From contig PDPP01000017.1 of the NCBI GenBank assembly GCA_002747515.1, positions 4,392 to 68,391 on the forward strand: a stretch of DNA of 64,000 nucleotides, given 5' to 3'. Source of the stretch: Candidatus Moraniibacteriota bacterium (lineage in GTDB: Bacteria > Patescibacteriota > Minisyncoccia > Moranbacterales > GCA-2747515). Positions 1 through 64,000 of this stretch are shown here, one piece after another. The position numbers and the translations under genes are program-made. The first letter of the stretch is position 1. Every line of letters starts with the position of its first letter. The notes beneath the pieces are model-generated. The model was not told the DNA's origin, did not search any database, and saw only the letters and a list, made by a program, of their open reading frames with translations.

Positions 1-1
1 G

Positions 2-340
2 ACATGGTTATTTTTTCAAGGTATGCTTTTTGTGCTTTTGCCGTTTTCAGTTGCATTAGCATTATTTTTTGAAATGTCACCATTACTTGGTTTGGTTGTG
101 AATTTGCCATTTTATGCTCTGGGATTTTTATACGTTATATTAAATATTGGTTTATATGAATTTCACAAGAGTTATGATATTAAATATTCGCCATTATTAA
201 TTATTAAAACAGCAGTTTTTTACTTCCCTTTTCAGATACTTCTGGGGATTAGTGCTTTTCGCGCAATTATTAGACAGTTGTTTGGAAATATTACATGGGA
301 AAAAACAGCGCATACAAATGTAAATCGCCAAGAAGTATAA
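2..340 (+). CDS. 5'-truncated hypothetical membrane protein (C-terminal TM segment; frame is open back to the window edge)
   Basis: The ORF track gives 23..340, but the frame has no stop from position 2. The product is hydrophobic with 2-3 TM helices, so it is likely the tail of an upstream gene. Confidence 0.35.
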   Translation, partial: TWLFFQGMLFVLLPFSVALALFFEMSPLLGLVVNLPFYALGFLYVILNIGLYEFHKSYDIKYSPLLIIKTAVFYFPFQILLGISAFRAIIRQLFGNITWEKTAHTNVNRQEV

Positions 341-344
341 AAAT

Positions 345-3020
345 ATGAAAAAATTGCACGATATTATTACACATCAAAGAACTTTATATGCACTTGCATT
401 TATTTTTACATTGATTTTTGTGGGTGTGATGCATGGATATAATATGAATCATTATCCATATTATGAAAGTGATGAAGGTACATATATTTCGCAGGCATGG
501 TCAGTTATAAATATGGGGGAATTTACGCCATATACTTATTGGTACGATCATCCACCGATGGGATGGGTTTTTTTAGCTGGTTGGATTCAAATGTTGGGTG
601 GAGATTTTTTTCAATTTGGCACATCAGTTGATACATTTCGTGTGTGTATGCTTATGGTGCATATTATATCAACAGCGCTTATATTTTATATCGTGCATCG
701 TGTGACAAAAAATATTTTTGCAGCAATTTTTGCTGGCGTGATATTTTCTATTTCTCCACTTGAAATTTATTTTCAGAGACGTGTGCTTTTAGATAATATT
801 ATGATTATGTGGCTTTTGTTTTCTATTGCAATTCTTTTTGTGAAAAAAATATCTTTGCGACATATTTGTGCTTCAGGTATTTTTTTTGCACTTGCTGTTT
901 TGACAAAAGTGACAGCTGTGATGTTTGGTCCAGTTATTTTGGGATATATTATTTTGTATAAAACAAAAATTTCTCGTGTTTTTCGCACAACAATATGGTT
1001 GTTGGTTTCTATCATGTCTACATCATTTTATATCCTTTATGCATTTTTACGTGGTGAATTTTTCCCAGCAAAAAATGGTGAACATGTCAGCTTCATTGAA
1101 GCATTGCAATTTCAAATGTCTCGTAAAGGTGCTGATGTGCATTTTTGGGAGTATGGAAGTGATTTTTACTTTGCACTTGAAAGCTGGATGAATAAAGATA
1201 TATATTTTATTATAATTGGCGCAATTATTATTGTATTGAGTATTATTGTTGCGATACGTTTTAAAAATATTCGTTTTTTCTTAATAGCATTTTTATTGTA
1301 TTTTGTATTTTTGATTCGCGGTGGTGTTGTCATTAATTTTTATATTTTGCCTTTGTTTCCATTCTTTGCAATGATTGTTGCAATTATGTTTTATGATATT
1401 TCTACACTTTTTTGCAAGCGAGAGGGCACACGTGCTATGGTCATGTTTGTTCCTTTTCTTGCTGTGTGCATATATTATGGATTTTATGGACCACGTATTC
1501 ATTTTTTACGTGATGAAACAACACCACAGTCAAATGCAATTGAGTGGATAAAGAAAAATTTACCAAATGACAGTGCAGTAATTATCGATAGCTATGCATT
1601 GGTAGATATCCGTGATCCACACAACATTAATGATAAGACATTTCCAAATGCGGATTGGTTTTATAAGATTAATCGTGACGTTGCAATTCGTGATGAAAAA
1701 TATCATAATATGTGGCAAAATTTTGACTATATTGCATTGACACATGAGATGCTCAAACAAATTGAATTGGATTCACATTCTTTGGTACGTGATGCATATC
1801 GTAATTCGTTGCCACTTGCAAAATGGTTGGGTGATAGAGAGACGTATGTTAATGAGCAAAAATTTCGTACAACAAATGGAGATTGGGCGATGATATTTCG
1901 TGTTAATGATGTGCATCATGCACAACTTTTAGATTCATGGGAATCATATCGCAGTACATATATTAATTTTGATGGAGCTAATTATGGTCAAGTTATTGAT
2001 CCAGCAACAAATACCACAACATCTGAAGGGCAATCGTATGCGATGTTGCGATCTGCATGGATGAATGATCATGAAACATTTCTTGCTGCGTGGTTGTGGG
2101 CAAAAAATCATTTACAAAATCGTGTTGGCGATAAGTTGTTTTCATGGCAATGGAAAGATGATGCTGTTGCAGATAATTCAAATGCAACAGACGCAGATGA
2201 GGATATTGCTCTCGCGCTTTTGTTTGGGTATAAATTGTGGGATGAAGAGCAGTATCTTACAGAGGCAAAAGTAATCATCAATGATCTTTGGGAGCATAGT
2301 GTTATTAAAATTAATGGAAGGTATTACTTTTTGCCAATGCATGAGAGAGATGCTGATAAATGGAGCGGATATTTATTTAATCCATCATATATTTCACCTG
2401 CACATTATCGTATTTTTGCAGAAGTTGATCCAAAACATGATTGGGAACAATTAGCAACAGATTCATACAAAACACTCAATGAAATTGGTGAACGTTATGA
2501 TAATAAAATTTATTTACCAGCTGATTGGTATTTCATTGATAAAAAATATGGGAGATTTTCTACAGCAAATACATATTTTAATCGTAATGTAAACCATTTT
2601 AGTTTCGATGCTTTTCGTGTGTTGTGGCGCGTTGCTTTGGATGCGCAGTGGTTTGACGCAAAAGATGCACATGAATATTTGACACATACAGCAGAGTTCG
2701 TAGATGCATATTATAAAAAAAATGGAAGAATGCCAATGATCTTGAGTAAAAATGGCATACCAATTAATGATAGTCATGCATTGTCAACTGATGTAGGATA
2801 TGCGATTAGTATGCTTTATGGAGAATCAACAGATCATGCACATGAATTTTTTGAAAAGTATGTTTATTCAGTTTATGATGTAGAACGTGCATTTTGGAAT
2901 GAAGGTACAAATTATTATGATGAGAATTGGGCTTGGTTTGGAACTGGGGTGTTTTATAATAATTTGTCAAACATATGGGAAATCAATGTTTTTCGTGATG
3001 ATAATGATATAACTCTATAA
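345..3020 (+). CDS. Fusion protein: N-terminal GT-C fold (PMT/ArnT-like, GT39/GT83-type) polytopic glycosyltransferase domain plus C-terminal glycoside hydrolase family 8 domain
   Basis: The N-terminal ~430 aa has many TM helices, and the first loop carries a DE motif (YPYYESDEGTYISQAW) typical of GT-C enzymes. The C-terminal domain carries GH8 hallmarks TSEGQSYAMLRS and ATDADEDIALALLFGYKLW, consistent with the PROSITE-like GH8 signature A-[ST]-D-[AG]-D-x2-[IM]-A. Confidence 0.6.
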   Translation: MKKLHDIITHQRTLYALAFIFTLIFVGVMHGYNMNHYPYYESDEGTYISQAWSVINMGEFTPYTYWYDHPPMGWVFLAGWIQMLGGDFFQFGTSVDTFRVCMLMVHIISTALIFYIVHRVTKNIFAAIFAGVIFSISPLEIYFQRRVLLDNIMIMWLLFSIAILFVKKISLRHICASGIFFALAVLTKVTAVMFGPVILGYIILYKTKISRVFRTTIWLLVSIMSTSFYILYAFLRGEFFPAKNGEHVSFIEALQFQMSRKGADVHFWEYGSDFYFALESWMNKDIYFIIIGAIIIVLSIIVAIRFKNIRFFLIAFLLYFVFLIRGGVVINFYILPLFPFFAMIVAIMFYDISTLFCKREGTRAMVMFVPFLAVCIYYGFYGPRIHFLRDETTPQSNAIEWIKKNLPNDSAVIIDSYALVDIRDPHNINDKTFPNADWFYKINRDVAIRDEKYHNMWQNFDYIALTHEMLKQIELDSHSLVRDAYRNSLPLAKWLGDRETYVNEQKFRTTNGDWAMIFRVNDVHHAQLLDSWESYRSTYINFDGANYGQVIDPATNTTTSEGQSYAMLRSAWMNDHETFLAAWLWAKNHLQNRVGDKLFSWQWKDDAVADNSNATDADEDIALALLFGYKLWDEEQYLTEAKVIINDLWEHSVIKINGRYYFLPMHERDADKWSGYLFNPSYISPAHYRIFAEVDPKHDWEQLATDSYKTLNEIGERYDNKIYLPADWYFIDKKYGRFSTANTYFNRNVNHFSFDAFRVLWRVALDAQWFDAKDAHEYLTHTAEFVDAYYKKNGRMPMILSKNGIPINDSHALSTDVGYAISMLYGESTDHAHEFFEKYVYSVYDVERAFWNEGTNYYDENWAWFGTGVFYNNLSNIWEINVFRDDNDITL

Positions 3021-3240
3021 GCGTATGAAAAAAAATATAAGTCAATACATACTTTACGTGAAAAAAAACTTGCGTAGCAGTATAAAAAATATATGGAATC
3101 ATGATAGAGTTTCTTCTTTTATAAAAAAAAGAAAAAAGCAGATGTACGTCATATATAAAAAATGTGCGAATCAATGTGTATGTAAAAAACAGAAATTATG
3201 TGATGTTGTGAATAAAAAAATACGTGACACGTATCAAGGT

Positions 3241-5910
3241 ATGCGTGAGTATACATGGAAACAGTTTATGCGTGATTTACGTGCAATTCCGCGATCAATG
3301 TGGGTAAATATTGGCGTGCTACTTTTTCTTATGATTATTGTAATTGTGGCACATACATATAATTTTTTTGCTTATCCTTATTATGAAAATGATGAAGGGA
3401 CATATATATCACAAGCACATGCATTGATTACACAAGGCAAACTTTCACCCTATGTGTATTGGTATGATCATGCGCCAGGTGGATGGATCATTATTGCATT
3501 TTTTGCCAAGATTACAGGAGCTCTTTTTGCATTTGACACATCCGTGAATTTTGGTCGTGTTTTGATGCTTGGTTTTCATATTTTATCAGCAATGATGATC
3601 TATGTTATCGCAAAACGCTTGAGTAAAGGTTATGTAGTTGCAATTATTTCAACAATTATTTTTGCACTTTCTCCACTTGCAATTTATTATCAGAGACGTG
3701 TTTTGCTTGATAATATGATGACGACGCTTGTATTGTGTGCCATAGCAATTCTTTATAAAAAAAGAATTACGATGAATTGGATTATTGCAAGTGCTATACT
3801 TTTTGCAAGTGCTGTATTGGTCAAAGAAACGGCGTTAGTTTTTTTGCCGGCACTGTTGATTGGTGTGTGGCAGAGACGTAAGGAGATATCGTGTAAATGG
3901 GTCAGTGGGAAATGGTTGATTGTTGTTTGTGAGGTGATGGCACTTTATCCGTGGTATGCATTTGTGCGTGGAGAGTTATTTGATGCGCAGGGTGGAGGTG
4001 ATCATGTAAGTTTGTTGGGCACATTGTCATGGCAATTATCTCGTACGGGTTCTGATATTGCATTTTGGCACAAAGGCAGCGAGTTTATGAATGGTGTTAT
4101 GGATTGGTTGTATCATGATCCATATATTATTATCGCAGGATTTCTCACTGGCATGTTGGTGGTTGTGTGGAGTTTGGGACGTAAGGACTTGCGTGTTATT
4201 TCGCTTGGTATGATTTTTTTCTTTTTTTATTTATTGCGAAGTAATATTGTATTAAATTTTTATATCGTACCACTTATTCCTTTCCTCGCTCTTTCTATTG
4301 CATTGATTGTTGAACGATTGGCGCGGTATATTGCAGATGGGTATCAAAAACGATTTGTTTTTACGAGTATGATATTTGTACTTATTGTTGTGGTTGCGAT
4401 GGTGTTGCCTACACAAAAACATTTTATGCTCAATGAAACACAAGCACAAATTGATGCCGTGCATTGGGTTAAAAAACATGTACCTACTTCTGCAAAAATT
4501 GCTATTGATGATTATATGTATACAGATTATCATGATGCGCGATTTGGTAATGGTAAAGTGTTTAATCATGCAGATATTTTCTGGAAGATTGAATCTGATC
4601 CACAGGTGCGCAATGATGTGTACAATAGCGATTGGCGCACAATCAATTATGTTGTAGGTAGTAGCACATTTGATACACATCGATCACATGGACAATTAGA
4701 ATTTGTGGGAGAAGCTGCGAGCAGTGCAGTTGAAATAGTAAAATTTGTCTCTGATGATACAGCAGATGCATATCAGACACGTATTTTAAAAGTTGATCCT
4801 GATATGCCAGTGGATATTACTTATGCACACAGTGATGAAATTACGGATCAGTTGTATCGTGCTTTGCGTTCGTATAAAAAATTCTTTTTTCGGACATACG
4901 GACAAATCGTTGATCCAGATACATCTCTCACAACTTCTGAAGGGCAATCGTATGCGATGTTGCGATCTGTATGGGTGGATGATAAAGAAACATTTGATGG
5001 TGTATGGGAATGGACACAAGATCATCTCCAATTTCGTATAGGCGATAATCTGATTTCGTGGAAATGGGCGTTGGACAAATTGGAAGATTCAAGCAATGCA
5101 ACAGATGCAGATGAGGATATTGCGCTTGCACTTCTTTTTGCGTATGCGCAATGGGGTGATGAAAGATATCTTACAGATGCAAAAAAGATTATTGATGATA
5201 TTGGAGATTATGCAGTTGTGGAAATCGCTGGGAAAAATTATGTACTTTCGTCACATTGGAAGATTATTGAACAAACAGATGGGTTTTTACTTAATCCTTC
5301 TTATCTCGCACCTGCACATTATCGTATTTTTGCAGAAGTTGATCCAAAACATGATTGGCAAAAAATTGCACGTGATTCGTATGACGTGCTTGCACGGGCA
5401 AGTCATTTGGAAGGAAATGTTACAGGTTTACCTGCTGATTGGGTGCTCGTAGATAAAGAGACGGGAGAATTGTCTAGTGCACAGGCATATTTTGATTATG
5501 ATGTGGATAAGTTTAGTTTTGATGCTTTTCGTGTGTTGTGGCGTGTGTCATTGGACTATCAGTGGTTCAATTCATTGAAAGCACGTACATATTTGGATAG
5601 TGTGAATACGTATTTGATTGAACAATATAAAAAAGAAAAAACACTGCCTTCAGAAATAGCATCAGATGGCACGGTAATTGCAAAAGATGCAAGGTTGGCA
5701 GTTGATGCGGGATATCTCGCTGCATTTATGATAAAGAGAGATGCACTTTTGGCAAAAGATTTTTTTGAAAAACAATTTGTACAAAAATATAATGATAGTG
5801 GTGAGTATTGGGGTGATGATAAATACAATTATTACGATGCGAATTGGGCATGGTTTGCGACTGCGATGTATAACGGTAATATGAAAAATCTTTTTGCAGT
5901 TTCTGAATAA
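3241..5910 (+). CDS. Tandem paralog of the previous gene: GT-C (PMT/ArnT-like) membrane domain fused to a GH8 domain
   Basis: Domain order and motifs match the upstream gene (YPYYENDEGTYISQAH; TSEGQSYAMLRS; ATDADEDIALALLFAYAQW). The ORF is open from 3025, but 3025-3240 is A-rich, lysine-coding and low-complexity, so ATG 3241 (MREYTW...) is preferred as start. The start remains uncertain. Confidence 0.55.
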   Translation: MREYTWKQFMRDLRAIPRSMWVNIGVLLFLMIIVIVAHTYNFFAYPYYENDEGTYISQAHALITQGKLSPYVYWYDHAPGGWIIIAFFAKITGALFAFDTSVNFGRVLMLGFHILSAMMIYVIAKRLSKGYVVAIISTIIFALSPLAIYYQRRVLLDNMMTTLVLCAIAILYKKRITMNWIIASAILFASAVLVKETALVFLPALLIGVWQRRKEISCKWVSGKWLIVVCEVMALYPWYAFVRGELFDAQGGGDHVSLLGTLSWQLSRTGSDIAFWHKGSEFMNGVMDWLYHDPYIIIAGFLTGMLVVVWSLGRKDLRVISLGMIFFFFYLLRSNIVLNFYIVPLIPFLALSIALIVERLARYIADGYQKRFVFTSMIFVLIVVVAMVLPTQKHFMLNETQAQIDAVHWVKKHVPTSAKIAIDDYMYTDYHDARFGNGKVFNHADIFWKIESDPQVRNDVYNSDWRTINYVVGSSTFDTHRSHGQLEFVGEAASSAVEIVKFVSDDTADAYQTRILKVDPDMPVDITYAHSDEITDQLYRALRSYKKFFFRTYGQIVDPDTSLTTSEGQSYAMLRSVWVDDKETFDGVWEWTQDHLQFRIGDNLISWKWALDKLEDSSNATDADEDIALALLFAYAQWGDERYLTDAKKIIDDIGDYAVVEIAGKNYVLSSHWKIIEQTDGFLLNPSYLAPAHYRIFAEVDPKHDWQKIARDSYDVLARASHLEGNVTGLPADWVLVDKETGELSSAQAYFDYDVDKFSFDAFRVLWRVSLDYQWFNSLKARTYLDSVNTYLIEQYKKEKTLPSEIASDGTVIAKDARLAVDAGYLAAFMIKRDALLAKDFFEKQFVQKYNDSGEYWGDDKYNYYDANWAWFATAMYNGNMKNLFAVSE

Positions 5911-5971
5911 TTTTGAATATATTTTATGTATGAATAAAATATTTTTTTGGATGTAATTTACAATTATTTTT

Positions 5972-7330
5972 ATGACGAAAATAAAACGTAAAGCATTAAT
6001 GTACTTCATTATTGTGGCTTTGCTTCTAATTGTTTTGGGGAAAGTTTTTTTTGGAACTAATAATACTTCCAATCTTTTTCTATACATGTATGGCATCACA
6101 GTTACAATGATTTTATGTGTTGTATTTTTTATGGTTTTTACGAGTTATTGTGATCCATATGAAATTGCAAAAGAAGAATTGCAAAAAAAAGATAATAATA
6201 AGAAAAAACCTTTGTTTGTCACATGTATGGTAGCTGCGTGGAATGAGGGTGATGGGATTGTGTCATGTATTGAGTCAATGATTGCGCAAACATATCAACA
6301 TCGAGAAATTATTTTTGTTGATGATTGTAGTGATGATAACACAAGAGAGATAATTGAGAGATATGAAAAAAAAGGTCTCATAAAGGGGATTTATCTTGAT
6401 AAAAATGTAGGAAAAAAATGTGCTCTCGGCAAAGCGATGCGCATAGCAAAAGGAGATATATTTGCATTTTCTGATAGTGATTCATTGTGGAAAGAAGATG
6501 CATTGGAGCGAATCATGGCGATTTTTATGCACGATAAAAATGTAGGAGGTGTGAGTGGACATTGTCGCGCACAAAATGCACAAAAAAATGTGATTACACG
6601 GGTACAAGATTCATGGTATGAGGGACAATTTGGCATTCGCAAAGCGTTTGAAAGTATTTTTGGGGCGATTACATGTGTCTCTGGTCCACTTGCTGTTTTC
6701 CGTCGTGAAGCAATTTATAATTATATTCCTGCGTGGGAAAATGATAAGTTTCTTGGACAAGAATTTCGTTTTGCGACAGATCGCACATTAACTGGTTTTG
6801 TATTAGGTGCACCATATATTGGGAAAAAACTGAAGAAAAAGTATGCACAATCTTCATTTGTGAAAGAAATTGATTATCCAGAAAAAGAATGGAAAATTGT
6901 ATATTGCAAATCTGCACGATCATGGACGATTGTGCCAGATACACTGTCTCGTGTTTTCAGGCAACAGGTGCGATGGAAAAAAAGTTTTATTAGAAATACT
7001 ATCTTTACAGGTAGTTTTTATTGGCACAAGCATTTTTTAACAGCCTTTGTGTATTATATGCATATAATATTTGTTGTTATCGGTCCTTTTGTGGTTTTTC
7101 GTCATTTGGTGTATATGCCACTTCATGGAAATTGGTGGACAGTGCCTTTGTATCTGTCAGGAATTCTTCTTGTAGGGTTTTCATTTGGATTGGCATATCG
7201 GTTGGATAATCCTGATGATGATCAATGGGTGTATCGACCGCTTATGAGTTTGTTTTCAACACTTGTTTTGTCTTGGATATTGTTCTATTCATTATTTACT
7301 ATTAAAAAAATGCAATGGTCACGAAATTAA
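5972..7330 (+). CDS. Processive family-2 glycosyltransferase (PgaC/IcaA/BcsA/NodC-like polysaccharide synthase), membrane-embedded
   Basis: N-terminal TM helices followed by a GT2 catalytic core. The core shows DDCSDD (a D,D,D-type motif), DSD, and the QQVRWKKS (QxxRW) motif characteristic of processive beta-glycan synthases, then C-terminal TM helices. Confidence 0.65.
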   Translation: MTKIKRKALMYFIIVALLLIVLGKVFFGTNNTSNLFLYMYGITVTMILCVVFFMVFTSYCDPYEIAKEELQKKDNNKKKPLFVTCMVAAWNEGDGIVSCIESMIAQTYQHREIIFVDDCSDDNTREIIERYEKKGLIKGIYLDKNVGKKCALGKAMRIAKGDIFAFSDSDSLWKEDALERIMAIFMHDKNVGGVSGHCRAQNAQKNVITRVQDSWYEGQFGIRKAFESIFGAITCVSGPLAVFRREAIYNYIPAWENDKFLGQEFRFATDRTLTGFVLGAPYIGKKLKKKYAQSSFVKEIDYPEKEWKIVYCKSARSWTIVPDTLSRVFRQQVRWKKSFIRNTIFTGSFYWHKHFLTAFVYYMHIIFVVIGPFVVFRHLVYMPLHGNWWTVPLYLSGILLVGFSFGLAYRLDNPDDDQWVYRPLMSLFSTLVLSWILFYSLFTIKKMQWSRN

Positions 7331-8940
7331 GTAAGAAAGAATTGTGTGCATATTTGGTTATTGTTTGTGTAACAATTATTGCTGTAGGAAAGTATTATTT
7401 TGAAGATGCGACTCGAATAGCAGATGCATACGATATGTATAAATTATTTGAGAATAAGCATGCACAAAGCAAAAAGAAAATTGTAAAAGAAAATCTTGTA
7501 TTGCGCTATGATGTTTCACGAGGAGAGTGGGTTGTGTATAACAAAAACGGTTCAGAAAGCGTTTTATTTCTAGCAAAAAAAAGTACAGATGGATTTATTG
7601 ATATTATACCTACACAAAAATTAACAGAAGATCATGTTGTGGCACATGTATATAATGTTGGCACATATTATGGTAACAGTGCATATGCGATTACAACAAA
7701 TATTCCTTTTGATGTTTCTCAATCATCATATGATCTTTTTGCACAAGAGGATGTGATACCAATTATTGGATATCATTTTGTTATACCAGATAAACAGCCA
7801 ATCACATATCCATCTTTGGAAATTCACAAAACAGATTTTCGTAGGCAAATTCAATATATGACAGAACAAGTTGGTTGTCAGTGGTTTACTTTTTCAGAGA
7901 TTGTTGACAATTTTATTAATAAGGGTCGTAAAGTTCCACGTAATGCATGTGTGATTAGTTTTGATGATGGGAAGCGAAATAATTATACAGAAGCATTTCC
8001 TATTTTGGAAGAATTTGGTGCGAAAGCAACATTTTTTGTGATCACGGATCGTGTGGGTTCATCAGATGCTTATATGACATGGCGTCAAATCAATGATCTT
8101 TATAAACATGGTCATGAAATTGGTTCACATTCTGTAGCATCGGGAAGCTTGGTTAAGGATTTAACTAAGGGAGGAGAAGATCTATTGAATCATGAATTAA
8201 AAGATTCGCTTTTGCGATTGCAAAAAAAAGGATTTGAGACAAAAACATTTGCTTATCCACACGGTGAATGTAATGATCGCATAGTACAAGGTGTAAAGGA
8301 AGCGGGGTATAGTGCTGCACGTGCAATTCGTGTGCCACAAATTTGGCGAGATAAACGCACAACTACAATTGGATATGATGACACATTTAAATGGCACATG
8401 CATTATATCAAGACAGAAGAAATGACACTGGAACAAATTGGTGATGCAATTATGTATGATGGATGGTGGCAGTGTGAAAATGGATATAGTGATAATGCAG
8501 AAAAATCTGGAAAAAATACACTTACATTTAATGCAAAAACGAAACCAACAGATCGCAGTTTTGGCGTAACTGTATTATCTGCAAATGAAAAAATGCATCA
8601 AGATTTTTTCCTTGAACAATCAGGTACATATACGATTGATATATCAGTTGGCATATCACAATCAGTATACAAAAAAATGGAAAATATCAATGATTTTATA
8701 AATGTTTTTGTGAATGATAATATGTATACATTGATTAATGATCCACATGATTGTGTGGATGTGAAAAATTGGAAATTTTGTACATATGAAATTACTGCAG
8801 ATATGAAACATGGAAGACAAAAAATTACAATGCAAGCAACATCATGTAAAATACTTTTAGATCGATTTCGTGCGTATCGTACACTTTCACAAAAAGAAGA
8901 ATACCCACTTACAATACTGTATAAAACTGACATAAAATAA
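7315..8940 (+). CDS. Polysaccharide deacetylase (CE4, NodB homology domain) with an extra C-terminal domain
   Basis: NodB-domain motifs are present: VISFDDGKRNNYTEAFPILEEFGAKATFFVITDRVG ... HGHEIGSHS. The gene overlaps the upstream GT2 gene by 16 nt, indicating an operon. N-terminal TM anchor. Confidence 0.65.
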   Translation: MVTKLSKKELCAYLVIVCVTIIAVGKYYFEDATRIADAYDMYKLFENKHAQSKKKIVKENLVLRYDVSRGEWVVYNKNGSESVLFLAKKSTDGFIDIIPTQKLTEDHVVAHVYNVGTYYGNSAYAITTNIPFDVSQSSYDLFAQEDVIPIIGYHFVIPDKQPITYPSLEIHKTDFRRQIQYMTEQVGCQWFTFSEIVDNFINKGRKVPRNACVISFDDGKRNNYTEAFPILEEFGAKATFFVITDRVGSSDAYMTWRQINDLYKHGHEIGSHSVASGSLVKDLTKGGEDLLNHELKDSLLRLQKKGFETKTFAYPHGECNDRIVQGVKEAGYSAARAIRVPQIWRDKRTTTIGYDDTFKWHMHYIKTEEMTLEQIGDAIMYDGWWQCENGYSDNAEKSGKNTLTFNAKTKPTDRSFGVTVLSANEKMHQDFFLEQSGTYTIDISVGISQSVYKKMENINDFINVFVNDNMYTLINDPHDCVDVKNWKFCTYEITADMKHGRQKITMQATSCKILLDRFRAYRTLSQKEEYPLTILYKTDIK

Positions 8941-9021
8941 AAAATACTGTATGATAATATCTATGTATTTAATAAGGAATAATTTATAAATTTCTGATAA
9001 AAGAAAAACAAAAAAATTTTT

Positions 9022-10281
9022 ATGATTAACAAATTTTTGCAAGATAAATTTATCAAAGATAACGCTGTGTTTTTTGTAGGTTCAATAATCGTAGCTATTT
9101 TGAATTATCTCTATCATCCTGTGATGAGTCGGATGATGAGCGTTGAAGATTTTGGAGAAGTACAGACACTTATTTCTTTGACATATCTTACAGGAATACT
9201 TAGTGTAATATTTGGGACGATCGCAACAAACATCGTTGCACACATAAAAGATCTATCAGTAAAAAAGCACACAGAAATTTTGTCGCAGCTAGCTACTCTT
9301 GCATTATATGTTACTGGTTTTTTTGCATTAGCTCTACTTGTGCTTAGTCCATATTTGCGTGATGTGTTGCAATTTAGGTCAATAGCTTCCTTTTTGCCTT
9401 TGATTTTGATTATGTTAGTAGGTGTGCCAATGATTTTCTATAACGCATATTTTCGTGGCATAAAACAATTTGACGTGGCATCAATCACAGGAATTATTAT
9501 GTCTAGCGGAAAGATTATCTTTGCAATACTTTTTGTTTTTCTTGGTTTTCGTGTTTTTGGTGCAATAAGTGCACTTGCACTTGCAACACTTTGCTCATTG
9601 CTATATGCAATGCGTAAAGCACGTGGCACATTTGTATTGAATTGGGAAGGTAAATTAACATGGACACCAGAAATGAAAAGAGAACTTTCATATGGAATGC
9701 TTATTTTCTTTTCTTTAGGATATATCACATTTTTATATACATCAGATGTGATTATGGTGAAATATTTTTTTTCACCTGAAATAGCAGGAGTGTATAGTGG
9801 AGTTGCAACAATTGCACGTATCATTTTCTTTGCGACAGCATCTGTGGCAGGCGTCCTTTTGCCAACGATAAAGATGACCGCTAAATATGAAGAAAATATT
9901 GCAGTTTTGAAAAAAGCTTTTATGATCATCTCACTTATGGGAGTAGGAGCACTTGGAATTTTTTTTCTTTTTCCAAAATTTATTATAACTGTGCTAATTG
10001 GAGAAAAATATCTATCGCTAACAAACTTACTGCCACTTGCAGGATTGTATATTTTCCTAGCCTCTGTGACAAATATTTTGTATTCTTATTCACTGGCGTT
10101 GCGAGACAAAAGGCTAATTACAACTTCATTGATTGGCTTTTTAGTTATCATTGGTTTAATTTGGTGGCATCATGATTCACCTAGAGCGATTGTAATAGAC
10201 TATATCATAGGTGCAGCAATGACAATTATTGTCACTTTTGTAGTGCTTTTGTTTTCAAAAAGAAAAGAAGTTAGATTGTAA
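9022..10281 (+). CDS. Polysaccharide biosynthesis protein / oligosaccharide flippase (Wzx-like, MOP superfamily)
   Basis: The protein is 419 aa with about 12 predicted TM helices, and the composition and length are typical of Wzx/PST family transporters. It sits within a glycosyltransferase cluster. Confidence 0.5.
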   Translation: MINKFLQDKFIKDNAVFFVGSIIVAILNYLYHPVMSRMMSVEDFGEVQTLISLTYLTGILSVIFGTIATNIVAHIKDLSVKKHTEILSQLATLALYVTGFFALALLVLSPYLRDVLQFRSIASFLPLILIMLVGVPMIFYNAYFRGIKQFDVASITGIIMSSGKIIFAILFVFLGFRVFGAISALALATLCSLLYAMRKARGTFVLNWEGKLTWTPEMKRELSYGMLIFFSLGYITFLYTSDVIMVKYFFSPEIAGVYSGVATIARIIFFATASVAGVLLPTIKMTAKYEENIAVLKKAFMIISLMGVGALGIFFLFPKFIITVLIGEKYLSLTNLLPLAGLYIFLASVTNILYSYSLALRDKRLITTSLIGFLVIIGLIWWHHDSPRAIVIDYIIGAAMTIIVTFVVLLFSKRKEVRL

Positions 10282-10285
10282 ATTT

Positions 10286-11242
10286 ATGGATAAAAAAATA
10301 AAAGAAAAGAAAGTGATATCAATTATCATCCCAGCATATAATGAAGTGGAAAATGTTTTACGCATCTATAAAGCACTTAAGAAAGAATGGAAAAAATCAA
10401 TGAAAAAGTTCTATGATTATGAAATTATTTTTATTGATGATGGAAGCACGGATGAGACGATAAAGGAAATTGAAAAAATTGCACATACAGATGAACAAGT
10501 ACGTTTTGTGGAATTTTCACGAAATTTTGGTAAGGAAATCGCAACAACTGCAGGAATTCATGTGTGTACAGGTGATGCGTGTATCATAATTGATGCAGAT
10601 TTACAACACCCAGTAGAATTAATTCCAGAATTTATTGAAAAATGGTGTAATGGATTTGAGGTGGTTATTGGTGTTCGAAAAGAAAGTAAAAGTGATAGCT
10701 GGATCAAAAAGATTGGTGGAAAGGTATTTTATAAAATTATGCGATTTATCTCTGATGTGCCAATCATCTCTCATGCAACAGATTATCGATTACTTGACCG
10801 TAAGGTAATTGATGCGTTTAATGAATTGCCAGAGCGAAATCGGATGACACGTGGATTGATTGACTGGCTTGGATTTAAGCGAGGCGTCATTTATTTTGAA
10901 GCAAATGAACGGGTGTGTGGCACAGCAAGTTATTCTACATGGAAGTTGTTTCGTCTTGCATTTACAAGTGTCATCTCTCTCAGCATGATGCCGCTGCGAT
11001 TTGCTGGATATCTGGGTGTGATTATTATGTTTGCTTCAGGAGCACTTGGCATTTTTATGTTTGTTGATCGTTATTTTGCTGATTGGGGATTTCATTTTTC
11101 AGGCTCAGCGATTCTTGCTGATATCATTCTCTTTCTTATTGGTATCGTATTAATATCTTTGGGATTACTCGCATTTTATATCGGACACATCTATAACGAA
11201 TGTCAGGGAAGACAAATGTATATTATAAGAAATAAAAAATAG
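10286..11242 (+). CDS. GT2 polyprenyl-phosphate glycosyltransferase (DPM1/ArnC/GtrB-like)
   Basis: Motifs ISIIIPAYNEVENV, FIDDGSTDET and DADLQHP are followed by two C-terminal TM helices, the classic DPM1/GtrB architecture. It would be a functional partner for GT-C enzymes. Confidence 0.65.
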   Translation: MDKKIKEKKVISIIIPAYNEVENVLRIYKALKKEWKKSMKKFYDYEIIFIDDGSTDETIKEIEKIAHTDEQVRFVEFSRNFGKEIATTAGIHVCTGDACIIIDADLQHPVELIPEFIEKWCNGFEVVIGVRKESKSDSWIKKIGGKVFYKIMRFISDVPIISHATDYRLLDRKVIDAFNELPERNRMTRGLIDWLGFKRGVIYFEANERVCGTASYSTWKLFRLAFTSVISLSMMPLRFAGYLGVIIMFASGALGIFMFVDRYFADWGFHFSGSAILADIILFLIGIVLISLGLLAFYIGHIYNECQGRQMYIIRNKK

Positions 11243-11379
11243 TTCATATTATTTTTACAAAGATAGGAATATAAAGAGTGAAGAATTTTATATTGTCATT
11301 CCAGCGCAAGTGGGAATTTAGTAAATATAAAATAAAAAATATTTTAAACAATATTGCAGAAGCAAGTTATAAAACATTT

Positions 11380-12954
11380 ATGAGAATTCTTTGGTTTACA
11401 TGGAAAGATAAGACGCATCCACTTGCAGGTGGTGCAGAGGTTGTCGCGAGTGAGCTAGGCAAACGTCTTGTATCTGATGGTCATGAGGTTGTTTTTATTG
11501 TTGGTGGATATAAAAAAAATAAAAAAGCTAGATCAAAAGAAATAATTGATGGTTACACAGTGATCCGTGTCGGTGGACGTTGGAGTGTGTATTGGCAAGC
11601 ATATAGATATTACAAAAAACATCTCAGAGGTTGGGCAGATGTTGTGATTGATGAGATGAATACGATGCCATTTTTCACAAAATATTACATAACAAAAAAT
11701 AAAAACACTCCTACTTGTCATTCTCGTGAAAGAAGAAATCCAAAAGATAAAAAAGATACACCGTGTCATTCTCGTAAAAGCAGAAATCCAGAATATGAAG
11801 AAAACACCTTTTGTCATTCTCGTAAAAGCAGAAATTCAGAACATGAAGAAGCTACCTCTTGTCATTCCCGCGCAGGCGGGAATCCAGAGAATAAAGATGT
11901 CGTTAAAAATCAAAAAAAATCCTTTTGTCACAATCACGAAGCAGAAAATTCACAAAATAAAAATCCACGCCAGTTTCTATTTGTTCACCAACTTTGTAGA
12001 GAGATTTGGTTTTATCAGATGTTTTTTCCACTCAATATTATCGGTTATGTGTTAGAATTTTTTTATCTGCGTTTACTCAATGATCAAGAAGTGATTACCG
12101 TGTCAGAGAGTACAAAAAAAGACCTCATGCGATATGGATTTAAAAAAGATCGTATTCACATTATTTCCGAAGGGATTCAATGTGAACCACTTGCACAATT
12201 ACCTGCAATACATCATGCAAAATATGACACGCCGACTATTCTCTCACTTGGTGCAGTGCGTGCGATGAAGCGTGCAGATCATATTGTCACAGCATTTAAC
12301 ATCCTCAAGTCCACCTCCTCCCACTCTCACAAAAACCTTTCTCATCTCCACGACAACTCTTGTCATTCCCGCGCAGGCGAGAATCCAGAATATGAAGAAG
12401 CTACCTCTTGTCATTCCCGCGCAGGCGGGAATCCAGGGAATAAAGATGTCGTTAAAAATCAACAAAAAACCTGTCAATCTATTCACAAAAATAACAATCT
12501 AAAATATAAACAACAAATCAAAAATGCAAAACTCATCATCGCAGGAGACATACATGATCCATATGCACAAAAAGTACTGCATAATGTCGCAAAATCTCCG
12601 TACAAAAACGATATCACTGTCCTCGGGCGAGTCTCTACAGAAAAAAAATGGGAACTCATGCAAAAAAGCCACCTCATCGCAGTTACCAGTATCAAAGAAG
12701 GATGGGGACTCATCGTCACAGAAGCAGCGAGTCAGGGCACACCGGCAGTAGTTTATGATGTAGATGGACTCAGAGATGCAGTGGAGTGGGGTGATGCAGG
12801 ATACATGACAAAAGACAACACGCCAAAGGCACTGGCAAATGAAATGATACAAGCATTGCAAGATGAAGATAAATATGAGAGAATACGCCAATATGCATGG
12901 CACAAATCACAAAAACTTACTTTTGAAAAAAGCTACAAAGACTTTTTTCTGTGA
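11380..12954 (+). CDS. GT4 glycosyltransferase carrying two in-frame tandem arrays of a degenerate palindromic repeat (possible pseudogene or repeat-tolerant enzyme)
   Basis: The N-terminus MRILWFTWKDKTHPLAGGAEVV and the C-terminus GWGLIVTEAASQGTPAVVYDVDGLRDAVE match a GT-B/GT4 fold. The ORF is open from GTG 11278, but 11278-11379 is itself a degenerate repeat copy, so ATG 11380 is preferred. The interior encodes repeated CHSR(K/A)(S/G)(R/G)NPE peptides derived from the repeat DNA. Confidence 0.55.
   Translation: MRILWFTWKDKTHPLAGGAEVVASELGKRLVSDGHEVVFIVGGYKKNKKARSKEIIDGYTVIRVGGRWSVYWQAYRYYKKHLRGWADVVIDEMNTMPFFTKYYITKNKNTPTCHSRERRNPKDKKDTPCHSRKSRNPEYEENTFCHSRKSRNSEHEEATSCHSRAGGNPENKDVVKNQKKSFCHNHEAENSQNKNPRQFLFVHQLCREIWFYQMFFPLNIIGYVLEFFYLRLLNDQEVITVSESTKKDLMRYGFKKDRIHIISEGIQCEPLAQLPAIHHAKYDTPTILSLGAVRAMKRADHIVTAFNILKSTSSHSHKNLSHLHDNSCHSRAGENPEYEEATSCHSRAGGNPGNKDVVKNQQKTCQSIHKNNNLKYKQQIKNAKLIIAGDIHDPYAQKVLHNVAKSPYKNDITVLGRVSTEKKWELMQKSHLIAVTSIKEGWGLIVTEAASQGTPAVVYDVDGLRDAVEWGDAGYMTKDNTPKALANEMIQALQDEDKYERIRQYAWHKSQKLTFEKSYKDFFL
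11716..11887 (+). repeat. Four tandem 48-nt units (28-nt palindromic core TGTCATTC(C/T)CG...GAAATCCAG plus a 20-nt linker) inserted in-frame in the GT4 gene
   Basis: Cores start at 11716, 11764, 11812 and 11860, an exact 48-nt (16-codon) period. The first three are A/T-mutated variants and the fourth is near-consensus (tgtcattcccgcgcaggcgggaatccag). Confidence 0.8.
12361..12436 (+). repeat. Second in-frame insertion in the same GT4 gene: two 48-nt-spaced copies of the palindromic core
   Basis: The cores are tgtcattcccgcgcaggcgagaatccag (12361) and tgtcattcccgcgcaggcgggaatccag (12409). Low-complexity flanks on either side. Confidence 0.8.
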
Positions 12955-12987
12955 TATTAGAAAATGTAAAAAAATAATATATTTTTT

Positions 12988-13797
12988 ATGAAAGAACCAC
13001 TAGTGTCAGTTGTTGTGCCAACATATAATTCAGAAAAGTTTTTGAAATTGTGTTTAGACTCAGTGCAGAATCAGACTTATAAAAATATTGAATTAATTGT
13101 GGTAGATAATAATTCAACAGATGGAACAAAAGAAATTGCAAAAAAATATACCAGTAAAGTTTTTAATAAAGGTCCTGAAAGGAGTGCTCAAGTAAATTTT
13201 GGTGTAAAACATGCAAATGGCGTGTATGTATATAAAATTGATTCTGATTTTGTTCTAGAAAAGAATGTCGTTCAACAATGTGTAGATGAAATTTCTAATA
13301 ATTTTGATGCAATTGTTGTTCACAATTCTCCAGATATTAGAGTGAGTTGGATAGCAAAAATTAGAAAATTTGAAGTTGATATGTATAAATATGATATTAC
13401 ACATTCATCGGCACGATTTGTTAAAAAAAGTGTATATCAAAAAATTGGGGGATTTAATAGTGCAATCACTGCAGGCGAGGATTATGATTTTCAAAATAAA
13501 TTAAATAGAAGTGGTTATAGGACTGGATTCATAGAAGCTGAAGCTTTACATTTGGGAGAGCCTACAAATTTTTTTGCACATATGAAAAAATATTATGACT
13601 ATGGAAAAGATTTTGTAAATTATAAATCTGAAAACGAAACAGAATCAAAAGAGCAATTAGGATTTATTAGAAAGGTGTATGTAAAAAATTGGAAAAAATT
13701 TTTATGTCATCCAATACTTTCTGCTGGTTTCATTTTTTATAATATTTGTAAATTTGGATGTGGAGGGGTCGGTTTATTGATAAATAGCATGAAGTAA
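12988..13797 (+). CDS. GT2 glycosyltransferase (soluble, single-domain)
   Basis: VSVVVPTYNSEKFLKLCLDSVQNQTYKNIELIVVDNNSTDGT matches the typical GT2 N-terminal signature with the DxD region. Confidence 0.6.
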   Translation: MKEPLVSVVVPTYNSEKFLKLCLDSVQNQTYKNIELIVVDNNSTDGTKEIAKKYTSKVFNKGPERSAQVNFGVKHANGVYVYKIDSDFVLEKNVVQQCVDEISNNFDAIVVHNSPDIRVSWIAKIRKFEVDMYKYDITHSSARFVKKSVYQKIGGFNSAITAGEDYDFQNKLNRSGYRTGFIEAEALHLGEPTNFFAHMKKYYDYGKDFVNYKSENETESKEQLGFIRKVYVKNWKKFLCHPILSAGFIFYNICKFGCGGVGLLINSMK

Positions 13798-13831
13798 AGT
13801 TAAATAAGTTTTAAATGATAATTTATTTACT

Positions 13832-15016
13832 TTGATTAAAAATAGTATGTGTATATATTTTTTTGAATTACCAAAAACAGGACATAATATAAGTGGTGGC
13901 GAAAATTGTTTACTTGAAAATATTAAATATTTTAGTAAAAAGTATCGATGTATAATTATTACAACTGATTTGGCAGAAAAAATTTTCAAAGAAAGGCTGG
14001 GTGGTAATTTAAAAAATGTAGAATATAGAACAATTTCAACGAGTGATAAGGAGGGAAATTTAAATATATTTTTTTCTTATGTTTTAAGAACTGTAAAAGC
14101 AATTTTTTTGGTTAGTAGAATTAAATTAAATAATCAAGATGTTTTAATATGCAATTCAGATTTTTTTCCAAATTCTATTCCTTTCTTTATTTTTGCAACA
14201 ACGAAAAAAAGTGTAAAAATTTTTTATTGGTGGAGAGTTGTGGCTCCCTCTATTTTTAAGGGATTTGAGGGACAATATACGGGTCGATATCAAATTCCGA
14301 AAATTAATGTTGTTCATTATAAAATAAATCAATTATTATACATATTATTAACTAAAAAAAAGGGTATAATAATAACTCATGCCCCAGCATATTATGATTA
14401 TCTTTCAAACAAGTTCGCAAAAAATCAAATCAGGGTCATTAAACCCTATGGAGGCCATGAAAAAGTCGTTTTTAATTGTAAAGAAAAGATAATTGATATT
14501 ATATGGATGGCTAGATTTCAAAAATTGAAAGGTCTTGATAATTTTATAAATATTGTAAAAAAAATTCAAAAAGATATCCCCAATATAAAAGTGGTTATTT
14601 TGGGAAGTGGGAATAAAAAGGAGATAAATAAACTCAACGAAGCAATATTAAAAAATGGTCTTAGTAAAAATATTAAATGCAAAGGATTTGTTTTTGGACA
14701 ACAAAAGAGTGATTTTCTTTCGCAGTCGAAAATTTTTGCGATGACAAGTTATTTTGAAAGTTACGGACAGGTTATTGTGGAATCTATGGCACACGGCCTT
14801 CCTATTGTTTCATATGACCTTCCTACGTTTACAGTTTTTTCTCGTGGAATCATAAAAGTTCCAATTCTTGATGATGATAGTTTTTCTAAAGAAATCATAA
14901 AATTGTTATCAGATAAAGAAAAATTGCAAAAGTTTTCGGAAGACGCAAAAGAATTCTCATCGGGATTTTCTTGGGATAAAACAAATTCTGCAATCGAATC
15001 AATCATTAATTGTTAA
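13832..15016 (+). CDS. GT4 glycosyltransferase
   Basis: The C-terminal GT4 motif is FAMTSYFESYGQVIVESMAHGLPIVSYD, with the EX7E-like region. The gene is very AT-rich. Confidence 0.55.
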   Translation: MIKNSMCIYFFELPKTGHNISGGENCLLENIKYFSKKYRCIIITTDLAEKIFKERLGGNLKNVEYRTISTSDKEGNLNIFFSYVLRTVKAIFLVSRIKLNNQDVLICNSDFFPNSIPFFIFATTKKSVKIFYWWRVVAPSIFKGFEGQYTGRYQIPKINVVHYKINQLLYILLTKKKGIIITHAPAYYDYLSNKFAKNQIRVIKPYGGHEKVVFNCKEKIIDIIWMARFQKLKGLDNFINIVKKIQKDIPNIKVVILGSGNKKEINKLNEAILKNGLSKNIKCKGFVFGQQKSDFLSQSKIFAMTSYFESYGQVIVESMAHGLPIVSYDLPTFTVFSRGIIKVPILDDDSFSKEIIKLLSDKEKLQKFSEDAKEFSSGFSWDKTNSAIESIINC

Positions 15017-18000
15017 TAATTATGAAATTACAAGATAAGGATAATATCATAAATATAATTGTGATAATATTTTTTTTGTTTTTACCATACTTTATATTCA
15101 AAGGAAATTTTCATATTGGTGGTGATGATTCACATCTATTTTATATATATCCGCAATTATGGATTGAAAATGTTTCAAATTCTACATGGACAAGTTATTC
15201 ATCTTTAGGATTATTTAGCAATCAATATTATTATAATCCATTGTTATATATTTTGTCATTTTTACACATTTTTTTTATTTCGAGTTATGTAATTCAAAAC
15301 ATTATATTCTCAACAATTTTTATTGGTGGTTTTGTATTTTTGAAGAATTTTTTATATGTAATTATTCCGCAGTCTAGAAGATATATTGTCGAAATCAATC
15401 TCAGTGGTTTTGTCTATATTTTTTCTCCAATTTTATTGATAACCCCTCTTAGAGCGTATTTGGCAAATATTTGGTTAATTCCTTTAATTCCATTACTTGC
15501 TTTTTTGTTTTCTAAATATTATAAAACAAATCATTTCAAGTATAACACTCTAATTGGAATTGTATCTTTCTTTTTTGCACTAGCTTTTAATGCTGTTCCG
15601 TGGCTTTTGGGAGTTATTCTGCCACTTATTTCTGGGGTTTTAATTGGGGTGTTTTTTTTGAAGAAGGCAAGAGCATATAATCTTCTTAAAAAATTTTTTT
15701 TATCTGGGTTGTTAATTGGTTTAACTCAATTATTTTGGCTATTCCCCTTTTTTATGTCAGTTATGTCGTCACATAATTCTGTGGGATCAAAAGTTTTTAA
15801 TGATGAATTTGAAAATACATTTATAAAGGAAGTCTTAGCAACTTCTGCTAACACAACGATTTTAGATCCTTTAAGGAATTTTTTCCATATCGGACTACAG
15901 GAAAATTTTAAGTGGTCAACTTTACAATTATATTCTAATTGGTATTTAAAAATTGATTTTCTTAATTATATTTTTCCAATTATAATATTTTTGGGAATTA
16001 TATTATCTTACAAGAATTTGAAAAGGGTTTATCTAGTTTTTTTATTTCCATTTATCGTGTCCTTGTTTTTATTTACGGTTAAGATTGGTTTATTGAAAGA
16101 CTTCTTTATGATATTGGGCAATATTCCTGGATTTGTTATGTTTAGAAATTTTTATGATAAATTTTCTATAGGCTATGTTTTTTTCTTTTCAATAATTATT
16201 TGTTTTTCATTAATTTTTTTAAAAAACAGTTTAAATAGATCAGGTATCTATAAATTAATATTAATCGTGATAGCATTTGTTGTTTTGTATGATTCAAAAC
16301 CGTTAATTTTTGGGGATGTTTTTAATGATAATATAAGAGGAACAAATTCTGTTGGTCAAAATATTATAATTCCGCAAGAATATTTAAATTTTATGGATCA
16401 TGTATCTAAAGTTGTTCCACATTCATCGAATATTTTTGATGTTCCATTTGGTAATTCTGCGTTTACTATTATTGTTGGAGAATCTGGCCATTCTGTTTTT
16501 TCTGGTAAGTCTCCTGTAAAGTTATTTAGTGGCATTAATGATTTTAGCGGAAAGCTTTCATTTGATAAAGAAACTTCTAAAATTATTTATAAATTTATCA
16601 GAGAAAGAAAATATTATAAACTAAGAAATCTATTAAGTATTTATAATATTAATTATGTTTTTGAAACAAATAATATTCCTTTTGAAATTTTAAATTCGCA
16701 TCTCTATTCTGAAAAAATTTTAAAAAAGCAAGATGAAATTTTTAGGGATAATATGTATGGTGATTTAATTTTTTCTAGTATAAATAAAAATTATAATTTA
16801 TATTCTTTAAAGAAAAATGAATCAGGAAATTCTCAAATAATAAATTTTCCCAAAAATATATATTTGTATGAAGATGTCATTGATCAGAGAATTAGAGAGT
16901 CTTTAATGAGTTTGGTGAACTCAGAAAATGTTTTTGTTAGAGAGAAATTACATGGCATTAATAAATTAAAAAAAATTGAAAAATTAACAGAGGACTCCGA
17001 GTATGAAGATCATAAGCGTTCATCTATTTTGATTGTAGATGAATTGAATGTTGGGCTGTTGTCTTTTGAAGAAAGTGATAAAAATATGTATATATCAAAT
17101 GTATATGATTATATTTTTGATAAAAAAAATTCGAAAGTATTTCAAGAAAATATTTCTTCAGATTCTTTAATTGAAATTAATCAAAAGATTTATAATATAA
17201 AAGACGTTGATTATATTCCGATAGATACCGAATCTTCAAAAATTAAACTGTATACAAAATCTTTAGACAATATACTCGAATCAAGTTTTGATATTTATAA
17301 AAATTGGAAAAAAGGTGATTGTAATGCGCATGATGGCAATCGCGAAGTTTTTTTTAACTTTGACGTTGAAAAAAACAGTCTTGTTTTAAAATCTCAAAAT
17401 AATCATAATGCATGTACTTATTCTAATATTGATATTGAAAAAAATGAAATTTATTCTTTAGTTTTTGATTATGAAACTAATAATGATAGAATTACTGTTT
17501 TTATTGAGTTATCAGATGGTGAATTTATTAAACGTGAAGAAAAAGTTAATCAAAAAGGACAATTTAATCTAACATTTAAAAATCCTATTGATGATGATAT
17601 AAAATTATATTTATATTCAGGAGAATCAAGTGATAAGAGTATCACTGAGTATTTTAATGTTAGGTTATTCAAATATAATTTTTTAAAAGAATTTGATGAT
17701 ACAGATATTGCAATTGATAATTTACATTCTCGTTATATTCCAGGTAATTCTCTGAGTAAAAGAATGAAAATTATATCTCCAGTTGTAAATAATGTTGATG
17801 AGTTTTCAAATTCATTTGAAAACTGGAAAAAGGGTGATTGTGGTGCAATTAATTTGGAAAAAAAAGTTTTTTTTAACAATATTTCAAATAATGAAATAGA
17901 ACTAAAATCTAGTGATGGGCATAATGCTTGTATGCATAAGTCAATTTCAATTGATAAGAATTATAAATATGATTTATCTTTTCAATACATGAATAAAGAT

Positions 18001-18762
18001 TTGGATTATATTGATATTTATATTGATTATGGAAAAAATAACAATCCACAAAAAATAAGAAAGTCTGTACAAATTGGTCAGTGGGAAGATTTGTCTTTTG
18101 AAATATATCCGCCTCGTGATGCAGAAAAAATGACTATATATTTTTATTCAGGAAAGTCACAAAATTCTAATTACACACGTAGTGTTTATAAAAATATTAA
18201 GTTATCCTATAGTCTAAGGGGTTATTACAATAATCTGTTGGTTGAAAATGATGGGGATATCTCAGAGATAAAACCTGAAGTGTCTTTCAAAAAAGAAGCA
18301 AATTATCAATATAGGGTTTTTATTTCTTCAATTACTCGTCCTGAATTATTGAATTTTGTGGATTCTTATCATCCAAAATGGAATATTTTTGCCATTGGAA
18401 CAGATGGAAAAAAAGTGGGAATTAATGCTCAGCATGTAGAAGTCAATCGTTATTCAAATGGATGGGTAATAAACCCAAAAGAGATATGTGAAAACAATAA
18501 AAATTTTTGCGTTAAAAATGAAGATGGTAGCTATGACATGGAAATGACGATAGAATTCGTTCCACAAAGGTGGTTCTATTTAGGGTTGTTTATAAGTGGA
18601 ATAACGTTTATGAGCTTGATCGGATTTTTGGGATATGATTTTGTGAGGCGTCGCAGAGTGAAAAGGTATGGTTTGCAGCGTGGTGATGTGGGTGGAGAGA
18701 AGCGTTTTGGCGGTTCTGGTTCGCGTTCGCGGAGGTGTAGTACACGTGGTGTGCGACGGTAG
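15010..18762 (+). CDS. Giant polytopic membrane protein, possibly a GT-C-like glycosyltransferase, with a large extracytoplasmic region containing an internally duplicated ~150-aa beta-sandwich/CBM-like module
   Basis: The first ~430 aa contain about 12 TM helices. Two internal repeats share NWKKGDC..(K/R)(E/K)VFFN...HNAC. A C-terminal TM helix is followed by an Arg-rich tail. The gene is AT-rich and overlaps the upstream gene by 7 nt. Confidence 0.35.
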   Translation: MLIIMKLQDKDNIINIIVIIFFLFLPYFIFKGNFHIGGDDSHLFYIYPQLWIENVSNSTWTSYSSLGLFSNQYYYNPLLYILSFLHIFFISSYVIQNIIFSTIFIGGFVFLKNFLYVIIPQSRRYIVEINLSGFVYIFSPILLITPLRAYLANIWLIPLIPLLAFLFSKYYKTNHFKYNTLIGIVSFFFALAFNAVPWLLGVILPLISGVLIGVFFLKKARAYNLLKKFFLSGLLIGLTQLFWLFPFFMSVMSSHNSVGSKVFNDEFENTFIKEVLATSANTTILDPLRNFFHIGLQENFKWSTLQLYSNWYLKIDFLNYIFPIIIFLGIILSYKNLKRVYLVFLFPFIVSLFLFTVKIGLLKDFFMILGNIPGFVMFRNFYDKFSIGYVFFFSIIICFSLIFLKNSLNRSGIYKLILIVIAFVVLYDSKPLIFGDVFNDNIRGTNSVGQNIIIPQEYLNFMDHVSKVVPHSSNIFDVPFGNSAFTIIVGESGHSVFSGKSPVKLFSGINDFSGKLSFDKETSKIIYKFIRERKYYKLRNLLSIYNINYVFETNNIPFEILNSHLYSEKILKKQDEIFRDNMYGDLIFSSINKNYNLYSLKKNESGNSQIINFPKNIYLYEDVIDQRIRESLMSLVNSENVFVREKLHGINKLKKIEKLTEDSEYEDHKRSSILIVDELNVGLLSFEESDKNMYISNVYDYIFDKKNSKVFQENISSDSLIEINQKIYNIKDVDYIPIDTESSKIKLYTKSLDNILESSFDIYKNWKKGDCNAHDGNREVFFNFDVEKNSLVLKSQNNHNACTYSNIDIEKNEIYSLVFDYETNNDRITVFIELSDGEFIKREEKVNQKGQFNLTFKNPIDDDIKLYLYSGESSDKSITEYFNVRLFKYNFLKEFDDTDIAIDNLHSRYIPGNSLSKRMKIISPVVNNVDEFSNSFENWKKGDCGAINLEKKVFFNNISNNEIELKSSDGHNACMHKSISIDKNYKYDLSFQYMNKDLDYIDIYIDYGKNNNPQKIRKSVQIGQWEDLSFEIYPPRDAEKMTIYFYSGKSQNSNYTRSVYKNIKLSYSLRGYYNNLLVENDGDISEIKPEVSFKKEANYQYRVFISSITRPELLNFVDSYHPKWNIFAIGTDGKKVGINAQHVEVNRYSNGWVINPKEICENNKNFCVKNEDGSYDMEMTIEFVPQRWFYLGLFISGITFMSLIGFLGYDFVRRRRVKRYGLQRGDVGGEKRFGGSGSRSRRCSTRGVRR

Positions 18763-18776
18763 TGGTTGGTTTTTTT

Positions 18777-19070
18777 CTGGATTTCCGCTTTTGTGGGAAT
18801 GATGAGGGTATGGTGGGAATTGTTGGATTCCCGCCTCCGCGGGAATGACAGGGGGTATGGGAATGACAAGGGGGACGCGCGGGGGTGACATAGACTATAG
18901 TGGAAACCTCTGGATTCCCGCCTTCGCGGGAATGACACAGTGCGATATAGTGGTAGTTTCTGGATTCCCGCCTTCGCGGGAATGACAGGGGGGTATGGGA
19001 ATGACAAAAGGGGGCGCGGGAATGACAAGGGAGGTGCGGGGTGACGTATGAGATGTGGGGTTTGTAATGT
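18777..19070 (+). repeat. Repeat island A: clustered copies of the 28-nt palindrome CTGGATTCCCGCC(T/C)(T/C)CGCGGGAATGACA with GGGAATGACA(R)GGG sub-repeats
   Basis: Core copies lie at 18824, 18910 and 18960, and a degenerate copy at 18777. The island is GC-rich within an AT-rich genome and the units are 50-95 bp. Confidence 0.8.
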
Positions 19071-19098
19071 TATGTTGTTGAATATATAATGATCTTTT

Positions 19099-19674
19099 AT
19101 GGATATAATGAGAAAACAGAAAAATACGGTTGATTTGCGTGGTGGTGTGTTACGACAAGAGCAGAGGCATCGACATGGCACGCGGCGATCTTTTGATACG
19201 CAAAAGCATGCAAATGCGATATCTCATAGGAAATATATGGATGCGCAATCATATACAGTATCACAGAAGCAACAACAAGAAAGAGTGAAAAAAAATGGGC
19301 AGAATACCAAAAAATTTCAATTATTGCAAAAGAAACATTCTGTTTTATATAATAGTATTGGTGGAGTTGTGTTTTTTTGTGTGATTATAGGTCTTTTTGT
19401 TTTTACGGAGTTGACGAGTATTGATATTTTCTTTTGGACATTTTTTCTGTCGCTTTTTTATTGGCATATTGATAGTCGTGTTTCAATTGGTGGAGCTTTG
19501 GCGTGTCTTTTGGCAATTCCAGTTTTACTTATTGCAGAAAATAACTTTGGATATATCAATGGTGGTGTGTGGGCAGAAGAAGTTGCGGTGTGGGCATATT
19601 TTTTTCTCGTGATTGGTGTGGTGAAACAAATCTATGAATATATATGGGAGTCAAAAAGACTGAAGTCATCATGA
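19099..19674 (+). CDS. Hypothetical protein with a basic N-terminus and C-terminal TM helices, embedded between repeat islands
   Basis: ORF of 191 aa with a hydrophobic C-terminal half and no recognisable motif. The true start may be internal. It could also be a non-genic ORF. Confidence 0.25.
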   Translation: MDIMRKQKNTVDLRGGVLRQEQRHRHGTRRSFDTQKHANAISHRKYMDAQSYTVSQKQQQERVKKNGQNTKKFQLLQKKHSVLYNSIGGVVFFCVIIGLFVFTELTSIDIFFWTFFLSLFYWHIDSRVSIGGALACLLAIPVLLIAENNFGYINGGVWAEEVAVWAYFFLVIGVVKQIYEYIWESKRLKSS

Positions 19675-19688
19675 TGTTTTTTGTGGTT

Positions 19689-19895
19689 CTCTGGATTCCC
19701 GCCTTCGCGGGAATGACAAAGGGGAGCGCGGGAATGACAGGGGGGACGCGCGGGGGTGACATAGGCTATAGTGGAAAACTCTGGATTCCCGCCTTCGCGG
19801 GAATGACAAAGGGGAGCGTGGGAACGACAAAAGAGACAAAGATGATGTTTTTTATAATTATGTTATCCCCGCGAAGGCGGGGATCCAGGAATTTT
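19689..19895 (+). repeat. Repeat island B: two forward palindrome copies (19691, 19781) followed by a ~50-bp module containing the inverted-orientation core (ATCCCCGCGAAGGCGGGGATCCAGG, 19866-19890)
   Basis: Identical in layout to island A units (gacgcgcgggggtgacatagNctatagtggaaa). The island ends 7 nt before the GIY-YIG start codon. Confidence 0.8.
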
Positions 19896-19897
19896 TT

Positions 19898-20182
19898 ATG
19901 AAACAGTATTATGTATATATTTTAGCTAGTCAGAAAAATGGTACTTTGTATATTGGAGTGACGAGTAATTTGCAAAAAAGAGTTTTTGAACATAAAGAAA
20001 AGTTGGTTGCAGGGTTTACAGAAAAGTATAATGTAGATAAATTAGTGTATTTTGAACAAACAGGTGATGTGCAATCTGCACTTTTGAGAGAGAAGCAATT
20101 GAAAAAATGGAATAGGGATTGGAAATTGAAATTAATTGAAGAAAAAAATCCGCAATGGAATGATTTGTATGATTTTTTGTGA
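19898..20182 (+). CDS. Small GIY-YIG domain nuclease (UPF0213/YhbQ-like stand-alone GIY-YIG protein)
   Basis: YVYILASQKNGTLYIGVTSNLQKRVFEHK matches the GIY-YIG catalytic motif. The 94-aa size is typical of stand-alone GIY-YIG proteins. Confidence 0.7.
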   Translation: MKQYYVYILASQKNGTLYIGVTSNLQKRVFEHKEKLVAGFTEKYNVDKLVYFEQTGDVQSALLREKQLKKWNRDWKLKLIEEKNPQWNDLYDFL

Positions 20183-20184
20183 TT

Positions 20185-20512
20185 TTCTGGATTCCCGCAT
20201 GCGCGGGAATGACGAAGTGGACGTGGGAATGACAAGGAGTATAGTGAAAGTCTCTGGATTCCCGCATGCGCGGGAATGACAGGAAGGGTGCGGGAATGAC
20301 ATGGGAGACGTGGGAATAATATGATGTGCGTGAATGAGACGGGGTGTGTGCATGAATGACATGGATTATAGTGAAAGTCTCTGGATTCCCGCCTGCGCGG
20401 GAATGACAGGATGGGTGCGGGAATGACAGGGGAGGGTACGGGAATGACAAGGGGATGTAAGGATGATGTTTTTTATAATTGTGTCATCCCCGCGAAGGCG
20501 GGGATCCAGGGG
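20185..20512 (+). repeat. Repeat island C: three forward palindrome copies (20187, 20254, 20381; loop variant CATG/CTG) plus a terminal ~50-bp module with the inverted core (20486-20510)
   Basis: The island begins 3 nt after the GIY-YIG stop codon. Its terminal module ggatgatgttttttataattgtgtcatccccgcgaaggcggggatccagg is near-identical to 19843-19890 (upstream island B). Confidence 0.8.
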
Positions 20513-20521
20513 GTGTAATGA

Positions 20522-22228
20522 ATGACTAAGAGTGTTATGAAAAAATTTATTTTGAAATATCAGCATGGTATTTTTGCGGTTGTGGGTGCAGTTGTTGTGC
20601 TTTGGCAGATGCTTTTGCCAGGTTATGTTTTGTTGCTTGACTGGATTGCTGGTCCGAGTAATGTATTTTCGTATTATACGCTTTCGGATATTATGCATGC
20701 GCCAAGTACAGGGTTTATATATTTTTTGCAAATGTTTTTATCTGCATGGTTTGTCCAAAAAATATTTTTATTTGGTCTGTTTTTTGTCTTGTTTTATTTT
20801 CCTTTAAAATTTCATCCAAAGGAGATTTTTGATGCAATAGCACAGGATAAACCTACAATTATAAGCGTAAAATATTTTACATCAGTATTTTTTGCATGTA
20901 ATCCTTTTGTATATGAACGGTTTTTAGCGGGACAATGGCGTGTGATTATTGGCTATGCATTTATGTTTCCAATGGTTTATTATCTTTTTAAATTTTGGAA
21001 TAATCGATCATGGCATGCGATGGTCGGTGCTTTTGCAACATTATTTTTTGTGGGTATTTGGTCTGTACATTTTCTTGTGATTGGCGGAATTATGTTTTTG
21101 ATCTATGTATCTATTTTGTTTGTGGCAAATTTGAAAAATAAGGGTGTATTATGGGATGTGAGCAAAAAACTTCTCTTTGGTATTCTTGTTTTTATGGCGT
21201 TTAGCTCTTATTGGATTGTGCCATATATGTTGCAAAATGATAAAACAGTGGAGTATTTCGATGCTAGTCATCAAAAAGCTTTTGCTACAGCAATAGATCC
21301 AAAAGTTGGTGCTTTGGGCAATGTGATAACGCTGCGTGGTTTTTGGGGAGAAAGTCATGCTTGGGCGGATCAATTTGTAATGCCAGGTGATAACACTGTT
21401 GTTTTTTATATGAGTTTTTTTGTGATTATCACACTTAGTATTATTGGTATACGCATACTATGGCGTGATGTGAAAAATCGAGGGTTTGCAGTGTTTTTGG
21501 GTGTTTTTTTTATGTTGAGTGTGATTTTTTCTGCAGGAATTAGTGTAAATTTTTTGTGGAAGATTAATGAATGGCTCTTTGAGAATGTTTCGTTTTGGTC
21601 AGGATTTCGTGATACACAAAAATGGTCCGGCATAAGCGCAATGATTTATGTGCTATTGGCAAGTGTAGGTGTGAATTTACTTGTGCATAGTTGCAAAAAT
21701 CGTCTTGCACAAAAGATAGTATTGGGAGTGTGTTTATTGTTGCCAATTTCACTTGTTTCTAATATGCCTTTTGGATTTAGTGGACAAATTCACTCAGTGC
21801 AGTATCCAGAGCAGTGGCATAAAGTAAATGTTATTTTGAAAAAAGATGACGAATGCAAAATGATTTTTTTGCCATGGCATCAGTATTATTCAGTAAAGTT
21901 CAATAGTGGTATGCTCATTGCTAATCCAGCAAAAAAGTTCTTTGATTGCATTGTTGTGACCGGACATAATACAGAGCTAGGAGGCATTGCCTCAATTGCA
22001 GGAGATGTGAAACACTATCATGAAATGGAATCATTTGTTATGTCAAACAATCCTCAAGATGAATTTATAGAAAAAGGTATTGCGATGTTGCGACAAAATA
22101 ATGTGCGTTATATCGTGTGGACCAATGATTTAGAAGGACATGATTTATATCGTTATCCGTTTCTGCACTCTAGTCAATTGGAAGAGATTTATAATGGTGA
22201 CGGCATTGTGATGTATAAGATTAAATAG
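20522..22228 (+). CDS. Polytopic membrane protein, hypothetical (possible GT-C-like or YfhO-like glycosyltransferase)
   Basis: The protein is 568 aa with more than 10 TM helices in the N-terminal two-thirds and a soluble C-terminal domain. No specific catalytic motif was recognised. Confidence 0.35.
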   Translation: MTKSVMKKFILKYQHGIFAVVGAVVVLWQMLLPGYVLLLDWIAGPSNVFSYYTLSDIMHAPSTGFIYFLQMFLSAWFVQKIFLFGLFFVLFYFPLKFHPKEIFDAIAQDKPTIISVKYFTSVFFACNPFVYERFLAGQWRVIIGYAFMFPMVYYLFKFWNNRSWHAMVGAFATLFFVGIWSVHFLVIGGIMFLIYVSILFVANLKNKGVLWDVSKKLLFGILVFMAFSSYWIVPYMLQNDKTVEYFDASHQKAFATAIDPKVGALGNVITLRGFWGESHAWADQFVMPGDNTVVFYMSFFVIITLSIIGIRILWRDVKNRGFAVFLGVFFMLSVIFSAGISVNFLWKINEWLFENVSFWSGFRDTQKWSGISAMIYVLLASVGVNLLVHSCKNRLAQKIVLGVCLLLPISLVSNMPFGFSGQIHSVQYPEQWHKVNVILKKDDECKMIFLPWHQYYSVKFNSGMLIANPAKKFFDCIVVTGHNTELGGIASIAGDVKHYHEMESFVMSNNPQDEFIEKGIAMLRQNNVRYIVWTNDLEGHDLYRYPFLHSSQLEEIYNGDGIVMYKIK

Positions 22229-22290
22229 CACGGTATTATTGACTAGTGAATTTAAATGAGATAGGCTCAAATTATAATTTTTTATGATTT

Positions 22291-23010
22291 ATGATGAAGA
22301 AAAGAAAATATAAATGGCTAAAAATACTTGTAATTATCGCAAGTATTGGTGTGATTACTTTTGTGGTTTATAACAAAATGCCACAACATAGCAAAGAAGC
22401 TATCATTAACCGATTAACAAGAGGTATTATTGAAACAAAGCAACCAGTAACAGTTGAGAAAAAAGTTGTTGATGCTGTTAACACTAACAGATCACGAACA
22501 GTGAGATTTTACATGCCTTCAAAAGGCGATGTGCAAAATGATAAGCAAAAATTTTTAGCAAAGGGCATAATGTATTCAAAAAATGGCATACTCGTAACAG
22601 CAAGAGGGTATTTCCAAGAAGGAATTTCGTATGAAATTGCGATCCCAGGACAAAAAGAACATGTTGTAGCAGTGCCATTTAATGTTGGAAAAAATTTTGT
22701 TTTTTTTGATATTAAACAAAACATGCCCTTTGTTGCAGAATTAAGTAATTCACCAGTTTCTGTTGGTGATACGGTTGTAGCAATTGGAGGCGAGGAAGAA
22801 GATCAGATTGCAACAGGCGAAGTACGTTTGGTTGAAAGAACTGATCATGACTCTTTTATTGTGACAACCATCCCTTCGCATCAAATGACAATTGGATCAC
22901 CACTTATGAATGAAAAGAGAGAAGTGGTTGGACTATATTTTAAAAAGAGCGTTGATAATAAAGCGGTTTTTGTTTCTGTGCGAGGTGTTGACAAAATAAT
23001 AAATAAATAG
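22291..23010 (+). CDS. Membrane-anchored hypothetical protein, possibly a degenerate trypsin-like (HtrA-type) protease domain
   Basis: N-terminal TM helix. TIGSPLMNEKREVVGLY resembles the GNSGGPL...G(V/I)(N/G) region of S1C proteases. The match is weak. Confidence 0.3.
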   Translation: MMKKRKYKWLKILVIIASIGVITFVVYNKMPQHSKEAIINRLTRGIIETKQPVTVEKKVVDAVNTNRSRTVRFYMPSKGDVQNDKQKFLAKGIMYSKNGILVTARGYFQEGISYEIAIPGQKEHVVAVPFNVGKNFVFFDIKQNMPFVAELSNSPVSVGDTVVAIGGEEEDQIATGEVRLVERTDHDSFIVTTIPSHQMTIGSPLMNEKREVVGLYFKKSVDNKAVFVSVRGVDKIINK

Positions 23011-23102
23011 ATAATTATAGTATATTGTGCGACACTATGTAGTGTGGTATAGTAAATACATATTTAATAAAATAATTATATAAAATATAAAATATAAAAT
23101 AT

Positions 23103-23933
23103 ATGCAAGAAAAGAAAGTGATTAATGTTATGGCAAGTTTGTGCGTTGTAATCAGTATGATGTTTGCATCAACTGTATTCGCAGCTTTAGAAGATGGGGG
23201 AGAAGAGATAATTGAAATTGGTTATGGGGGTAATGATCCAGCATGTACCATGTATGCTGAACCAGATACAATTAATGCAGGGGGAGGAACAACATTACAT
23301 TGGGATGTAAATGAATATACTGTTCGTGCATATCTTCATCCAAAAGGATCGGGGAGTTGGATGCAGGAAGTGCCACTTGATGGATCATGGTGGATTTCTG
23401 GTATTACAGATAGTCGCGTATATACTTTGACAGTGGAAAATGAAGAAGGTGTCACAGCAACATGTGATGCACCTATTACAGTAAATGAAGGAGTAAATGA
23501 AGAACTAACATGTGAGATGTATGCAGATCCATCAACAATTGCACAGAATGGCGGCACAAATCTCGTGTGGAGTTCTACGGGAAATGTGGTGAATGCAAAA
23601 TTGCATCCAACAGGATCAACGTCATATTTTGCAGATGTGAGCGCAAACGGTTCATGGTGGATTTCTGGCATTTCAAATAATCGCAGTTATAGTGTGACAT
23701 TATGGGATGCACAAGGAAATACAGTGACATGTGATGCACCGATTTCTGTAATAGAGGAACAAGAAGAACCTGTGTGTTATGATTGGGACGGAGATGGCTG
23801 GGGATGGGATGGTGAAAAAGGTTGTAAAGTAGAAGCTGTGACAGAAACTGCTGAGTGCTATGACTGGGACGGAGATGGCTGGGGATGGGATGGTGAAAAA
23901 GGCTGTAAAGTGGAGTCTACCGTACAACATTAA
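23103..23933 (+). CDS. Secreted repeat protein: two ~95-aa Cys-framed repeats plus two near-identical 20-aa C-terminal DGDGWGWDGEKGCKVE repeats
   Basis: A signal peptide is present. Repeats begin C(T/E)MYA(E/D)P(D/S)TI and end TCDAPI(T/S)V. The C-terminal tandem DNA repeats (23774-23833 and 23843-23902) are about 90% identical. Confidence 0.5.
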   Translation: MQEKKVINVMASLCVVISMMFASTVFAALEDGGEEIIEIGYGGNDPACTMYAEPDTINAGGGTTLHWDVNEYTVRAYLHPKGSGSWMQEVPLDGSWWISGITDSRVYTLTVENEEGVTATCDAPITVNEGVNEELTCEMYADPSTIAQNGGTNLVWSSTGNVVNAKLHPTGSTSYFADVSANGSWWISGISNNRSYSVTLWDAQGNTVTCDAPISVIEEQEEPVCYDWDGDGWGWDGEKGCKVEAVTETAECYDWDGDGWGWDGEKGCKVESTVQH

Positions 23934-23945
23934 AGAATGCATTAT

Positions 23946-23975
23946 AAAAAACACCCATGTAGATATGGGTGTTTT
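23946..23975 (+). terminator. Rho-independent terminator
   Basis: Hairpin acacccat-gtagat-atgggtgt followed by tttttttg. Confidence 0.6.
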
Positions 23976-24057
23976 TTTGATATATGAAAATAAGTATTTT
24001 GTATGGTTTTTTGTTTTTATTTTGTTGTAAGAAATAATGTTTTGATGCAGTCTTATA

Positions 24058-24280
24058 GTGAAAGTTGCATCATTCTCTGACAAAAGTTATCACTTTTAAA
24101 TTCGTTGTGCGACAGAAGGATATGAGAAGAATATTATTGAATTTTTTCAATAATTATTAGAACTCATCGAGTGTAAATGCTGTCATGAAGTCTGCTTTTT
24201 GATAAAAGTGGAGAATTAATGTGGCAACACGAAATATTCGTCCTTAAATTATTTTTTGAGGATTTTTTATTTTTAAAACA
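24058..24280 (+). promoter_or_regulatory. Degenerate duplicate of the ileS T-box leader (paralogous to 33088-33310), probably a non-functional relic
   Basis: About 80% identical over ~230 nt to the ileS leader, including the GA/K-turn region aggatatgagaagaa, the ATC specifier context (aactcATCg), and the terminator hairpin plus T-run. The T-box consensus is damaged: AATTAATGTGGCAACACG versus the canonical AATTAAGGTGGTACCACG. Confidence 0.55.
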
Positions 24281-24305
24281 ATAGGTATAATATTTAAAAA
24301 AGTAG

Positions 24306-24367
24306 AAATAAAAAAGGAAGATTATACACTTACAATACTGTATAAAACTGACATAAAATAAAAAAAT
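24306..24367 (+). pseudogene. 3'-terminal relic of a paralog of the CE4 deacetylase gene (encodes ...KEDYTLTILYKTDIK*)
   Basis: A 39-nt exact match (cacttacaatactgtataaaactgacataaaataaaaaa) to 8906-8944, the last codons and stop of the deacetylase gene. The upstream codons are also similar (KEEYPLT vs KEDYTLT). Confidence 0.6.
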
Positions 24368-24513
24368 GTGTATGTAATTGCACAGAAATAGAGAATGTTG
24401 TACAATATATATCGGAGGGGTGAGTCTCAAAAAAACAAGCGTTGGACAAGGTCGTAGGCGCTAAAGAGAATCAATCTATCCGCGTAAATCAGTTAAGCAG
24501 GTACTTACACGTT

Positions 24514-24834
24514 ATGGAAAGAGATGCACAATTCGTCGAAGAAGTAGTGAAGATGCTTGTCGACAATCCTGAGGACGTGAAAGTTGATCGTAAAGTTGAC
24601 GAGATGGGCGTACTGATCACTTTGGATGTAAATCCAGAGGATATGGGTATGGTTATCGGTCGCGAAGGTTCTACTGCAAAAGCGCTTCGCACATTACTTC
24701 GTGTAGTGGGTGCGCGTAATAATGCACGTGTGAACTTAAAGATCAATGAGCCAGAGGGTTCTGAACGCCCAGAGAAAAAAGAAGAGGGTGATCAGAAAAC
24801 TCTTGATGAAGTTGTCGGGGATATTCAGATCTAA
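24514..24834 (+). CDS. khpA: KH-domain RNA-binding protein (KhpA/YlqC-like) with an acidic/charged C-terminal extension
   Basis: MERDAQFVEEVVKMLVDNPEDVKVD...EDMGMVIGREGSTAKALRTLL matches the KhpA family pattern (LVDNPEDV; GxxIGxxG KH motif). The ORF is open from 24442, but family alignment favours start at 24514. Confidence 0.6.
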   Translation: MERDAQFVEEVVKMLVDNPEDVKVDRKVDEMGVLITLDVNPEDMGMVIGREGSTAKALRTLLRVVGARNNARVNLKINEPEGSERPEKKEEGDQKTLDEVVGDIQI

Positions 24835-24885
24835 ATTTGAATTCACAACATGAAACGTGATCAAAGGATCGTTTCAATGAAAAAA

Positions 24886-24915
24886 CCATCTGACTTGATG
24901 GTTTTTTTATTTTTG
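24886..24915 (+). terminator. Rho-independent terminator
   Basis: aaccatc-tgacttg-gatggtt followed by tttttttatttt. A second weaker hairpin lies just upstream (gaaacgtgatcaaaggatcgtttc). Confidence 0.55.
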
Positions 24916-25106
24916 AGTTATGTTTATCATAATAGTTTTGGGATATTTTGCAGAAGTTTTTGTATTATTGGAATATTAGGTAATTATGAAACAATATGAA
25001 AATTTGGTGAATTTGTCTTTGTGTGTGGTTATATTTTGGCATAAAATATTTTTCATAAAGTATTTGATTTCGTGACAAGAAATATGTTTTTAATTAAAAT
25101 AATATT

Positions 25107-25754
25107 ATGGCAAATTTCAAAACACACATTAGCTGGGGAGTTGTACTTGCTTTTGTCATGGCAGTTGGTTTTTTGATTTGTTGGAATATTGATATGAGAG
25201 TTTTCATCCTTGTTTTTTCTTCAGCTTTGATTGGTTCTTTTTTGCCAGATGTTGATTCAGATAGTGGTGTACCGTTTCGCATATTATTTTATACACTTAG
25301 TGTAGTTTTGACATTTTTTTCCGTGCATGTACTTATTGCAAAGGAGGTTGTAGGTTTTTGGTTTTTTGTTCTTATACCGCTTACAGTTTTTATCTTTGTG
25401 CGATTTGTTTTGGGAGATATTTTTAAAAAATTTACAAGACATAGAGGGATATGGCATTCGATTCCAGCAGCGATTCTTGCAGGACTTGTGACGATGGTGA
25501 TTGTGTATGAATTGGATTTTTTGAATCGAGGATCATCAGCAGTGCATATAGGTGTGGCGATGTTTGCTGGTTATATGGCACATTTATTTCTCGATGAGGT
25601 TTATGCAAGTGTAAATTTTTCTGGAAAATTATTTAAGCCAAAAAAATCTCTTGGTACTGCGATGAAATGGTATTCGTCTTCACTGATTGTGACAGTGTTT
25701 GTGTATAGCTGTCTTCTAATCTTCTGGTTATTTGCTCTTAAAATACTATTGTAA
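25107..25754 (+). CDS. Membrane-bound metal-dependent hydrolase-like protein (YdjM/DUF457-like)
   Basis: 4-5 TM helices with His/Asp-containing loops (FLPDVDSDSG; RHRGIWHS; AHLFLDE) resembling the YdjM family. Confidence is moderate. Confidence 0.4.
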   Translation: MANFKTHISWGVVLAFVMAVGFLICWNIDMRVFILVFSSALIGSFLPDVDSDSGVPFRILFYTLSVVLTFFSVHVLIAKEVVGFWFFVLIPLTVFIFVRFVLGDIFKKFTRHRGIWHSIPAAILAGLVTMVIVYELDFLNRGSSAVHIGVAMFAGYMAHLFLDEVYASVNFSGKLFKPKKSLGTAMKWYSSSLIVTVFVYSCLLIFWLFALKILL

Positions 25755-25990
25755 AAACGGTAGTGAGTGCATGTATAAGATTATTGATTCAAAGATTATA
25801 GTAACGTGTGAAGTACCTATGCATTTTTTTTGTTTTACTTTTGAGCGGTGTCATTGTAGTATGGATACGATTTTGTTAAAGATTTGTTTTGTAATACATC
25901 TAGTTAAATATATCGATGAAAAATTTTTTGGTTTAAAGTGTGTTGTGATACTTTCATTTGTATTTGATAGTACGTATAAAATAAAAAAAT

Positions 25991-27013
25991 ATGAAGAGAA
26001 AAAAGATTGTGACAATTGGTGGTGGAACAGGATCATTTACATTGCTTAATGGAATTAAAGATTATCAATATGACATTACAGCAATTGTGACAATGGCTGA
26101 TGATGGAGGTTCTACTGGTGTTCTTAGAGATGAACTTGGTGTACTGCCTCCTGGAGATGTTCGTCAATGTCTTGTTGCGTTATCGGATTCTTCTATGAAA
26201 TTGCGTGAGCTTATGAATTATCGATTTGAAGAAGGTGGTTTAGAAGGGCATAATTTTGGCAATCTTTTTCTTTCAGCGCTAGAAAAAATTAATGGTGGGT
26301 TTTCGGAAGGTGTTGATCAAGCGATTGAGATACTTAATGTGCGTGGCAAAGTTGTGCCGGTGAGCGAGGGAGATATGCGACTCAAAATTCGACTTAATGA
26401 TGGGCGTGTTGTAGTTGGAGAAAAAGAGTTGGATGATAATGAAGATGTGCGTAGTACAGGGGTACATGATATTAAACTGGCAAAGATGGTGCATGCAAAT
26501 AAAAAGGCAGTAAAAGCGATTGAGGTGGCAGATTTTATTGTTATTGGACCGGGTGATCATTATGGTAGTATTGTGCCAAATTTACTTGTTGGTGGTATTA
26601 AAAAAGCGATCAAAAAATCACATGCAAAGGTGATATTTGTTGCACCGTTGACGAATAAAAAGGGTTTGACTGATGCATATACCGTCAGTGCCTATGTCAG
26701 TGATATTGAAGATCAGATTGGCATAGGTCAAATAGATTTTGTGATTTGTAATACAAAAGTTCCTCATAAAGATATTCTTGCGCGTTATGAAAAACAAGAG
26801 GGAAAAGATTCTCTTGTTGTGTGTGATGAATATAATCTTAATAACTGCAAAGTTGTAAAAGGTGATATTTTACAAAAAGAAACAACAAAAAACATAAAAG
26901 GAGATAAAATTGCACATACGCGTGCATTTATTCGTCATGATAGTCATAAACTTGCACGTGCAATTGCACTCATTACAGAGTATAATGATTATAGGACATT
27001 TGCTATAGAGTAA
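25991..27013 (+). CDS. YvcK/CofD-like protein (gluconeogenesis factor / UPF0052 family)
   Basis: IVTIGGGTGSFTLLNGIKDY...AIVTMADDGGSTGVLRDELGVLPPGDVRQCLVALS is the hallmark N-terminal region of the YvcK/CofD family. Confidence 0.7.
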   Translation: MKRKKIVTIGGGTGSFTLLNGIKDYQYDITAIVTMADDGGSTGVLRDELGVLPPGDVRQCLVALSDSSMKLRELMNYRFEEGGLEGHNFGNLFLSALEKINGGFSEGVDQAIEILNVRGKVVPVSEGDMRLKIRLNDGRVVVGEKELDDNEDVRSTGVHDIKLAKMVHANKKAVKAIEVADFIVIGPGDHYGSIVPNLLVGGIKKAIKKSHAKVIFVAPLTNKKGLTDAYTVSAYVSDIEDQIGIGQIDFVICNTKVPHKDILARYEKQEGKDSLVVCDEYNLNNCKVVKGDILQKETTKNIKGDKIAHTRAFIRHDSHKLARAIALITEYNDYRTFAIE

Positions 27014-27017
27014 TTTT

Positions 27018-28784
27018 ATGAATGAAAAAAAATTACAAAAATTTCAATATGATCCAAAAGGATTTATTTTTTTTGCTGCAAGGCAAAAAGTATGTCTCGG
27101 TATTATCATATTTATTTGTGTGATTATTGCGCGTGGTGTGTATACAATTGTGCCGTTTATTTCAAAACAAATTACTGATTTATTGACACATTTTAGTGGA
27201 AATTATGATGATTTATATAGGTTGATTTTTTTGCTTTTGATTGCAATGATTGTGAGTATGTTGATATATCGTATTACTGGAATTATCGCAACGATATGGA
27301 TACCATATATTGAAAAATATGCAGCACAAATATCTTTTGATTATTTGATGAGACATGGCGCACAATACTTTTCTAATCGACTCAGTGGAAAGTTGCAAAA
27401 TAAGATATTTAATATCTCACAAGCCATTCATAATATTTTTCCAATTATTTTTTGGAATCTCACAGATTTATGTGTAAAGTTATTTTTTTCTATATTTCTT
27501 GCATTTACAGTGCATTTTTATGTAGGTTGTGTTTTTTTAATCTTTTCTGCAATAACTGTAATTTATAGTATTTTTGTTTCACGAAAACTTGCTAAATATT
27601 CACAAATTTGTGCAGAATCTGCATCAGAATCACGAGGTGTCATGATAGATGTTATTAGTAATATTTTGGCAGTAAAACAAAATGTTGCATTGGAGAGAGA
27701 ATCGCATAATGTGGATAGTGCTTTAGAGGATTATCGTAGAAAGAGTCAAAAAAATTGGAATTTTTTTGAGTGGTCATTACTTTTTAATAACATCATTATT
27801 CTCACGATGTTTTTTGTTGTTTTGATTGTTTCTGTACATTTTTTGCGAGAGGGCGTTGCAACGCCTGGTGATATCGTGATGCTCTTGGTGATTATGATGG
27901 GACTTTATGGTGAATTGCAATTTTTAAGTATGTCGCTTAATCGATTTATGGAGCAATATGGACAATTGCGAGAAGGATTAGAAGAAGTATTTGCGCCATT
28001 TGATATTGTTGATCGTTCTTATGAATGTAAGGATGGTAAAATGTCAAAAGGGGACATTCTGTTTGATCATATCAATTTTAAGTATGAAGACGATGATTCT
28101 CAAGCAGTATTTAAAGATTTATCATTTTCGATACCTTCAGGACAAAAAGTTGGACTTGTGGGAGAGTCTGGTGCAGGAAAGTCAACTTTTGTAAATTTGC
28201 TTTTGCGATTTGTCGAGCCAAATGATGGAGTAATTTTAATTGATGGATGTGATATTTCAAAAATAAAACAAGACACCTTACGAAATGTAGTGGCATATGT
28301 ACCGCAAGATTCGATGCTTTTTCACAGGACGCTTCAAGATAATATTAAATATTCTGATCCACACGTGTCTGATGAGGAAATGATTATTGCAACAAAGCGA
28401 GCGCATGCAGAGAAATTTATAGAAGATTTACCAAAAAAGTATAACACTCTTGTAGGAGAGCGTGGTGTAAAGCTTTCTGGTGGACAAAAGCAACGTGTAA
28501 TGATTGCGCGTGCTATGCTCAAAAAATCTCCAATTCTTGTACTTGATGAAGCAACAAGTGCATTGGACTCTGAGTCAGAAAAGCTAATTCAAGATGCACT
28601 TGAAAAACTAATGGAAGATCGTACAACTATTGTAATTGCACATAGATTGAGTACGCTTAAGAAAATGGATCGTATTGTCGTATTTGATAATGGAAAAATC
28701 ATTGAGGATGGCACGCACAAAGAATTACTCGAGAAAAGAGGAAAATATTATGATCTCTGGCAATATCAAACAGGAGAAATGTAA
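27018..28784 (+). CDS. ABC transporter, fused permease/ATP-binding protein (MsbA-like exporter)
   Basis: Six N-terminal TM helices. Walker A GESGAGKST, ABC signature LSGGQKQR, and Walker B ILVLDEATSALD. Confidence 0.8.
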   Translation: MNEKKLQKFQYDPKGFIFFAARQKVCLGIIIFICVIIARGVYTIVPFISKQITDLLTHFSGNYDDLYRLIFLLLIAMIVSMLIYRITGIIATIWIPYIEKYAAQISFDYLMRHGAQYFSNRLSGKLQNKIFNISQAIHNIFPIIFWNLTDLCVKLFFSIFLAFTVHFYVGCVFLIFSAITVIYSIFVSRKLAKYSQICAESASESRGVMIDVISNILAVKQNVALERESHNVDSALEDYRRKSQKNWNFFEWSLLFNNIIILTMFFVVLIVSVHFLREGVATPGDIVMLLVIMMGLYGELQFLSMSLNRFMEQYGQLREGLEEVFAPFDIVDRSYECKDGKMSKGDILFDHINFKYEDDDSQAVFKDLSFSIPSGQKVGLVGESGAGKSTFVNLLLRFVEPNDGVILIDGCDISKIKQDTLRNVVAYVPQDSMLFHRTLQDNIKYSDPHVSDEEMIIATKRAHAEKFIEDLPKKYNTLVGERGVKLSGGQKQRVMIARAMLKKSPILVLDEATSALDSESEKLIQDALEKLMEDRTTIVIAHRLSTLKKMDRIVVFDNGKIIEDGTHKELLEKRGKYYDLWQYQTGEM

Positions 28785-28922
28785 ATATATGTACGAATCT
28801 CGTTTTGCATTTTTAATTAAAGAGTTATAAAAATTTTATTGATTTTGATGATTTGTGAAAATAAAAAACCTTACATGAGTTTGTATCATTTGTTTGATAA
28901 CAATAGTCATGTGAGGCGTGAC

Positions 28923-29282
28923 TTATGAAGCTTTTACGGATTTTGGTGGAATGATATCTGCACAAAAGCGTTTCTCCCATTCTTGTAACCACATGTAGTT
29001 GTATAAATAAGAAATTTTTTCTTTCTTATCCATATGTACAATGATGTGTGGGAAATTGTTGCGGATAGCATTTTTACGATGTTTGTATCTTGTTGTACTG
29101 ATGAATTTACAAGATTCAAAAGTATCAATCCAGTAACGTGTAGCAGTTTGACTGATGTTTGCTTTTGTAGCAATATCAGGAATCAATGCTTCCTTTAATC
29201 CAATCTCAACGAGTGCCATGAGCGTTGTTGCTACGCGGTAGGCATTCTCACTGTTAAAAAGAACTTCTCTTTGTTCTTTCAT
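28923..29282 (-). CDS. Small HTH DNA-binding protein (putative transcriptional regulator), divergent from glmS
   Basis: Likely HTH region IPDIATKANISQTATRYWI. The start codon was chosen at ATG 29280-29282, which has a strong RBS (aaaaggagaaaaaagATG). The ORF track extends it to 29381 without an RBS. Confidence 0.4.
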   Translation of the reverse strand: MKEQREVLFNSENAYRVATTLMALVEIGLKEALIPDIATKANISQTATRYWIDTFESCKFISTTRYKHRKNAIRNNFPHIIVHMDKKEKISYLYNYMWLQEWEKRFCADIIPPKSVKAS

Positions 29283-29462
29283 CTTTTTTCTCCTTTTGTT
29301 TTTTTGATGAAAATATACATTAACATGACATTGTATTTTTGTCAATGGATTTTGCAGGCAATACCATGATATACTTGGCACAGTCGTTAAATAGAAAGAT
29401 TCTTGTTCACAAGATTTTGTTTTTAAGTGAATGAGTTATGTCTAAAATGTAATTATAAATAT

Positions 29463-31289
29463 ATGTGTGGAATTGTAGGATTTATAGGAAAAAAAGATAA
29501 CGCATATGATGTGCTTTTGGATGGATTGAAACGGTTGGAATATCGTGGGTATGATAGTTCTGGAATGTGTTTGTTATCTAATGATAAAGTCAAAACATTT
29601 AGATCTGTGGGAAAAATTTCTTCGCTCGAAGAAAAAATTGGTAGTAGACATATAGAGTCACATATGGGTATTGCACATACACGGTGGGCAACACATGGTA
29701 AGCCAAGTGTAAAAAATGCACATCCGCATAGTAGTGGAAAAATTCATCTTGTACACAATGGAATCATAGAAAATTATCAACAGTTAAAAAGCATGCTTGT
29801 GGAGAAGGGGCACAAGTTTACGTCTGATACTGACAGTGAAGTTGTTGCACACTTAATTGCACAAGAGAATAAAAAAAGTGGATTTGAAGAATCTGTATAT
29901 AATGCAATGGCTCAAATTCACGGAGCATACGCACTCGTGATTTGTCATGAGGATGAACCAGAAAAAATGATTGCAGTACGCAACAGTTCTCCACTTGTTA
30001 TGGGTGTTGGAAAAAATGAATATATTCTTGCATCTGATGCATCAGCTATTGTTCAACATACAGATCGTGTCATTTATCTTGATGATGGGGAATTAATTAT
30101 TCTGACACCAACCGAATATAAAATAACAACTTTACGTGGAAAGAAAAAAAATAAAAAAGAGCATATTCTTGAATGGACTGATGATGAAGCACAAAAAGAA
30201 GGATATAATCATTTTATGATTAAAGAGATTTTTGAACAGCCGCATGCTATAGAGGACGCAATTCGTGGTAGGATGATTTTGTCTGATGGATTAGCTCGAT
30301 TAGGTGGTCTTAAAGACGTGGAAAAGCGTTTGCGAAATATTAATAGAATTGTGATTGTGTCATGTGGCACATCATATTGTGCTGGACTTGTGGGTGAGTA
30401 TATGCTTGAAGAATATGCTGGTATTTCAACAGAGGTGGAGTATGCATCTGAATTTCGTTATCGCAAACCACTTATTGATAAAAATACTGTGGTGATTGCA
30501 ATTTCGCAGTCTGGTGAAACTGCAGATACACTTGCAGCGATTCGTGAAGCAAAAAATAAAGGTGGTTTGACATTGGGCATTGTTAATGTTGTTGGTTCTA
30601 CAATTGCACGTGAAACTGATGCAGGAATATACAATCATGCAGGTCCAGAAGTTGCTGTTGCAAGTACAAAGGCGTTTACATCACAACTTTCGATACTAGC
30701 TCTGCTGACGGTGTATCTCGGTCGTCAAAGAAATATGTCAATGGTTATGGGTAAGAGAATACTTGCAGAGTTACAAAGAATTCCAAAAAAAATTAATACA
30801 ATACTTGAAAGCGAAAAGGAGATAAAAAAAATTGCAAAAAAATATATAAAATATAACAGCATGTTTTATTTGGGGAGAAAATATAATTTTCCAATTGCTT
30901 TGGAAGGGGCAATTAAAATAAAAGAAATATCATATGTTCATGCAGAGGGATACGCTTCTGGTGAAATGAAACATGGTCCAATTGCACTTATTGATAAAAA
31001 TTTCCCTTCTGTCATTATTGCCGTAAAAGATAGTGTGTATGAAAAAACATTGTCAGCGATTGAGGAAGTAAAAGCACGTGATGGAAAAGTGATTGCTATT
31101 ACAACAAAGGGTTCGAAAGAGGTAGAAAAAATTGCAGATCATGTGTTATATATTCCAAAGACATTGGAGATGCTTACGCCACTGCTTTCTATAATTCCTT
31201 TACAGCTTTTAGCATATTATACTGGTGTAGAAAAAGGTTTTGATGTAGATAAACCACGTAATCTTGCTAAAAGCGTTACTGTAGAATAA
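29463..31289 (+). CDS. glmS: Glutamine--fructose-6-phosphate aminotransferase (isomerizing)
   Basis: N-terminal MCGIVGFIG, with Cys2 as the nucleophile, so the start is set at 29463 rather than 29427. Two SIS domains and the C-terminal ...KSVTVE. The gene is about 608 aa. Confidence 0.85.
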   Translation: MCGIVGFIGKKDNAYDVLLDGLKRLEYRGYDSSGMCLLSNDKVKTFRSVGKISSLEEKIGSRHIESHMGIAHTRWATHGKPSVKNAHPHSSGKIHLVHNGIIENYQQLKSMLVEKGHKFTSDTDSEVVAHLIAQENKKSGFEESVYNAMAQIHGAYALVICHEDEPEKMIAVRNSSPLVMGVGKNEYILASDASAIVQHTDRVIYLDDGELIILTPTEYKITTLRGKKKNKKEHILEWTDDEAQKEGYNHFMIKEIFEQPHAIEDAIRGRMILSDGLARLGGLKDVEKRLRNINRIVIVSCGTSYCAGLVGEYMLEEYAGISTEVEYASEFRYRKPLIDKNTVVIAISQSGETADTLAAIREAKNKGGLTLGIVNVVGSTIARETDAGIYNHAGPEVAVASTKAFTSQLSILALLTVYLGRQRNMSMVMGKRILAELQRIPKKINTILESEKEIKKIAKKYIKYNSMFYLGRKYNFPIALEGAIKIKEISYVHAEGYASGEMKHGPIALIDKNFPSVIIAVKDSVYEKTLSAIEEVKARDGKVIAITTKGSKEVEKIADHVLYIPKTLEMLTPLLSIIPLQLLAYYTGVEKGFDVDKPRNLAKSVTVE

Positions 31290-31341
31290 TAGTATAATTA
31301 AAAAATATCATTTTTCATTTTACATTTAAATATTTTAAAAT

Positions 31342-32133
31342 ATGGAGATGACAATTATGCAGGCAATTGTGTTCGGTATCGTTCAAGGTGTTACAGAGTT
31401 TTTGCCGATATCTAGTTCTGGGCACATTGTATTGGCACAATATTTTTTTGGCATTGAGGATCCGCAAATGAGTTTTGTTTTCGCATTACATATGGGAAGT
31501 CTTTTGGCAGTGGTGATGTATTTTTGGCGTGACTGGTTAAATCTCGTGCATATTAAAAAAGATATGAAAGTTTATCAAGATAATCCACATCTGTTATGGT
31601 TAATTGTTGTCGCAACAATTCCTTCTGTTGCAGTTGGTTTATTTATTGGGGATTTTGTGGAAAATTTAGTTTTTTCTAAAGTTGTTGTTGCATTTTTGAT
31701 TTTGTGTGGAAGTGTTGTTTTGTTTGTATGTGACAGAATATTTAGTAAAAAAAGAACATTGAAACATATCAATGTAAAAAATTCTTTTATTATCGGACTT
31801 TTTCAAATTGTTGCATTGATACCCGGAGTATCTCGTAGTGGAATGACAATTTCTGGTGCACGGATGTGCGGATTTAATCGTGTGGATGCAGCACGTTTCT
31901 CATTTCTTATCTCTGTACCAATTATTATTGGAGCAGGTATTTTAATGATTAAAAGTGCTGTATTTTCTGAATTTACTGTGCAAGTTTTTGTAGGCACAGT
32001 TGCTTCGTTTATTGTATCAATTTGCACAATTCATTATTTTCTTGCACTTATTAGAAAAGTAAGTTACGCTATATTTTTATACTATTCAATAGTATTTTTT
32101 ATTATTACTTGTTGTGTTGTTTATCTGGGGTAA
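31342..32133 (+). CDS. uppP: Undecaprenyl-diphosphate phosphatase (BacA/UppP)
   Basis: QAIVFGIVQGVTEFLPISSSGHI and SRSGMTISGA are the conserved UppP motifs. Eight TM helices. The start could instead be ATG 31357. Confidence 0.75.
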   Translation: MEMTIMQAIVFGIVQGVTEFLPISSSGHIVLAQYFFGIEDPQMSFVFALHMGSLLAVVMYFWRDWLNLVHIKKDMKVYQDNPHLLWLIVVATIPSVAVGLFIGDFVENLVFSKVVVAFLILCGSVVLFVCDRIFSKKRTLKHINVKNSFIIGLFQIVALIPGVSRSGMTISGARMCGFNRVDAARFSFLISVPIIIGAGILMIKSAVFSEFTVQVFVGTVASFIVSICTIHYFLALIRKVSYAIFLYYSIVFFIITCCVVYLG

Positions 32134-32199
32134 GGGTTTTTTGATATGATACAAAATATCTATAAAGAAAAAATATGTGTTATTGCATAGAATTATATT

Positions 32200-33051
32200 A
32201 TGAAAAAAATTAATGGAAAAGAAATTGCAGCAAAAAAACTTCTTAAATTGAAGGAGGATATTGAAGAACTGAATTTAGAACCATCACTTGGTGTAATACT
32301 TGTTGGTGATGATGCACCATCACATTTATACGTAAAACTCAAAGAAAAGGCTGCAAAAGAAATTGGCATAGAGTTGCGAAAATATATTTTTGATGCAGAA
32401 GCATCAGAGGATGAATTGCGTTTAAGTATTGAATTTCTCAATAATGATTTAGACACGCATGGGATTATTGTGCAATTGCCATTAGCAAAGCAATTTAATG
32501 CTGATGATATTGTGAGTTTGGTGAATCCAAAAAAAGACGTTGATGGTTTTCATAGTGCAAATCAAGAGCGATTTTTGCACAATGAGGAATTTATTTATCC
32601 TGTATTTCCACGGGCAATTGTTGAGCTTATTGATAGTTGTAATGTAATTTTATCGGGGAAAAAAGCTGTTGTAATCGGCAAGAGTGATGTGTTTGATCGT
32701 GTGATGACACATGCATTGGAGCGTAAAGGTCTTAAAACACAATTTATTCAATGTGTTGATAGAGTGATTTTTTCTCAAAAAGAAAAAGAAATTATAAATC
32801 AATCAGACGTGATTGTGACTGCATGTGGTGTGCCTAGAGTGCTTTCTTGTGATATTGTACAGGATGGTGCGATTGTAATTGATGGCGGCATCAGTAAGGT
32901 TGATGGAAAAACTGTAGGAGATGTCGACGTAAAAAATTGTATTGATCGAGATATTTTTATTTCTCCTGTTCCTGGTGGCGTAGGTCCGATGACAATTGCG
33001 TTTCTTATGGAAAATGTTGTGCAGTTAGCTAAAAGAAATATAAAAAAGTAA
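32200..33051 (+). CDS. folD: Bifunctional methylenetetrahydrofolate dehydrogenase/cyclohydrolase
   Basis: INGKEIAAKKL...LGVILVGDDAPSHLYVKLKEKAAKEIGI; GFHSANQ; PVPGGVGPMTIA. Confidence 0.8.
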   Translation: MKKINGKEIAAKKLLKLKEDIEELNLEPSLGVILVGDDAPSHLYVKLKEKAAKEIGIELRKYIFDAEASEDELRLSIEFLNNDLDTHGIIVQLPLAKQFNADDIVSLVNPKKDVDGFHSANQERFLHNEEFIYPVFPRAIVELIDSCNVILSGKKAVVIGKSDVFDRVMTHALERKGLKTQFIQCVDRVIFSQKEKEIINQSDVIVTACGVPRVLSCDIVQDGAIVIDGGISKVDGKTVGDVDVKNCIDRDIFISPVPGGVGPMTIAFLMENVVQLAKRNIKK

Positions 33052-33089
33052 TTAGTTTGCAAAAAGTAACATTTTACTGTAACCTTGTA

Positions 33090-33310
33090 GTGAAAAATGA
33101 TAAAATCCTCTGACAGTGAATATCATCATTGAATTTGTGTGTAGACACAAAAGGATATGAGAAGAACGTTGTTGAAACAATTATTAGAACTCATCGGGTA
33201 AGCCCGTAAACGCTGTAATGAAGTCCGCTTTTTTGTAAGGTGGAGAATTAAGGTGGTACCACGAAATATTCGTCCTTAAATAATTTTTAAGGATTTTTTA
33301 TTTTTATAAA
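33090..33310 (+). promoter_or_regulatory. T-box riboswitch leader, Ile-specific, controlling ileS
   Basis: Stem I GA motif (aggatatgagaagaa). ATC specifier at 33191-33193. T-box sequence AATTAAGGTGGTACCACG at about 33246-33263. Terminator hairpin tccttaaa...ttaagga followed by a T-run ending about 33310, just 9 nt before the ileS ATG. Confidence 0.75.
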
Positions 33311-33318
33311 ACAATAAT

Positions 33319-36258
33319 ATGGCATTTAAAAAAGTAGAGTCAAATCAAAAATTACCAGAAATGGAAAAAGAAATTATCAATGTGTGGAACAAAAATCAAA
33401 CATTTCAAAAAACATTAGAAAATCGTAAAGGTGCAAAGGAATATACATTTTATGATGGTCCTCCATTTGCAACTGGTTTACCGCATTATGGTCATATCGT
33501 GGCAAGTGTATTGAAAGATGTGGTGCCACGGTATTGGACGATGCGTGGTTACTATGTGGAGCGTAAATGGGGGTGGGATTGTCACGGATTGCCAATTGAA
33601 AATATTGTGGAAAAAGAATTGGGCTCAAAAAAGAAAAAAGATATCGAAAAGATGGGCGTGGCGGTATTTAATGAAAAATGTCGTGAAAAGGTTTTGGTTT
33701 ATGTATCTGAATGGGAAAAAACCATAGAACGACTCGGACGTTGGGCAGATATGGAAAATGCATATCGTACGATGGACAGGGATTATATGGAGAGTGTGTG
33801 GTGGGTATTCAAAGAGTTGTGGGATAGGAAGTTAATCTATGAAGATTATCGCTCAATGCACATTTGTCCGCGGTGCGAAACGACATTATCACAACAAGAA
33901 GTTTCAGAAGAGTATCAAAATATTAAAGATTTGTCAGTAATGGCAAAATTTGCACTTGTTGATGAGTTGAATACGTATGTACTTGCATGGACAACAACAC
34001 CATGGACATTGCCGGGCAATGTTGCACTTGCTGTAGGAAATGAAATTACATATGTGAAAGTGGAGAAAAATGAAGAAGGTGATTTTGTGCAATATATTTG
34101 TGCTAAAGAACTTGTTGAAAATATTTTTAAAGATCAAGAATATAAAATTGTTGAGGAATTTTTGGGGTCAGAATTTGTGGGCAAAAAATACCAACCGCTT
34201 TTTGATGTGTACAAAAAAGATGAAAATGTAGAAAATCGGGAAAATGGATGGAAAATTTATGCAGCGGATTTTGTAACAACTGATGAAGGAACTGGTGTGG
34301 TGCATATCGCACCAGCATTTGGTGAAGATGATATGAATCTCGGTCGTGAAAATCATTTACCATTTGTACAGCACGTTGCGATGGATGGAAGTTTTAAAAA
34401 GGAATTGGGTGATTTGGCTGGAAAAAATGTGAAGCCGATTGACAATCATCAAGAAACAGATGTGGAGATTATTAAATATCTCGCAAAAAATGGAACATTA
34501 TTTCACAAGGAAAAATATGAGCATAGTTATCCGCACTGTTGGCGTTGTGATACACCACTGATTAATTACGCAACAACCTCGTGGTTTGTGTCTGTGACAA
34601 AAATCAAAAAACGTATGTTGGAATTGGCAAAAGAGATTAATTGGTCGCCAGAACATATCAAAGAGGGGCGTTTTGGAAAATGGTTAGAGGGCGCACGGGA
34701 CTGGTCAATTTCTCGTCAACGGTTTTGGGCGAGTGTGATGCCGATCTGGGTGTGTGATACGTGTGACAAGAAAATTGTTTTTGGTAGTGCAAAAGAATTA
34801 GAGGATGCGAGCGGGCAACAAATTGATGATCTGCATAAACATATTGTAGATGAAGTGACATTTGGATGCGATGCATGTGAGGGAACAATGAAACGTGTGC
34901 CAGATGTTTTAGATACGTGGTTTGACAGTGGTTCGATGCCATATGCAGGGAAACACTATCCGTTTGAAAATGAGGAGCAATTTGAGCAAAATTTTCCAGC
35001 AGATTTTATCGCAGAGGGTGTAGATCAAACACGTGCATGGTTTTATTATCAACATGTTATTGCAACAGGTATTAAGGATAATCATGCATTTAAAAACGTG
35101 GTTGTTAATGGAATTGTGTTGGCGGAGGATGGTAAGAAGATGAGTAAAAAATTACAAAATTATCCAGATCCAGGTGACATGTTTGAAAAGTATGGTGCGG
35201 ATGCGGTACGTTTTTACTTGATGCAGTCTCCAGTCGTTGCGGCAGAAAACATGAATTTCATTGAGCAAGAGTTGGGTGAGGTTTCGCGGGGGATGTTGCG
35301 TCGGTTGTGGAACAGTTATTCATTTTTTGTGTTGTATGCGTTGGTGGATAAGTGGTCGCCAAAAACTGTCAATCACCAGCCGTCGGTTACTCGTTCTAAC
35401 ATTCTTGACCGATGGATTCTGTCAGAGTTACATGTGTTAATTGGGAATTTCAATACTCATATGGAGGCGTATGAACTGCACAAAGCGGCACGACTATTGC
35501 CACAATTTATCGATGATCTGTCAAATTGGTACATTCGTCGTTCGCGGCGGCGGTTTTGGAAAAGTGAAGATGACGCGGACAAAAACGAGGCATATCAGAC
35601 ACTTTATGAGGTATTGGTGACGATATCAAAAGTGATGGCACCGTTCACGCCGTTTATCACCGAAGAAATTTTTAGAAACTTGACTGACGAAGAATCGGTA
35701 CATCTTACTGATTTTCCCGAAGCAAATGCAAAGCTGATTGACGAGGAACTCAATCAAAAAATGGCAAACACGAGAAAAGCGATTGAAATAGGCTTGTCAC
35801 TGCGTGCACAAAACAGTCTCAAAGTGCGCCAACCACTCGCAATGCTAGAAATTACTGGTGCAGATATTGACACGGAACTTCTGGAACTTATCACAGATGA
35901 GGTGAACGTCAAAGCAGTGAACATCGTGGACAAAATCAATTCTAGTTTCAAAAGCAAAGCAGACGGCACACTGACGGTCGGACTGGATATCGCACTGACG
36001 GATGAATTGAAAAAAGAAGGGCAGATGCGCGAACTCATTCGCCACATCCAGCAAGCACGCAAAAAGGCGGGGCTAGCTATTGACAATCGAATAAAACTAT
36101 GCTATACTGGTAATTCTGAAATTATTAATTCTTTTACAACTGAAATTGCCAAAGAAGTTTTGGCAACAGAAATTGTTCAAGGAGAGCCTGATGCGGAAGC
36201 GTTTTCAGAGTCCATTGCGGTAGGCGATGAAATGCTAACGATTTGGATTGTGAAATAA
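33319..36258 (+). CDS. ileS: Isoleucyl-tRNA synthetase
   Basis: HIGH motif PHYGH, KMSKS motif KMSKKL, zinc-binding Cys pairs (CPRCE; CWRCD; CDTCD). The protein is 979 aa. Confidence 0.9.
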   Translation: MAFKKVESNQKLPEMEKEIINVWNKNQTFQKTLENRKGAKEYTFYDGPPFATGLPHYGHIVASVLKDVVPRYWTMRGYYVERKWGWDCHGLPIENIVEKELGSKKKKDIEKMGVAVFNEKCREKVLVYVSEWEKTIERLGRWADMENAYRTMDRDYMESVWWVFKELWDRKLIYEDYRSMHICPRCETTLSQQEVSEEYQNIKDLSVMAKFALVDELNTYVLAWTTTPWTLPGNVALAVGNEITYVKVEKNEEGDFVQYICAKELVENIFKDQEYKIVEEFLGSEFVGKKYQPLFDVYKKDENVENRENGWKIYAADFVTTDEGTGVVHIAPAFGEDDMNLGRENHLPFVQHVAMDGSFKKELGDLAGKNVKPIDNHQETDVEIIKYLAKNGTLFHKEKYEHSYPHCWRCDTPLINYATTSWFVSVTKIKKRMLELAKEINWSPEHIKEGRFGKWLEGARDWSISRQRFWASVMPIWVCDTCDKKIVFGSAKELEDASGQQIDDLHKHIVDEVTFGCDACEGTMKRVPDVLDTWFDSGSMPYAGKHYPFENEEQFEQNFPADFIAEGVDQTRAWFYYQHVIATGIKDNHAFKNVVVNGIVLAEDGKKMSKKLQNYPDPGDMFEKYGADAVRFYLMQSPVVAAENMNFIEQELGEVSRGMLRRLWNSYSFFVLYALVDKWSPKTVNHQPSVTRSNILDRWILSELHVLIGNFNTHMEAYELHKAARLLPQFIDDLSNWYIRRSRRRFWKSEDDADKNEAYQTLYEVLVTISKVMAPFTPFITEEIFRNLTDEESVHLTDFPEANAKLIDEELNQKMANTRKAIEIGLSLRAQNSLKVRQPLAMLEITGADIDTELLELITDEVNVKAVNIVDKINSSFKSKADGTLTVGLDIALTDELKKEGQMRELIRHIQQARKKAGLAIDNRIKLCYTGNSEIINSFTTEIAKEVLATEIVQGEPDAEAFSESIAVGDEMLTIWIVK
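36080..36108 (+). promoter_or_regulatory. Putative sigma70-type promoter embedded in the 3' end of ileS (TTGACA-N17-TATACT)
   Basis: ttgaca at 36080-36085, a 17-nt spacer, then tatact at 36103-36108. The same segment is repeated at 37042 and 38410 with TTGACA-N17-TATGAT. Confidence 0.5.
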
Positions 36259-36309
36259 TAGGAAATTATAGACAGACAGTAAGAAAAACAGTTAATCAAG
36301 GAGAAAATC

Positions 36310-36969
36310 ATGGAAATTACAGGAAAGCTGAACAAGCTGGATAGTCTTACTCGAGGAGAGGTGGATTCAGTTTTGATTAAAATTGGACATGATGCAGGGA
36401 TGGATGTCTTGGAAGCAATCAGAGCGTATCTTCGCGGTGATCTCATCATTCGGCCCAAGGGGCTATTTCTCAAAAATGACAATGGTCACCATGTATTTAA
36501 AATTTTTGGAGAGAATTATCTTGGCAAGGAGGAAGCAGATCGCATAGATGCAGGTATTCTTCAGATGAATATTGAAGCTTATCAAATTCTGATAAATGAC
36601 GATTACAACAAAAACCATCTTCTTGAAGAAGATGAGGAATACACGATTGTGTTAGTTCCTAGTGATGAAATCACCGAAGGAAGAACAGTGGAAGAATATG
36701 GATTATCTTTTAATTATCAAAAAATGCGTGCCGAAGCCGTTCTTCGTATGCAAGAAATTGTTACTCAAAAACAAATGAAAAAGATGGGTTTTTCTGATAT
36801 TATGGGAGTTCATATGCCAATCAGCACTCTTCGTGGTGATTTCTATTCTCTCGGATTGAGTCGTTGTAATAGTGTCGGTGATGAACACTGTCTCCTTGGT
36901 GCTTATAGTAGGACGTATGATAGCCAGTGGAATAATTTAGCATTTGCATTCTTTGCTCCTGGAGATTAA
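36310..36969 (+). CDS. Hypothetical soluble protein with no recognisable domain, GC-richer than its surroundings
   Basis: ORF of 219 aa with RBS aaggag 8 nt upstream. It follows the ileS stop by 51 nt. Composition is visibly more G+C-rich than flanking genes. Confidence 0.45.
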   Translation: MEITGKLNKLDSLTRGEVDSVLIKIGHDAGMDVLEAIRAYLRGDLIIRPKGLFLKNDNGHHVFKIFGENYLGKEEADRIDAGILQMNIEAYQILINDDYNKNHLLEEDEEYTIVLVPSDEITEGRTVEEYGLSFNYQKMRAEAVLRMQEIVTQKQMKKMGFSDIMGVHMPISTLRGDFYSLGLSRCNSVGDEHCLLGAYSRTYDSQWNNLAFAFFAPGD

Positions 36970-36984
36970 CTTCTGTTCCTTAAG

Positions 36985-37040
36985 TCTTTGCCCTTTGTTC
37001 TTTTTTCACAAAACTGTGAGAGAAGTGCAAAGGGTTTTTT
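36985..37040 (+). terminator. Probable terminator hairpin after the 219-aa gene
   Basis: ccctttg ... caaaggg stem followed by ttttttatt. The loop is long, so strength is uncertain. Confidence 0.35.
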
Positions 37041-37224
37041 ATTTGACAAAAATCACAAAAATTACTATGATGACCAGTCAGATATGAATAGTACCTTTAC
37101 AACTGAAATTGCCAAGGAAGTTTTGGCAACAGAAATAATCAATGGTGAGCCAGATACAAAAGTGTTTTCTCAGTCCATAACACTGGGCGAAGAAAAGCTG
37201 ACGATTTGGATTGTGAAATAATAG
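37035..37224 (+). repeat. Copy 2 of the ileS 3'-end segment (promoter TTGACA-N17-TATGAT at 37042-37070, plus diverged ileS tail codons ending TAATAG)
   Basis: The segment aligns to 36075-36261 at nucleotide and protein level (NSTFTTEIAKEVLATEIINGEPDTKVFSQSITLGEEKLTIWIVK vs ileS NSFTTEIAKEVLATEIVQGEPDAEAFSESIAVGDEMLTIWIVK). ORF-track entry 36988..37221 is this relic, not an independent gene. Confidence 0.8.
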
Positions 37225-37244
37225 GAAAAAATCGGAGGTGTGAA

Positions 37245-37544
37245 ATGAAAAATGAGACAGTAATAATGAGTGTTATTTGTCTTGGTGCTGTGATTTTGCG
37301 CAACACAATTAATCTCGGTGATTTTGTTGTAAATGCAATTTTACGCGATTATTTGTTGGCAGTTATCATCATGTCAGCATTATTTGTGACATGTGAGACG
37401 ATTTTTAGGAAAGAACTTGTTACTAATGCAGTATGGTTACAAGTAAAAGAGGCAATAAGCATGTCTATCTATCTGTTAAGTAGCGGCACTTTGCTTCTTA
37501 TCTGTTTGTGTGCGATACGAATACACACAGGTCCTTTGCTGTGA
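37245..37544 (+). CDS. Small multi-TM membrane protein, member of a local paralog family
   Basis: Starts at ggaggtgtgaaATG (37245). The 99-aa product has 3 TM helices and no known motif. Confidence 0.45.
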   Translation: MKNETVIMSVICLGAVILRNTINLGDFVVNAILRDYLLAVIIMSALFVTCETIFRKELVTNAVWLQVKEAISMSIYLLSSGTLLLICLCAIRIHTGPLL

Positions 37545-37565
37545 ATTATGAAATGGAGGTGTGAA

Positions 37566-37946
37566 ATGGTTCGTCTGAACAAGTTTGATATAGTTCTTAG
37601 TATCGTTTTCTATGGGATTTGTTTCGGTATGTATTTCACTAATTTTGGCGTATCTACAAAAATAGCATTTTTTGTTTTTGTTGCGTTGCTGGTTCTGTAT
37701 GAGTTTACTAATCCAATTGTACATCTGCCAATGCTTACAGTTAAAGCGACTGAAAGAATAAAAATCGGTTCAGTGGTCGTTTTGATTGTTTCGGAAATTT
37801 CCACTTTTGCGTTAATGTTTCTTGATCTCTGTAATTTAGGATACGTGATGCATGTAAGTAATGTGTTGCTTGGATTGGCTTTCGTTCTCATTGTTGTTTT
37901 CATAGTTTCGTGGTTGCAACGGCGGAAAGTCGTAGCATGCCAGTAA
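37566..37946 (+). CDS. Small multi-TM membrane protein, paralog of 38807..39076 plus 39089..39280
   Basis: Starts at ggaggtgtgaaATG (37566). The N-terminal half is similar to the 38807 ORF and the C-terminal half (VSNVLLGLAFVLIVVFIVSWLQRRKVVACQ) to the 39089 ORF. Confidence 0.45.
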   Translation: MVRLNKFDIVLSIVFYGICFGMYFTNFGVSTKIAFFVFVALLVLYEFTNPIVHLPMLTVKATERIKIGSVVVLIVSEISTFALMFLDLCNLGYVMHVSNVLLGLAFVLIVVFIVSWLQRRKVVACQ

Positions 37947-38051
37947 TTACTAGCGAACAAGCAATGGTGGGATTATGTGTATTATCTGGTAGTTTTGCTT
38001 ATGGTGGCAAGTGTTGTTTTGAGATTTTTTGGTTTGTGAGGGAGGTGTAAA

Positions 38052-38354
38052 ATGAATGAAGAAAATATTGAAGGCTGGTTTATTCCATACATCATCCTGA
38101 TTTTTAGTGGGTTAGCTATTATTCTGGGAGGTTGTTTGCATCCAGATTTGTGGTTGTTTAGCAAGATTTTAACAGTTTTGGCTGGATTGCTGATTGTGGT
38201 ACTTTCTTCTGTTAGAGTGTTCGCTAAAAAAAGAGATGTCACACTTGCATGGTTGGACCAAAGAAGTCATTTTGTGAAACGGTTCATGCTGATTTTAGCT
38301 TCAGTTATTCTTGCAATCGAAATTGGAAAAGAGATGTTGGTATATTTTCTATGA
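38052..38354 (+). CDS. Small multi-TM membrane protein (local paralog family)
   Basis: Starts at gggaggtgtaaaATG. The 100-aa product has 3 TM helices. Confidence 0.4.
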   Translation: MNEENIEGWFIPYIILIFSGLAIILGGCLHPDLWLFSKILTVLAGLLIVVLSSVRVFAKKRDVTLAWLDQRSHFVKRFMLILASVILAIEIGKEMLVYFL

Positions 38355-38374
38355 AGTTGCATATGAAGTATATA

Positions 38375-38408
38375 TCCGGTTGTATTCACATATATAACCG
38401 GTTTTTTA
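38375..38408 (+). terminator. Rho-independent terminator immediately upstream of the copy-3 promoter
   Basis: ccggttgtattcacatatataaccgg followed by tttttt. Confidence 0.55.
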
Positions 38409-38590
38409 TTTGACAAAAATCACAAAAATTACTATGATGACCAGTCAGATGTGAATAGTACCTTTACAACTGAAATTGCCAAGGAAGTTTTGGCAACGGA
38501 TATCATCAACAGTGAGCCAGATACGGAAGCGTTTTCTCAGTCCATTACACTGGATGATGAAATGCTCACTATGTGGATTGTGAAACAATA
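38400..38590 (+). repeat. Copy 3 of the ileS 3'-end segment (promoter TTGACA-N17-TATGAT at 38410-38438, plus diverged ileS tail ending ...MWIVKQ*)
   Basis: Aligns to copy 2 and to ileS 36075-36261. There is no in-frame ATG, so the tail is a non-expressed relic. Confidence 0.8.
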
Positions 38591-38607
38591 GGAAATGGAG
38601 ACTTAAA

Positions 38608-38805
38608 ATGGAATACAGTGCATACATACAATATATCGGATGGATTTTAATGGCATTTTGGCTGTTTCTTTCTTCTGCTGATGAGGCTTATTGTGAGTGG
38701 AAAGGAATTGTTTTGAGTAAAAAGAGAAAAATGTTTTGGAAAGGAATGTTTTTGCTTTCAGTCATAATAATTTTGGGTGGACATTTTTTGATAACGGAGG
38801 TGTAG
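38608..38805 (+). CDS. Small membrane protein (2 TM)
   Basis: RBS ggagacttaaaATG. The product is 65 aa and hydrophobic. Confidence 0.35.
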   Translation: MEYSAYIQYIGWILMAFWLFLSSADEAYCEWKGIVLSKKRKMFWKGMFLLSVIIILGGHFLITEV

Positions 38806-38806
38806 A

Positions 38807-39076
38807 ATGAATTTTTCGAAAATCAGTTTTATGGTGCCTTACATAATCTTGTTGTGTGGTTATTGCGGTGTACTCGTTTCAAATTTCAGTGCATTTACTA
38901 AGAGTTGTTTCTCTGTTTATGTTGTAGCACTGCTCTTGTATGAGTGGTTTGACCCAGAAAAAACCTACAAAAAAATTTCACCAGAAATGGAATCTTGGTT
39001 ACGGATAATTCTTTGTTATGGAGTTATTATTCTAACAGTTGTCACTTTTGGGTCAGTAATTTATGATTCTCTATAA
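38807..39076 (+). CDS. Small membrane protein, paralog of the N-terminal half of 37566..37946
   Basis: Starts at cggaggtgtagaATG. It shares ...NF(G/S)...TK..F.V.V.ALL.YE(F/W).(N/D)P with 37566..37946. Confidence 0.4.
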   Translation: MNFSKISFMVPYIILLCGYCGVLVSNFSAFTKSCFSVYVVALLLYEWFDPEKTYKKISPEMESWLRIILCYGVIILTVVTFGSVIYDSL

Positions 39077-39088
39077 TGTAGGAGGTGT

Positions 39089-39280
39089 GTGATGCGTGTA
39101 AGTGATGTATTACTCGGGTTAGCTTGCATCCTTTGTGTTATTTTTGCAGCACCGATTTGGCTACAGCAGAAAGTTGTAGCATGTCAGCAATTAGTGAACA
39201 ATCGATGGTGGGGGTGTTTGTATCTCTCAGTGATTGGATTGATTGTTGTGAGTGGTATGTTGAAGTGTTATGGATTATGA
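39089..39280 (+). CDS. Small membrane protein, paralog of the C-terminal half of 37566..37946
   Basis: Starts at taggaggtgtgtgATG. MRVSDVLLGLACILCVIFAAPIWLQQKVVACQ parallels the tail of 37566..37946. The reading frame continues past the point where the paralog has a stop. Confidence 0.4.
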   Translation: MMRVSDVLLGLACILCVIFAAPIWLQQKVVACQQLVNNRWWGCLYLSVIGLIVVSGMLKCYGL

Positions 39281-39725
39281 ATGGATGTGTGTGATGAGTT
39301 AGGATTTGGCTTTTGGACTTTGGTATCTAGGCGATGTTTTTTTCTCAGAACAAAATTTTCTGAGTAAAGTTTCAATAGCATTCTCTATTGAGACACCTTT
39401 GCTAATCCATGTTGTTTTTTTCGTGGAAATGGAAAGAATCTTTTCCATTTGCAAAAACTGTTGTACCGATTTTATTTGGCATGTTTGACATGGGGCGATA
39501 TGTGTCGCTAGTATTGTGCAGTTTGTAGGAGGCTATGTTTATGACTGGTGTAGAAATTTTTATTGCGTGGGGTATTTTTTTTGTATTGATTGGAGTAGCA
39601 GAATTGTGTTGCGGATATCTTTTTTAGAGAAAAAGTAAGGTCTTGTGCATGTAACCCAGTGTTCATAAAAGAATACTGGGTTTTTCTTTTGTTGTGTAAT
39701 TATGGTATGATATGGAGCATTAATA

Positions 39726-40469
39726 GTGTATTGTGTCATTTTTGTGAAACAAAATTATCATGCGATTACGCTTGACAAGCGAGACATAGGTGAAACAGAC
39801 CGTCTGTATACATTTTATACGTTAGAGACTGGTTTGATGCGTGTTTTAGCACGATCAATTCGTAAGATGAATGCAAAACTTCCTATGCAGGTAGAGGATT
39901 TTGTATTGTCTCATATTACTGTAGCAAAAAACTATGGTCGTGGGACACTTGCCGGAGCGGTTGCTGAGGAATATTTTGAGGAATTGCGTATAAATTATGA
40001 TGCATTGATGTGTGTGGATATTGTGCGTAATGTGCTTTTGACAATAATTGAAGAGAATGATAGTGATGAAGATATTTTTGCACTTTTAGTAGAATATTTG
40101 CAAAAAATTAACGCACTTGCAACACAGAAAAAAGAAAAGAATATTTCACAAATGCAGTGGATTACAAATGCATTCCTTATGAATTTTTTTGCATTACAAG
40201 GGTATACGTTTGATGTGTCAAAGTGCTGTGTGTGTAAAAATTCGCTTGAAAAAAAACGTAATGGGTTTAGTGCAAATAGGGGTGGTGTGATTTGTGAAAA
40301 ATGTTTTTCTGGTAATTGGTATTGTTATGTAGATCCAGATACTGTCAAAGCATTGCGTGTAATTCAGACAAATAGATTTTCAACACTGACAAAGGTAATG
40401 ATTCATTCGATTGTGCATAAACAAATGAAAATGGTTGTAGGAGACATTGAGAGATGGGTAATGCGATAG
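39726..40469 (+). CDS. recO: DNA repair protein RecO
   Basis: N-terminal OB-fold region (AITLDKRDIGETDRLYTFYT), C-terminal zinc finger (CCVCKNS...VICEKC). GTG start. Confidence 0.6.
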   Translation: MYCVIFVKQNYHAITLDKRDIGETDRLYTFYTLETGLMRVLARSIRKMNAKLPMQVEDFVLSHITVAKNYGRGTLAGAVAEEYFEELRINYDALMCVDIVRNVLLTIIEENDSDEDIFALLVEYLQKINALATQKKEKNISQMQWITNAFLMNFFALQGYTFDVSKCCVCKNSLEKKRNGFSANRGGVICEKCFSGNWYCYVDPDTVKALRVIQTNRFSTLTKVMIHSIVHKQMKMVVGDIERWVMR

Positions 40470-40519
40470 TTCGTGGTATAATACTATTAACTTTTCAATT
40501 ACGATTAAATATAAATACT

Positions 40520-42388
40520 ATGTCTCTTGATAAATTAAAAAAAGATATTCAAGGTCAAGATTCAGAAGTCCTTGATCGAGAGCATGATAAAACGGTATAC
40601 AACGAATGGGAATCAAAAGAAGTGCAAAAAAAAGAGTCAGCATGGAAACGGTTTATGGGTGGAATGCAAGAAACACGATCACGAGCAATTGTTGTTGGTG
40701 GGATTGTTATTGGCGTGATTGTTTTTTTGCTTATTGCATCAGCATCTTTTATGTATTATCAGGGTGGTTTTTTTGCAAATGATCGTGTGACTTTTTCAAT
40801 GGAAGCGCCGCAGACAGCAAAAAGTAATGATATTACAGAGATTTTGTTTTATTATGAAAATGATAATCGTGCAAAACTCATGCAATCAGAGATTGTTGTG
40901 CGATTTGGGGAATATTTTGTGCCAGAGGAAAATCAAGAAAACTTCACACGCGTTAGTGCAAGTCAAGGTGTAATTACCATTGATCAAATTGAAGGAGGTA
41001 AAAAAGGTAGTGTTTCACTTGCGGGACATTTTGTGGGACCGAAAGAATCCTCGGCAGATATCTCTAGTACATTGCGTTATGTGCCAGAGGCCTCATCGAC
41101 ACGATATATTATAGATGCACGATCTTCTACAGTTATAACATCTTCAGCGATTACTGTGGATATTGAATCTCCCCAGGAGGTTGTTAGCGGAAATTTATTG
41201 GATGTAGTTGTGAAGGTACAAAATACGAGTGCTGATCGATTAGATGATATAAAAATGACTATTGATGTGCCAAAAGAATTTTCTGTACACAGCATTGAGC
41301 CGCGTGCGAGTCATGGTTTTATGTGGCTCATTGGAGAAATGGCGCCACATGAAGAAAAAATTTATCATATACGTGGTGGCCTCGATGCAGCAATTGGTAG
41401 TGTGCAAATATTTGACGTGGAGGTTGGTGTAGGTGAAAGTGGTGATGGCTATATGCGTTATGCAAATGCAAAATATACACCACGTATTGTTAGTTCACCA
41501 ATTCTTGTGCATCAAGAGATTGATACAAGAACTCATGGTGGTGGTGTTGCGTATGCAGGGGAATCTGTAAGGTATAGTATTAAATTTACAAATGATAGCG
41601 ATATTGCGCTACGTGATGCAATCGTCACTTTGAATTTAGAAGGTGAAGCAATTGATTTTGAATCATTGACATTAGGTAAACAAGGTGATTATGATCAGGA
41701 AAATCGACGAATTATATGGAAAGCAGCAGATGTGCCGGCATTGCGTATCTTGAAGCCAAAGGATTCTGGAGAAGTGACATTTTCTTTTAATATTAAAGAA
41801 CAGTTGCCTGTCAATACGGAAAATGATCATCATTTTTCAATTACTTCTGTTGCTGCAATTGATAGTGAGGATATTCCATCGCAGTTGCGAGAAAATAAGA
41901 CGGTATTGAGTAATGTGCGCACACTGCCAGTTGGTGCAAAAGTCATTTTCAGTGCAAGTTCAGAATATGACTCAGGACAAGAACAGCCAAAGGTTGGAGA
42001 AAAATCTGTATACAAAATTACGATGAAAATCGATAGTATTAATAATGATATTTCCAATGCAGTTGTTTCTATTCCACTGCCAACACATACGACTTTTGAA
42101 GGTGGAGATTCTAAAGAGATTTCATATAAAGAACGTACAAATGACATTACATGGACTGTTGGTGATATAGCGCATGGCACAGGGGTGACGTCTGATTCAA
42201 AGACAGTGTCATTTAGAGTTGGTATCGTTCCGAGTGTTGATCAAATTGATAAATCACCAGTTCTTTTAAAGAAACAATTTCTTTCAGCAGTGGATTTATT
42301 TACAGAACTTGAAATTAATGGGGAGGCTCATGAAATATATTTAAACAGTGATGGGCGTTTTGGTGAAGTCGGTCTAGTGCAACCATAA
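40520..42388 (+). CDS. Membrane-anchored large extracytoplasmic hypothetical protein
   Basis: ATG 40520 (MSLDKLKK) is preferred over the ORF-track start 40454, which overlaps recO. There is a single TM helix near residue 55, followed by a ~550-aa beta-rich Ser/Thr/Val-rich domain. No identifiable motif. Confidence 0.4.
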   Translation: MSLDKLKKDIQGQDSEVLDREHDKTVYNEWESKEVQKKESAWKRFMGGMQETRSRAIVVGGIVIGVIVFLLIASASFMYYQGGFFANDRVTFSMEAPQTAKSNDITEILFYYENDNRAKLMQSEIVVRFGEYFVPEENQENFTRVSASQGVITIDQIEGGKKGSVSLAGHFVGPKESSADISSTLRYVPEASSTRYIIDARSSTVITSSAITVDIESPQEVVSGNLLDVVVKVQNTSADRLDDIKMTIDVPKEFSVHSIEPRASHGFMWLIGEMAPHEEKIYHIRGGLDAAIGSVQIFDVEVGVGESGDGYMRYANAKYTPRIVSSPILVHQEIDTRTHGGGVAYAGESVRYSIKFTNDSDIALRDAIVTLNLEGEAIDFESLTLGKQGDYDQENRRIIWKAADVPALRILKPKDSGEVTFSFNIKEQLPVNTENDHHFSITSVAAIDSEDIPSQLRENKTVLSNVRTLPVGAKVIFSASSEYDSGQEQPKVGEKSVYKITMKIDSINNDISNAVVSIPLPTHTTFEGGDSKEISYKERTNDITWTVGDIAHGTGVTSDSKTVSFRVGIVPSVDQIDKSPVLLKKQFLSAVDLFTELEINGEAHEIYLNSDGRFGEVGLVQP

Positions 42389-42404
42389 AAAAGAATTTTG
42401 ATGT

Positions 42405-44621
42405 ATGCGTATATTTTTTGCAATAATGTTATTATTGCCATTTGTGGCAACAGCTCAAGAGTCTTCCACGATACAATTATTTATGGAGAGGGCAGAGAGT
42501 GGGGATGTGGTTTTTGATATTCCTGGTGGAAGTCAAGAATCTTTTACTATTTTTGTGAAAAACGATACAGACAAGAAAAGCGAAATAAGAATATTAATGA
42601 GTGGTGAGGGGGGCAGTCTTGTAGAAAACACGCGTTTTTTTGATGAAATGACAGATCCAAAGATACAGACAATTCTAGAAGAAAACAAAAATGATATCAT
42701 TACACTTTGTAGTAAAAATGACCTTCAGGATGAAATAAAAAAATGGTGTTTAGGAATAAAACAACTTTCTTTTGTAGCTGATCCTGGACAAGAAAAACAG
42801 ATTTTGGTGCGCATTGCGATTGATTCTGCACAAACTGCACAAGAGGCAAATCTTGTTGTTGAGCAGAAAAATGCTCTTGGAGAATATGAGCGCGTGCAGG
42901 AGCAAAAAATACAGTATCATCCACCAGAGAAAGATGTTGCTTTGCTTCAGGTGTCTAATTTTACACTTGATCAAAAATTCGGTCCATTAGATGTGCAATC
43001 GTGGTTTTCGGCAGGAATGAAGGAATTGTATGGTGCGCATTATCTTGTAGAAAATAGAGGAATAAGGGATGTGAAATATACATCTGTTGCAAAAGTATAC
43101 TCACATTTCATTGGAGATGAAGTGTATTATGAGGAAACAGAAGTGATTTCACGAGGAGAAAAAAAAGAAACTACGCTCGAATTACGTATGCCACGATTTG
43201 GAAAAGTGCAGATTACTGGTAGTGTTACATATACTGATCAAAATGATGTTTTACAAGAGATACAAAGTGAACCAATCGAAATTTTTGTGTGGCCAGCAAC
43301 TTTGTTTTTATTGATAATGCTCGGCGGTTGTTTTTGTCTCATAAGTGTTTTATTATATAAGTATCTAAAAAAAAATATGTTTGGATTCAAAAAGAAAAAC
43401 GAAAAAAAAGATGAAAGCGGTTTCGGTGGAACATACACTGTGCAAGATGCTGATAATATTATTTCTATTGCGCAACATTACAATATTTCATGGAAAGAAT
43501 TAGCTAAACAAAATGGTATCGAACCACCCTATATTTTGATTTCTGGTGAAACGATTAAAGTACCGGGAGAAGCTGACGAGTCTATATCTCAATCTCAGAA
43601 AAAACAAGCAAAAGAGAAAAAAAATGTGGCAGATCAGTGGGGGGGAAAGTTTAAAGAAAAACAAGAAAACATTGTGCAATCGACTACAGAAGATTCGCAC
43701 GATAATCAGATGCTTATTGAAAACAAAGAACAGGAGTTATCAGCGCCTAAGCAAAATGCGATTGCAGAGGATATGACAGTGGCATCTCAAAAATCTGTAA
43801 ATACTTCACATGAGAAAAAAGAAGTGGAAAAAGAACAAAAGAAAAAGCGAAAAGTAACATTTGCTTCACCGAAGAATATGCTCACAAAACCGTCATCTGA
43901 GCCAACAACGCGTGCGATTGATATTGAATGGATGCGTGATGATGAGATTGCATATATGGAAGAAATGGAGGTGCAGGAAAAAAAGACAAACAGAAAATTT
44001 ATTGCTGTGATTGTGATAAGTGTTTTGATTGTTGGTATAGTGATTTGGTATGGTGTCGTATGGTTTATGGAGAAAAACAAAGGCGAAGAAAGTGTTTCAG
44101 TTGACACATTGATTACAGAGCAATCTGCGGAGAAAGAAAAAAAGAAAGAGGAAATGAATGCTTCACAAGTTGAAGCACCAAAAGTTGAGTCTGATGTATC
44201 TGATGATCATGAAAAGAAAGAGGAGAATAATTTAGAGAATTTGCAAGATAATAATCCTGATAAAGAAGAGGTTACTGCTAAAGAATCTGATATAAAAGAA
44301 ACTGAAGAAGGACAGGATAAAGAAAGTGTTAGTGAAAATAACAAAGAAGTGTCTGTGCAAGTCCTTAATGCTGGCGCACCAACTGGCGCAGCAGGTGCAG
44401 TTTCTAGTGAAATCAAAAAAGCTGGATTTACAACTAAAGCAGCGCAAAATGCACAAAATGATTATGAAAATGTTGTGATTTATTATAAAAAGAATTTAGA
44501 AGATGTTGCGAAAAAGATTGGTGTTGAAATTGATGAGAAATATGGTGTACAAAAAGTAGAAGAGTCAGATGATGTAGCAAAAAAATATGGTGTGGATATT
44601 GTTGTTGTGTTAGGTACGTAA
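42405..44621 (+). CDS. Secreted/membrane protein with a LysM domain, a Lys/Glu-rich linker and a C-terminal LytR_C-like domain
   Basis: Signal peptide MRIFFAIMLLLPFVATAQ. LysM (YTVQDADNIISIAQHYNISWKELAKQNGIE...GETIKVP). Internal TM helices. C-terminal VSVQVLNAGAPTGAAGAVSSEIKKAGF...VVIYY...VAKKIG resembles LytR_C. Confidence 0.5.
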   Translation: MRIFFAIMLLLPFVATAQESSTIQLFMERAESGDVVFDIPGGSQESFTIFVKNDTDKKSEIRILMSGEGGSLVENTRFFDEMTDPKIQTILEENKNDIITLCSKNDLQDEIKKWCLGIKQLSFVADPGQEKQILVRIAIDSAQTAQEANLVVEQKNALGEYERVQEQKIQYHPPEKDVALLQVSNFTLDQKFGPLDVQSWFSAGMKELYGAHYLVENRGIRDVKYTSVAKVYSHFIGDEVYYEETEVISRGEKKETTLELRMPRFGKVQITGSVTYTDQNDVLQEIQSEPIEIFVWPATLFLLIMLGGCFCLISVLLYKYLKKNMFGFKKKNEKKDESGFGGTYTVQDADNIISIAQHYNISWKELAKQNGIEPPYILISGETIKVPGEADESISQSQKKQAKEKKNVADQWGGKFKEKQENIVQSTTEDSHDNQMLIENKEQELSAPKQNAIAEDMTVASQKSVNTSHEKKEVEKEQKKKRKVTFASPKNMLTKPSSEPTTRAIDIEWMRDDEIAYMEEMEVQEKKTNRKFIAVIVISVLIVGIVIWYGVVWFMEKNKGEESVSVDTLITEQSAEKEKKKEEMNASQVEAPKVESDVSDDHEKKEENNLENLQDNNPDKEEVTAKESDIKETEEGQDKESVSENNKEVSVQVLNAGAPTGAAGAVSSEIKKAGFTTKAAQNAQNDYENVVIYYKKNLEDVAKKIGVEIDEKYGVQKVEESDDVAKKYGVDIVVVLGT

Positions 44622-44657
44622 GTTTACTCTAAAGATCAGTCAAAAATAAAAATACAC

Positions 44658-47357
44658 ATGAAAAAGTTTGCACAAAGACCGCATTATATGCTGTCATCAA
44701 GCGCGACACTTTTACATTTACAAACATCAGAAAAGGGATTGAGTGATTTTGATGCAAATGGACGTCTGAATGTATTTGGAAAAAATGCGCTACCAAAACA
44801 AAAAAAGCTTTCACGTATAAAATTATTTTTTCGTCAGTTCAATAATCCATTGATTTATATTGTGGTTGTTGCTGCGGGTATTTCGGTGATGCTCAATCAT
44901 ATGATTGACGCATCTTTTATTATGTTTGTTGTTGTGCTTAATGCTATTGTGGGATATTTACAGGAAAACAAAGCAGAGAAATCGCTTGAAAAATTATATG
45001 ATAGTATTCAGCAATATGTGCGTGTTATACGACAAGGCGGAAAGAAAGAGATTTTGGCAGAACAGCTTGTTGTCGGAGATGTGGTAAATCTTATGGCAGG
45101 AGATAAAATTGCTGCAGATGGGCGACTGTTGAGTGTGGAAGAATTACATGTTAATGAGGCAATTTTAACAGGAGAGTGGCGACCAGTAAAAAAGGAGACA
45201 GAAATTATCGAAGAGGAGGTAATTGTATCAGATCAAAAGAACATGGTATTTGCAGGTACTACTGTAACACAGGGTTATGGATATTATGTTGTGACAGCTA
45301 CAGGAGTTGATACAGAGATTGGTAAAATTTCACATTTTGTGAAAAACACAAATGAGAGTCAAACACCATTACAAAAGAAATTTGCAGAACTGTCTAAATT
45401 AATTGGTGTGGTCGTTTTTGCTGCAATAATCCTTTTTGCAATTCTCGGTTTGTGGCGTGGTCAATCCGTAGAAGATGTATTCATTGCATCAACAGCATTG
45501 ACTGTAAGTGCGATTCCGGAAGGTTTATTGCCAGCTATTACGATTGTTTTGATATTTGGCATGCGACGATTGGCAAAGCATCGTGCACTCGTGCGCAAAC
45601 TCAATGCATCTGAGACTATGGGTGCGATTACAACAATTTGTGCAGATAAAACTGGTACACTTACAATGGGAGAGATGCGTGTTAGTCACGTACTAACAGG
45701 TCCAAATGAATTGTATGATTTTGGAAAAAGTAATGGTGCTATACATACAAAAAATGGTGAGGTGCAAGGATATATCAAAGCACTACAAATCGCCTCAATT
45801 GTAAATGATGCATATACAGAACAGACACAAGAAACTGATGCGGAAATGATTTATCACGGACGACCGACAGATTGTGCGTTGCTTATGGCAGCAAATCAGG
45901 TAGGTATTAGTGTAGAGAGCTATCGTGCAAAGTATACACAAATTGATCAGGAACTTTTTCAATCAGAAAAAAAATATGCAGTTCGTGTACATGAGATTGA
46001 AAATGACAAAGTGCGCATTATGATGTTGGGCGCTCCAGAAATCATATCTGACCGAACTGATTTTTTGGATGTGAATAACGTACGTATGCCACGAAAGTCT
46101 GGAGAGGGCAAACAAATTAATAAATCTCTTGAAGAATTAACAAAGCAGGGGTTGCGTGTGCTTGCGTGTAGTGAGCGTATTTTGACACGAGAAACATATA
46201 ATCGTCTTTCAAAAAAAGATCGATATAAGAACATGACACTTGTTGGGTACATTGCGCTCAAAGACCCACTTCGTCATGAAGTAGAAGCATCACTTTCCAA
46301 AGCAGAAAGAGCAGGGATTCGATTGGTTGTGATTACAGGAGATCATGCAACAACGGCAAAATCTGTAATGCTTGAGCTTGGACACAATATTCCTGAGAGT
46401 AAAATCTGTATTGGTGCTGATATCACTGATATGAGTGATGATGAGTTGCAAAAGCAGGTAAAGACTATGAAAATTTTTGCACGCGTACTTCCAGAGCATA
46501 AGATTCGTATTGTACGTGCACTACAAAAAAATGATGAAGTTGTTGCAATGGTTGGCGATGGGATTAATGATGCACCAGCGATTAAGGCGTCTGACGTTGG
46601 TATTAGTGTGGGCAATGGAACTGATGTAGCAAAAGAAGTATCTGATATTATTTTACTTGATAGTAGTTTCAGCACGATTGTAAAAGCAATTGAGCAGGGA
46701 CGTGTGATTTATGAGAATATTCGACGAATATTGATTTATCTTATTGCAGATGATTTTTCTGAACTTTTTGTGTTTTTTGTGGCAATGCTTTTTGGTTGGC
46801 CACTGCCACTATTACCAATTCAGATTTTGTGGATTAATGTGATTGAAGATAGTTTTCCAAATATCGCACTTACAACAGAGTATGATAGTAAAAAACTCAT
46901 GGATGAGCCACCACGCAATCCAAAAGAATCAATTCTTTCAAAGAAATATAAAGAATTTATGATCATTGTGTTTTTTGTGTCAGGTATTTCTGCAGCATTT
47001 ATGTTCTGGCTCGTTAATAGTTTTTGTGAAAATGTAGAGCTTGCACGTACAGCAACATTTGCACTTATTGCATTTGATTCTTTAGTATTTGTATATGTAA
47101 TTCGCAATTTTCGACGATTTATATTTCGTAAAGATATTTTTAGTAATACATCGCTCAATATCGCTGTTATAGTATCATTTCTTTTGTTGCTTGTGGGTAT
47201 TTATATGCCATTTTTATCAAATTTTCTCGGAACAGTACCGATTGGTGGTGCGATTTGGACGATTATTATAGCAATTACATTTGCTGAGACACTTATTTTT
47301 GAGGTAATGAAAAGTGTATTATTTATCAATCGGAAAAAGTCAGTGACAAAAGTATAG
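44658..47357 (+). CDS. Cation-transporting P-type ATPase (type II, Ca2+/Mg2+-like)
   Basis: Phosphorylation motif ICADKTGTLT, hinge motif GDGINDAPAIK, TGES-like TGEWRP, and 10 TM helices. Confidence 0.85.
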   Translation: MKKFAQRPHYMLSSSATLLHLQTSEKGLSDFDANGRLNVFGKNALPKQKKLSRIKLFFRQFNNPLIYIVVVAAGISVMLNHMIDASFIMFVVVLNAIVGYLQENKAEKSLEKLYDSIQQYVRVIRQGGKKEILAEQLVVGDVVNLMAGDKIAADGRLLSVEELHVNEAILTGEWRPVKKETEIIEEEVIVSDQKNMVFAGTTVTQGYGYYVVTATGVDTEIGKISHFVKNTNESQTPLQKKFAELSKLIGVVVFAAIILFAILGLWRGQSVEDVFIASTALTVSAIPEGLLPAITIVLIFGMRRLAKHRALVRKLNASETMGAITTICADKTGTLTMGEMRVSHVLTGPNELYDFGKSNGAIHTKNGEVQGYIKALQIASIVNDAYTEQTQETDAEMIYHGRPTDCALLMAANQVGISVESYRAKYTQIDQELFQSEKKYAVRVHEIENDKVRIMMLGAPEIISDRTDFLDVNNVRMPRKSGEGKQINKSLEELTKQGLRVLACSERILTRETYNRLSKKDRYKNMTLVGYIALKDPLRHEVEASLSKAERAGIRLVVITGDHATTAKSVMLELGHNIPESKICIGADITDMSDDELQKQVKTMKIFARVLPEHKIRIVRALQKNDEVVAMVGDGINDAPAIKASDVGISVGNGTDVAKEVSDIILLDSSFSTIVKAIEQGRVIYENIRRILIYLIADDFSELFVFFVAMLFGWPLPLLPIQILWINVIEDSFPNIALTTEYDSKKLMDEPPRNPKESILSKKYKEFMIIVFFVSGISAAFMFWLVNSFCENVELARTATFALIAFDSLVFVYVIRNFRRFIFRKDIFSNTSLNIAVIVSFLLLLVGIYMPFLSNFLGTVPIGGAIWTIIIAITFAETLIFEVMKSVLFINRKKSVTKV

Positions 47358-47412
47358 GTTTACTTTATATGATGTTATTGGTACAGTGAGGATAATAAAT
47401 ATTGTATTATAA

Positions 47413-48480
47413 ATGCGTATGATAATAAAAAATTTGAACGTATATTTTTTTATCTTTTTACTAATTGTAGGAACGGTAGCAGGCTTTTTGCTTGTGAAGC
47501 CATATCTTAGTGCGATATTTATGGCTGCACTTTTTGCTGCGTTTTTTAATCGTCCATATGAATATTTGCAACGAAAATTGCATAGCCCAGCAATTGCATC
47601 ATCACTTATGCTTGTCGTGATTGCTGTAGGGATTATTGTGCCAGTTCTTTTGGTGTTTGGACTTGTGTATAATGAAGTGTCTGATGTTGTTGTCACAATT
47701 ACAGAAAAGGATTCTGTGGCACAAAGTTTTGTGAAAGACACGATTGAAACAGTAGAAAATACATCTGTATTTAGCACAGTATTTGAAAGTTTCGAGGGAC
47801 ATACTAGTGGGACGGAGATTTCTGATTCGATTAAAAATGTAGCAAATTATTTTATCACGCTAGTACAAGCACTTTACAAAGGTATTATGAATAGTGCAGT
47901 AGCAATTTTTGTTATGTTTTTTACGTTATTTTATTTTTTCATTGATGGGAAAAAGTTGGTGAAAAAGATTATGCAGATTAGTCCACTTAGAGATGTTCAT
48001 GAAAAGAAATTAATTGATGAATTTATCTCTATGACACGTGCCACACTCAAAGGCACAGTTGTTATCGGTTTTATACAGGGGACAATTGGCGGTATCGCAT
48101 TTGCTGTTGCAGGGATTACGTCGCCTGTTCTTTGGACTGTAATTATGGTTGTCGTAGCAATTATTCCGGCAATTGGTGCTGGTCTTGTTATCTTTCCAGC
48201 AGCAATTATCATGCTTCTTTTGGGTAATGTGTGGCAAGGAATATTTCTCGCAGTTATTGGGGTATTTGTTTCGACGATTGATAATGTATTACGACCAAAA
48301 CTTGTCGGAAATGATACACAAATGCATTCACTTGCGGTTTTCTTTGCGACGATTGGCGGATTACAACTTTTTGGCATTCTCGGATTTATTATTGGTCCGA
48401 TTATCATGGCGCTTATGATTGCTATGTGGAAAATTTACGCAATTGAATTCAAACAAGATCTCGAAAAATTTAATGCATAA
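47413..48480 (+). CDS. AI-2E family transporter (PerM/UPF0118-like) membrane protein
   Basis: 355 aa with about 8 TM helices and a topology typical of the family. The motif match is only approximate. Confidence 0.45.
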   Translation: MRMIIKNLNVYFFIFLLIVGTVAGFLLVKPYLSAIFMAALFAAFFNRPYEYLQRKLHSPAIASSLMLVVIAVGIIVPVLLVFGLVYNEVSDVVVTITEKDSVAQSFVKDTIETVENTSVFSTVFESFEGHTSGTEISDSIKNVANYFITLVQALYKGIMNSAVAIFVMFFTLFYFFIDGKKLVKKIMQISPLRDVHEKKLIDEFISMTRATLKGTVVIGFIQGTIGGIAFAVAGITSPVLWTVIMVVVAIIPAIGAGLVIFPAAIIMLLLGNVWQGIFLAVIGVFVSTIDNVLRPKLVGNDTQMHSLAVFFATIGGLQLFGILGFIIGPIIMALMIAMWKIYAIEFKQDLEKFNA

Positions 48481-48484
48481 ATGA

Positions 48485-49306
48485 ATGTTTATGTTGCAAT
48501 TTTATCAAGAACTTCCATCGCATCTTAGTTCAACTGTTTTTACGATTGGAAATTTTTCGTTGTATTGGTATTCTGTGATGTGGATTGTTGCATTTGCTGT
48601 GGGATACACACTTTTGATTTATCGTATAAAAAAAGGCGAAGGTTCATATAACAAAGAGTTTATCCAAAATATTGTAATGTATGGTTTGATCGGTGCGATT
48701 ATCGGTGGGCGAATTGGATATGTGCTTTTTTATGATTTGCAGTATTATATCGCACATCCATTGGAGATCGTATCGCCATATAGTTTTTCTTTGGGGGAAT
48801 GGGTTGGGATTTATGGAATGAGTTATCATGGTGGACTTATCGGTGTGATTGTCGCACTTATGTGGACTGTGCACAAAGATAAGAAAGATGTTTTGGAAGT
48901 TGGTGATTTTGTTGCGCCTGTTGTACCAATTGGTTATTTTTTTGGTCGTGTGGGTAATTTTATGAATGAGGAACTCTTTGGACGTGTGACAGAATCAGCT
49001 TTTGGGATGTATTTTACTGGTGAGACAGCATTGCGGTATCCATCACAGTTATATGAAGGGTTTTTTGAGGGGATTGTGCTTTTTTGTGTCTTATGGAGTA
49101 TACGAAATAAAAAATATAAAAAGGGTACACTGAGTGCACTATATCTACTTGGCTATGCAATTACACGGTTTTTTGTGGAGTATTTTCGTGCGCCAGATGA
49201 GCATTTGGGATTTGTGTTTGGTGAATGGTCAATGGGACAGATTTTGTCGATTATTATGTTTTTTGCAAGCGGGAGCTTTCTTTTGTGGGTTTATAAAAAA
49301 CAGTAG
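48485..49306 (+). CDS. lgt: Prolipoprotein diacylglyceryl transferase
   Basis: GGRIGYVLFYD, YHGGLIGV and the Lgt signature FFGRVGNFMNEELFG. Confidence 0.8.
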   Translation: MFMLQFYQELPSHLSSTVFTIGNFSLYWYSVMWIVAFAVGYTLLIYRIKKGEGSYNKEFIQNIVMYGLIGAIIGGRIGYVLFYDLQYYIAHPLEIVSPYSFSLGEWVGIYGMSYHGGLIGVIVALMWTVHKDKKDVLEVGDFVAPVVPIGYFFGRVGNFMNEELFGRVTESAFGMYFTGETALRYPSQLYEGFFEGIVLFCVLWSIRNKKYKKGTLSALYLLGYAITRFFVEYFRAPDEHLGFVFGEWSMGQILSIIMFFASGSFLLWVYKKQ

Positions 49307-49445
49307 TTAGTGAATTGGATCGTGTGATGAGGTGATAAAATTTGAGTGAATTTGTATTTTGTCAGGTGTGGGAGGATATAGAGTCGAAATAGATATATAG
49401 TGAAATGTTATAGTACAATTTACAAATTCATACATTTAAAAAAAA

Positions 49446-50846
49446 GTGTGTTATAATTTATCTCGTATGGATATAAAAAGCAGTCACTTGCAGAAATGTG
49501 TGAGTGGCGAATACAAAAAAAAGCAACGGATTAATACGGATGGGATTTCTAGAAAAAGACCACAGAAACAAAAAGTGTCTTTGGATGGGTTTCGAAATAC
49601 GTCAGTAAAAAATGCACAAAATGTCAAATATGCACATACAATTCTGTTAAAGGATTTAAATGTGTGTCGTCGTACAGCAGTGGATCCTGAGCGATATATC
49701 AGAACGCAGAGACAGAGACAACACATGTATCGCGCACAATATGTAGCACAAACACAGGGACGGCGCATGGATGGTGTGAGGGTTGCAAAAACAAAAAATA
49801 CGGTAGTTACAGCAACGACAGAAAAGAAAAAGAAACAGATAAGTGTTCAAGAACGTTTTCAAAACACATACAATGCGTTTGTGGCATATCGTCGATCGAT
49901 TGGTGTATATTTTGATATACATTTCAATTTCGATCTCTCACCAACACGAATGTGGCAAGCATCTCTGGCAGGTGCGGTGATTTTTGGTATGGTATCGATG
50001 AGTTTTATCTATAGAAACTTGGGTCAGAGTGCATTTGCAAAAGAAAAAGCTGAGCGTGCACTTGCAGTTGCACAAGAAGAAAAGATTGAGCGTAGCATCG
50101 AAGACGTTGAAAGTGTTGAGAAAGGAGAGCAAGATGAAGAGAGAGATGAGAAAGAAGATGAGGAAAAAGGTAAAAATAATGTAAAGGAGAAGGATAAAAA
50201 ACCAGAAGAAGAGAAAATTGAGGAATCTGAAAATGTCGTAACAAAATCGGTGGATAGCGTAACAAAAAAAGAAAATACCGATAAGAGCGTGAAAAAAAAG
50301 ACGCAGGAAAAAACAGAAAAAAAAGAAGTAGTGAAAAAATCAATTGATAGTGTCGTGCAAACAAAGGAAAGTACGGAAGACGAAGTGAAGGAGGTCAAAG
50401 AAAAATTAAAAGAAAAAACACTAAAAGAAATCGCATATGAAACAGTGGAGGGATATCCGATTGAAAAGATGTTGCCATATATCCTCGAACAAGACCCTGA
50501 GGTAGCAAAATATTTGATTGCAATTGCAAAACAGGAGAGTGGATGGGGTAAACGCGTACCAGTGCTTAATGGACAAGATTGTTATAATTACTGGGGATAT
50601 CGTGGAATAAGAAAACTCATGGGAACAGGTGGACACACATGTTTCAATAGTCGTAAAGATGCAGTAGAAACAGTCGGAAAACGTCTCAATGATTTGATTT
50701 ATGAATACGACCGCACAACTGCAGAGCGTTTAATCGTATGGAAGTGTGGAAGCAGTTGTGCTGGACATTCACAATCTGGTGTAGATCGTTGGATTGGTGT
50801 GGTGGGAGCATATTATGATAAATTATCACAAAAAAGTCGGAAGTAG
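49446..50846 (+). CDS. Membrane-anchored protein with a basic N-terminus, a Lys/Glu-rich coiled region and a C-terminal glucosaminidase (GH73/FlgJ-like) type domain (putative peptidoglycan hydrolase)
   Basis: TM helix ASLAGAVIFGMVSMSFIY. C-terminal AIAKQESGWGKR resembles the (A)xESGWG motif of mannosyl-glycoprotein endo-beta-N-acetylglucosaminidase domains. The start codon is uncertain. Confidence 0.4.
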   Translation: MCYNLSRMDIKSSHLQKCVSGEYKKKQRINTDGISRKRPQKQKVSLDGFRNTSVKNAQNVKYAHTILLKDLNVCRRTAVDPERYIRTQRQRQHMYRAQYVAQTQGRRMDGVRVAKTKNTVVTATTEKKKKQISVQERFQNTYNAFVAYRRSIGVYFDIHFNFDLSPTRMWQASLAGAVIFGMVSMSFIYRNLGQSAFAKEKAERALAVAQEEKIERSIEDVESVEKGEQDEERDEKEDEEKGKNNVKEKDKKPEEEKIEESENVVTKSVDSVTKKENTDKSVKKKTQEKTEKKEVVKKSIDSVVQTKESTEDEVKEVKEKLKEKTLKEIAYETVEGYPIEKMLPYILEQDPEVAKYLIAIAKQESGWGKRVPVLNGQDCYNYWGYRGIRKLMGTGGHTCFNSRKDAVETVGKRLNDLIYEYDRTTAERLIVWKCGSSCAGHSQSGVDRWIGVVGAYYDKLSQKSRK

Positions 50847-51102
50847 AGATGTGTGTTTTAGAAAAGTGAAAAAGACAAGTTTTTTCAAAACAGGTCTTTT
50901 TCTTTTTATGCCTATTTTTAATTATTTTTTATCAAAAATATTAAAACCATATAACAATGCGGTCTCTAGCTGTGGATAATAAAGGGTTTGCAAAAAAGAT
51001 AATTATGGTACAATGAGTTTGTATCATGGTGTAACTTGCGGTCGAGAAGGTTATACAAATGGTACGCATATATATGTTTGTAAATAAATAATTAAAAAAA
51101 AT

Positions 51103-51852
51103 ATGCAAATGAAAAAAATTATTGCAGGCACAAGTGCAATTGCACTTTCGCTTTCGATGACATCTTTCGCTCTTGCAGCGACTGACAGTGAAACGATTAA
51201 TCTCGAAGTAACAGTACAAGACACTCTATCAATGGATTGTTTTGATATAGCTGACAATGATGGAACAGTTACACTCGGTGGTGCGGCAGGTGCAGGTATT
51301 GTATCAGCTGGTTCACCAGCAATTGGTCAATCACGATGTTCAGTAACAACAAATGATCAAAACGGATATTATCTTACAATTGTAAATTCGACTACAGATG
51401 AGGCAGGTACTACAGATGTATTACAGCATCAGTTACCGGATACTTCATGGGTTTCAATTGATGATGATGTGGCAGGAGCATTGCAGCCATACGAGTATGA
51501 TTTAGTTGGTGGAAATGTGTGGGGTGCTACTGCACAAAACTGGGCATCAACTATAACAGGTCTTGGTTTTACTGTAACAGCTGTTCCAGACACGACGAAT
51601 GCAAGCGCTGCGGATGATCTTTGGGCTGATGGTGGATTGAGTACATGTACTACCGCTGCAACAGATAGTGGTAAGTTTTTTGCAGTACCTGATACAGCAC
51701 AGACAATTACAGCAGTGCCAGTTTATCTATCTGGTACAACGCATACAGATGTATGTTATAAAGTTGATGTGCCGACAACACAACAGTCAGGTGATTATGC
51801 TGGTCAGGTGACATATACAGCAACAACAAGTGCAGCTGCGTATCATAACTAA
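51103..51852 (+). CDS. Secreted Thr/Ser/Ala/Gly-rich surface protein (hypothetical)
   Basis: Signal peptide MQMKKIIAGTSAIALSLSMTSFALA. Low-complexity composition typical of a surface protein. No anchor motif recognised. Confidence 0.45.
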   Translation: MQMKKIIAGTSAIALSLSMTSFALAATDSETINLEVTVQDTLSMDCFDIADNDGTVTLGGAAGAGIVSAGSPAIGQSRCSVTTNDQNGYYLTIVNSTTDEAGTTDVLQHQLPDTSWVSIDDDVAGALQPYEYDLVGGNVWGATAQNWASTITGLGFTVTAVPDTTNASAADDLWADGGLSTCTTAATDSGKFFAVPDTAQTITAVPVYLSGTTHTDVCYKVDVPTTQQSGDYAGQVTYTATTSAAAYHN

Positions 51853-51960
51853 GAGAGTTATTTGGAGTTAATATGTATTCTTGCCCTCTTCACATTTCTG
51901 CTATGTGGAGAGGGTTCTGAATGTATTAATTGTGTAATAATTTGTAGTATAAAACAGTGT

Positions 51961-52941
51961 ATGAATAATGTGATTTATAGGTTTTTTGGTGTTTTTTTGA
52001 TGGTGGGGTTGTGCTTTTTAGGGCAAAGCGTTTTTGCTGATGAAGTGGAACCAGACCCAAATGATGGAATTCCTGATAGTGGGATACAGATTTCGCCGAC
52101 AAAATTTGTATGGACTCTCAATGATGGAGAGGTGAAAACAGGAAAAGTTGTTGTAAAAAACTATTCTGATAAAGAACAATATATCACGATGGAGGTGGAG
52201 GACTTTTTTGTCCAAGCAGATGGAAAAAGTACTCAATTGTATGTGCCAGATGCAGATCATGAGCTCAAATCTCTTGATGTCATCGACTGGTTTACAGCAC
52301 CTAATGCGACCAAGCTTGCACCTGGAGAATCAAAGTCTGTGGAATTTACTGTGCGCGTACCAGATGGGCAGCCGACAAATGGATATTATGGCTCGCTTTT
52401 GTTTCGTGCTAGTGACGATCCTGGTGATGGAGATAAATCGCGCATTGGAATTAGTTATCGCATTGGTACACTTGTGATTATGACGGTACAAGGAGATCAG
52501 CCATTGGAAACCAATGGAGAGATTCAAGAATTTTACTCTGAAGAAGACGTGTACTGGGAATCACCAGTGCAAGTGGTTGCGAAGATAAAAAACACGGGAA
52601 ATATCCACTTTCCACTTCTTGGAGATATTGAGATTAAAAAGTTTGGTAAAAAATTTCATGAGATTAAAATAGAGCCACAGTTGCTTTATCCAACAGCAGA
52701 TGCGACGTTTATCCGAGAGCGTATGGATTTTGGTATATGGGAATTTGGGAAGTTTGATGCACGATTTGTAGCATACTCGGAGGATAAAACTGTACAGATG
52801 GAGGGTGGCACATCGTTTTGGATTATTCCGTGGAAGGGAAGTGCGATTATCATTGGTAGTCTCATTGGATTTTTCATCATAACAATACTGTTTAAGCGGT
52901 ATGTGCATATTGATATCGGCAAGAGGGAAAAGAAAGGATAG
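51961..52941 (+). CDS. Cell-surface protein with an N-terminal signal peptide and a C-terminal TM anchor plus basic tail (DUF916/DUF3324-like architecture)
   Basis: ATG 51961 gives the signal peptide MNNVIYRFFGVFLMVGLCFLGQSVFA. The ORF-track start 51862 is TTG with a non-signal N-terminus. C-terminal IIIGSLIGFFIITILFKRYVHIDIGKREKKG. Confidence 0.45.
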   Translation: MNNVIYRFFGVFLMVGLCFLGQSVFADEVEPDPNDGIPDSGIQISPTKFVWTLNDGEVKTGKVVVKNYSDKEQYITMEVEDFFVQADGKSTQLYVPDADHELKSLDVIDWFTAPNATKLAPGESKSVEFTVRVPDGQPTNGYYGSLLFRASDDPGDGDKSRIGISYRIGTLVIMTVQGDQPLETNGEIQEFYSEEDVYWESPVQVVAKIKNTGNIHFPLLGDIEIKKFGKKFHEIKIEPQLLYPTADATFIRERMDFGIWEFGKFDARFVAYSEDKTVQMEGGTSFWIIPWKGSAIIIGSLIGFFIITILFKRYVHIDIGKREKKG

Positions 52942-53101
52942 TTTTTTGGAAAACATAAAAAGAAAGAGTAAGTTTTGTCAAACTACTCTTTTTTGTTATC
53001 AGTGGTTATTCTGAAAAATGCGAGATAGCATATCTAATATAAAATTTTTTGTTTTTTTGATAAAAAATGCCAGTTTATGTGATATTTTCCATAAATAAAA
53101 A

Positions 53102-53135
53102 AGGATAGATTTGTGGTCTATCCTTTTTGATTTTT
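53102..53135. terminator. Bidirectional rho-independent terminator
   Basis: aaaaa-ggatagatttgtggtctatcc-tttttgattttttt. It lies at the 3' end of the minus-strand phosphohexomutase gene and downstream of the plus-strand surface-protein genes. Confidence 0.55.
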
Positions 53136-54479
53136 TTAGCTTCTGATAATTGCAAGTAATTCATCACGTTTTTCTTCCATGAGTTTTTGCGTTTTTGCTT
53201 CGCAGTTGAGACGGAGGACCGGCTCTGTATTTGAAGCACGAACGTTAAACCACCAGTCAGGGAAATCAACTTTTATACCATCGAGCTCTGTAATGATGCC
53301 GTCAGAATAGGTATTTCTGAGCGTGGTAATCACTGCGTCTTTATCTTGTACTTCTGAGTTAATTTCACCACTGTGTGCATAGCGTCGAAGATCAGATACG
53401 AGTTCAGAAATCTTTTTTTCTGTCTCTGCCATGAGATTGAGCAATGTAAATGCTGCGAGCGTACTAACCTCGCCATTTTTGTTTGCTTGGAAATAATAAT
53501 GTCCAGAGAGTTCACCAGCAAAAAGTGCGTTTTCTTCACGCATTTGTTCTTTGATAAACGCATGTCCGACACGACATTCATGTGCAACACCATTATTTTC
53601 CTCGATTATTTCTTTGACTGCACGTGATGAACGGAGATCATAAAGAATTGTTGCACCTGTATTTTCTGCGTTTTCTAAAAGAACCTTTGCGATAAGTCCT
53701 GTTGTGAGATCCATGGGGATAATCTCGCCGTTTTCATCGATAAATCCGATACGATCAGCATCACCATCATAAGCGATACCAAGATCAGCATTTTCTGCGA
53801 TAACTTTTTCTTGTAATTCTTCTAGTGTTTTTGTGTTGAGTGGATTTGCCTCGTGCGCATTGTATGCATTATTGAGATCACAATAGAGTTGGACAACTTC
53901 AAAGTTCTGCGGGAAATGCTTCATGTAAAATGGTAGCTCTAAGACACCCATTGTATTGGCACAATCTACAACAATCTTGAATTTTTTATCACCAAATTGT
54001 GCAAATTTACTGAAATATGCATAATATTTTTCTTTGATATCTTGATGTGAAACGATACCTTTTTTCTCTGCTTTGGCAAATTTTTCTGCGATGACAGCGT
54101 CGCGGATTTCATTGAGTCCGCTTGTGCTACCAACTGGTATGGCATTTTTGCGACAGATTTTTATCCCGTTGTATTCACCAGGATTGTGAGATGCTGTTAC
54201 AGCGATTGCGCCATCTACATCAAGGTGATGTGAAGAAAAATACAACATCGGTGTTGTGACCATGCCAAGATCAATCACATCACATCCTGCATCAGTGATT
54301 CCGTTGATCAGTGCGGTGTGTAATGATGGTCCAGATTTTCGTGCATCATGTCCAACAGTAAGTACTTTTGCATCGAGTTCTTGCACTGCTGCACGACCGA
54401 TTTTGTATACTGTTTCTTCGTCGATATCACTTGGATAAATACCACGAATATCGTATGCCTTGAAAATTTCTTTATTCAT
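53136..54479 (-). CDS. Phosphohexomutase (phosphoglucomutase/phosphomannomutase family; possibly a GlmM-like phosphoglucosamine mutase)
   Basis: Phosphoserine loop TASHNPGEYNGIK. N-terminal FKAYDIRGIY and the Mg site DGDADR. Substrate specificity is not determinable from sequence alone. Confidence 0.75.
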   Translation of the reverse strand: MNKEIFKAYDIRGIYPSDIDEETVYKIGRAAVQELDAKVLTVGHDARKSGPSLHTALINGITDAGCDVIDLGMVTTPMLYFSSHHLDVDGAIAVTASHNPGEYNGIKICRKNAIPVGSTSGLNEIRDAVIAEKFAKAEKKGIVSHQDIKEKYYAYFSKFAQFGDKKFKIVVDCANTMGVLELPFYMKHFPQNFEVVQLYCDLNNAYNAHEANPLNTKTLEELQEKVIAENADLGIAYDGDADRIGFIDENGEIIPMDLTTGLIAKVLLENAENTGATILYDLRSSRAVKEIIEENNGVAHECRVGHAFIKEQMREENALFAGELSGHYYFQANKNGEVSTLAAFTLLNLMAETEKKISELVSDLRRYAHSGEINSEVQDKDAVITTLRNTYSDGIITELDGIKVDFPDWWFNVRASNTEPVLRLNCEAKTQKLMEEKRDELLAIIRS

Positions 54480-54687
54480 AAGCGAATTTTATTATGGTTT
54501 TAGAATGGCTATATTGATATTATAAGGGTAAAATGAAAAACTGTGCAATTATTTTTGATTTTTATGAATAATCTGTACAAAACTTTTGAGGTAGAGATGT
54601 ACAAGGTGTTTTTGTGAGTGTATTATTTTAATTTGACAGAGATGCTTTTGTCAGTCACACTTTAGATGTAAGAAAAAAACAAAAAAT

Positions 54688-54900
54688 ATGCGAAAAAGTT
54701 TGAGAAAATTACGCAAAACATATCATAATGGGTATGTGGTCGTGGTTGCAGTTGCAATTGTGATGTTTTGGTATGGAATGCTTGGAATTTTAGAGACATT
54801 TCTTTTTCCAAATAATAAAGTGTTGAGCTATGCGATCGCACTTACGTTGGGATTATTTGTGTTATTTGTGAATGATTTTAAATTAGATGAGTTAGAGTAA
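54688..54900 (+). CDS. Small hypothetical membrane protein (2 TM)
   Basis: ORF of 70 aa with two hydrophobic helices and no homology recognised. Confidence 0.25.
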   Translation: MRKSLRKLRKTYHNGYVVVVAVAIVMFWYGMLGILETFLFPNNKVLSYAIALTLGLFVLFVNDFKLDELE

Positions 54901-55086
54901 GGTTTTTCACTAAAGAGATAGAAACTTTAACTTCTATGAGTTTCATCGTTTTTGATAAATGACAAAATTCATGACGTATGAAATCTTTTGAGATATGGAT
55001 GTTTACTCAAAATAAGGTGTCTTATTTATAGTACATATATTGTAAAAGTTCATATCTACTAAAATATATAATTTTTCTATAAATAT

Positions 55087-55752
55087 ATGAAAAAATATGT
55101 AATTTGTGATTTTGATAGCACGATTGTTTCTATCGAAACACTTGATGAACTAGCAAAGTTTGTCATGCATAAATCAGAATACAAAGCAGATCTCACGCAA
55201 AAGATTGAAGAAATCACAGAAATGGGTATGCAGGGAAAGATTAGTTTCTCACAATCGCTATATATGCGTCTCGATCTCATGCATTTACATAAGGATGATA
55301 TCGAGGAATTCAAAGATCGTGTGAAAAATGCGATTACGGTATCGGTGGATAAGAATAAGAAATTTATTGAAAAAAACCGTGATAACATGTATGTTGTATC
55401 TGGTGGTTTTCGTGAGCTAATTACACCAGCAGCTGTGAGTATTGGGTTCAAAAAGGAAAATATTTTTGCTAATGATTTTGTATATGACGGCAAAGGGTAT
55501 GTGACAGGGTTTGATGAGAATAATTTTCTTGCTACTACTCTTGGAAAGGCAAATCAGGTTAAACAATTGCAATTGGAAGGATGTGTGATTATGGTAGGAG
55601 ATGGGTGGACAGATTATGAAGTAAAGCAAGAAGGTGTAGCAGATTGTTTCGTTGCATTTGCGGAACATGTAGAGAGAAAAATAGTGGTGCAGCATGCAGA
55701 TTGTGTAGCATATGATTTTGATGAGGTTATTAATTTTTATAAAAAAGTATAA
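55087..55752 (+). CDS. HAD-family phosphatase, phosphoserine phosphatase (SerB)-like
   Basis: Motif I DFDST, motif III/IV MVGDGWTD. The overall length fits HAD subfamily IB. Confidence 0.6.
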   Translation: MKKYVICDFDSTIVSIETLDELAKFVMHKSEYKADLTQKIEEITEMGMQGKISFSQSLYMRLDLMHLHKDDIEEFKDRVKNAITVSVDKNKKFIEKNRDNMYVVSGGFRELITPAAVSIGFKKENIFANDFVYDGKGYVTGFDENNFLATTLGKANQVKQLQLEGCVIMVGDGWTDYEVKQEGVADCFVAFAEHVERKIVVQHADCVAYDFDEVINFYKKV

Positions 55753-55754
55753 GT

Positions 55755-56807
55755 ATGGGATTGCAGGTAGGAATTGTCGGATTACCAAATGTGGGTAAGT
55801 CAACGCTTTTTAAAGCAATGACAAAAAATCCTGTAGATATCAATAATTATCCATTTTGTACAATTGAGCCAAATGTCGGTGTTGTAGAAGTACCAGATGA
55901 AAGACTAAGTCAGCTGGCGCAAATGTCAAAAAGTGAAAAGGTAGTACCGACGGTGATTGAGTTTGTTGATATTGCAGGATTGGTTAAAGGTGCATCAGAA
56001 GGAGAGGGATTGGGTAACAAATTTCTTGCAAATATTCGTGAAGTAGATGCAATTGCACAGGTAGTGCGTGTGTTTGATAATGGGAACATTACACATGTGC
56101 ATGACAGTGTGGATCCATTGAGAGATATTGAAATTATTGAAACAGAGCTTATTCTCGCTGATATGGTCACAGTGGATAAGACGATTGCACGATTGGAAAA
56201 ACTAATTCGCGGAAATGATAAAGATGCAATTGGTCAATTGGAATTAGTTAAAAAAATAAAGAAAGCGCTTGATGCTGGAGAGTTGGCGCGAACTGTATTG
56301 TTTGACAGAACACATGAACCGAGTAAAAGGATTGTACAGGAAATGAGTTTGCTTACTATAAAACCGATTATGTACATTTATAATGTATCTAATATGGATG
56401 CAGACCTTGATGAAGAGCTGGAGAAAAAACCACATGTGAAACTTGATATCAAGATTGAAGAAGAATTGATGGAAATGAGCGTAGAAGATGCTCAGGAACT
56501 TGGGATACAGTCACATCTCGATGATGTAATCACAGAAGCATTTGATTTACTGGGACTGCAAACATTTCTCACAACTGGTGAAAAAGAATCACGTGCATGG
56601 ACGATTAAACAGGGTGCAACAGCCCCAGAAGCTGGAGCAGTAATTCATAATGATTTCAAAGAACGATTTATCCGAGCGGATATCGTGAATTGGAAAAAAC
56701 TTCTCGAAGTGGGCAGTTGGAGTGCTGCGCGTGATGCTGGCGTATTGCAAACAGTAGGAAAAGATTATGTGATGCAGGATGGGGATGTGGTGGAGTTCAA
56801 GGTTTAG
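55755..56807 (+). CDS. ychF: Ribosome-binding ATPase YchF (Obg-family GTPase)
   Basis: G1 GIVGLPNVGKST. NYPFCTIEPNVGVVEVPDERL. C-terminal TGS domain (DYVMQDGDVVEFKV). Confidence 0.85.
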   Translation: MGLQVGIVGLPNVGKSTLFKAMTKNPVDINNYPFCTIEPNVGVVEVPDERLSQLAQMSKSEKVVPTVIEFVDIAGLVKGASEGEGLGNKFLANIREVDAIAQVVRVFDNGNITHVHDSVDPLRDIEIIETELILADMVTVDKTIARLEKLIRGNDKDAIGQLELVKKIKKALDAGELARTVLFDRTHEPSKRIVQEMSLLTIKPIMYIYNVSNMDADLDEELEKKPHVKLDIKIEEELMEMSVEDAQELGIQSHLDDVITEAFDLLGLQTFLTTGEKESRAWTIKQGATAPEAGAVIHNDFKERFIRADIVNWKKLLEVGSWSAARDAGVLQTVGKDYVMQDGDVVEFKV

Positions 56808-56826
56808 CAACTAATAATGAGAAATT

Positions 56827-57318
56827 GTGGAAGAAAGATTATATACAGTTTTAGATGCTCTAGGGATTCAATACGAGAAGTATGAACACCCAGCTTTTGC
56901 TTCATGTGATGCGTCAGGAGATTATTATCAAAATCATGATATGGGTGTGGATTGTCGGAATAGTTTTATGCGTAATCGTCGTGGGAAAAAACACTATCTT
57001 GTAGTAATGAAGAAAGAGAAAAAGATTGATATTCCACATCTTGCTGCATTTCTCGGTGAAAATAAAAAAATGGGTTTTGCATCAAAAGAGCGATTAGAAA
57101 AATATCTTGGACTCACACCTGGATCTGTGACGCCATTTGGAATTTTGCACGAGAATGCTTGTGATATTCCACTTGTGATAGATAATGACATATTTGATCA
57201 TGAATATGTGCATTATCATCCATTGCGTAATACAGCATCGCTCAAGATTACAACAAAAGACTTTAAAAAATTTCTCGATATGATCAATCGAAAAGTTTTC
57301 TATTATGAGGTTAAATAG
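56827..57318 (+). CDS. YbaK/ProX-like aminoacyl-tRNA deacylase (trans-editing domain protein)
   Basis: HPAF..C; KHYLVVM; GLTPGSVTPFGIL is typical of the YbaK/ProX family core. Confidence 0.45.
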   Translation: MEERLYTVLDALGIQYEKYEHPAFASCDASGDYYQNHDMGVDCRNSFMRNRRGKKHYLVVMKKEKKIDIPHLAAFLGENKKMGFASKERLEKYLGLTPGSVTPFGILHENACDIPLVIDNDIFDHEYVHYHPLRNTASLKITTKDFKKFLDMINRKVFYYEVK

Positions 57319-57445
57319 CAGTTTGTAGCACAAGCAGTGTTACTTTTTAGATAATAATTAGTTATTGATGATTTTTGTTTTTTATTACACGATGATGTGT
57401 AATGATGGTAAAAAGTGGATTGATTTTTTATGATAGTTTAATATA

Positions 57446-57473
57446 TTGACAAATAAAAAAAATTGGATACAAT
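57446..57473 (+). promoter_or_regulatory. Sigma70-type promoter for groEL (TTGACA-N16-TACAAT)
   Basis: ttgaca at 57446-57451, a 16-nt spacer, then tacaat at 57468-57473. It lies directly upstream of the CIRCE element. Confidence 0.5.
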
Positions 57474-57483
57474 AATGAAGGAA

Positions 57484-57510
57484 TTAGCACTCTCTTGTTT
57501 AGATTGCTAA
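57484..57510 (+). promoter_or_regulatory. CIRCE operator (HrcA binding site)
   Basis: TTAGCACTC-N9-GATTGCTAA against the consensus TTAGCACTC-N9-GAGTGCTAA, one mismatch. Confidence 0.7.
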
Positions 57511-57578
57511 TGTGCCTTGTCGGCACACAAGTTCTATGTAATAAATGTATTATTAAATAATTAACTTTATATTGGGTT

Positions 57579-59237
57579 ATGGCTAAACAAATAGAATTTA
57601 GTACAGAGGCGAGGAAAAAGATCGTTGCAGGGATTGATACTGTGGCGGACGCAGTGAAAACGACAATTGGTCCAAAGGGGCGGAATGTCGTGCTTGATAA
57701 AGGTTTTGGTGCACCAACAGTGACAAATGATGGTGTATCAATTGCAAAAGATATCGAATTGGAGGATAAGTTTGAGAACATCGGAGCTGAACTCATTAAG
57801 GAGGTTGCAGATAAGACAAATGATGCAGCAGGTGATGGAACAACAACATCAACAATTATGACACAAGCAATTGTGAATGAGGGGTTGAAATTTGTGGAGA
57901 CAGGAATTAATCCAGTTGGTATTCGTAAGGGTCTCGAGTCAGCAAAAAATGATGTGATTGCTATTTTACAGAAAAATTCAAAGCGCGTATCAAATAAAGA
58001 GGAGATTGCACAAGTTGCAACGATTAGTGCAGAAAACGTAGAAATGGGTACAATGATTGCTAATGTAATGGAGCAAGTTGGTAAAGATGGTGTAATCACG
58101 GTAGAAGAGTCACAAACAGTAGGACTTTCTTATGACGTGGTAGAAGGTATGCAGTTTGATAAAGGATATGTGTCTCCATATATGATTTCTGATGCAGAGT
58201 CTCGCAAAGCAGAAATTAAAGATCCAGCAATCCTCATTACTGATAAAAAAATTTCAGCAATCAATGATATCTTGCCACTGCTTGAAAAAATTGCACAAAG
58301 TGGAAAGAAAGATCTCGTAATCATTTGCGAAGATCTCGAAGGTGAAGCACTTGCAACGCTTGTAGTGAATAAATTGCGTGGCACAATGAATGTGCTTGCT
58401 GTGAAAGCGCCAGAATTTGGGGATACGCGAAAGGATGTTCTTGAGGATATTGCAATTGTGACTGGAGCGACTGTAATTGCTGAAGATAAAGCGATGACAA
58501 TGGAAAATGTTGATCTTGATGTTTTAGGATCTGCAGCAAAAGTTGTATCTACAAAGGATGATACGACAATTGTAGATGGTAAGGGAACCAAAAGAATAAT
58601 TAAAGAACGCGCAGCGCAAATTGCACGTCAAGCTGAGATGGAAACATCAAATTATGAAAAAGAAAAGTTGCAAAAACGTGTAGCAAAGCTTTCAGGTGGT
58701 GTGGCTGTGATTCGTGCTGGTGCTGCAACTGAAACAGAAATGAGTTATGTGCGACACAAGCTTGAAGATGCACTTGCTGCAACAAAAGCTGCTGTAGAAG
58801 AAGGTATAGTAGCTGGTGGTGGTACAGCACTTGCAAAAGCAGCTACTGTAGTAAAGGTTGATGAAGAAGCAAATAATGAATTTCGTGCAGGATATGAGAC
58901 ACTGCTTAATGCGCTTTCAGCGCCACTGAAACAAATTGCAAAAAATGCAGGTGAAAGAGATGCAGCAGTTGTGTTCAATGCAGTCATTGAAGGAAAAGGA
59001 AAAAATTATGGATATAATGCATTGGATGATGTATATGAAGATGATATGGTGAAATCAGGTATCATCGATCCGCTTAAGGTAACGCGAACAGCGATTGAAA
59101 ATGCTGTGTCTGTAGCATCAATGCTTCTTACAACTGAAGCGGTGATTACAGATAAGCCAGAAGAAAATGGTGGTGGCATGGATACTGCAGCCGCAGCAGC
59201 AATGGGCGGCATGGGCGGCGGCATGCCGATGATGTAG
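57579..59237 (+). CDS. groEL: Chaperonin GroEL
   Basis: MAKQIEFSTEARKKI...TIGPKGRNVVLDK. ATP-site motif DGTTTST. C-terminal GGM-repeat tail (GGMGGGMPMM). Confidence 0.95.
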   Translation: MAKQIEFSTEARKKIVAGIDTVADAVKTTIGPKGRNVVLDKGFGAPTVTNDGVSIAKDIELEDKFENIGAELIKEVADKTNDAAGDGTTTSTIMTQAIVNEGLKFVETGINPVGIRKGLESAKNDVIAILQKNSKRVSNKEEIAQVATISAENVEMGTMIANVMEQVGKDGVITVEESQTVGLSYDVVEGMQFDKGYVSPYMISDAESRKAEIKDPAILITDKKISAINDILPLLEKIAQSGKKDLVIICEDLEGEALATLVVNKLRGTMNVLAVKAPEFGDTRKDVLEDIAIVTGATVIAEDKAMTMENVDLDVLGSAAKVVSTKDDTTIVDGKGTKRIIKERAAQIARQAEMETSNYEKEKLQKRVAKLSGGVAVIRAGAATETEMSYVRHKLEDALAATKAAVEEGIVAGGGTALAKAATVVKVDEEANNEFRAGYETLLNALSAPLKQIAKNAGERDAAVVFNAVIEGKGKNYGYNALDDVYEDDMVKSGIIDPLKVTRTAIENAVSVASMLLTTEAVITDKPEENGGGMDTAAAAAMGGMGGGMPMM

Positions 59238-59280
59238 GATTAGTTATATCAGTGGATGAATAGATTGGTAAAAATAAAAA

Positions 59281-59317
59281 GGATAGGTCAGACCTATCCT
59301 TTTTGCTTTTTTGTTTT
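59281..59317 (+). terminator. Rho-independent terminator after groEL
   Basis: ggataggtc-aga-cctatcc followed by tttttgcttttttg. Confidence 0.65.
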
Positions 59318-59369
59318 CAATATATGCACAAAGATGATATAATAAGTTGTAGATACACAAACAAAAGAT

Positions 59370-61109
59370 ATGAAAATAGAAAATTCACAGATACGAGACT
59401 ATCTTTTAGAAAATAGTATTGTTGATCAAAAAGTGCTTGATCCGCTTTTTATGCGTGCAGAAAAAGAAAATGTGCAATTATGTGATCTTTTAGTACAAGA
59501 AGAAGTACTAAAGGAAGCACAATGTGTTAAGTGTATGTCGTCAGTTTTAGGGTATCCGTTTGTCGATCTTACAAAAGAGCAGATTCCAACTCAGATTTTA
59601 GGAATTATTCCTGAACAAGCTGCAAAGAAATCACAAGTGATTGCTTTTGAAAAAAATGGAAAGATGCTTAATGTGGCAATGATTGATCCAGAAAACTTGC
59701 AGGTAATTGATTTTCTCAAAAAAAAGACAGATTTGGAAATCATGCCGTACATGACAACAAAAGATAGTATAAAAACAGCGCTCAAACAATACACAAAGAG
59801 CTTGAAAGCAGAATTTGGCGATATGATTAGTGAGGATGAGCGTCAGGCAATCGAAACAGCAGGAGGAGAAGAAGATCTCGTAAAAATTGCAGAAGATCTT
59901 CCAATTGTGCGGATTGTAGACACACTTCTCAAACACGCAATTTTGGACGGTGCATCTGACATTCACATTGAACCACAGGAGAAGGAAGTTTTGGTGCGAT
60001 ATCGTATTGATGGTGTTTTGCGTCAGGCAATGACACTACCAAAGACAGCCCTTGCTGGTATTGTGGCACGCATCAAAGTGCTTTCTAGTCTCAAACTTGA
60101 TGAACATCGTTTACCACAAGATGGACGATTTAAGATTGAAAAAGATGAATATAAGATTTCTTTTCGTGTAAGTATTCTTCCAGTATTTGATGGTGAAAAG
60201 ATTGTTATGCGTTTGTTAGATGAAACATCACAAGGTCTTACACTAGAAAAGATGGGTCTTTATGGGGACGCACTTGAAGCAATTCAAAGAGAAATTCACA
60301 AACCAAATGGCATGGTTTTGGTTACTGGTCCAACTGGTTCTGGTAAGACAACAACACTTTATACTGTTGTGGATATTTTGAACTCACCTGAAGTAAATAT
60401 CTCTACCGTAGAAGATCCTGTTGAGTATCGTATGAATAACATCAACCAGACACAAGTGATTACGAAGATCGGTATGACCTTTGCTTCTGCACTTCGCGCA
60501 CTTTTGCGTCAAGATCCAGATATTATTATGGTTGGTGAGATTCGTGATCAGGAAACACTAGAAATTGCGATTCATGCGGCCATGACTGGTCATTTAGTAC
60601 TTTCAACACTTCATACCAATTCAGCAGCTGGTGCAGTTCCTCGTATGGTGGATATGGGTGTGGAGCCTTTTCTTATTGCGTCGACAACAAATGTAGTGAT
60701 TGGTCAGCGTCTTGTGCGTCGTGTGTGTGGAGAGTGTCGTAAATCTTATAAACTTGATCAGAAGGAAGTTGATACACTCAAGAAAAATTATGATATGGAT
60801 GCTATAATGAATACAATGTTGCGCATTGGTGGAATGAAGTCTGGAACACAGTGGACAGATGTGGAACTATTTAAGCCAGAAGGATGCTCTCATTGTAATG
60901 GGACAGGATATAAGGGACGAAGTGGTATTTATGAGGTTTTTGAGATAACAGAAGATATCGAAAAAATGATTACACAAAATGCAACGTCAGAGGCAATGGA
61001 ACGAAAGGCACGAGAGAATGGGATGGTTACGATGGTGGAGGATGGGTTTTATAAAGTTTTACAAGGTGTGACGAGTATCGAAGAAGTGATGCGTGTCACG
61101 AAAGAATAA
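59370..61109 (+). CDS. pilB: Type IV pilus assembly ATPase PilB (GspE family)
   Basis: N-terminal GSPII_E_N domain. Walker A GPTGSGKTT, Asp box, His box and a tetracysteine motif (CGECRKSY...CSHCNGTGY). Confidence 0.8.
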   Translation: MKIENSQIRDYLLENSIVDQKVLDPLFMRAEKENVQLCDLLVQEEVLKEAQCVKCMSSVLGYPFVDLTKEQIPTQILGIIPEQAAKKSQVIAFEKNGKMLNVAMIDPENLQVIDFLKKKTDLEIMPYMTTKDSIKTALKQYTKSLKAEFGDMISEDERQAIETAGGEEDLVKIAEDLPIVRIVDTLLKHAILDGASDIHIEPQEKEVLVRYRIDGVLRQAMTLPKTALAGIVARIKVLSSLKLDEHRLPQDGRFKIEKDEYKISFRVSILPVFDGEKIVMRLLDETSQGLTLEKMGLYGDALEAIQREIHKPNGMVLVTGPTGSGKTTTLYTVVDILNSPEVNISTVEDPVEYRMNNINQTQVITKIGMTFASALRALLRQDPDIIMVGEIRDQETLEIAIHAAMTGHLVLSTLHTNSAAGAVPRMVDMGVEPFLIASTTNVVIGQRLVRRVCGECRKSYKLDQKEVDTLKKNYDMDAIMNTMLRIGGMKSGTQWTDVELFKPEGCSHCNGTGYKGRSGIYEVFEITEDIEKMITQNATSEAMERKARENGMVTMVEDGFYKVLQGVTSIEEVMRVTKE

Positions 61110-61154
61110 TGAATGAATGCAATAAATAATTTGTGAAATTAGGAATAAGGAGGT

Positions 61155-62372
61155 ATGTCAAAATATTTATATACAGCAAAAAGTGTCGAAGGAAAACCGC
61201 GTTCAGGTGAGATGGAGGCAAAGAATGAACGTGATCTTGCGTTGCAATTGCGAGGAGATGGTTATATTGTTACATCTATTGAGCGTGTGGAAGACTATGG
61301 TGGAAAACCACATATCAGATTTATTGATCGCATACAAGGCGTAAGCATGAAAGAAAAACTTTTTTTTACGCGTAATTTGGGCGTTATGGTTTCTTCTGGT
61401 CTCACTATTGCGCGTGCAATATCAAATTTGAGCACACAAACAGAAAATAAACATTTCAAAGCAATTCTCGACAATGTATATAATGATGTGCAAAAAGGTC
61501 TGCCATTGAGTGATGCATTGGCAAAATATCCGGTAGTGTTCAATGATCTCTTTGTGAATATGATTCGTGTTGGTGAGATTGGTGGAACACTTGAAGAATC
61601 ACTGAATATCATAACAATTCAGATGGAAAAAGATCACGAACTTCGATCAAAAGTAAAAGGTGCAATGATGTATCCTTCAGTAATTGTTGTGGCGATGATT
61701 ATTATTGGGATTATTATGCTTACATATATTTTACCGCAAATCTTGAGTGTTTTTGATGGTATGGAGGTAGAATTACCAGCAACAACACAATTCATTATTA
61801 AAATAAGTGAAATTTTAGGAAGTTATAAAATTGTAATTGGTATTGGTTTGATTGGCGGTGGAGTTTTTCTTAAAGCATTTACGTCAACTAATTTTGGAAA
61901 AAAGACTGCAAGTTTTACATTACTCAAAATGCCAATTCTCAAAAATATTGTAACAAAGGTGAATTGTGCGCGTTTTGCACGTATTTACAGCTCTCTTTTG
62001 CATAGTGGCGTGTCAGTTGTGGACTCACTTAATATTGTAGCAGCAACATTATCAAATACTTTTTTCAAAGAAGCAGTGCTAGAAGGACGAAATAAAATTC
62101 AACGTGGAATTGATTTATCTTCTGTTATTGCAGAATATCCAGATATTTTTCCAGTAATTGTAGCGCAAATGATAAAAGTGGGTGAGGAGACAGGAAAAAC
62201 AGAAGATATGATGGTAAAGCTTGCAGAATTTTATGAGGAAGAAGTAAATCAAATTACAAAGAATTTATCATCAATTATTGAACCAGTTTTAATGTTGTTG
62301 ATTGGTGGCGCAGTTGGATTTTTTGCGGTAGCAATGCTGACGCCAATGTATAGTGTATTAGAAAATATATAA
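61155..62372 (+). CDS. pilC: Type IV pilus inner-membrane platform protein PilC (GspF family)
   Basis: Two T2SSF-like repeats (…FTRNLGVMVSSGLTIARAIS…; …CARFARIYSSLLHSGVSVVDSL…), each followed by TM helices. The 405-aa size fits the family. Confidence 0.75.
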   Translation: MSKYLYTAKSVEGKPRSGEMEAKNERDLALQLRGDGYIVTSIERVEDYGGKPHIRFIDRIQGVSMKEKLFFTRNLGVMVSSGLTIARAISNLSTQTENKHFKAILDNVYNDVQKGLPLSDALAKYPVVFNDLFVNMIRVGEIGGTLEESLNIITIQMEKDHELRSKVKGAMMYPSVIVVAMIIIGIIMLTYILPQILSVFDGMEVELPATTQFIIKISEILGSYKIVIGIGLIGGGVFLKAFTSTNFGKKTASFTLLKMPILKNIVTKVNCARFARIYSSLLHSGVSVVDSLNIVAATLSNTFFKEAVLEGRNKIQRGIDLSSVIAEYPDIFPVIVAQMIKVGEETGKTEDMMVKLAEFYEEEVNQITKNLSSIIEPVLMLLIGGAVGFFAVAMLTPMYSVLENI

Positions 62373-62381
62373 AATCGTTTT

Positions 62382-63950
62382 ATGATGTATATACAAAAAA
62401 ATAAAAAAGGATTTACGATTATTGAAGGGTTGATTGCTCTCACAATATTTATTATTCTTGTGACAGTTTTTTATAAAATTTTTTCACAATCAGCTACGCA
62501 TCTCGGTGATGCAAAACAACGTCGTGCTGCAGTAGCACTTGCTAATGAGCGTATGGAACATTATCGTAATTTTGCATATGATAATGTTGAAGTGACGACA
62601 AAAGGTGGAGATATCGTTGCTGATGAAAATGCTACGATGAATGATATGAATTTTCGTATTATTACATCAGTAAATCTTGTAGACGATCCACTTGATGGAA
62701 CGATTATTGATGGCACAGATCCAATATGGAATGATTATAAGCGAGTGAGTGTAACGGTGGTGTGGGATGCATGTAATAATATGTCAGCGTATGATCGTGG
62801 TATAGCGGAATATGGTGATGTATGTTCTAGTAAACGTGTGCGGATTGTTTCACAATTTGTGCCACCTGGTGGATTGGAAGTAAGTCCTTCTGGTGGGGTG
62901 CTTTCAGTGAATGTTTTGGATGAGGATGCACATATTGTGGATACAGCACATATTACAATTTATGATAATGTACGTGATCAGACACCATTTGCAAATGAAC
63001 CTGTTAGCTCTGATGGCAACTTACTTTATGTTGGTGCACCTGCGTGTGAGGGGTGTTATGAGGTAACTGTAGAAGCTGATGGATATGAAGTGATACGTAC
63101 TGAAAGAAAGCCAACAGAATCAAATCCGATAACACAGACCATTCCAATCAATGGAAGCAATGAAGACGTTGCATATCATCCTCGATATTTACATCAAAAT
63201 GTTGCTGATGGTGAATTAACAACGATGACATTTGTGATTCATAAAAAATCAGAATTGAATATTGTAGCAGAGGATCCATTGGGCACAGAAAATTATGGCG
63301 GAATCAACTTTTCCGCTCGGGGTGGTCGTGTACTTGGCACGAACCTTGGTGAAAATCCATTGTACACAGAACCAGACGTATATAATTTCAATAAGGATGT
63401 AACAACAGATGGAAGGGGTGAATTGGAAATACGTACAGATACAGATAATGATGGTGATATTGATAGCAATGATAAGACAAATGCTGGTCCATTTACATTT
63501 TTTGATTTTGATCTAGATACAGATGATGATGGAAGTGATGAATATGTTTTTTGGAAGTTTGCTCCAGGAATAGATACCAATGCATCACAAATTGGACTAG
63601 AATCAGATACAACTATTGATGCAAAAATGATTCTTGTAGACAAAGAAAAAGAGGGGATTTTTCTCACAATTATAGATAATGATGGAAATCCTATAGAAAA
63701 TGCAACAGCACATGTTTATGATGATAAAGATATACTTGATCCTGATAAATATAATGTGCAAATACAATCTGATGTATATGGAAAAGTTTTTTTCCCTGAT
63801 GATTCTGATGAGTTGATTGTTGGAGATAAATATAATATCGAAATTGGAGCGGCTGGATTTGATACTGAGTCTTTTGTTGATGCTGATGCTGTAGAGATTG
63901 AGCAAGACACACTTATTGAAAAGGAAGTGATATTAACACCAAGCACATAG
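62382..63950 (+). CDS. Large prepilin-type protein (N-terminal cleavage/methylation motif; putative major or minor type IV pilin or pseudopilin)
   Basis: The N-terminus ...KKGFTIIEGLIALTIFIILV is a class III signal peptide (G/FTxIE followed by a hydrophobic helix). A large Thr/Asp/Asn-rich C-terminal domain follows. Confidence 0.65.
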   Translation: MMYIQKNKKGFTIIEGLIALTIFIILVTVFYKIFSQSATHLGDAKQRRAAVALANERMEHYRNFAYDNVEVTTKGGDIVADENATMNDMNFRIITSVNLVDDPLDGTIIDGTDPIWNDYKRVSVTVVWDACNNMSAYDRGIAEYGDVCSSKRVRIVSQFVPPGGLEVSPSGGVLSVNVLDEDAHIVDTAHITIYDNVRDQTPFANEPVSSDGNLLYVGAPACEGCYEVTVEADGYEVIRTERKPTESNPITQTIPINGSNEDVAYHPRYLHQNVADGELTTMTFVIHKKSELNIVAEDPLGTENYGGINFSARGGRVLGTNLGENPLYTEPDVYNFNKDVTTDGRGELEIRTDTDNDGDIDSNDKTNAGPFTFFDFDLDTDDDGSDEYVFWKFAPGIDTNASQIGLESDTTIDAKMILVDKEKEGIFLTIIDNDGNPIENATAHVYDDKDILDPDKYNVQIQSDVYGKVFFPDDSDELIVGDKYNIEIGAAGFDTESFVDADAVEIEQDTLIEKEVILTPST

Positions 63951-63958
63951 GTAATATT

Positions 63959-64000
63959 ATGAAAAAATATCGTGGAATCACATTAATAGAAACAATTGTT
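63959..64000 (+). CDS. 3'-truncated prepilin-type protein (second pilin gene; window ends)
   Basis: MKKYRGITLIETIV... carries the class III signal motif (GITLIE). The gene continues beyond the window. Confidence 0.5.
   Translation, partial: MKKYRGITLIETIV

Follow-up and report, generated by a model that had tools for sequence, protein, structure and literature searches.

Ssn proteins are single-domain GIY-YIG nucleases of about 94 amino acids, covered by the CDD model cd10448, which bind an oriented hairpin repeat solely as single-stranded DNA and cut a few nucleotides 5′ of it, while neither RNA nor double-stranded DNA is bound (Chenal et al. 2025, Nat Commun, PMC11893778). The repeat in Neisseria, NTS, has the consensus CGTCATTCCCGCGMAVGCGGGAATCYRG, and its generalised form is designated SRM. 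Oligonucleotide data showed that the Neisseria enzyme cuts substrates with the 28-nt NTS 3 nt to the 5′ side of the repeat; the trinucleotide preceding the palindrome affected mainly cleavage, not binding, and a change in stem sequence abolished activity. Residues mutated in SsnA of N. meningitidis were Y6, Y17 and E64. Homologs were admitted to the family at E < 1e-10 against Neisseria SsnA, and repeats were registered on both sides of the gene for 42% of ssn homolog genes (PMC11893778). The second described group to be considered here is the family CGTC-1 of CGTC-tagged REPs, which includes dRS3 of Neisseria and RPE-6 of Rickettsia and for which no associated protein gene was known in 2013 (Di Nocera et al. 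2013, PMC3733652).

The locus analysed here lies in a stretch of 64,000 nucleotides from Candidatus Moraniibacteriota (the window), where a reading made from the sequence only had noticed a GIY-YIG gene bracketed by two near-identical modules containing an inverted palindrome. With a probability of about 0.85 we consider this locus to be an Ssn system, that is an ssnA homolog surrounded by its cognate NTS/SRM hairpins, in which module 1 forms the left end, the repeat at 20187-20214 forms the right end, module 2 is a local duplicate and the block as a whole has been inserted. The arrangement is explained by the published system, and its sole unusual feature is the duplicated left-end module with its leader. 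The features are collected in Table 1.

Table 1. Features of the ssnA locus and its surroundings (positions counted from the first letter of the window)
Feature	Position	Strand	Description
Third array	18766-19060	-	same repeats as in arrays A and B, without a module; lies in the preceding intergenic region
Upstream neighbour	19099-19674	+	191-aa membrane protein
Array A	19684-19840	-	two full NTS copies (19691-19718, 19781-19808) and 5′ half-sites at ~20-nt spacing
Module 1	19841-19889	+	20-nt leader and oriented NTS/SRM-type hairpin; ends 8 nt 5′ of the ssnA ATG (19898)
Module 1 leader	19841-19860	+	AT-rich, 20 nt; TATAAT at 19853-19858
Module 1 hairpin	19861-19889	+ (coding strand)	TGTTATCCCCGCGAAGGCGGGGATCCAG(G); tag GTT, not GTC
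ssnA homolog	19898-20182	+	94 aa, single GIY-YIG domain; Ssn family of site-specific ssDNA endonucleases
Array B	20183-20461	-	three full NTS copies (20187-20214, 20254-20281, 20381-20408) and half-sites
NTS copy at the putative right end	20187-20214	-	CGTCATTCCCGCGCATGCGGGAATCCAG on the - strand; starts 4 nt past the ssnA stop; matches the SRM regex
Module 2	20462-20510	+	47/49 identical to module 1; leader and hairpin TGTCATCCCCGCGAAGGCGGGGATCCAG
Downstream neighbour	20522-22228	+	568-aa membrane protein

The nuclease gene and its hairpin repeats

The only domain found in the predicted protein is Pfam GIY-YIG (PF01541; residues 3-77, E 2.5e-17). As a stand-in for SsnA of N. meningitidis we used a 94-aa ORF of N. 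gonorrhoeae (L134:598-882), obtained by tblastn of a plasmid collection in which gonococcal chromosomes are filed as plasmids; this ORF is unannotated, has NTS copies in its flanks and carries Y6, Y17 and E64, the same residues as those mutated in the meningococcal enzyme. The window protein is 61% identical to it over 89 aa, with E values (tblastn 2e-29, pairwise 5e-41) lying below the threshold of 1e-10 used for the family, and its residues Y7, Y18 and E65 align with the three listed above. At least 90% of 18 aligned homologs keep Y7 and Y18, and all of them have R28, H32 and E65. Homologs number in the thousands, are of ~94-96 aa and occur across phyla; one of them, a hypothetical protein from a Candidatus Moraniibacteriota MAG, is 100% identical. 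A PDB sequence search with the protein gave no match, and an NCBIfam search returned only sub-cutoff matches to unrelated GIY-YIG models. By these comparisons the 94-aa gene is a member of the Ssn family and an ssnA homolog, a single copy of which is present in the window. Its enzymatic activity, strand specificity and cut sites would be those of the characterised family, as judged from 61% identity.

The repeats around the gene correspond to this identification. The palindrome GGATTCCCGCnnnCGCGGGAATGAC, which has 11 further occurrences in the window, reads on the opposite strand as TGTCATTCCCGCGAAGGCGGGAATCCAG and in this form coincides with NTS at 27/28 positions; the same score of 27/28 against the published consensus is reached by most copies of the window. 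With the published SRM regex 11 matches were registered in the window against 0.02 expected. Those flanking ssnA are 19781-19808 on the upstream side and 20187-20214, 20254-20281, 20381-20408 and 20482-20509 on the downstream side, and the motif is therefore present in both the 5′ and the 3′ flank of the gene. Module 2 is among the matches, while module 1 is missed by the regex because GTT replaces GTC in its tag. All 18 NTS-like copies of the window fall within 11.29-20.51 kb. The copies read TGTC-ATTCCCGC-GAAG-GCGGGAAT-CCAG, and the one at 20187-20214 is the sole copy in the window with a CGTC tag. Thus the supposition that the gene and the repeats belong together held, the former being an ssnA homolog and the latter the recognition hairpins of Ssn, and this identification accounts for the palindromes littering the region.

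Array A starts directly after the stop codon of the upstream gene, and array B is collinear with it as well as with the array at 18766-19060. It was also observed that a motif ATGATGTTTTTT opens array A at position 19671, and that its near copy ATGATTTTTT constitutes the 3′ end of ssnA, at which array B begins. The region can be read as two rounds of the same succession, namely motif, - strand array, motif and + strand hairpin.

Two properties of the hairpins may be of functional importance, if Neisseria data are taken as a guide. Among the matches listed, the tag is GTC in 120/121 exact-core copies elsewhere and GTT in module 1, and since the tag bases in Neisseria affect mainly cleavage, the enzyme may bind module 1 yet cut it inefficiently. 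Besides, two stem variants, ATCCCC and ATTCCC, coexist in the window with a single ssnA; because a stem change abolished activity in Neisseria, one of the two stem types may not be a substrate of the window enzyme.

By homology, binding of the tagged hairpin would require that the strand bearing NTS be single-stranded and would occur in one orientation only, followed by a nick a few nucleotides to the 5′ side of the tag. If the position of the Neisseria cut is transferred to the window, nicks are predicted near 19857/19858 and 20478/20479 on the + strand and near 20217/20218 on the - strand, so that the nicks near 19857/19858 and 20217/20218 would fall just outside the gene unit. In the Ssn reading module 1 is the normal left end and 20187-20214 the normal right end, with the gene inside an inverted pair whose tags face outward. 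The GC skew of the window is strongly positive (+0.11 to +0.33) and nearly all genes lie on the + strand, from which we infer that the + strand is probably the lagging-strand template. Modules and intragenic copies would in this case expose NTS on the putative lagging-template strand, and the arrays on the other one.

The two modules

The bracketing repeat is real. The 49-nt pattern of module 1, GATGATGTTTTTTATAATTATGTTATCCCCGCGAAGGCGGGGATCCAGG, has one exact match, 19841-19889 (+), and one match with 2 mismatches, 20462-20510 (+), their boundaries differing by 1-2 nt from those originally given; further copies were absent within the 64 kb, and 0/100 shuffles gave a match. With a repeat finder the pair grew to 52 nt (19838-19889 and 20459-20510; 94% identity). 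The adjacency of module 1 to the gene start was also noticed correctly, while the gap is 8 nt instead of the 7 nt claimed. Module 2 ends 11 nt 5′ of the ATG at 20522 and 26 nt 5′ of the ATG at 20537, which is the start in the NCBI annotation. It consists, like module 1, of a left-end hairpin with a 20-nt non-repeat leader, lies 621 bp downstream of the latter, and the segment of 572 bp between them holds ssnA.

The hairpin in each module is indeed, as had been proposed, the flipped form of the palindrome: it is the reverse complement of the copies nearby, with a compensated stem change (ATCCCC/GGGGAT against ATTCCC/GGGAAT). Folding gives each module a perfect local hairpin of 8 bp with a 4-nt loop. 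The nearest copies of opposite orientation are 19781-19808, ending 52 nt before the hairpin of module 1, and 20381-20408, ending 73 nt before that of module 2, and with them each module is predicted to form a long stem of ~28 bp both as DNA (-27.7 kcal/mol for module 1 and -25.7 kcal/mol for module 2; z about -5.4) and as RNA (-57.5 and -58.5 kcal/mol; z -6.7 and -6.1, respectively), the z-scores spanning -5.3 to -6.7 overall, in agreement with the long-range inverted repeat suggested for each flank.

Such stems, together with the position of the modules, could speak for a regulatory function, in which each module supplies the next gene with a -10 box promoter, a 5′ hairpin and a ribosome-binding site, or else the ribosome-binding site of read-through transcripts is hidden in the long stem that each module forms with its upstream copy, in the manner of an attenuator; the duplication would have been retained since otherwise the insertion would have deprived the downstream gene of these signals. 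Both modules end 8-11 nt before an ATG on the + strand, both contain a perfect TATAAT (19853-19858 and 20474-20479), and a stretch AGGA or AGGGGG is situated 8 nt before ATG, so that the AGG-rich tail stands at the distance of a ribosome-binding site and is included in the very stable RNA stems. Sub-threshold similarity of both modules to the Rfam family FtrB (a Francisella sRNA) suggests that such hairpins can be parts of sRNAs. However, a scan of 19600-20600 revealed 0 terminator-like sites and no sigma-70 promoter-like site at either module, a promoter not being called because a -35 match is lacking. The hairpin core adjoins unrelated genes in many phyla, and in other lineages the hairpin preceding ssnA is followed by a sequence without resemblance to a ribosome-binding site. 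Autoregulation through the transcript is unlikely because Ssn binds neither RNA nor double-stranded DNA (PMC11893778). The TATAAT, the closeness to a start codon and the AGG-rich tail leave a promoter or 5′-UTR role of the modules conceivable but unsupported, and we regard the regulatory explanation as improbable. The idea of an attenuator and terminator pair found no support: with an intrinsic terminator defined as a GC-rich stem followed by a T-run within 0-2 nt, no terminator-like site was found at the modules, the T-run in module 1 beginning 8 nt after the stem and the stem of module 2 having none. All Rfam hits were below threshold; the FtrB scores of 31.5 and 28.1 bits compare with a gathering score of 66, are explained by an NTS-like hairpin near the 5′ end of the model, and do not indicate that the modules belong to FtrB.

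The modules are composed of two parts that differ in distribution. The exact 29-mer core was found in at least 120 stretches from many phyla, including Proteobacteria, Patescibacteria, Omnitrophota and Rickettsiales; among the matches listed, the sequence upstream of the exact-core copies is unrelated from one to the next, and 4/125 core copies lie within 100 nt of a GIY-YIG ssnA homolog. The 20-nt leader GATGATGTTTTTTATAATTR is outside this generic repeat, and a scan of the metagenome collection with the leader plus the hairpin start (TTTTTTATAATTNTGTNATCCCCGCG) gave 0 matches. The sequence-only reading was to count as refuted if the modules belonged to every repeat unit of the genome, whatever genes lay beside it; this turned out to apply to the core, which is a generic dispersed repeat, and not to the leader, which is local. 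Since the flanks of these repeats normally vary, a leader shared at the level of 47/49 for the whole module indicates local duplication, and module 2 is best read, from its sequence, as a recent local duplicate of module 1, leader included. By the Neisseria analogy the cut would fall 3 nt before the tag on its 5′ side, inside the duplicated segment, which continues for another 17 nt upstream; insertion of a repeat at the cut does not by itself account for the duplication. Recombination or slippage among the dense repeats in the course of insertion or expansion of the block could have given rise to it.

Ends of the gene unit, insertion and possible mobility

Location of hairpins relative to the gene was compared at 67 metagenomic loci of ssnA homologs with enough flank. 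A same-strand hairpin within 60 nt before the ATG is present at 49/67 loci (opposite-strand, 5/67), while just after the stop an opposite-strand hairpin prevails (42/67; same-strand, 5/67). Both canonical hairpins were found at 33/67 loci, and at 1/67 the gene stands between two hairpins of its own strand (a direct bracket). The same arrangement is seen in L001/L003 (80% identity), L127, L131 and L132/L133, where the tagged hairpin ahead of the gene is same-strand and 1-20 nt from the ATG, and the hairpin behind the gene is opposite-strand and 0-22 nt past the stop; L128-L130 have in addition a same-strand hairpin after the gene. The window obeys the rule, since the hairpin of module 1 and the - strand copy 20187-20214 occupy exactly these places (8 nt before the ATG and 4 nt past the stop), enclosing ssnA in an inverted pair with tags outward. 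Because the layout of the family is inverted, the true right-end partner of module 1 is 20187-20214 and not module 2, which lies 247 nt beyond that hairpin and, judging from the layout, is an extra local copy outside the canonical set. The same polarity prevails in hairpin pairs without a gene: among the matches listed for 120 loci, 55 of the pairs within 150 nt are oriented as the ssnA pair and 8 oppositely. The pairs formed by the modules with their upstream copies belong to this rarer type, with tags inward.

Comparison with relatives shows what this site looks like without the gene. In the two nearest relatives (L125 and L124) homologs of the 191-aa and 568-aa genes are adjacent, with spacers of 72 bp and 216 bp, respectively, which contain neither ssnA nor NTS; the spacer in the window is 847 bp. 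The relatives are rather distant: the downstream protein has 52% and 49% identity to its homologs there, the upstream protein 41-43%, and synteny is lost in the still more distant L135 and L136, so that there are two clean empty sites. The search for sites lacking the GIY-YIG gene, which had been recommended, was therefore successful at this level of divergence. Since the flanking genes adjoin in both nearest relatives, the 847-bp block (arrays, module, ssnA, arrays, module) was likely inserted between ancestrally adjacent genes. A separate observation is that a 12-mer of the L125 spacer, GGATGATGGGGT, equals the joined flanks of the 40-nt core of module 2, which is suggestive only.

Agreement of the flanking gene order with relatives also bears on the quality of the assembly. 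The sequence comes from a metagenome-assembled genome and the region is dense in near-identical repeats of 28-50 nt, so one might think of an artefact with an ssnA segment threaded between two collapsed repeat copies. Two positions, however, distinguish the modules, the sequence outside them is unique on either side, and the same hairpin-gene-hairpin layout is found in dozens of independent assemblies, which together with the gene order makes an artefact very improbable.

Whether the unit is capable of moving was evaluated from pairs of genomes in other lineages. In their flanks L128 and L129 are ~85% identical, and a fabD-like gene differs in third positions along its whole length, while a block of 438 nt, from ~20 nt before the upstream hairpin through ssnA to the downstream opposite-strand hairpin, has 0 mismatches. 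L175 and L178 share an identical run of 586 nt over the cassette against a background diverged by 4.6%, and in L154 and L155 one mismatch was registered in 153 nt, from the upstream hairpin on, against a background diverged by 16%. Two further genome pairs showed no contrast between cassette and flanks. Though the sample of pairs is small, these sequences suggest that diverged genomes have recently exchanged the cassette, which would fit homing-like conversion as well as transformation by fragments cut back to the hairpins.

On this basis the two modules may be explained in another way, namely by integration of an ssnA unit or a small circle (module, ssnA, array B) into a resident module, leaving one copy on each side, and the modules would then resemble attL/attR or a long target duplication and mark the ends of a mobile element. 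Direct repeats of 47/49 identity flanking the 572-bp segment with the gene fit this scheme, as do the empty sites in L124 and L125, the much lower divergence of the cassette than of its flanks in L128/L129 and L175/L178, and the same-strand hairpin after the gene in L128-L130; the IS-like look of the NTS-ssnA-NTS arrangement was remarked by the authors who described it (PMC11893778). Against it stand the family-wide inversion of the ends, with the direct bracket at 1/67 loci, and 247 nt of array between the canonical right end and module 2. The length of 49-52 bp far exceeds any target duplication made by a transposase, and the protein is a hydrolytic GIY-YIG nuclease without a transposase or recombinase domain. 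The 64-kb window holds one copy of the gene, and the leader-bearing module was not found elsewhere in the scan of the metagenome collection. We consider this scenario unlikely. Two related candidates were tried and rejected. A target duplication disagrees with a duplicated segment that includes the left-end hairpin and both sides of the predicted cut and does not abut the right end; an IS or transposon with target-site duplication would need a transposase or recombinase and short direct repeats abutting both ends, which are lacking.

Thus, from the two proposals made for the direct repeats at the outset, the mobile cassette survives in part, being favoured by the empty sites in two relatives and by cassettes identical amid diverged flanks, while the ends of the gene unit throughout the family are inverted instead of direct. 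The duplicated target or terminal repeats are not supported, as the ends are inverted hairpins, a direct bracket is seen at 1/67 loci and module 2 is 247 nt past the right end. A more far-reaching version, which we put forward tentatively and hold to be doubtful, is that hairpin-ssnA-hairpin is a self-propagating cassette, where the outward-tagged inverted pair would be the unit of transfer, gene-less pairs would be its non-autonomous forms, and the window would show the occupied state of the site in Patescibacteria, the integration having duplicated a junction. If true, this version together with the mismatch-free cassettes of L128/L129 and L175/L178 would for the first time back movement or homing of Ssn units by comparative data, since their mobility was raised only as a hypothesis in the 2025 paper (PMC11893778).

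With the Ssn reading preferred here, the two near-identical modules themselves are of modest significance, representing a canonical hairpin and its local duplicate. Of use to Ssn biology may be the fixed polarity of hairpins, the empty sites, the identical cassettes in diverged backgrounds and the arrays of 5′ half-sites spaced at ~20 nt, all of which bear on the mobility of the unit and the spread of its repeats.

Comparison with known systems

Among hairpin-associated nucleases, RAYT/REPIN and IS200/IS605 resemble this locus in having one small nuclease gene flanked by hairpins which it recognises as single-stranded DNA and which are scattered over the genome, frequently in inverted doublets. 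They employ, however, a Y1 (HUH) transposase, while the window enzyme is a GIY-YIG hydrolase for which no covalent intermediate is expected, and transposition remains hypothetical for Ssn. Membership in RAYT/REPIN was rejected, as the gene is GIY-YIG and not Y1_Tnp. Free-standing GIY-YIG homing endonucleases of the I-TevI class share the catalytic domain, and the identical cassettes in genomes with diverged flanks, found in other lineages, resemble homing. In contrast to these enzymes, the window protein lacks a separate DNA-binding domain and is not set in an intron or intein; its system would act on single-stranded DNA, and its site is a multi-copy hairpin instead of a unique allele.

The repeats as such correspond to CGTC-1 REPs (PMC3733652) in the stem (8 bp, opening with AT), the 4-nt loop, the tag (CGTC or TGTC) and the 3-nt tail, and also in their positions, with copies near the 3′ ends of upstream ORFs and in-frame intragenic copies. 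Large mosaic clusters are likewise known in Neisseria and Wolbachia, and the outward-tagged pair enclosing ssnA is an ‘HH’ dimer in the nomenclature of that family. What differs is the combination of a module with its upstream copy, a ‘TT’ dimer with tags inward, described as rare (PMC3733652).

The closest system is NTS-ssnA-NTS itself (PMC11893778). Common to both are a single GIY-YIG domain in a protein of 94 aa, which in the window shares 61% identity with the N. gonorrhoeae homolog and keeps the catalytic Tyr/Tyr/Glu, and hairpins that agree with NTS at 27/28 positions, match the SRM pattern, flank the gene on both sides and cluster nearby. The window differs in its host, Candidatus Moraniibacteriota (Patescibacteria) with ~34% GC, in the presence of two stem variants (ATTCCC and ATCCCC) beside one gene, and in the duplication of the left-end hairpin with its 20-nt leader 621 bp downstream. 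The nuclease-repeat partnership first described in 2025 is thereby extended to a Patescibacteria (Moranbacteria) genome.

Distribution of the repeat and of its half-sites

Copies resembling the 28-nt tagged hairpin repeat (NTS) are confined to a limited part of the window. With up to 7 mismatches to the 28-mer allowed, all 18 of 18 fall inside 11.29–20.51 kb, a segment of about 9 kb that ends just past the nuclease gene ssnA, and the same search found no NTS-like copy in the remaining ~54 kb. Composition is registered as GC content of about 30–38% and a positive GC skew, uniformly strong throughout the window (+0.11 to +0.33 per 4 kb); the + strand carries almost all long ORFs. Besides arrays A and B, which precede the two near-identical modules flanking ssnA, there is a third array, collinear with both of them but having no module at its end. 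Its terminal sequence (GATGTGGGGTTTGTAATG) is similar to that flanking module 2 on both sides.

Coordinates of the repeat-bearing features and of the gonococcal ssnA locus
Feature	Position	Strand	Remarks
Third array, NTS copies and half-sites	18766-19060	-	fills intergenic region upstream of 191-aa gene
Family-4 glycosyltransferase ORF, 558 aa	11278-12954	+	Pfam matches, residues 51-149 and 411-540
Repeats within glycosyltransferase ORF	11294-11321, 11716-11887, 12361-12436	coding strand	NTS-derived
N. gonorrhoeae ssnA locus (L134)	NZ_CP119140.1 1881678-1883144		source PLSDB

Half-sites were also registered outside the window, at loci of many phyla containing the exact hairpin core (L004–L123). 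Among the matches listed, same-strand 5′ half-sites, defined as the tag plus the left arm (GTCATYCC...), lie approximately 20 and 40 nt upstream of full hairpins in 14 of 107 copies; downstream of hairpins they were found in 1/107 and in a control window in 1/107. The half-site arrays of the window therefore represent a recurrent trait of the repeat class. Both modules also gave sub-threshold matches to the Rfam model of the Francisella sRNA FtrB (19839–19943 and 20460–20550), because the FtrB consensus has an NTS-like hairpin (CAUUCCCGCGUAGGCGGGAAUC) near its 5′ end.

Cassettes with ssnA in other lineages

In two pairs of loci the ssnA cassette is identical on a diverged background: L128:1436–1873 has 0 mismatches to L129, the background being 85% identical, and L175:326–911 has 0 mismatches to L178 against a background that is 95% identical. 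Edges of the identical blocks are located near or inside outward-facing hairpins. At the gonococcal locus hairpin polarity is reversed versus the common layout, with the − strand copy before the gene and the + strand copy directly after it. The 2.17-Mb chromosomes of N. gonorrhoeae carry a plasmid label in PLSDB, and their 94-aa ssnA homolog is absent from the distributed gene table. The “empty” spacer of a near relative (L124:2440–2560), with no ssnA in it, contains two copies of another short hairpin repeat (CACCCCCTGTGTAAA...GGGGG).

Repeats within coding sequences

The hairpin downstream of ssnA extends over the stop codon in some homologs (C-termini of P0072 and P0079; L131:1787–1814), whose annotated proteins therefore terminate in repeat-encoded tails, such as ...GFPLSRE. 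In the window, two NTS-derived repeat blocks leave the 558-aa glycosyltransferase reading frame uninterrupted. Upon translation the blocks of this ORF give peptides repeated in tandem, each roughly 16 aa long (CHSRERRNPKDKKDTP / CHSRKSRNPEYEENTF / CHSRAGGNPENKD ...); they fall inside the protein's two Rossmann-type halves as well as between them. In this the blocks are similar to the in-frame RPE insertions of Rickettsia.

Follow-up and report, generated by a model that had tools for sequence, protein, structure and literature searches.

The DNA analysed here, called the window, is a stretch of 64,000 nucleotides from a Candidatus Moraniibacteriota MAG (CPR/Patescibacteria), and two of the proteins encoded in it are identical to the NCBI MAG entries CR972_02305 and CR972_02365. 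A conserved operon of two PMT-GH8 fusion proteins, a GT2 and a polysaccharide deacetylase is followed by a flippase, glycosyltransferases and further genes up to a hypothetical gene at 23103-23933, then by a run of genes from khpA to folD, the T-box leader of ileS and, directly 3′ of this leader, ileS itself (33319-36258). Two orphan ileS 3′ ends lie downstream of ileS in the same window. Here, we focused on the intergenic region between the gene 23103-23933 and khpA, where a degenerate second copy of the ileS leader is found next to a second copy of the deacetylase 3′ end (Table 1).

Table 1. Coordinates of genes, repeats and leader elements in the window
Feature	Position	Strand	Basis and remarks
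PMT-GH8 fusion proteins (two), GT2, polysaccharide deacetylase	345-8940		Pfam
3′ end of the deacetylase gene (7315-8940), left member of the direct repeat	8891-8958	+	Core 8906-8944; Pfam Polysacc_deac_1
Block bracketed by the repeat cores, 15.4 kb	8945-24326	+	
Flippase, five glycosyltransferases, CBM protein, unknown proteins, trypsin-like protease	9022-23933		Pfam
Intrinsic terminator hairpin of the upstream gene (23103-23933), then T-run	23946-23977	+	RNAfold -17.6 kcal/mol for 23935-23990; inverted repeat
Remnant of leader promoter region	24025-24059	+	TTGTAA -35-like; aligned to 33057-33091; promoter assigned by eye
Pseudo T-box leader, degenerate ileS-type	24060-24275	+	Rfam and family covariance models
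Specifier hairpin AAAAGU-UAUC-ACUUUU, ATC at 24089-24091	24082-24097	+	Predicted fold
Stem II, outer helix AUGAG/CUCAU intact	24122-24167	+	
Stem IIA/B (F-box) remnant	24168-24179	+	R1 alignment
Stem III hairpin, intact	24191-24212	+	Two changes, both pairing-preserving
Degenerate T-box sequence AAUGUGGCAACACG	24218-24231	+	
Intact terminator, 9-bp hairpin (24240-24248 / 24255-24263), then U-tract	24240-24275	+	
Start-less pseudo-ORF, 24 codons and TAA	24287-24361	+	About ileS codons 1-8 in frame with the last 16 deacetylase codons
Apparent illegitimate junction at A-run microhomology	24307-24315	+	BLAST segments overlap at 24312-24315
Copy of deacetylase 3′ end: last 16 codons, stop and ~15 nt	24312-24378	+	Exact 39-nt core 24327-24365
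khpA promoter TTGCAC-17-TACAAT	24378-24406	+	Promoter scan lists TGCACA-16-TACAAT; -10 by eye
khpA 5′ UTR (24416-24513) and CDS (24514-24834)	24416-24834	+	Pfam KH_KhpA-B, E 2e-22
KhpA, YdjM, CofD-like, ABC, GlmS, UppP, FolD	24514-33051		Pfam; then true leader and ileS
True ileS T-box leader	33057-33318	+	Promoter, short Stem I (AUC in hairpin loop), Stem II, IIA/B, Stem III, T-box, terminator

Two repeated fragments upstream of khpA

We found that 24025-24315 aligns with 33057-33351 at 75% identity over 306 columns (BLAST, E 1e-50), at an offset of 9,032 nt, and that the similarity takes in the full leader, its terminator and the first ~8-11 codons of ileS. It begins at a -35-like hexamer, TTGTAA in the copy and TTGCAA in the true leader, and no remnant of folD was detected to the left of the copy, the homology starting exactly at the promoter unit. 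The putative -10 of the true leader, TAACCT, corresponds by eye to CAGTCT at the homologous site of the copy; a consensus promoter scan, which also missed AU-rich terminators, returned no strong leader promoter for either the true leader or the copy. At the other end, the start of ileS, ATG GCA TTT AAA AAA GTA GAG, has become ATA ATA TTT AAA AAA GTA GAA at 24287-24307.

The second fragment, 24312-24378, matches 8891-8958 at 88% identity (BLAST, E 2e-15). Within it the match is perfect over 39 nt, 24327-24365 being identical to 8906-8944 at an offset of 15,421 nt, while the arms on either side of this core have diverged to ~65-70% identity (differences at 4 of 11 and ~5 of 14 positions). The difference between the perfect core and the arms gave a Fisher p of 7e-5 with both arms and of 1.4e-3 with the left arm alone. 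The two fragments meet in frame at a CAAAAA microhomology, which joins ileS codon ~8-11 to deacetylase codon -16 (ileS ...AAATCAAAAA; deacetylase gene ...CACAAAAAG).

Both similarities are far above chance, no further homology was detected in the flanks of either repeated piece on any side, and the minus-strand ORFs spanning the region (24164-24430 and 23700-24083) gave no Pfam match. The first-pass annotation of this DNA had described a second ileS leader copy at 24058-24280 that kept the Ile specifier ATC and the terminator and had its T-box consensus mutated from GGTACC to GGCAAC, followed by the last codons and stop of the deacetylase gene with a 39-nt exact match, neither fragment matching the khpA gene. 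Each of these points was confirmed, and the alignment of the leader proved wider than had been described, reaching into the ileS codons.

The ileS T-box family and the lesions of the copy

No report of T-box riboswitches in CPR/Patescibacteria was found in the literature searched. We gathered ileS loci from metagenomes, and a T-box core was present upstream of ileS in ~28 of the 81 loci. With the Rfam model RF00230 the true leader scored 53.5 bits and the copy 26.5 bits, the leaders of eight relatives scored 34-70 bits, all under the gathering score of 93, and a scan of the whole window at that score returned nothing, the true leader included. Since the relatives' leaders and the true leader all fall below the cut-off, Rfam alone cannot separate functional from decayed leaders. 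Two covariance-model modules were built from the ileS leaders of 17 relatives, neither of the window sequences being used; R1 covers Stem II and Stem IIA/B, and R2 covers the T-box, antiterminator and terminator. The R1 score was 59.0 bits for the true leader and 21.7 bits for the copy, with 25 relatives at 31.7-77.6 bits; the R2 score was 57.4 bits for the true leader and 39.1 bits for the copy, with 26 relatives at 51.4-76.4 bits. The copy was the second-best match in the window with both modules (E 1.6e-3 for R1, 1.8e-5 for R2) and scored below every relative in both, outside the functional range.

Covariation supports the structure of the family at Stem II, at helix A2 and at the terminator. 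Compared with 21 relatives, the copy differs at 10 of the 55 positions that are invariant or at least 90% conserved (18%) and at 32 of the 131 variable positions (24%). Conserved sites were thus altered about as often as variable ones, indicating that purifying selection on the copy is gone. Its descent shows in significant homology along the full length of a bona fide T-box leader; judged by the covariance models, the copy is a T-box by descent and not a functional member of the family, in keeping with the decay seen in the first-pass annotation.

Part of the architecture of the copy is preserved. The ATC-A specifier is retained at 24089-24092 (33122-33125 in the true leader), so that Stem I offers both the specifier and the following purine. 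The specifier stem has been rebuilt relative to CAGUGA-AUAUCA-UCAUUG (33114-33131) by changes on both sides of three pairs, all still paired, and its predicted loop is shorter in the copy, with only 4 nt (UAUC), than the loop of 6-7 nt predicted for the true leader and for that of a distant relative, L092. The distal hairpin of Stem II is longer in the copy through an 8-nt insertion and carries one compensated pair. The predicted terminator is as stable in the copy as in the true leader (-9.2 and -8.8 kcal/mol, RNAfold), and long unbroken identical runs lie on either side of the T-box core.

The T-box core itself and Stem IIA/B are damaged. The IIA/B hairpin is invariant in the leaders of 21-26 relatives, and half of it is deleted in the copy, where CGGGUAAGCCCGUAA has become CGAGU------GUAA by a 6-nt deletion between 24172 and 24173 and a G-to-A change. 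The T-box core reads AAGGTGGTACCACG in the true leader (33250-33263) and AATGTGGCAACACG in the copy; in the relatives it is GGTGGTACC(A/G)CG in 25 of 26 and GGTGGTATCGCG in L092. When the 7-nt bulge UGGNACC and helices A1/A2 were examined, AAGGUGGUACCACG was found to have changed to AAUGUGGCAACACG, the corresponding conserved form in the relatives being GGUGGUACC(A/G)CG (25/26) and GGUGGUAUCGCG (L092). Three substitutions account for the core: G24220T breaks a pair of helix A1 (U-C mismatch), U24225C affects the UGGN base expected to pair with the tRNA discriminator, N being C and not U, and C24227A turns the bulge ACC into AAC, so that UGGUACC now reads UGGCAAC. Besides the IIA/B deletion, the lesions at family-invariant sites comprise the change of AAGGUGGUACC to AAUGUGGCAAC. 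The predicted antiterminator has weakened from -5.7 kcal/mol in the true leader to -2.3 kcal/mol in the copy, where it is no longer the MFE of its window.

Deletion of the IIA/B pseudoknot of an ileS T-box lowers tRNA binding ~1,200-fold, and ileS-type T-boxes with a short Stem I need IIA/B for tRNA binding (PMC7583486). In the copy, the start codon ATG has changed to ATA and what comes after the leader is no more than a stub of 24 codons lacking a start, so that no gene is left to control. Given that half of IIA/B is deleted, that the three T-box and A1 substitutions fall at family-invariant positions, that an antiterminator predicted to be weaker faces a terminator predicted to be intact and that no gene is left, we conclude that tRNA sensing has been lost.

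The pairing pattern suggests that the copy once worked. On the pairwise alignment, the helices of the true leader comprise 51 pairs, four of which have changed on both sides and are all still paired (the three in the AUC hairpin and the one in distal Stem II). Six of the pairs with a one-sided change keep their pairing, five are broken, and another five are lost to gaps. The rough chance of such retention is ~0.04 for the double and ~0.02 for the single changes, as estimated from two sequences only; the observed value was equalled in 35 of 500 shuffles, and the polarity set with the distant outgroup L092 is uncertain. Double and single changes that retain pairs indicate that the ancestor of the copy was functional, and the copy probably descends from a leader that worked for some time after its split from the resident one, and has decayed since. 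We also considered whether the 5′ part of the copy is older than its 3′ part, which would make the copy itself a mosaic, and did not rely on this idea: the third comprising promoter and Stem I is 63% identical and the remainder 81%, or 75% and 89% with gap-tolerant alignment, so that the result varies with gap treatment (63-75% vs 81-89%).

khpA has its own promoter and a ~100-nt 5′ UTR directly after the deacetylase fragment. The two closest relatives, L001 and L002, have both in conserved form (UTR identity 81% and 73%, KhpA identity 91% and 87%). In these two relatives a desulfoferrodoxin-like gene, not a deacetylase, lies upstream of khpA, and the relic is wholly absent; more distant relatives have promoter-like sites of their own ~100 nt upstream of khpA. 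An R2 search of 80 related khpA loci detected no T-box near khpA, its sole match being the ileS leader of L032, 8 kb downstream, and none of the 80 loci has the relic or a deacetylase upstream. No aaRS gene was found upstream of khpA in the relatives examined. Given the conserved promoter and UTR, the lack of a T-box in the relatives and the strong terminator of the upstream gene, khpA appears to be an autonomous unit. This largely answers the question, raised in the first-pass annotation, of whether the pseudo-leader regulates khpA: in L001 and L002 the promoter and UTR are kept without the relic, and expression of khpA would come from its own predicted promoter and not be under relic control. 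At most, the relic would add a second, constitutive terminator to khpA.

It is very improbable, in our judgement, that the element still functions, be it as a tRNA-responsive khpA leader (for Ile or another tRNA), as an insulating terminator or as a small RNA that binds the tRNA-Ile anticodon. The intact terminator, Stem II, Stem III and AUC-bearing hairpin and the long identical runs around the mutated core would suit such a role, and pairing of the bulge UGGC with a tRNA end that carries G73 is conceivable. Against it stand the scores below every functional leader, invariant sites altered about as often as variable ones, the destroyed IIA/B and an antiterminator predicted to be weaker, the promoter of khpA itself behind a strong terminator of the upstream gene, and the absence of the element from 80 of 80 related khpA loci. 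Relic RNA, if still transcribed, would end at 24264-24275.

The 15.4-kb block and the origin of the relic

The deacetylase repeats bracket a block of 15.4 kb that has the ileS-leader copy as its right end. In addition to the flippase, the five glycosyltransferases, the CBM protein, the trypsin-like protease and the hypothetical gene 23103-23933, it encodes a GIY-YIG protein. Three genes of the block (12988-18762) have a low GC content of 26-28%, and all 13 copies of the palindrome GGATTCCCGC-N3-CGCGGGAATGAC present in the window lie inside it. Searched by Pfam, the block ORFs of at least 80 aa encode no integrase or recombinase, although small or degraded genes could escape this search, and no tRNA or other classic integration target is present.

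The corresponding loci of relatives were compared. In L166 the deacetylase is again the last gene of this operon (two PMT-GH8, GT2, deacetylase), and the genes that come after it are unrelated; in some relatives the ileS leader is immediately preceded by glycosyltransferase genes. Look-ups of the exact KhpA, IleS and deacetylase proteins gave no contigs. The closest deacetylase homologues reach only 42-43% identity, and in the loci found, homologues of the gene 23103-23933 are followed by rpe or unrelated genes, never by ileS. Neither a donor genome nor an empty-site relative was found among the khpA, ileS, deacetylase and 23103-23933 homologue loci, so that we infer the origin of the block, and with it the order of events, from the features of the locus itself.

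On these features we lean towards the interpretation that 24025-24377 is a non-functional recombination scar, the right-hand border of an inserted 15.4-kb block. A perfect 39-nt core with diverged arms is poorly explained by uniform decay and fits an att site, a homologous crossover or a conversion tract. In the course of events that we propose, the polysaccharide block would have entered downstream of the conserved PMT-GH8/GT2/deacetylase operon, with the deacetylase 3′ end serving as the homologous anchor and the crossover falling in the perfect core. On the other side, an illegitimate join at CAAAAA would have connected incoming DNA, at about ileS codon 8-11, to deacetylase codon -16, and the route may have been homology-facilitated illegitimate recombination (HFIR) or a Campbell-type insertion of a circular fragment. 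The leader copy would then be a passenger from a related donor whose block lay upstream of ileS; it would have lost its gene at the insertion and have been decaying since. A leader homology that starts at the promoter unit, with no folD remnant, fits insertion, and the low-GC genes, the repeats confined to the block and the compensated divergence of the leader lend indirect support to a foreign origin. Points against this interpretation are the failure to find a donor or an empty site among the loci compared, the desulfoferrodoxin-like gene that precedes khpA in its closest relatives, and the rpe gene, rather than ileS, behind homologues of 23103-23933.

The first-pass annotation had read the locus as a scar of past duplication and deletion next to a deleted deacetylase paralog. 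The scar and its decay stand, while the deleted paralog gives way to an insertion border, which better fits the 39-nt core, the diverged arms and the 15.4 kb between the repeats. Duplication within the genome followed by deletion, leaving an equally non-functional relic, is in our estimation rather unlikely, though it has real points in its favour. It might have been tandem: duplication of the stretch that starts in the deacetylase tail and reaches ileS codon ~11 would create exactly a junction of the ileS 5′ end with the deacetylase tail, and the redundant gene copies would then have been lost. Alternatively, a long-lived paralogous pair, an extra ileS and an extra deacetylase gene, might have disappeared in a single deletion at a microhomology. 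The polarity of the junction is the one expected of a tandem-duplication or circle junction. Since the nearest relative of the copy among the sampled leaders is this genome's own leader, an in-genome origin is possible, and since most differences in the core region lie on the branch of the copy, simple decay of a local duplicate would also fit, the core divergence of ~10.5% resembling the 12% of the deacetylase tail. However, a tandem duplication would need at least two more deletions ending exactly at the leader and khpA promoters, with no folD or flippase remnant; uniform decay would not give a perfect 39-nt core beside its diverged arms; and the promoter and Stem I, at 63% identity and with compensated pairs, are too diverged for a dead copy of the same age.

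Site-specific integration of an island at the deacetylase 3′ end, with 8906-8944 as attL, 24327-24365 as attR and the ileS-leader fragment in the P arm, is improbable. Exact direct repeats with diverged arms do flank 15.4 kb of accessory-type genes, as expected of att sites, the reading frame of the target gene is restored, and the content looks mobile, with the GIY-YIG gene and the 13 palindromic repeats. Yet neither an integrase or recombinase nor a classic target was detected, within the search described above, and an ileS leader with ileS codons would be left unexplained in an island arm. We give hardly any weight to an assembly artefact, that is, a chimeric contig mis-joined at short repeats of co-occurring strains. 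The window does come from a MAG (NCBI locus tags CR972_*) and the repeat does hold a 39-nt exact match. Against an artefact, mis-joins collapse repeats and do not leave two diverged copies on one contig, the two parts of the relic are 75% and 88% identical to their sources rather than identical, both run without a break into unique sequence on each side, and a repeat of 39 nt is shorter than typical final assembly k-mers.

A more specific form of the insertion reading is doubtful at present: the scar may record how a CPR bacterium gained a 15-kb polysaccharide island with no integrase involved, by taking up DNA of a relative and joining it through one homologous crossover in the 39-bp identical stretch and one illegitimate join, with the donor's ileS riboswitch trapped as a passenger. 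If this is true, then, taken together with the two orphan ileS 3′ ends, gene gain in Moraniibacteriota would have been anchored repeatedly at ileS and at the deacetylase operon. A further, less probable element of this reading is an orphan leader still transcribed as a ~215-nt terminated RNA that would bind the tRNA-Ile anticodon.

Relation to known systems

A dead regulatory element alone changes nothing in what is known of T-boxes or of khpA, and it is ordinary, though informative on rearrangement in a tiny genome. The locus offers a clean, datable junction for the proposed insertion of accessory polysaccharide genes next to conserved operons, in a group, the CPR, whose horizontal transfer mechanisms are mostly inferred and not observed. 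For annotation, a T-box-like match upstream of khpA at this locus is to be read as a pseudo-leader, not as a regulator. The analysis also exposes a family of ileS T-box leaders in Moraniibacteriota, with a short Stem I and a transcription terminator, that the Rfam gathering score misses.

The element order of the copy is that of the ileS T-boxes with Stem II and the IIA/B pseudoknot, of the Nocardia farcinica and Mycobacterium tuberculosis type (PMC7583486): it starts with AUC-A in Stem I and passes through Stem II, which has the motifs GAGAAGAA / AGUAGAAC, the IIA/B position and Stem III to the T-box, and ends with a terminator that overlaps the antiterminator. The same plan fits the resident leader (33057-33318) and 25-26 relatives, with covariation in Stem II and helix A2. 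The copy departs from it in lacking half of IIA/B, in its altered bulge and A1 mismatch, and in having no gene behind it. The Moraniibacteriota family as a whole, and with it the true leaders, differs from the Rfam T-box in falling under the gathering score. It also differs from the transcriptional T-boxes reviewed in PMC7583486, which generally require a long Stem I, in that a short Stem I is combined with a transcription terminator.

HFIR has been described in the transformation of Acinetobacter, S. pneumoniae and P. stutzeri, and arrays of orphan gene ends in the displacement of Rhs, CDI and T6SS effectors (PMC3240628, PMC5361080). As in these systems, one side of the present locus is homologous, the deacetylase 3′ end, and the join beside this anchor is a microhomology join; DNA that would be foreign is trapped beside a conserved gene with a duplicated gene end, and the two orphan ileS 3′ ends belong to the same picture. 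The event proposed here is read from sequence, not seen in an experiment, and the passenger is a riboswitch leader rather than a toxin/immunity module. The att repeats of elements that integrate at gene 3′ ends share with this locus the perfect 39-bp core, the diverged arms, the 15.4 kb in between and the restored target end; they differ in that no integrase or excisionase was detected in the block and in that a protein-coding gene of a CPR genome would serve as the target.

Leaders of ileS in Moraniibacteriota

We found that the T-box leaders of ileS in Moraniibacteriota (the set from the relatives' loci L081-L156, with examples in the table) form one family, with Stem II, Stem IIA/B and a U-tract terminator. 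A short Stem I, carrying AUC in its terminal hairpin loop, was observed in the leader of the window and in those of L092, L088, L083 and L032. A long Stem I is generally required by transcriptional T-boxes (review PMC7583486). All of the Moraniibacteriota ileS leaders scored under the Rfam T-box gathering score (34-70 versus 93 bits), and a leader was found at only about 28 of 81 ileS loci.

In six relatives (L032, L081, L082, L083, L085 and L088), a small gene intervenes between ileS and its upstream leader, the two being 560-970 nt apart; the small gene of L032 is a Trp_repressor family member (PF01371, E 1.4e-16). A two-gene unit may thus be under the leader's control there.

Positions of leaders, repeats and associated genes
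Feature	Sequence	Positions
ileS T-box leader	window	33057-33318
ileS T-box leader	L092	3991-4263
ileS T-box leader	L088	3251-3566
Leader and small gene ahead of ileS	L032	13086-13943
Region holding ileS 3′-end copies	window	36259-39725
Last ~65 codons and stop of ileS	window	36070-36265
Downstream ileS-end copies	window	37021-37228; 38397-38595
khpA promoter and 5′ UTR	window	24378-24513
Counterpart in khpA relative	L001	9870-10000
Counterpart in khpA relative	L002	9868-10000
PMT-GH8 paralogs	window	345-3020; 3025-5910
First DNA repeat of PMT-GH8 pair	window	1983-2153; 4897-5067
Second DNA repeat of PMT-GH8 pair	window	2367-2467; 5281-5381
Hypothetical protein gene	window	23103-23933
Its C-terminal repeat units	window	23770-23833; 23851-23914
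Palindrome clusters	window	11715-12446; 18775-20510
GT4 glycosyltransferase ORF	window	11278-12954
GIY-YIG nuclease gene	window	19898-20182

Gene ends after ileS and the khpA 5′ UTR

The last ~65 codons of ileS with the stop codon, which contain an internal promoter-like motif (TTGACA-17-TATACT), recur twice 3′ of the gene. The two copies are 91% alike to each other and show 73% nucleotide and 56-57% amino acid identity to ileS; the small ORFs that follow each copy had no Pfam match. Since recO is immediately 3′ of ileS in about 17 relatives, this 3.4-kb stretch has the appearance of an orphan gene-end array produced by successive insertions.

The khpA promoter and a GC-richer 5′ UTR of ~100 nt are common to the window and the two closest relatives (L001 and L002). 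The 5′ UTR follows the pattern GGAGGGGTGA...GGTCGTAGGCGC...TATCCGCGTAAATCAGTTAAGCAG, and no Rfam family matched the region. A short reading frame across the 5′ UTR is broken by a TAA in the window, so the region seems more likely to hold an RNA element than to encode a peptide.

In the relic upstream of khpA, the mutated ileS start region carries a perfect -10 hexamer (TATAAT, 24286-24291) about 90 nt ahead of the promoter that belongs to khpA itself. This hexamer lacks a convincing -35 on its upstream side and is probably incidental.

Repeated genes and palindromes

Two adjacent paralogs each encode a fusion protein in which a PMT-type glycosyltransferase domain is joined to a GH8 glycoside hydrolase domain. 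The two genes have internal DNA repeats in common, and the pair is also present in L166, a relative's locus. A hypothetical protein of 276 aa carries two near-identical C-terminal repeats, CYDWDGDGWGWDGEKGCKVE, and matched no Pfam family. It has many metagenome homologues (up to 75% identity), usually with a trypsin-like protease gene in front.

A GC-rich palindrome, GGATTCCCGC-N3-CGCGGGAATGAC, occurs 13 times in the window, with none expected by chance, and all copies are confined to the 15.4-kb polysaccharide gene block. The palindromes at 18.8-20.5 kb lie on either side of a GIY-YIG nuclease gene. Those at 11.7-12.45 kb are in frame within the GT4 ORF, whose two domains are separated by the CHSR...NPE peptide repeats that these palindromes encode. 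Rickettsia-type palindromic elements insert into coding genes, and the 13 palindromes may be of a similar kind.

Follow-up and report, generated by a model that had tools for sequence, protein, structure and literature searches.

Displaced ileS 3' ends as probable promoter-plus-leader modules of small membrane-protein cassettes in a Moranbacteria locus

The last part of ileS occurs three times between ileS and recO in the 64,000-nt stretch of DNA analysed here (the window). The two extra copies are probably displaced or duplicated ileS 3' ends that now act as promoter-plus-leader modules and as anchors for cassette replacement. Comparison with related contigs further shows that both the slot and the final ~750 nt of ileS are a horizontal import from a higher-GC Patescibacteria lineage. 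The initial annotation described portable homology plus a promoter plus a variable cassette, and this core description stands. Not noted in it were the age and wide distribution of the promoter within Patescibacteria ileS, the horizontal origin of the block, the chimeric ileS, and the general variability of the slot behind ileS, which in many of these genomes precedes recO. The arrangement clearly exemplifies processes already known and does not constitute a new type of system. The features are collected in Table 1.

Table 1. Features of the ileS-recO region, in window coordinates
Feature	Positions	Strand	Remarks
T-box-like leader (context)	33101..33280	+	Rfam RF00230, sub-threshold: 53.5 bits (gathering score 93), E 1.8e-9
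ileS, chimeric	33319..36258	+	979 aa; TIGR00392 943 bits; mosaic identity profile; Pfam tRNA-synt_1 19-645, Anticodon_1 697-840, DUF5915 802-978
Recombination breakpoint	35500..35510	+	conserved IDDLSNWYIRRSRRRFW block, anticodon-binding domain
ileS 3' body, imported	35507..36060	+	nt identity, GC, GC skew
Copy 1	36070..36265	+	functional ileS tail; divergent allele ('EIVQG'), linked to p219
Predicted promoter P1	36080..36108	+	TTGACA-17-TATACT, embedded in ileS, codons I-D-N-R-I-K-L-C-Y-T
p219	36310..36969	+	219 aa, cytoplasmic
Terminator T1	36990..37041	+	hairpin 36990-37035 and T-run; -27.4 kcal/mol, z -6.7
Copy 2	37033..37228	+	displaced ileS tail (relic); P2, ~165-nt leader
Predicted promoter P2	37043..37071	+	TTGACA-17-TATGAT
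tm99	37245..37544	+	small membrane protein; weak similarity to L084 tm104
tm126	37566..37946	+	family B plus N-terminus of family C (fusion)
tm100	38052..38354	+	family D, like L082 tm107 and L083 tm91
Terminator T2	38376..38407	+	hairpin 38376-38401 and T-run
Copy 3	38400..38595	+	second ileS-tail relic; P3, leader
Predicted promoter P3	38410..38438	+	TTGACA-17-TATGAT
tm65	38608..38805	+	small membrane protein
tm89	38807..39076	+	family B
tm62	39092..39280	+	family C, like L085 tm63
Right end of insert (putative boundary)	39281..39725	+	promoter-like site 39485-39514; 30-aa TM ORF 39535-39627; terminator 39653-39682
recO	39726..40469	+	native neighbour of ileS; Pfam RecO_N/RecO_C

The repeated segment is 196 nt long and its three copies are direct. 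Copies 2 and 3 are 91% identical overall (5' half 99%, 3' half 83%), and the ileS tail matches copy 2 at 73% over 196 nt and at about 80% over the 3' 130-150 nt. Alignment at 73-91% identity bears out the earlier claim that the ileS 3' end is present three times; the endings it gave also agree with the sequence (TAATAG in copies 1 and 2, CAATAG in copy 3). No further copy was found within the 64-kb window, and no fourth relic in the interval between tm62 and recO. Each relic starts ~10 nt 5' of the -35 box, right behind a terminator T-run, and ends at the RBS of the first cassette gene. This holds for three of three relics (copies 2 and 3, and one on contig L084), all of which start with GGnTTTTT(T)ATTTGAC behind the terminator and extend to the SD/ATG, so that relic borders match those of a predicted transcription unit. 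As had been claimed, a terminator hairpin lies ahead of both extra copies (T1 and T2), and both terminators are strong. A terminator homologous to T1 also sits 5' of the L084 relic, and positions 36999-37247 are 78% identical to L084 2115-2363, upstream terminator included.

Is the locus an assembly artefact? It is not, because contigs of an independent Logan assembly (run SRR6011893) match 36006-37062 and 38533-43375 at 100% identity, and because L084, which comes from another metagenome, shares one relic. The two Logan contigs leave out 37063-38532, which contains a ~100-nt stretch that differs between copies 2 and 3 at one position; how many cassettes there are, and in what order, depends on assembly through this stretch.

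The promoter that the initial annotation placed in each copy was found in all three, each time close to consensus. P1-P3 are predicted promoters, by consensus and comparison. Eight sites scoring at least 11/12 occur on the two strands of the whole window, P1-P3 among them, against 4.1 +/- 1.5 in shuffled sequence. Of 155 related ileS genes, 44 have a promoter-like site of at least 10/12 within their final 260 nt, against a background rate of 0.032 per 260 nt of ileS body. Most of these embedded sites lie 176-197 nt 5' of the stop; about ten of them match TTGACA-17-TATAAT perfectly. Among 60 distinct tails, 43 use GAC for the Asp of the -35 box, versus 298 of 1057 (28%) elsewhere (odds ratio 6.4, p=1.7e-11); this codon choice supports selection for an embedded promoter. 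A predicted sigma-70-type promoter within ileS is thus old and widespread in the Patescibacteria group, and it faces a variable slot.

The ileS gene itself is of Moranbacteria type in its 5' part and of a donor lineage from about nt 35507. The donor clade is represented by four close contigs, L082-L085, metagenome contigs from a different, higher-GC Patescibacteria lineage; protein-database searches yielded no additional relatives. Upstream of the breakpoint the gene resembles L087 and L001, and downstream it is nearly identical to L082, L084 and L085. The 3' body has 82-95% nucleotide identity to L082-L085 and about 50-70% to the native-type L087 and L001. At the protein level, identity to L001, L086 and L087 is 76-77% over residues 1-700 and 52-57% over residues 731-979; to L082 and L085 it is 48-49% and 82-84%, respectively. 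Composition supports import: both GC (44.6%, versus 38.8% in the 5' part and 46-48% in donor-clade ileS) and GC skew (0.06 versus 0.33) of the 3' body agree with donor-clade values. The left crossover of the import lies in the conserved ileS block at about 35507. Because ileS is chimeric from about this point, the incoming DNA must have carried its own ileS 3' end.

In the true relatives L043 and L001, recO directly follows ileS (ileS-recO-p644-p738-p899 in L043, ileS-recO-p644 in L001). Across related Patescibacteria the slot behind ileS holds 0-5 small, unrelated TM ORFs, often followed by recO, and 160 of 277 small slot ORFs are singletons; judged by these comparisons, the slot is generally variable and fast-changing. 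Among L082-L085 the ileS genes are about 90-97% identical in nucleotides and the downstream cassettes are different in each. Of the contigs compared, only L082, L083 and L085 have TM families B, C and D, and only L084 has p219. That the 219-aa gene and the TM families are common to the donor lineage only supports import of the cargo.

Cassette A, behind copy 2, encodes proteins of 99, 126 and 100 aa, with a consensus SD (GGAGGT) 7 nt 5' of tm99; cassette B, behind copy 3, encodes proteins of 65, 89 and 62 aa. The cassette genes had been called paralogous. This holds for tm126, whose residues 1-94 are 27% identical to tm89 (and are also like L082 tm96 and L083 tm90), and whose residues 95-126 plus the in-frame continuation past its TAA are 52-64% identical to tm62. 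The stop of tm126 is a TAA where cassette B reads CAA, and the family-C frame runs on to 38041. It does not hold for tm99, tm65 and tm100, which have no partner in the other cassette. The two cassettes, at 27-64% amino acid identity, have no detectable DNA similarity. None of the cargo ORFs exceeds 219 aa or has a Pfam, PHROG, PADLOC or NCBIfam match, and neither an integrase, a toxin, an attC site nor a structured-RNA signal was found at the locus. Our guess is that the cargo encodes envelope or host/phage-interface proteins under diversifying pressure.

The relics are mosaics whose breakpoints fall in the conserved core; the L084 relic, for instance, matches the true tail of L082 at 72% and then at 95%. 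Copies 2 and 3 differ by 17 substitutions with a pN/pS of 0.27, a value that fits divergence at a time when both still served as functional tails. The L084 relic has in-frame stops, and its pN/pS versus L082 and L085 is 1 or more. An independent case is L102, where a promoter-only relic of 52 nt (-35 to +25) lies between a terminator and a paralogous TM gene. The window relics are recognisable over all 190 nt, which, set against the 52 nt of L102, suggests that they are either young or further constrained.

We propose that relics have persisted because the final ~190 nt of ileS provide the downstream genes with a promoter and a transcribed leader. A module consisting of an ileS tail allele, the 219-aa gene and a terminator would have been placed ahead of the resident tail, and this displaced tail would have stayed on, by itself, to supply the membrane-protein operon with promoter and leader. 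Another unit, again made up of relic, operon and terminator, would later have been stacked behind it, to give three independently transcribed units with terminators between them. The route may have been either in-situ duplication followed by allele replacement, or serial insertion. Stacking and cassette replacement would proceed by RecA-type homologous or homology-facilitated illegitimate recombination, with the conserved tail core TTTACAACTGAAATTGCCAAGGAAGTTTTGGCAAC as the presumed anchor. The tail is a candidate for this role because near-identical ileS genes and relics adjoin different cassettes and because the relics are mosaic around the core.

Other explanations were weighed against displaced tails. 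The initial annotation had offered a recombinational cassette locus as one reading. Its layout, the junction of tail or relic with very divergent cassettes and the mosaic relics all stand; the toxin/immunity signature is absent and there is no sign of a programmed switch. Under programmed or selected switching, relics would be silent donors or handles for swapping ileS ends or membrane-protein operons, as in pilS/pilE or the orphan CDI/Rhs toxin-immunity modules. Strain-level differences between sister contigs fit this, as do variants that the functional tail shares with copy 3 only (three, clustered at -40, -28 and -23) or with copy 2 only (one). However, ileS encodes a housekeeping synthetase, what is repeated is the conserved DUF5915 end and not a variable tip, and no toxin domain or known immunity family is encoded. 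The shared-variant evidence comes to four sites, the patches require nothing beyond ordinary gene conversion between the repeats, and one relic has in-frame stops. We therefore regard programmed or selected switching as unlikely. A simple in-situ tandem duplication of tail and operon, with ordinary divergence and neither exchange between strains nor an anchor role, would explain the common orientation, the shared order of the paralogous genes and the spacing at L102 (536 nt). Yet uniform divergence cannot pair such similar relics with such dissimilar cassettes, and the low relic pN/pS and the different cassettes of near-identical sister strains also make it very unlikely. Tandem duplication could still be saved if gene conversion, or strong purifying selection, had kept the relics alike.

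Integrative elements are known to regenerate the end of their target gene at tRNA, tmRNA and rlmH sites, and a second suggestion was that such elements regenerate the ileS terminus. Part of this is upheld, in that the incoming DNA brought an ileS 3' end; the recombinase and the short att core are missing. Tandem site-specific elements leaving att-like repeats would also explain the direct repeats flanking each block and the recurrence in L084. Against them, the small cargo ORFs include no integrase or recombinase, and the repeats of 190 nt have no short identical core. Repeat borders fall at the -35 box and the RBS. The left junction, 750 nt into ileS, is set in a conserved block, as is typical of homologous recombination, and nothing in IMG/VR matches the tail pattern; such elements are thus quite improbable. 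The suggestion that the ~150-nt repeat acts as a structured cis-regulatory RNA leader, reused for membrane-protein operons, is not supported and is highly improbable. All 8 sequences have a hairpin (UUGCCAAG...CUUGGCAA), which in L084 ileS carries one double compensatory change, and a long 3' hairpin reaches z -4.1 in the L084 relic and z -4.5 in L082. But the first hairpin is there because of the codons for I-A-K-E-V-L-A. The RNAalifold covariation term is -0.04, with double changes in 3 of 41 pairs, and three third-codon-position pairs in 114 distinct ileS tails show no excess over shuffles (p 0.18-0.51). Rfam gave no match, the window copies fold at z -1.9 to -2.6 only, and L102 keeps just the promoter.

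How do displaced ileS tails compare with known systems? Integron cassette arrays likewise stack small promoter-dependent cassettes beside a fixed platform, but here there is no IntI, attI or attC and each unit has its own promoter and terminator. Orphan cdiA-CT/cdiI modules and rhs tips resemble the locus in forming arrays of upstream-gene 3' fragments, each followed by small genes, in having a homology handle that permits replacement, and in spreading horizontally as modules. The main gene here is instead an aminoacyl-tRNA synthetase, its fragments are conserved with no toxin tips, and neither a pretoxin motif nor a recognised immunity family is present. SCC elements at rlmH are islands at the 3' end of a conserved gene. 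Tandem accretion of tRNA/tmRNA islands at conserved-gene 3' ends is described for the ssrA islands of Dehalococcoides (PMC3146451). Both kinds of island share with the locus a new gene end supplied by incoming DNA, old ends displaced as direct repeats, and stacked units. Unlike them, it has no integrase or short exact att core, its junction lies deep inside the gene, its repeat is a promoter and leader, and its units measure only ~1.0-1.4 kb.

Homology-facilitated illegitimate recombination, which reportedly operates in transformable bacteria, is a mechanism and not a feature class; to our knowledge it has not been demonstrated in Patescibacteria. As there, foreign DNA would enter through one conserved anchor (the 35507 block and the tail core), with mosaics and partial duplications at the other end. 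Hypervariable loci can also be replaced by way of anchors in their flanks, as in capsule-locus switching. Internal promoters near the 3' end of an upstream gene are a further parallel; an example is the ileS-lspA operon of E. coli, in which ileS contains promoters for the genes behind it. The window locus is similar in that a predicted promoter within the ileS coding sequence reads into downstream membrane-protein genes, decoupling them from ileS regulation (here the T-box-like leader). It differs in that these genes are not lspA and the promoter-bearing fragment has been copied out to stand alone behind terminators.

Alignment confirmed the claim in the initial annotation that the 3' end of ileS is present three times, with a promoter in every copy and a terminator before each extra one. 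The repeat is a 196-nt segment in direct orientation; copy 1 is the functional ileS tail and copies 2 and 3 are relics. The relics are 91% identical to each other; against the ileS tail they reach 73% across all 196 nt and about 80% in the 3' 130-150 nt. The whole 64-kb window contains only eight promoter sites scoring at least 11/12 (shuffled sequences give 4.1 +/- 1.5). The T-runs of both terminators, T1 and T2, which are strong, run into the sequence immediately 5' of the -35 boxes of copies 2 and 3. Each relic ends 17-20 nt ahead of the next start codon; the relic borders are the -35 box at one side and an RBS at the other. In these two relics and in a further one on the metagenome contig L084 (3/3), the start has the form GGnTTTTT(T)ATTTGAC right behind the terminator, and all three extend, in direct orientation, to the RBS of the following gene. 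As judged from this layout, they are putative complete promoter-plus-leader units, and the earlier description of a handle, a promoter and a cassette was right.

Features of the ileS-recO interval and comparisons of their products (window positions unless a contig or residues are named)
Feature	Position	Strand	Remarks
Copy 1, true ileS 3' end	36070-36265	+	ileS ORF 33319-36258; TIGR00392, 943 bits
Copy 2, relic	37033-37228	+	direct repeat of ileS tail
Copy 3, relic	38400-38595	+	direct repeat of ileS tail
Promoter in ileS tail	36080-36108	+	TTGACA-17-TATACT, near-consensus
Promoters in copies 2, 3	37043-37071, 38410-38438	+	TTGACA-17-TATGAT, near-consensus
Terminator T1, precedes copy 2	36990-37035	+	-27.4 kcal/mol, z -6.7
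Terminator T2, precedes copy 3	38376-38401	+	intrinsic terminator
219-aa gene	36310-36969		directly after functional ileS tail
recO	39726-40469
IleRS, window vs L001/L086/L087 (Moranbacteria type)	residues 1-700		76-77% aa identity
IleRS, window vs L001/L086/L087 (Moranbacteria type)	residues 731-979		52-57% aa identity
IleRS, window vs L082/L085	residues 1-700		48-49% aa identity
IleRS, window vs L082/L085	residues 731-979		82-84% aa identity
Family B, tm126 vs tm89	tm126 residues 1-94		27% identity
Family C, tm126 vs tm62	tm126 residues 95-126 and in-frame continuation past TAA		52-64% identity
L102 array	L102, 10776-11746		ileS tail promoter, TM gene, terminator, 52-nt promoter-only relic, paralogous TM gene, terminator

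Copy 2 heads genes for proteins of 99, 126 and 100 aa (cassette A: tm99, tm126, tm100) and copy 3 genes for proteins of 65, 89 and 62 aa (cassette B: tm65, tm89, tm62). All six proteins are hydrophobic, and all the genes are preceded by the RBS GGAGGT except tm65, which has a weaker GGAG. Are the two cassettes paralogous, as was first proposed? Only in part: there is distant similarity in two small membrane-protein families, B and C, and for tm99, tm65 and tm100 no counterpart was found in the other cassette. In cassette A (37566-38041) an in-frame fusion joins the family-B gene to the family-C gene, the SD between them being degraded; the family-C part halts at a TAA whose counterpart in cassette B is CAA, and its frame runs on to 38041. 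The early TAA is either decay or a truncated variant.

Profile searches gave no clue to the function of these genes. No ORF in 36260-39725 matched Pfam, PHROG, PADLOC or NCBIfam, PADLOC detected no defence system in the cargo, and the cargo ORFs directly downstream of ileS in L082 and L084, the only ones scanned on those contigs, had no match either. The 219-aa protein had no Pfam match across 40 family members, no usable match in a PDB sequence search and no Foldseek match against the PDB. Since a homologue of it (P0005, 41%) is located after an ftsW/rodA gene, its family has no fixed link with ileS.

The window comes from a MAG of Candidatus Moraniibacteriota (locus tags CR972_) and its gene order agrees with that of Moranbacteria. 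Its IleRS is of two kinds: residues 1-700 are closest to the native relatives L001, L086 and L087, and residues 731-979 to L082 and L085, contigs of a thinly sampled donor clade of higher-GC Patescibacteria. The nucleotide switch is sharp, at about 35500-35510, within the conserved IDDLSNWYIRRSRRRFW block of the anticodon-binding domain. The imported ileS body (35500-36060) has 44.6% GC and a GC skew of 0.06, the 5' part 38.8% and 0.33, and the whole window 35% GC; donor-clade ileS genes have 46-48% GC and the ileS 3' parts of native relatives 31-38%. In the true relatives L043 and L001, recO lies 180-350 nt after ileS; in the window the interval is 3.46 kb. Families B, C and a third one, D, occur only in L082, L083 and L085, and the 219-aa gene only in L084. 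Conflict between the ileS halves, a compositional shift and a synteny break, the marks of an acquired island, are thus all present. On these comparisons the block is an import, and ileS is chimeric, through inter-lineage recombination, from ~35507 onward. The incoming DNA supplied a replacement ileS 3' end, with the tail allele linked to the 219-aa gene. The direction of transfer is from the donor clade to the window's lineage, because the identities of L082 to its own relatives (N-part 68%, C-part 55%) look vertical. The imported part of ileS had no protein-database match above 56% identity, and neither a fourth relic nor a native Moranbacteria-type tail was found in 39281-39725, before recO.

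Independent Logan contigs (run SRR6011893) match 36006-37062 and 38533-43375 exactly. Across 37063-38532 contiguity depends on the MAG assembly, whose path crosses a ~100-nt stretch that is the same in copies 2 and 3 apart from one mismatch. The import conclusion holds even if this path is wrong, because the independent assembly links cassette B and the donor-type tail to the native recO.

It may be added that the promoter patch of the functional tail (36076-36120) encodes IDNRIKLCYTG, which is closer to the tails of Moranbacteria and of another contig, L102 (VDNRI..YTG/YAG), than to the donor-clade VDDRIKVYYD. By hand count over 45 nt, the patch (DNRIKLCYTG) is 69% identical to L086 and 60% to L082, and L102 shares the motif. 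The patch may be a further mosaic patch or a remnant of the native tail, 45 nt being too short to decide.

The initial annotation had proposed to look for variation of the ileS-recO interval among relatives. Variation downstream of ileS was found in the four metagenome contigs closest to the window's ileS C-terminus (L082-L085), where ileS genes about 90-97% identical at the nucleotide level are followed by different cassettes in each; the repeated tail itself was found in none of 80 species-representative relatives (GTDB genomes, up to 67% aa identity). On L084 a second tail copy, in decay and with two in-frame stops, lies at 2128-2337; upstream of it are a 219-aa-gene homologue with a frameshift and a terminator homologous to T1. 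Window positions 36999-37247 align to this stretch at 78%, and L084 thus shares the window's first relic. In L082, L083 and L085, the genes that come directly after ileS code for small membrane proteins of families B, C and D, and the stop-to-RBS junction is the same as after the relics. The unrelated contig L102 has a 52-nt copy of the ileS promoter (-35 to about +25), with the -10 improved to TATATT, between a terminator and a TM gene paralogous to the one that follows ileS. We interpret this as an independent recurrence, in another Patescibacteria lineage, of a putative promoter-bearing gene-end relic. In protein databases the relic ORF matched only itself and a Logan fragment, and tm126 only itself; exact look-up of ileS, of the relic ORF and of tm100 gave no record, and a literature search brought up no description of ileS-tail repeats. 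A terminator hairpin ~80% identical to T1 (36987-37047) over 61 nt occurs at 16240-16300 of the distant contig L137, where it lies behind an unrelated 225-aa ORF, about 5 kb past ileS.

How did the array arise? An EI(V/A)QG variant is common to the functional tails of the window and L084, and DIING is found in all relics and in the tails of L082, L083 and L085. A module comprising a tail allele, the 219-aa gene and a terminator would have been put before the resident tail, the old tail would thereby have been stranded as the operon's own promoter, and a second unit would have been stacked behind afterwards. We favour repeated homologous, or homology-facilitated illegitimate, recombination that was probably anchored in ileS and the relics, and rank a single in-situ duplication as less likely, because cassettes differ among near-identical ileS genes, the relics are mosaic, changes are biased to synonymous sites, and variants are shared. 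The identity among the ileS genes of L082-L085 drops over the last ~150 nt (67-80% for L082 vs L084, for example), and the window's two cassettes have no detectable DNA similarity despite their 91% identical relics. The mosaics are arranged around the 35 nt of highest conservation: between copies 2 and 3, identity is 99% over the 5' half and 83% over the 3' half, and the L084 relic is 72% and then 95% identical to the true tail of L082. The 17 changes between copies 2 and 3 give a pN/pS of 0.27, which is to be expected if both were still functional tails at the time of their divergence; for the L084 relic vs L082/L085, pN/pS is at least 1. Variants exclusive to the functional tail and one relic (four sites) hint at gene conversion. 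The components of this scheme are known processes, namely an embedded promoter, import by intragenic homologous recombination, displaced gene ends and a hypervariable slot.

Elements that integrate at the ileS terminus and regenerate it, an early suggestion, share with this scheme the replacement of the target gene's 3' end by incoming DNA, and that part of the suggestion stands. The elements themselves are rejected: no integrase or recombinase was found among the ORFs of 36260-39725 or the cargo ORFs directly after ileS in L082 and L084, there is no sign of phage or plasmid carriage in that the tail core pattern is absent from IMG/VR and PHROG gave no matches, and the repeats are 196 nt long at 73-91% identity, not a short (near-)identical att core at the borders. 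Orphan toxin/immunity modules of the CDI/Rhs type also keep a piece of an upstream gene; there, however, that gene encodes a toxin-delivery protein with a pretoxin motif before a variable tip, whereas here the parent is IleRS and the fragment its conserved DUF5915 end. The modules are accordingly rejected. The small TM proteins, encoded where cognate immunity genes would stand, match no family in Pfam, PHROG, PADLOC or NCBIfam.

The proposal of a structured 5' leader RNA also failed. There is a conserved hairpin in the repeat, but it stems from the I-A-K-E-V-L-A codons, and its third codon positions do not covary across 114 tails; alifold gives a covariation term of -0.04, and the repeats had no Rfam match. 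The frame of copies 2 and 3 has stayed open, with an ATG or GTG close to the predicted start, but a translated relic peptide is not favoured because the L084 relic has two in-frame stops.

A promoter-like site of at least 10/12 was found within the last 260 nt of ileS at 44 of 155 loci, mostly 176-197 nt before the stop, vs a background of 0.032 per 260 nt in the ileS body; about ten of these sites are perfect TTGACA-17-TATAAT. In a conserved D-x-R-[IVL] motif, the Asp is overlapped by the -35 box. This Asp is encoded by GAC in 43 of 60 distinct tails; for the remaining Asp codons of these genes the figure is 298 of 1057 (odds ratio 6.4, p=1.7e-11), and the putative promoter is therefore selected on top of the protein code. 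It is old, conserved and under codon-level selection across many Patescibacteria. Downstream of ileS there are 0-5 small ORFs, many with transmembrane segments, often followed by a recO-sized ORF of 237-250 aa, and for 160 of the 277 small ORFs no relative was detected within the set. What follows ileS is therefore a general variable slot, served by the ileS-embedded promoter. Near-consensus promoters (11/12) also lie at 5765-5793 and 22988-23015, inside the last ~20-150 nt of ORFs 3025-5910 and 22291-23010; gene-end-embedded promoters seem to be a habit of the window's compact genome.

These results have several implications. An essential aminoacyl-tRNA synthetase gene has become chimeric by inter-lineage recombination, with the crossover inside the anticodon-binding domain, and a putative promoter is written into its coding sequence. 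The slot after ileS, often before recO, is a general hot spot of fast-evolving small membrane proteins in reduced genomes. Annotators should treat pieces of the ileS tail that lie downstream of ileS as promoter relics and should not call them pseudogenes or mis-assemblies. The slot also offers a tractable target in the search for envelope, host-contact or phage-exclusion factors in uncultivated episymbionts, and for evidence of gene flow driven by homologous recombination among them. It is conceivable, though we think it rather improbable, that the ileS 3' end with its promoter is a universal homology handle, and that Patescibacteria use it to acquire, stack and swap operons of small membrane proteins between lineages via host homologous recombination alone, for example after natural transformation. 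Such a recombinase-free platform would be a functional analogue of integrons and orphan-module arrays, and would serve envelope or host/phage-interface variation in episymbiotic bacteria. An integron has an intI integrase, attI, and attC sites at the cassette borders; here no tyrosine recombinase was detected by Pfam scan, and the cassettes end in ordinary terminators and have each their own promoter.

Other repeats occur elsewhere in the window. A T-box-like leader precedes ileS at 33101-33280 (RF00230, 53.5 bits, below the gathering score), and a degenerate copy of it with the first ~8 ileS codons (~80% identical) is found at 24096-24305, upstream of a KH-domain gene (24442-24834). It makes a second instance of an ileS boundary copied to another place. 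Directly adjoining it is a 63-nt segment (24312-24374) that is 89% identical to 8891-8953, where ORF 7315-8940 ends and gives way to intergenic DNA; copied gene boundaries thus make up a patchwork at 24150-24420. Two neighbouring ORFs, 345-3020 and 3025-5910, contain DNA segments that are 77-84% identical at an offset of 2914 nt, and so are tandem paralogues. Finally, 11715-12510 and 18775-20510 contain GC-rich palindromic short repeats with the core GGATTCCCGCnnnnGCGGGAATGACA, about 10 or more in both orientations and irregularly spaced in a 35% GC genome; these look REP- or MITE-like rather than like a CRISPR array.
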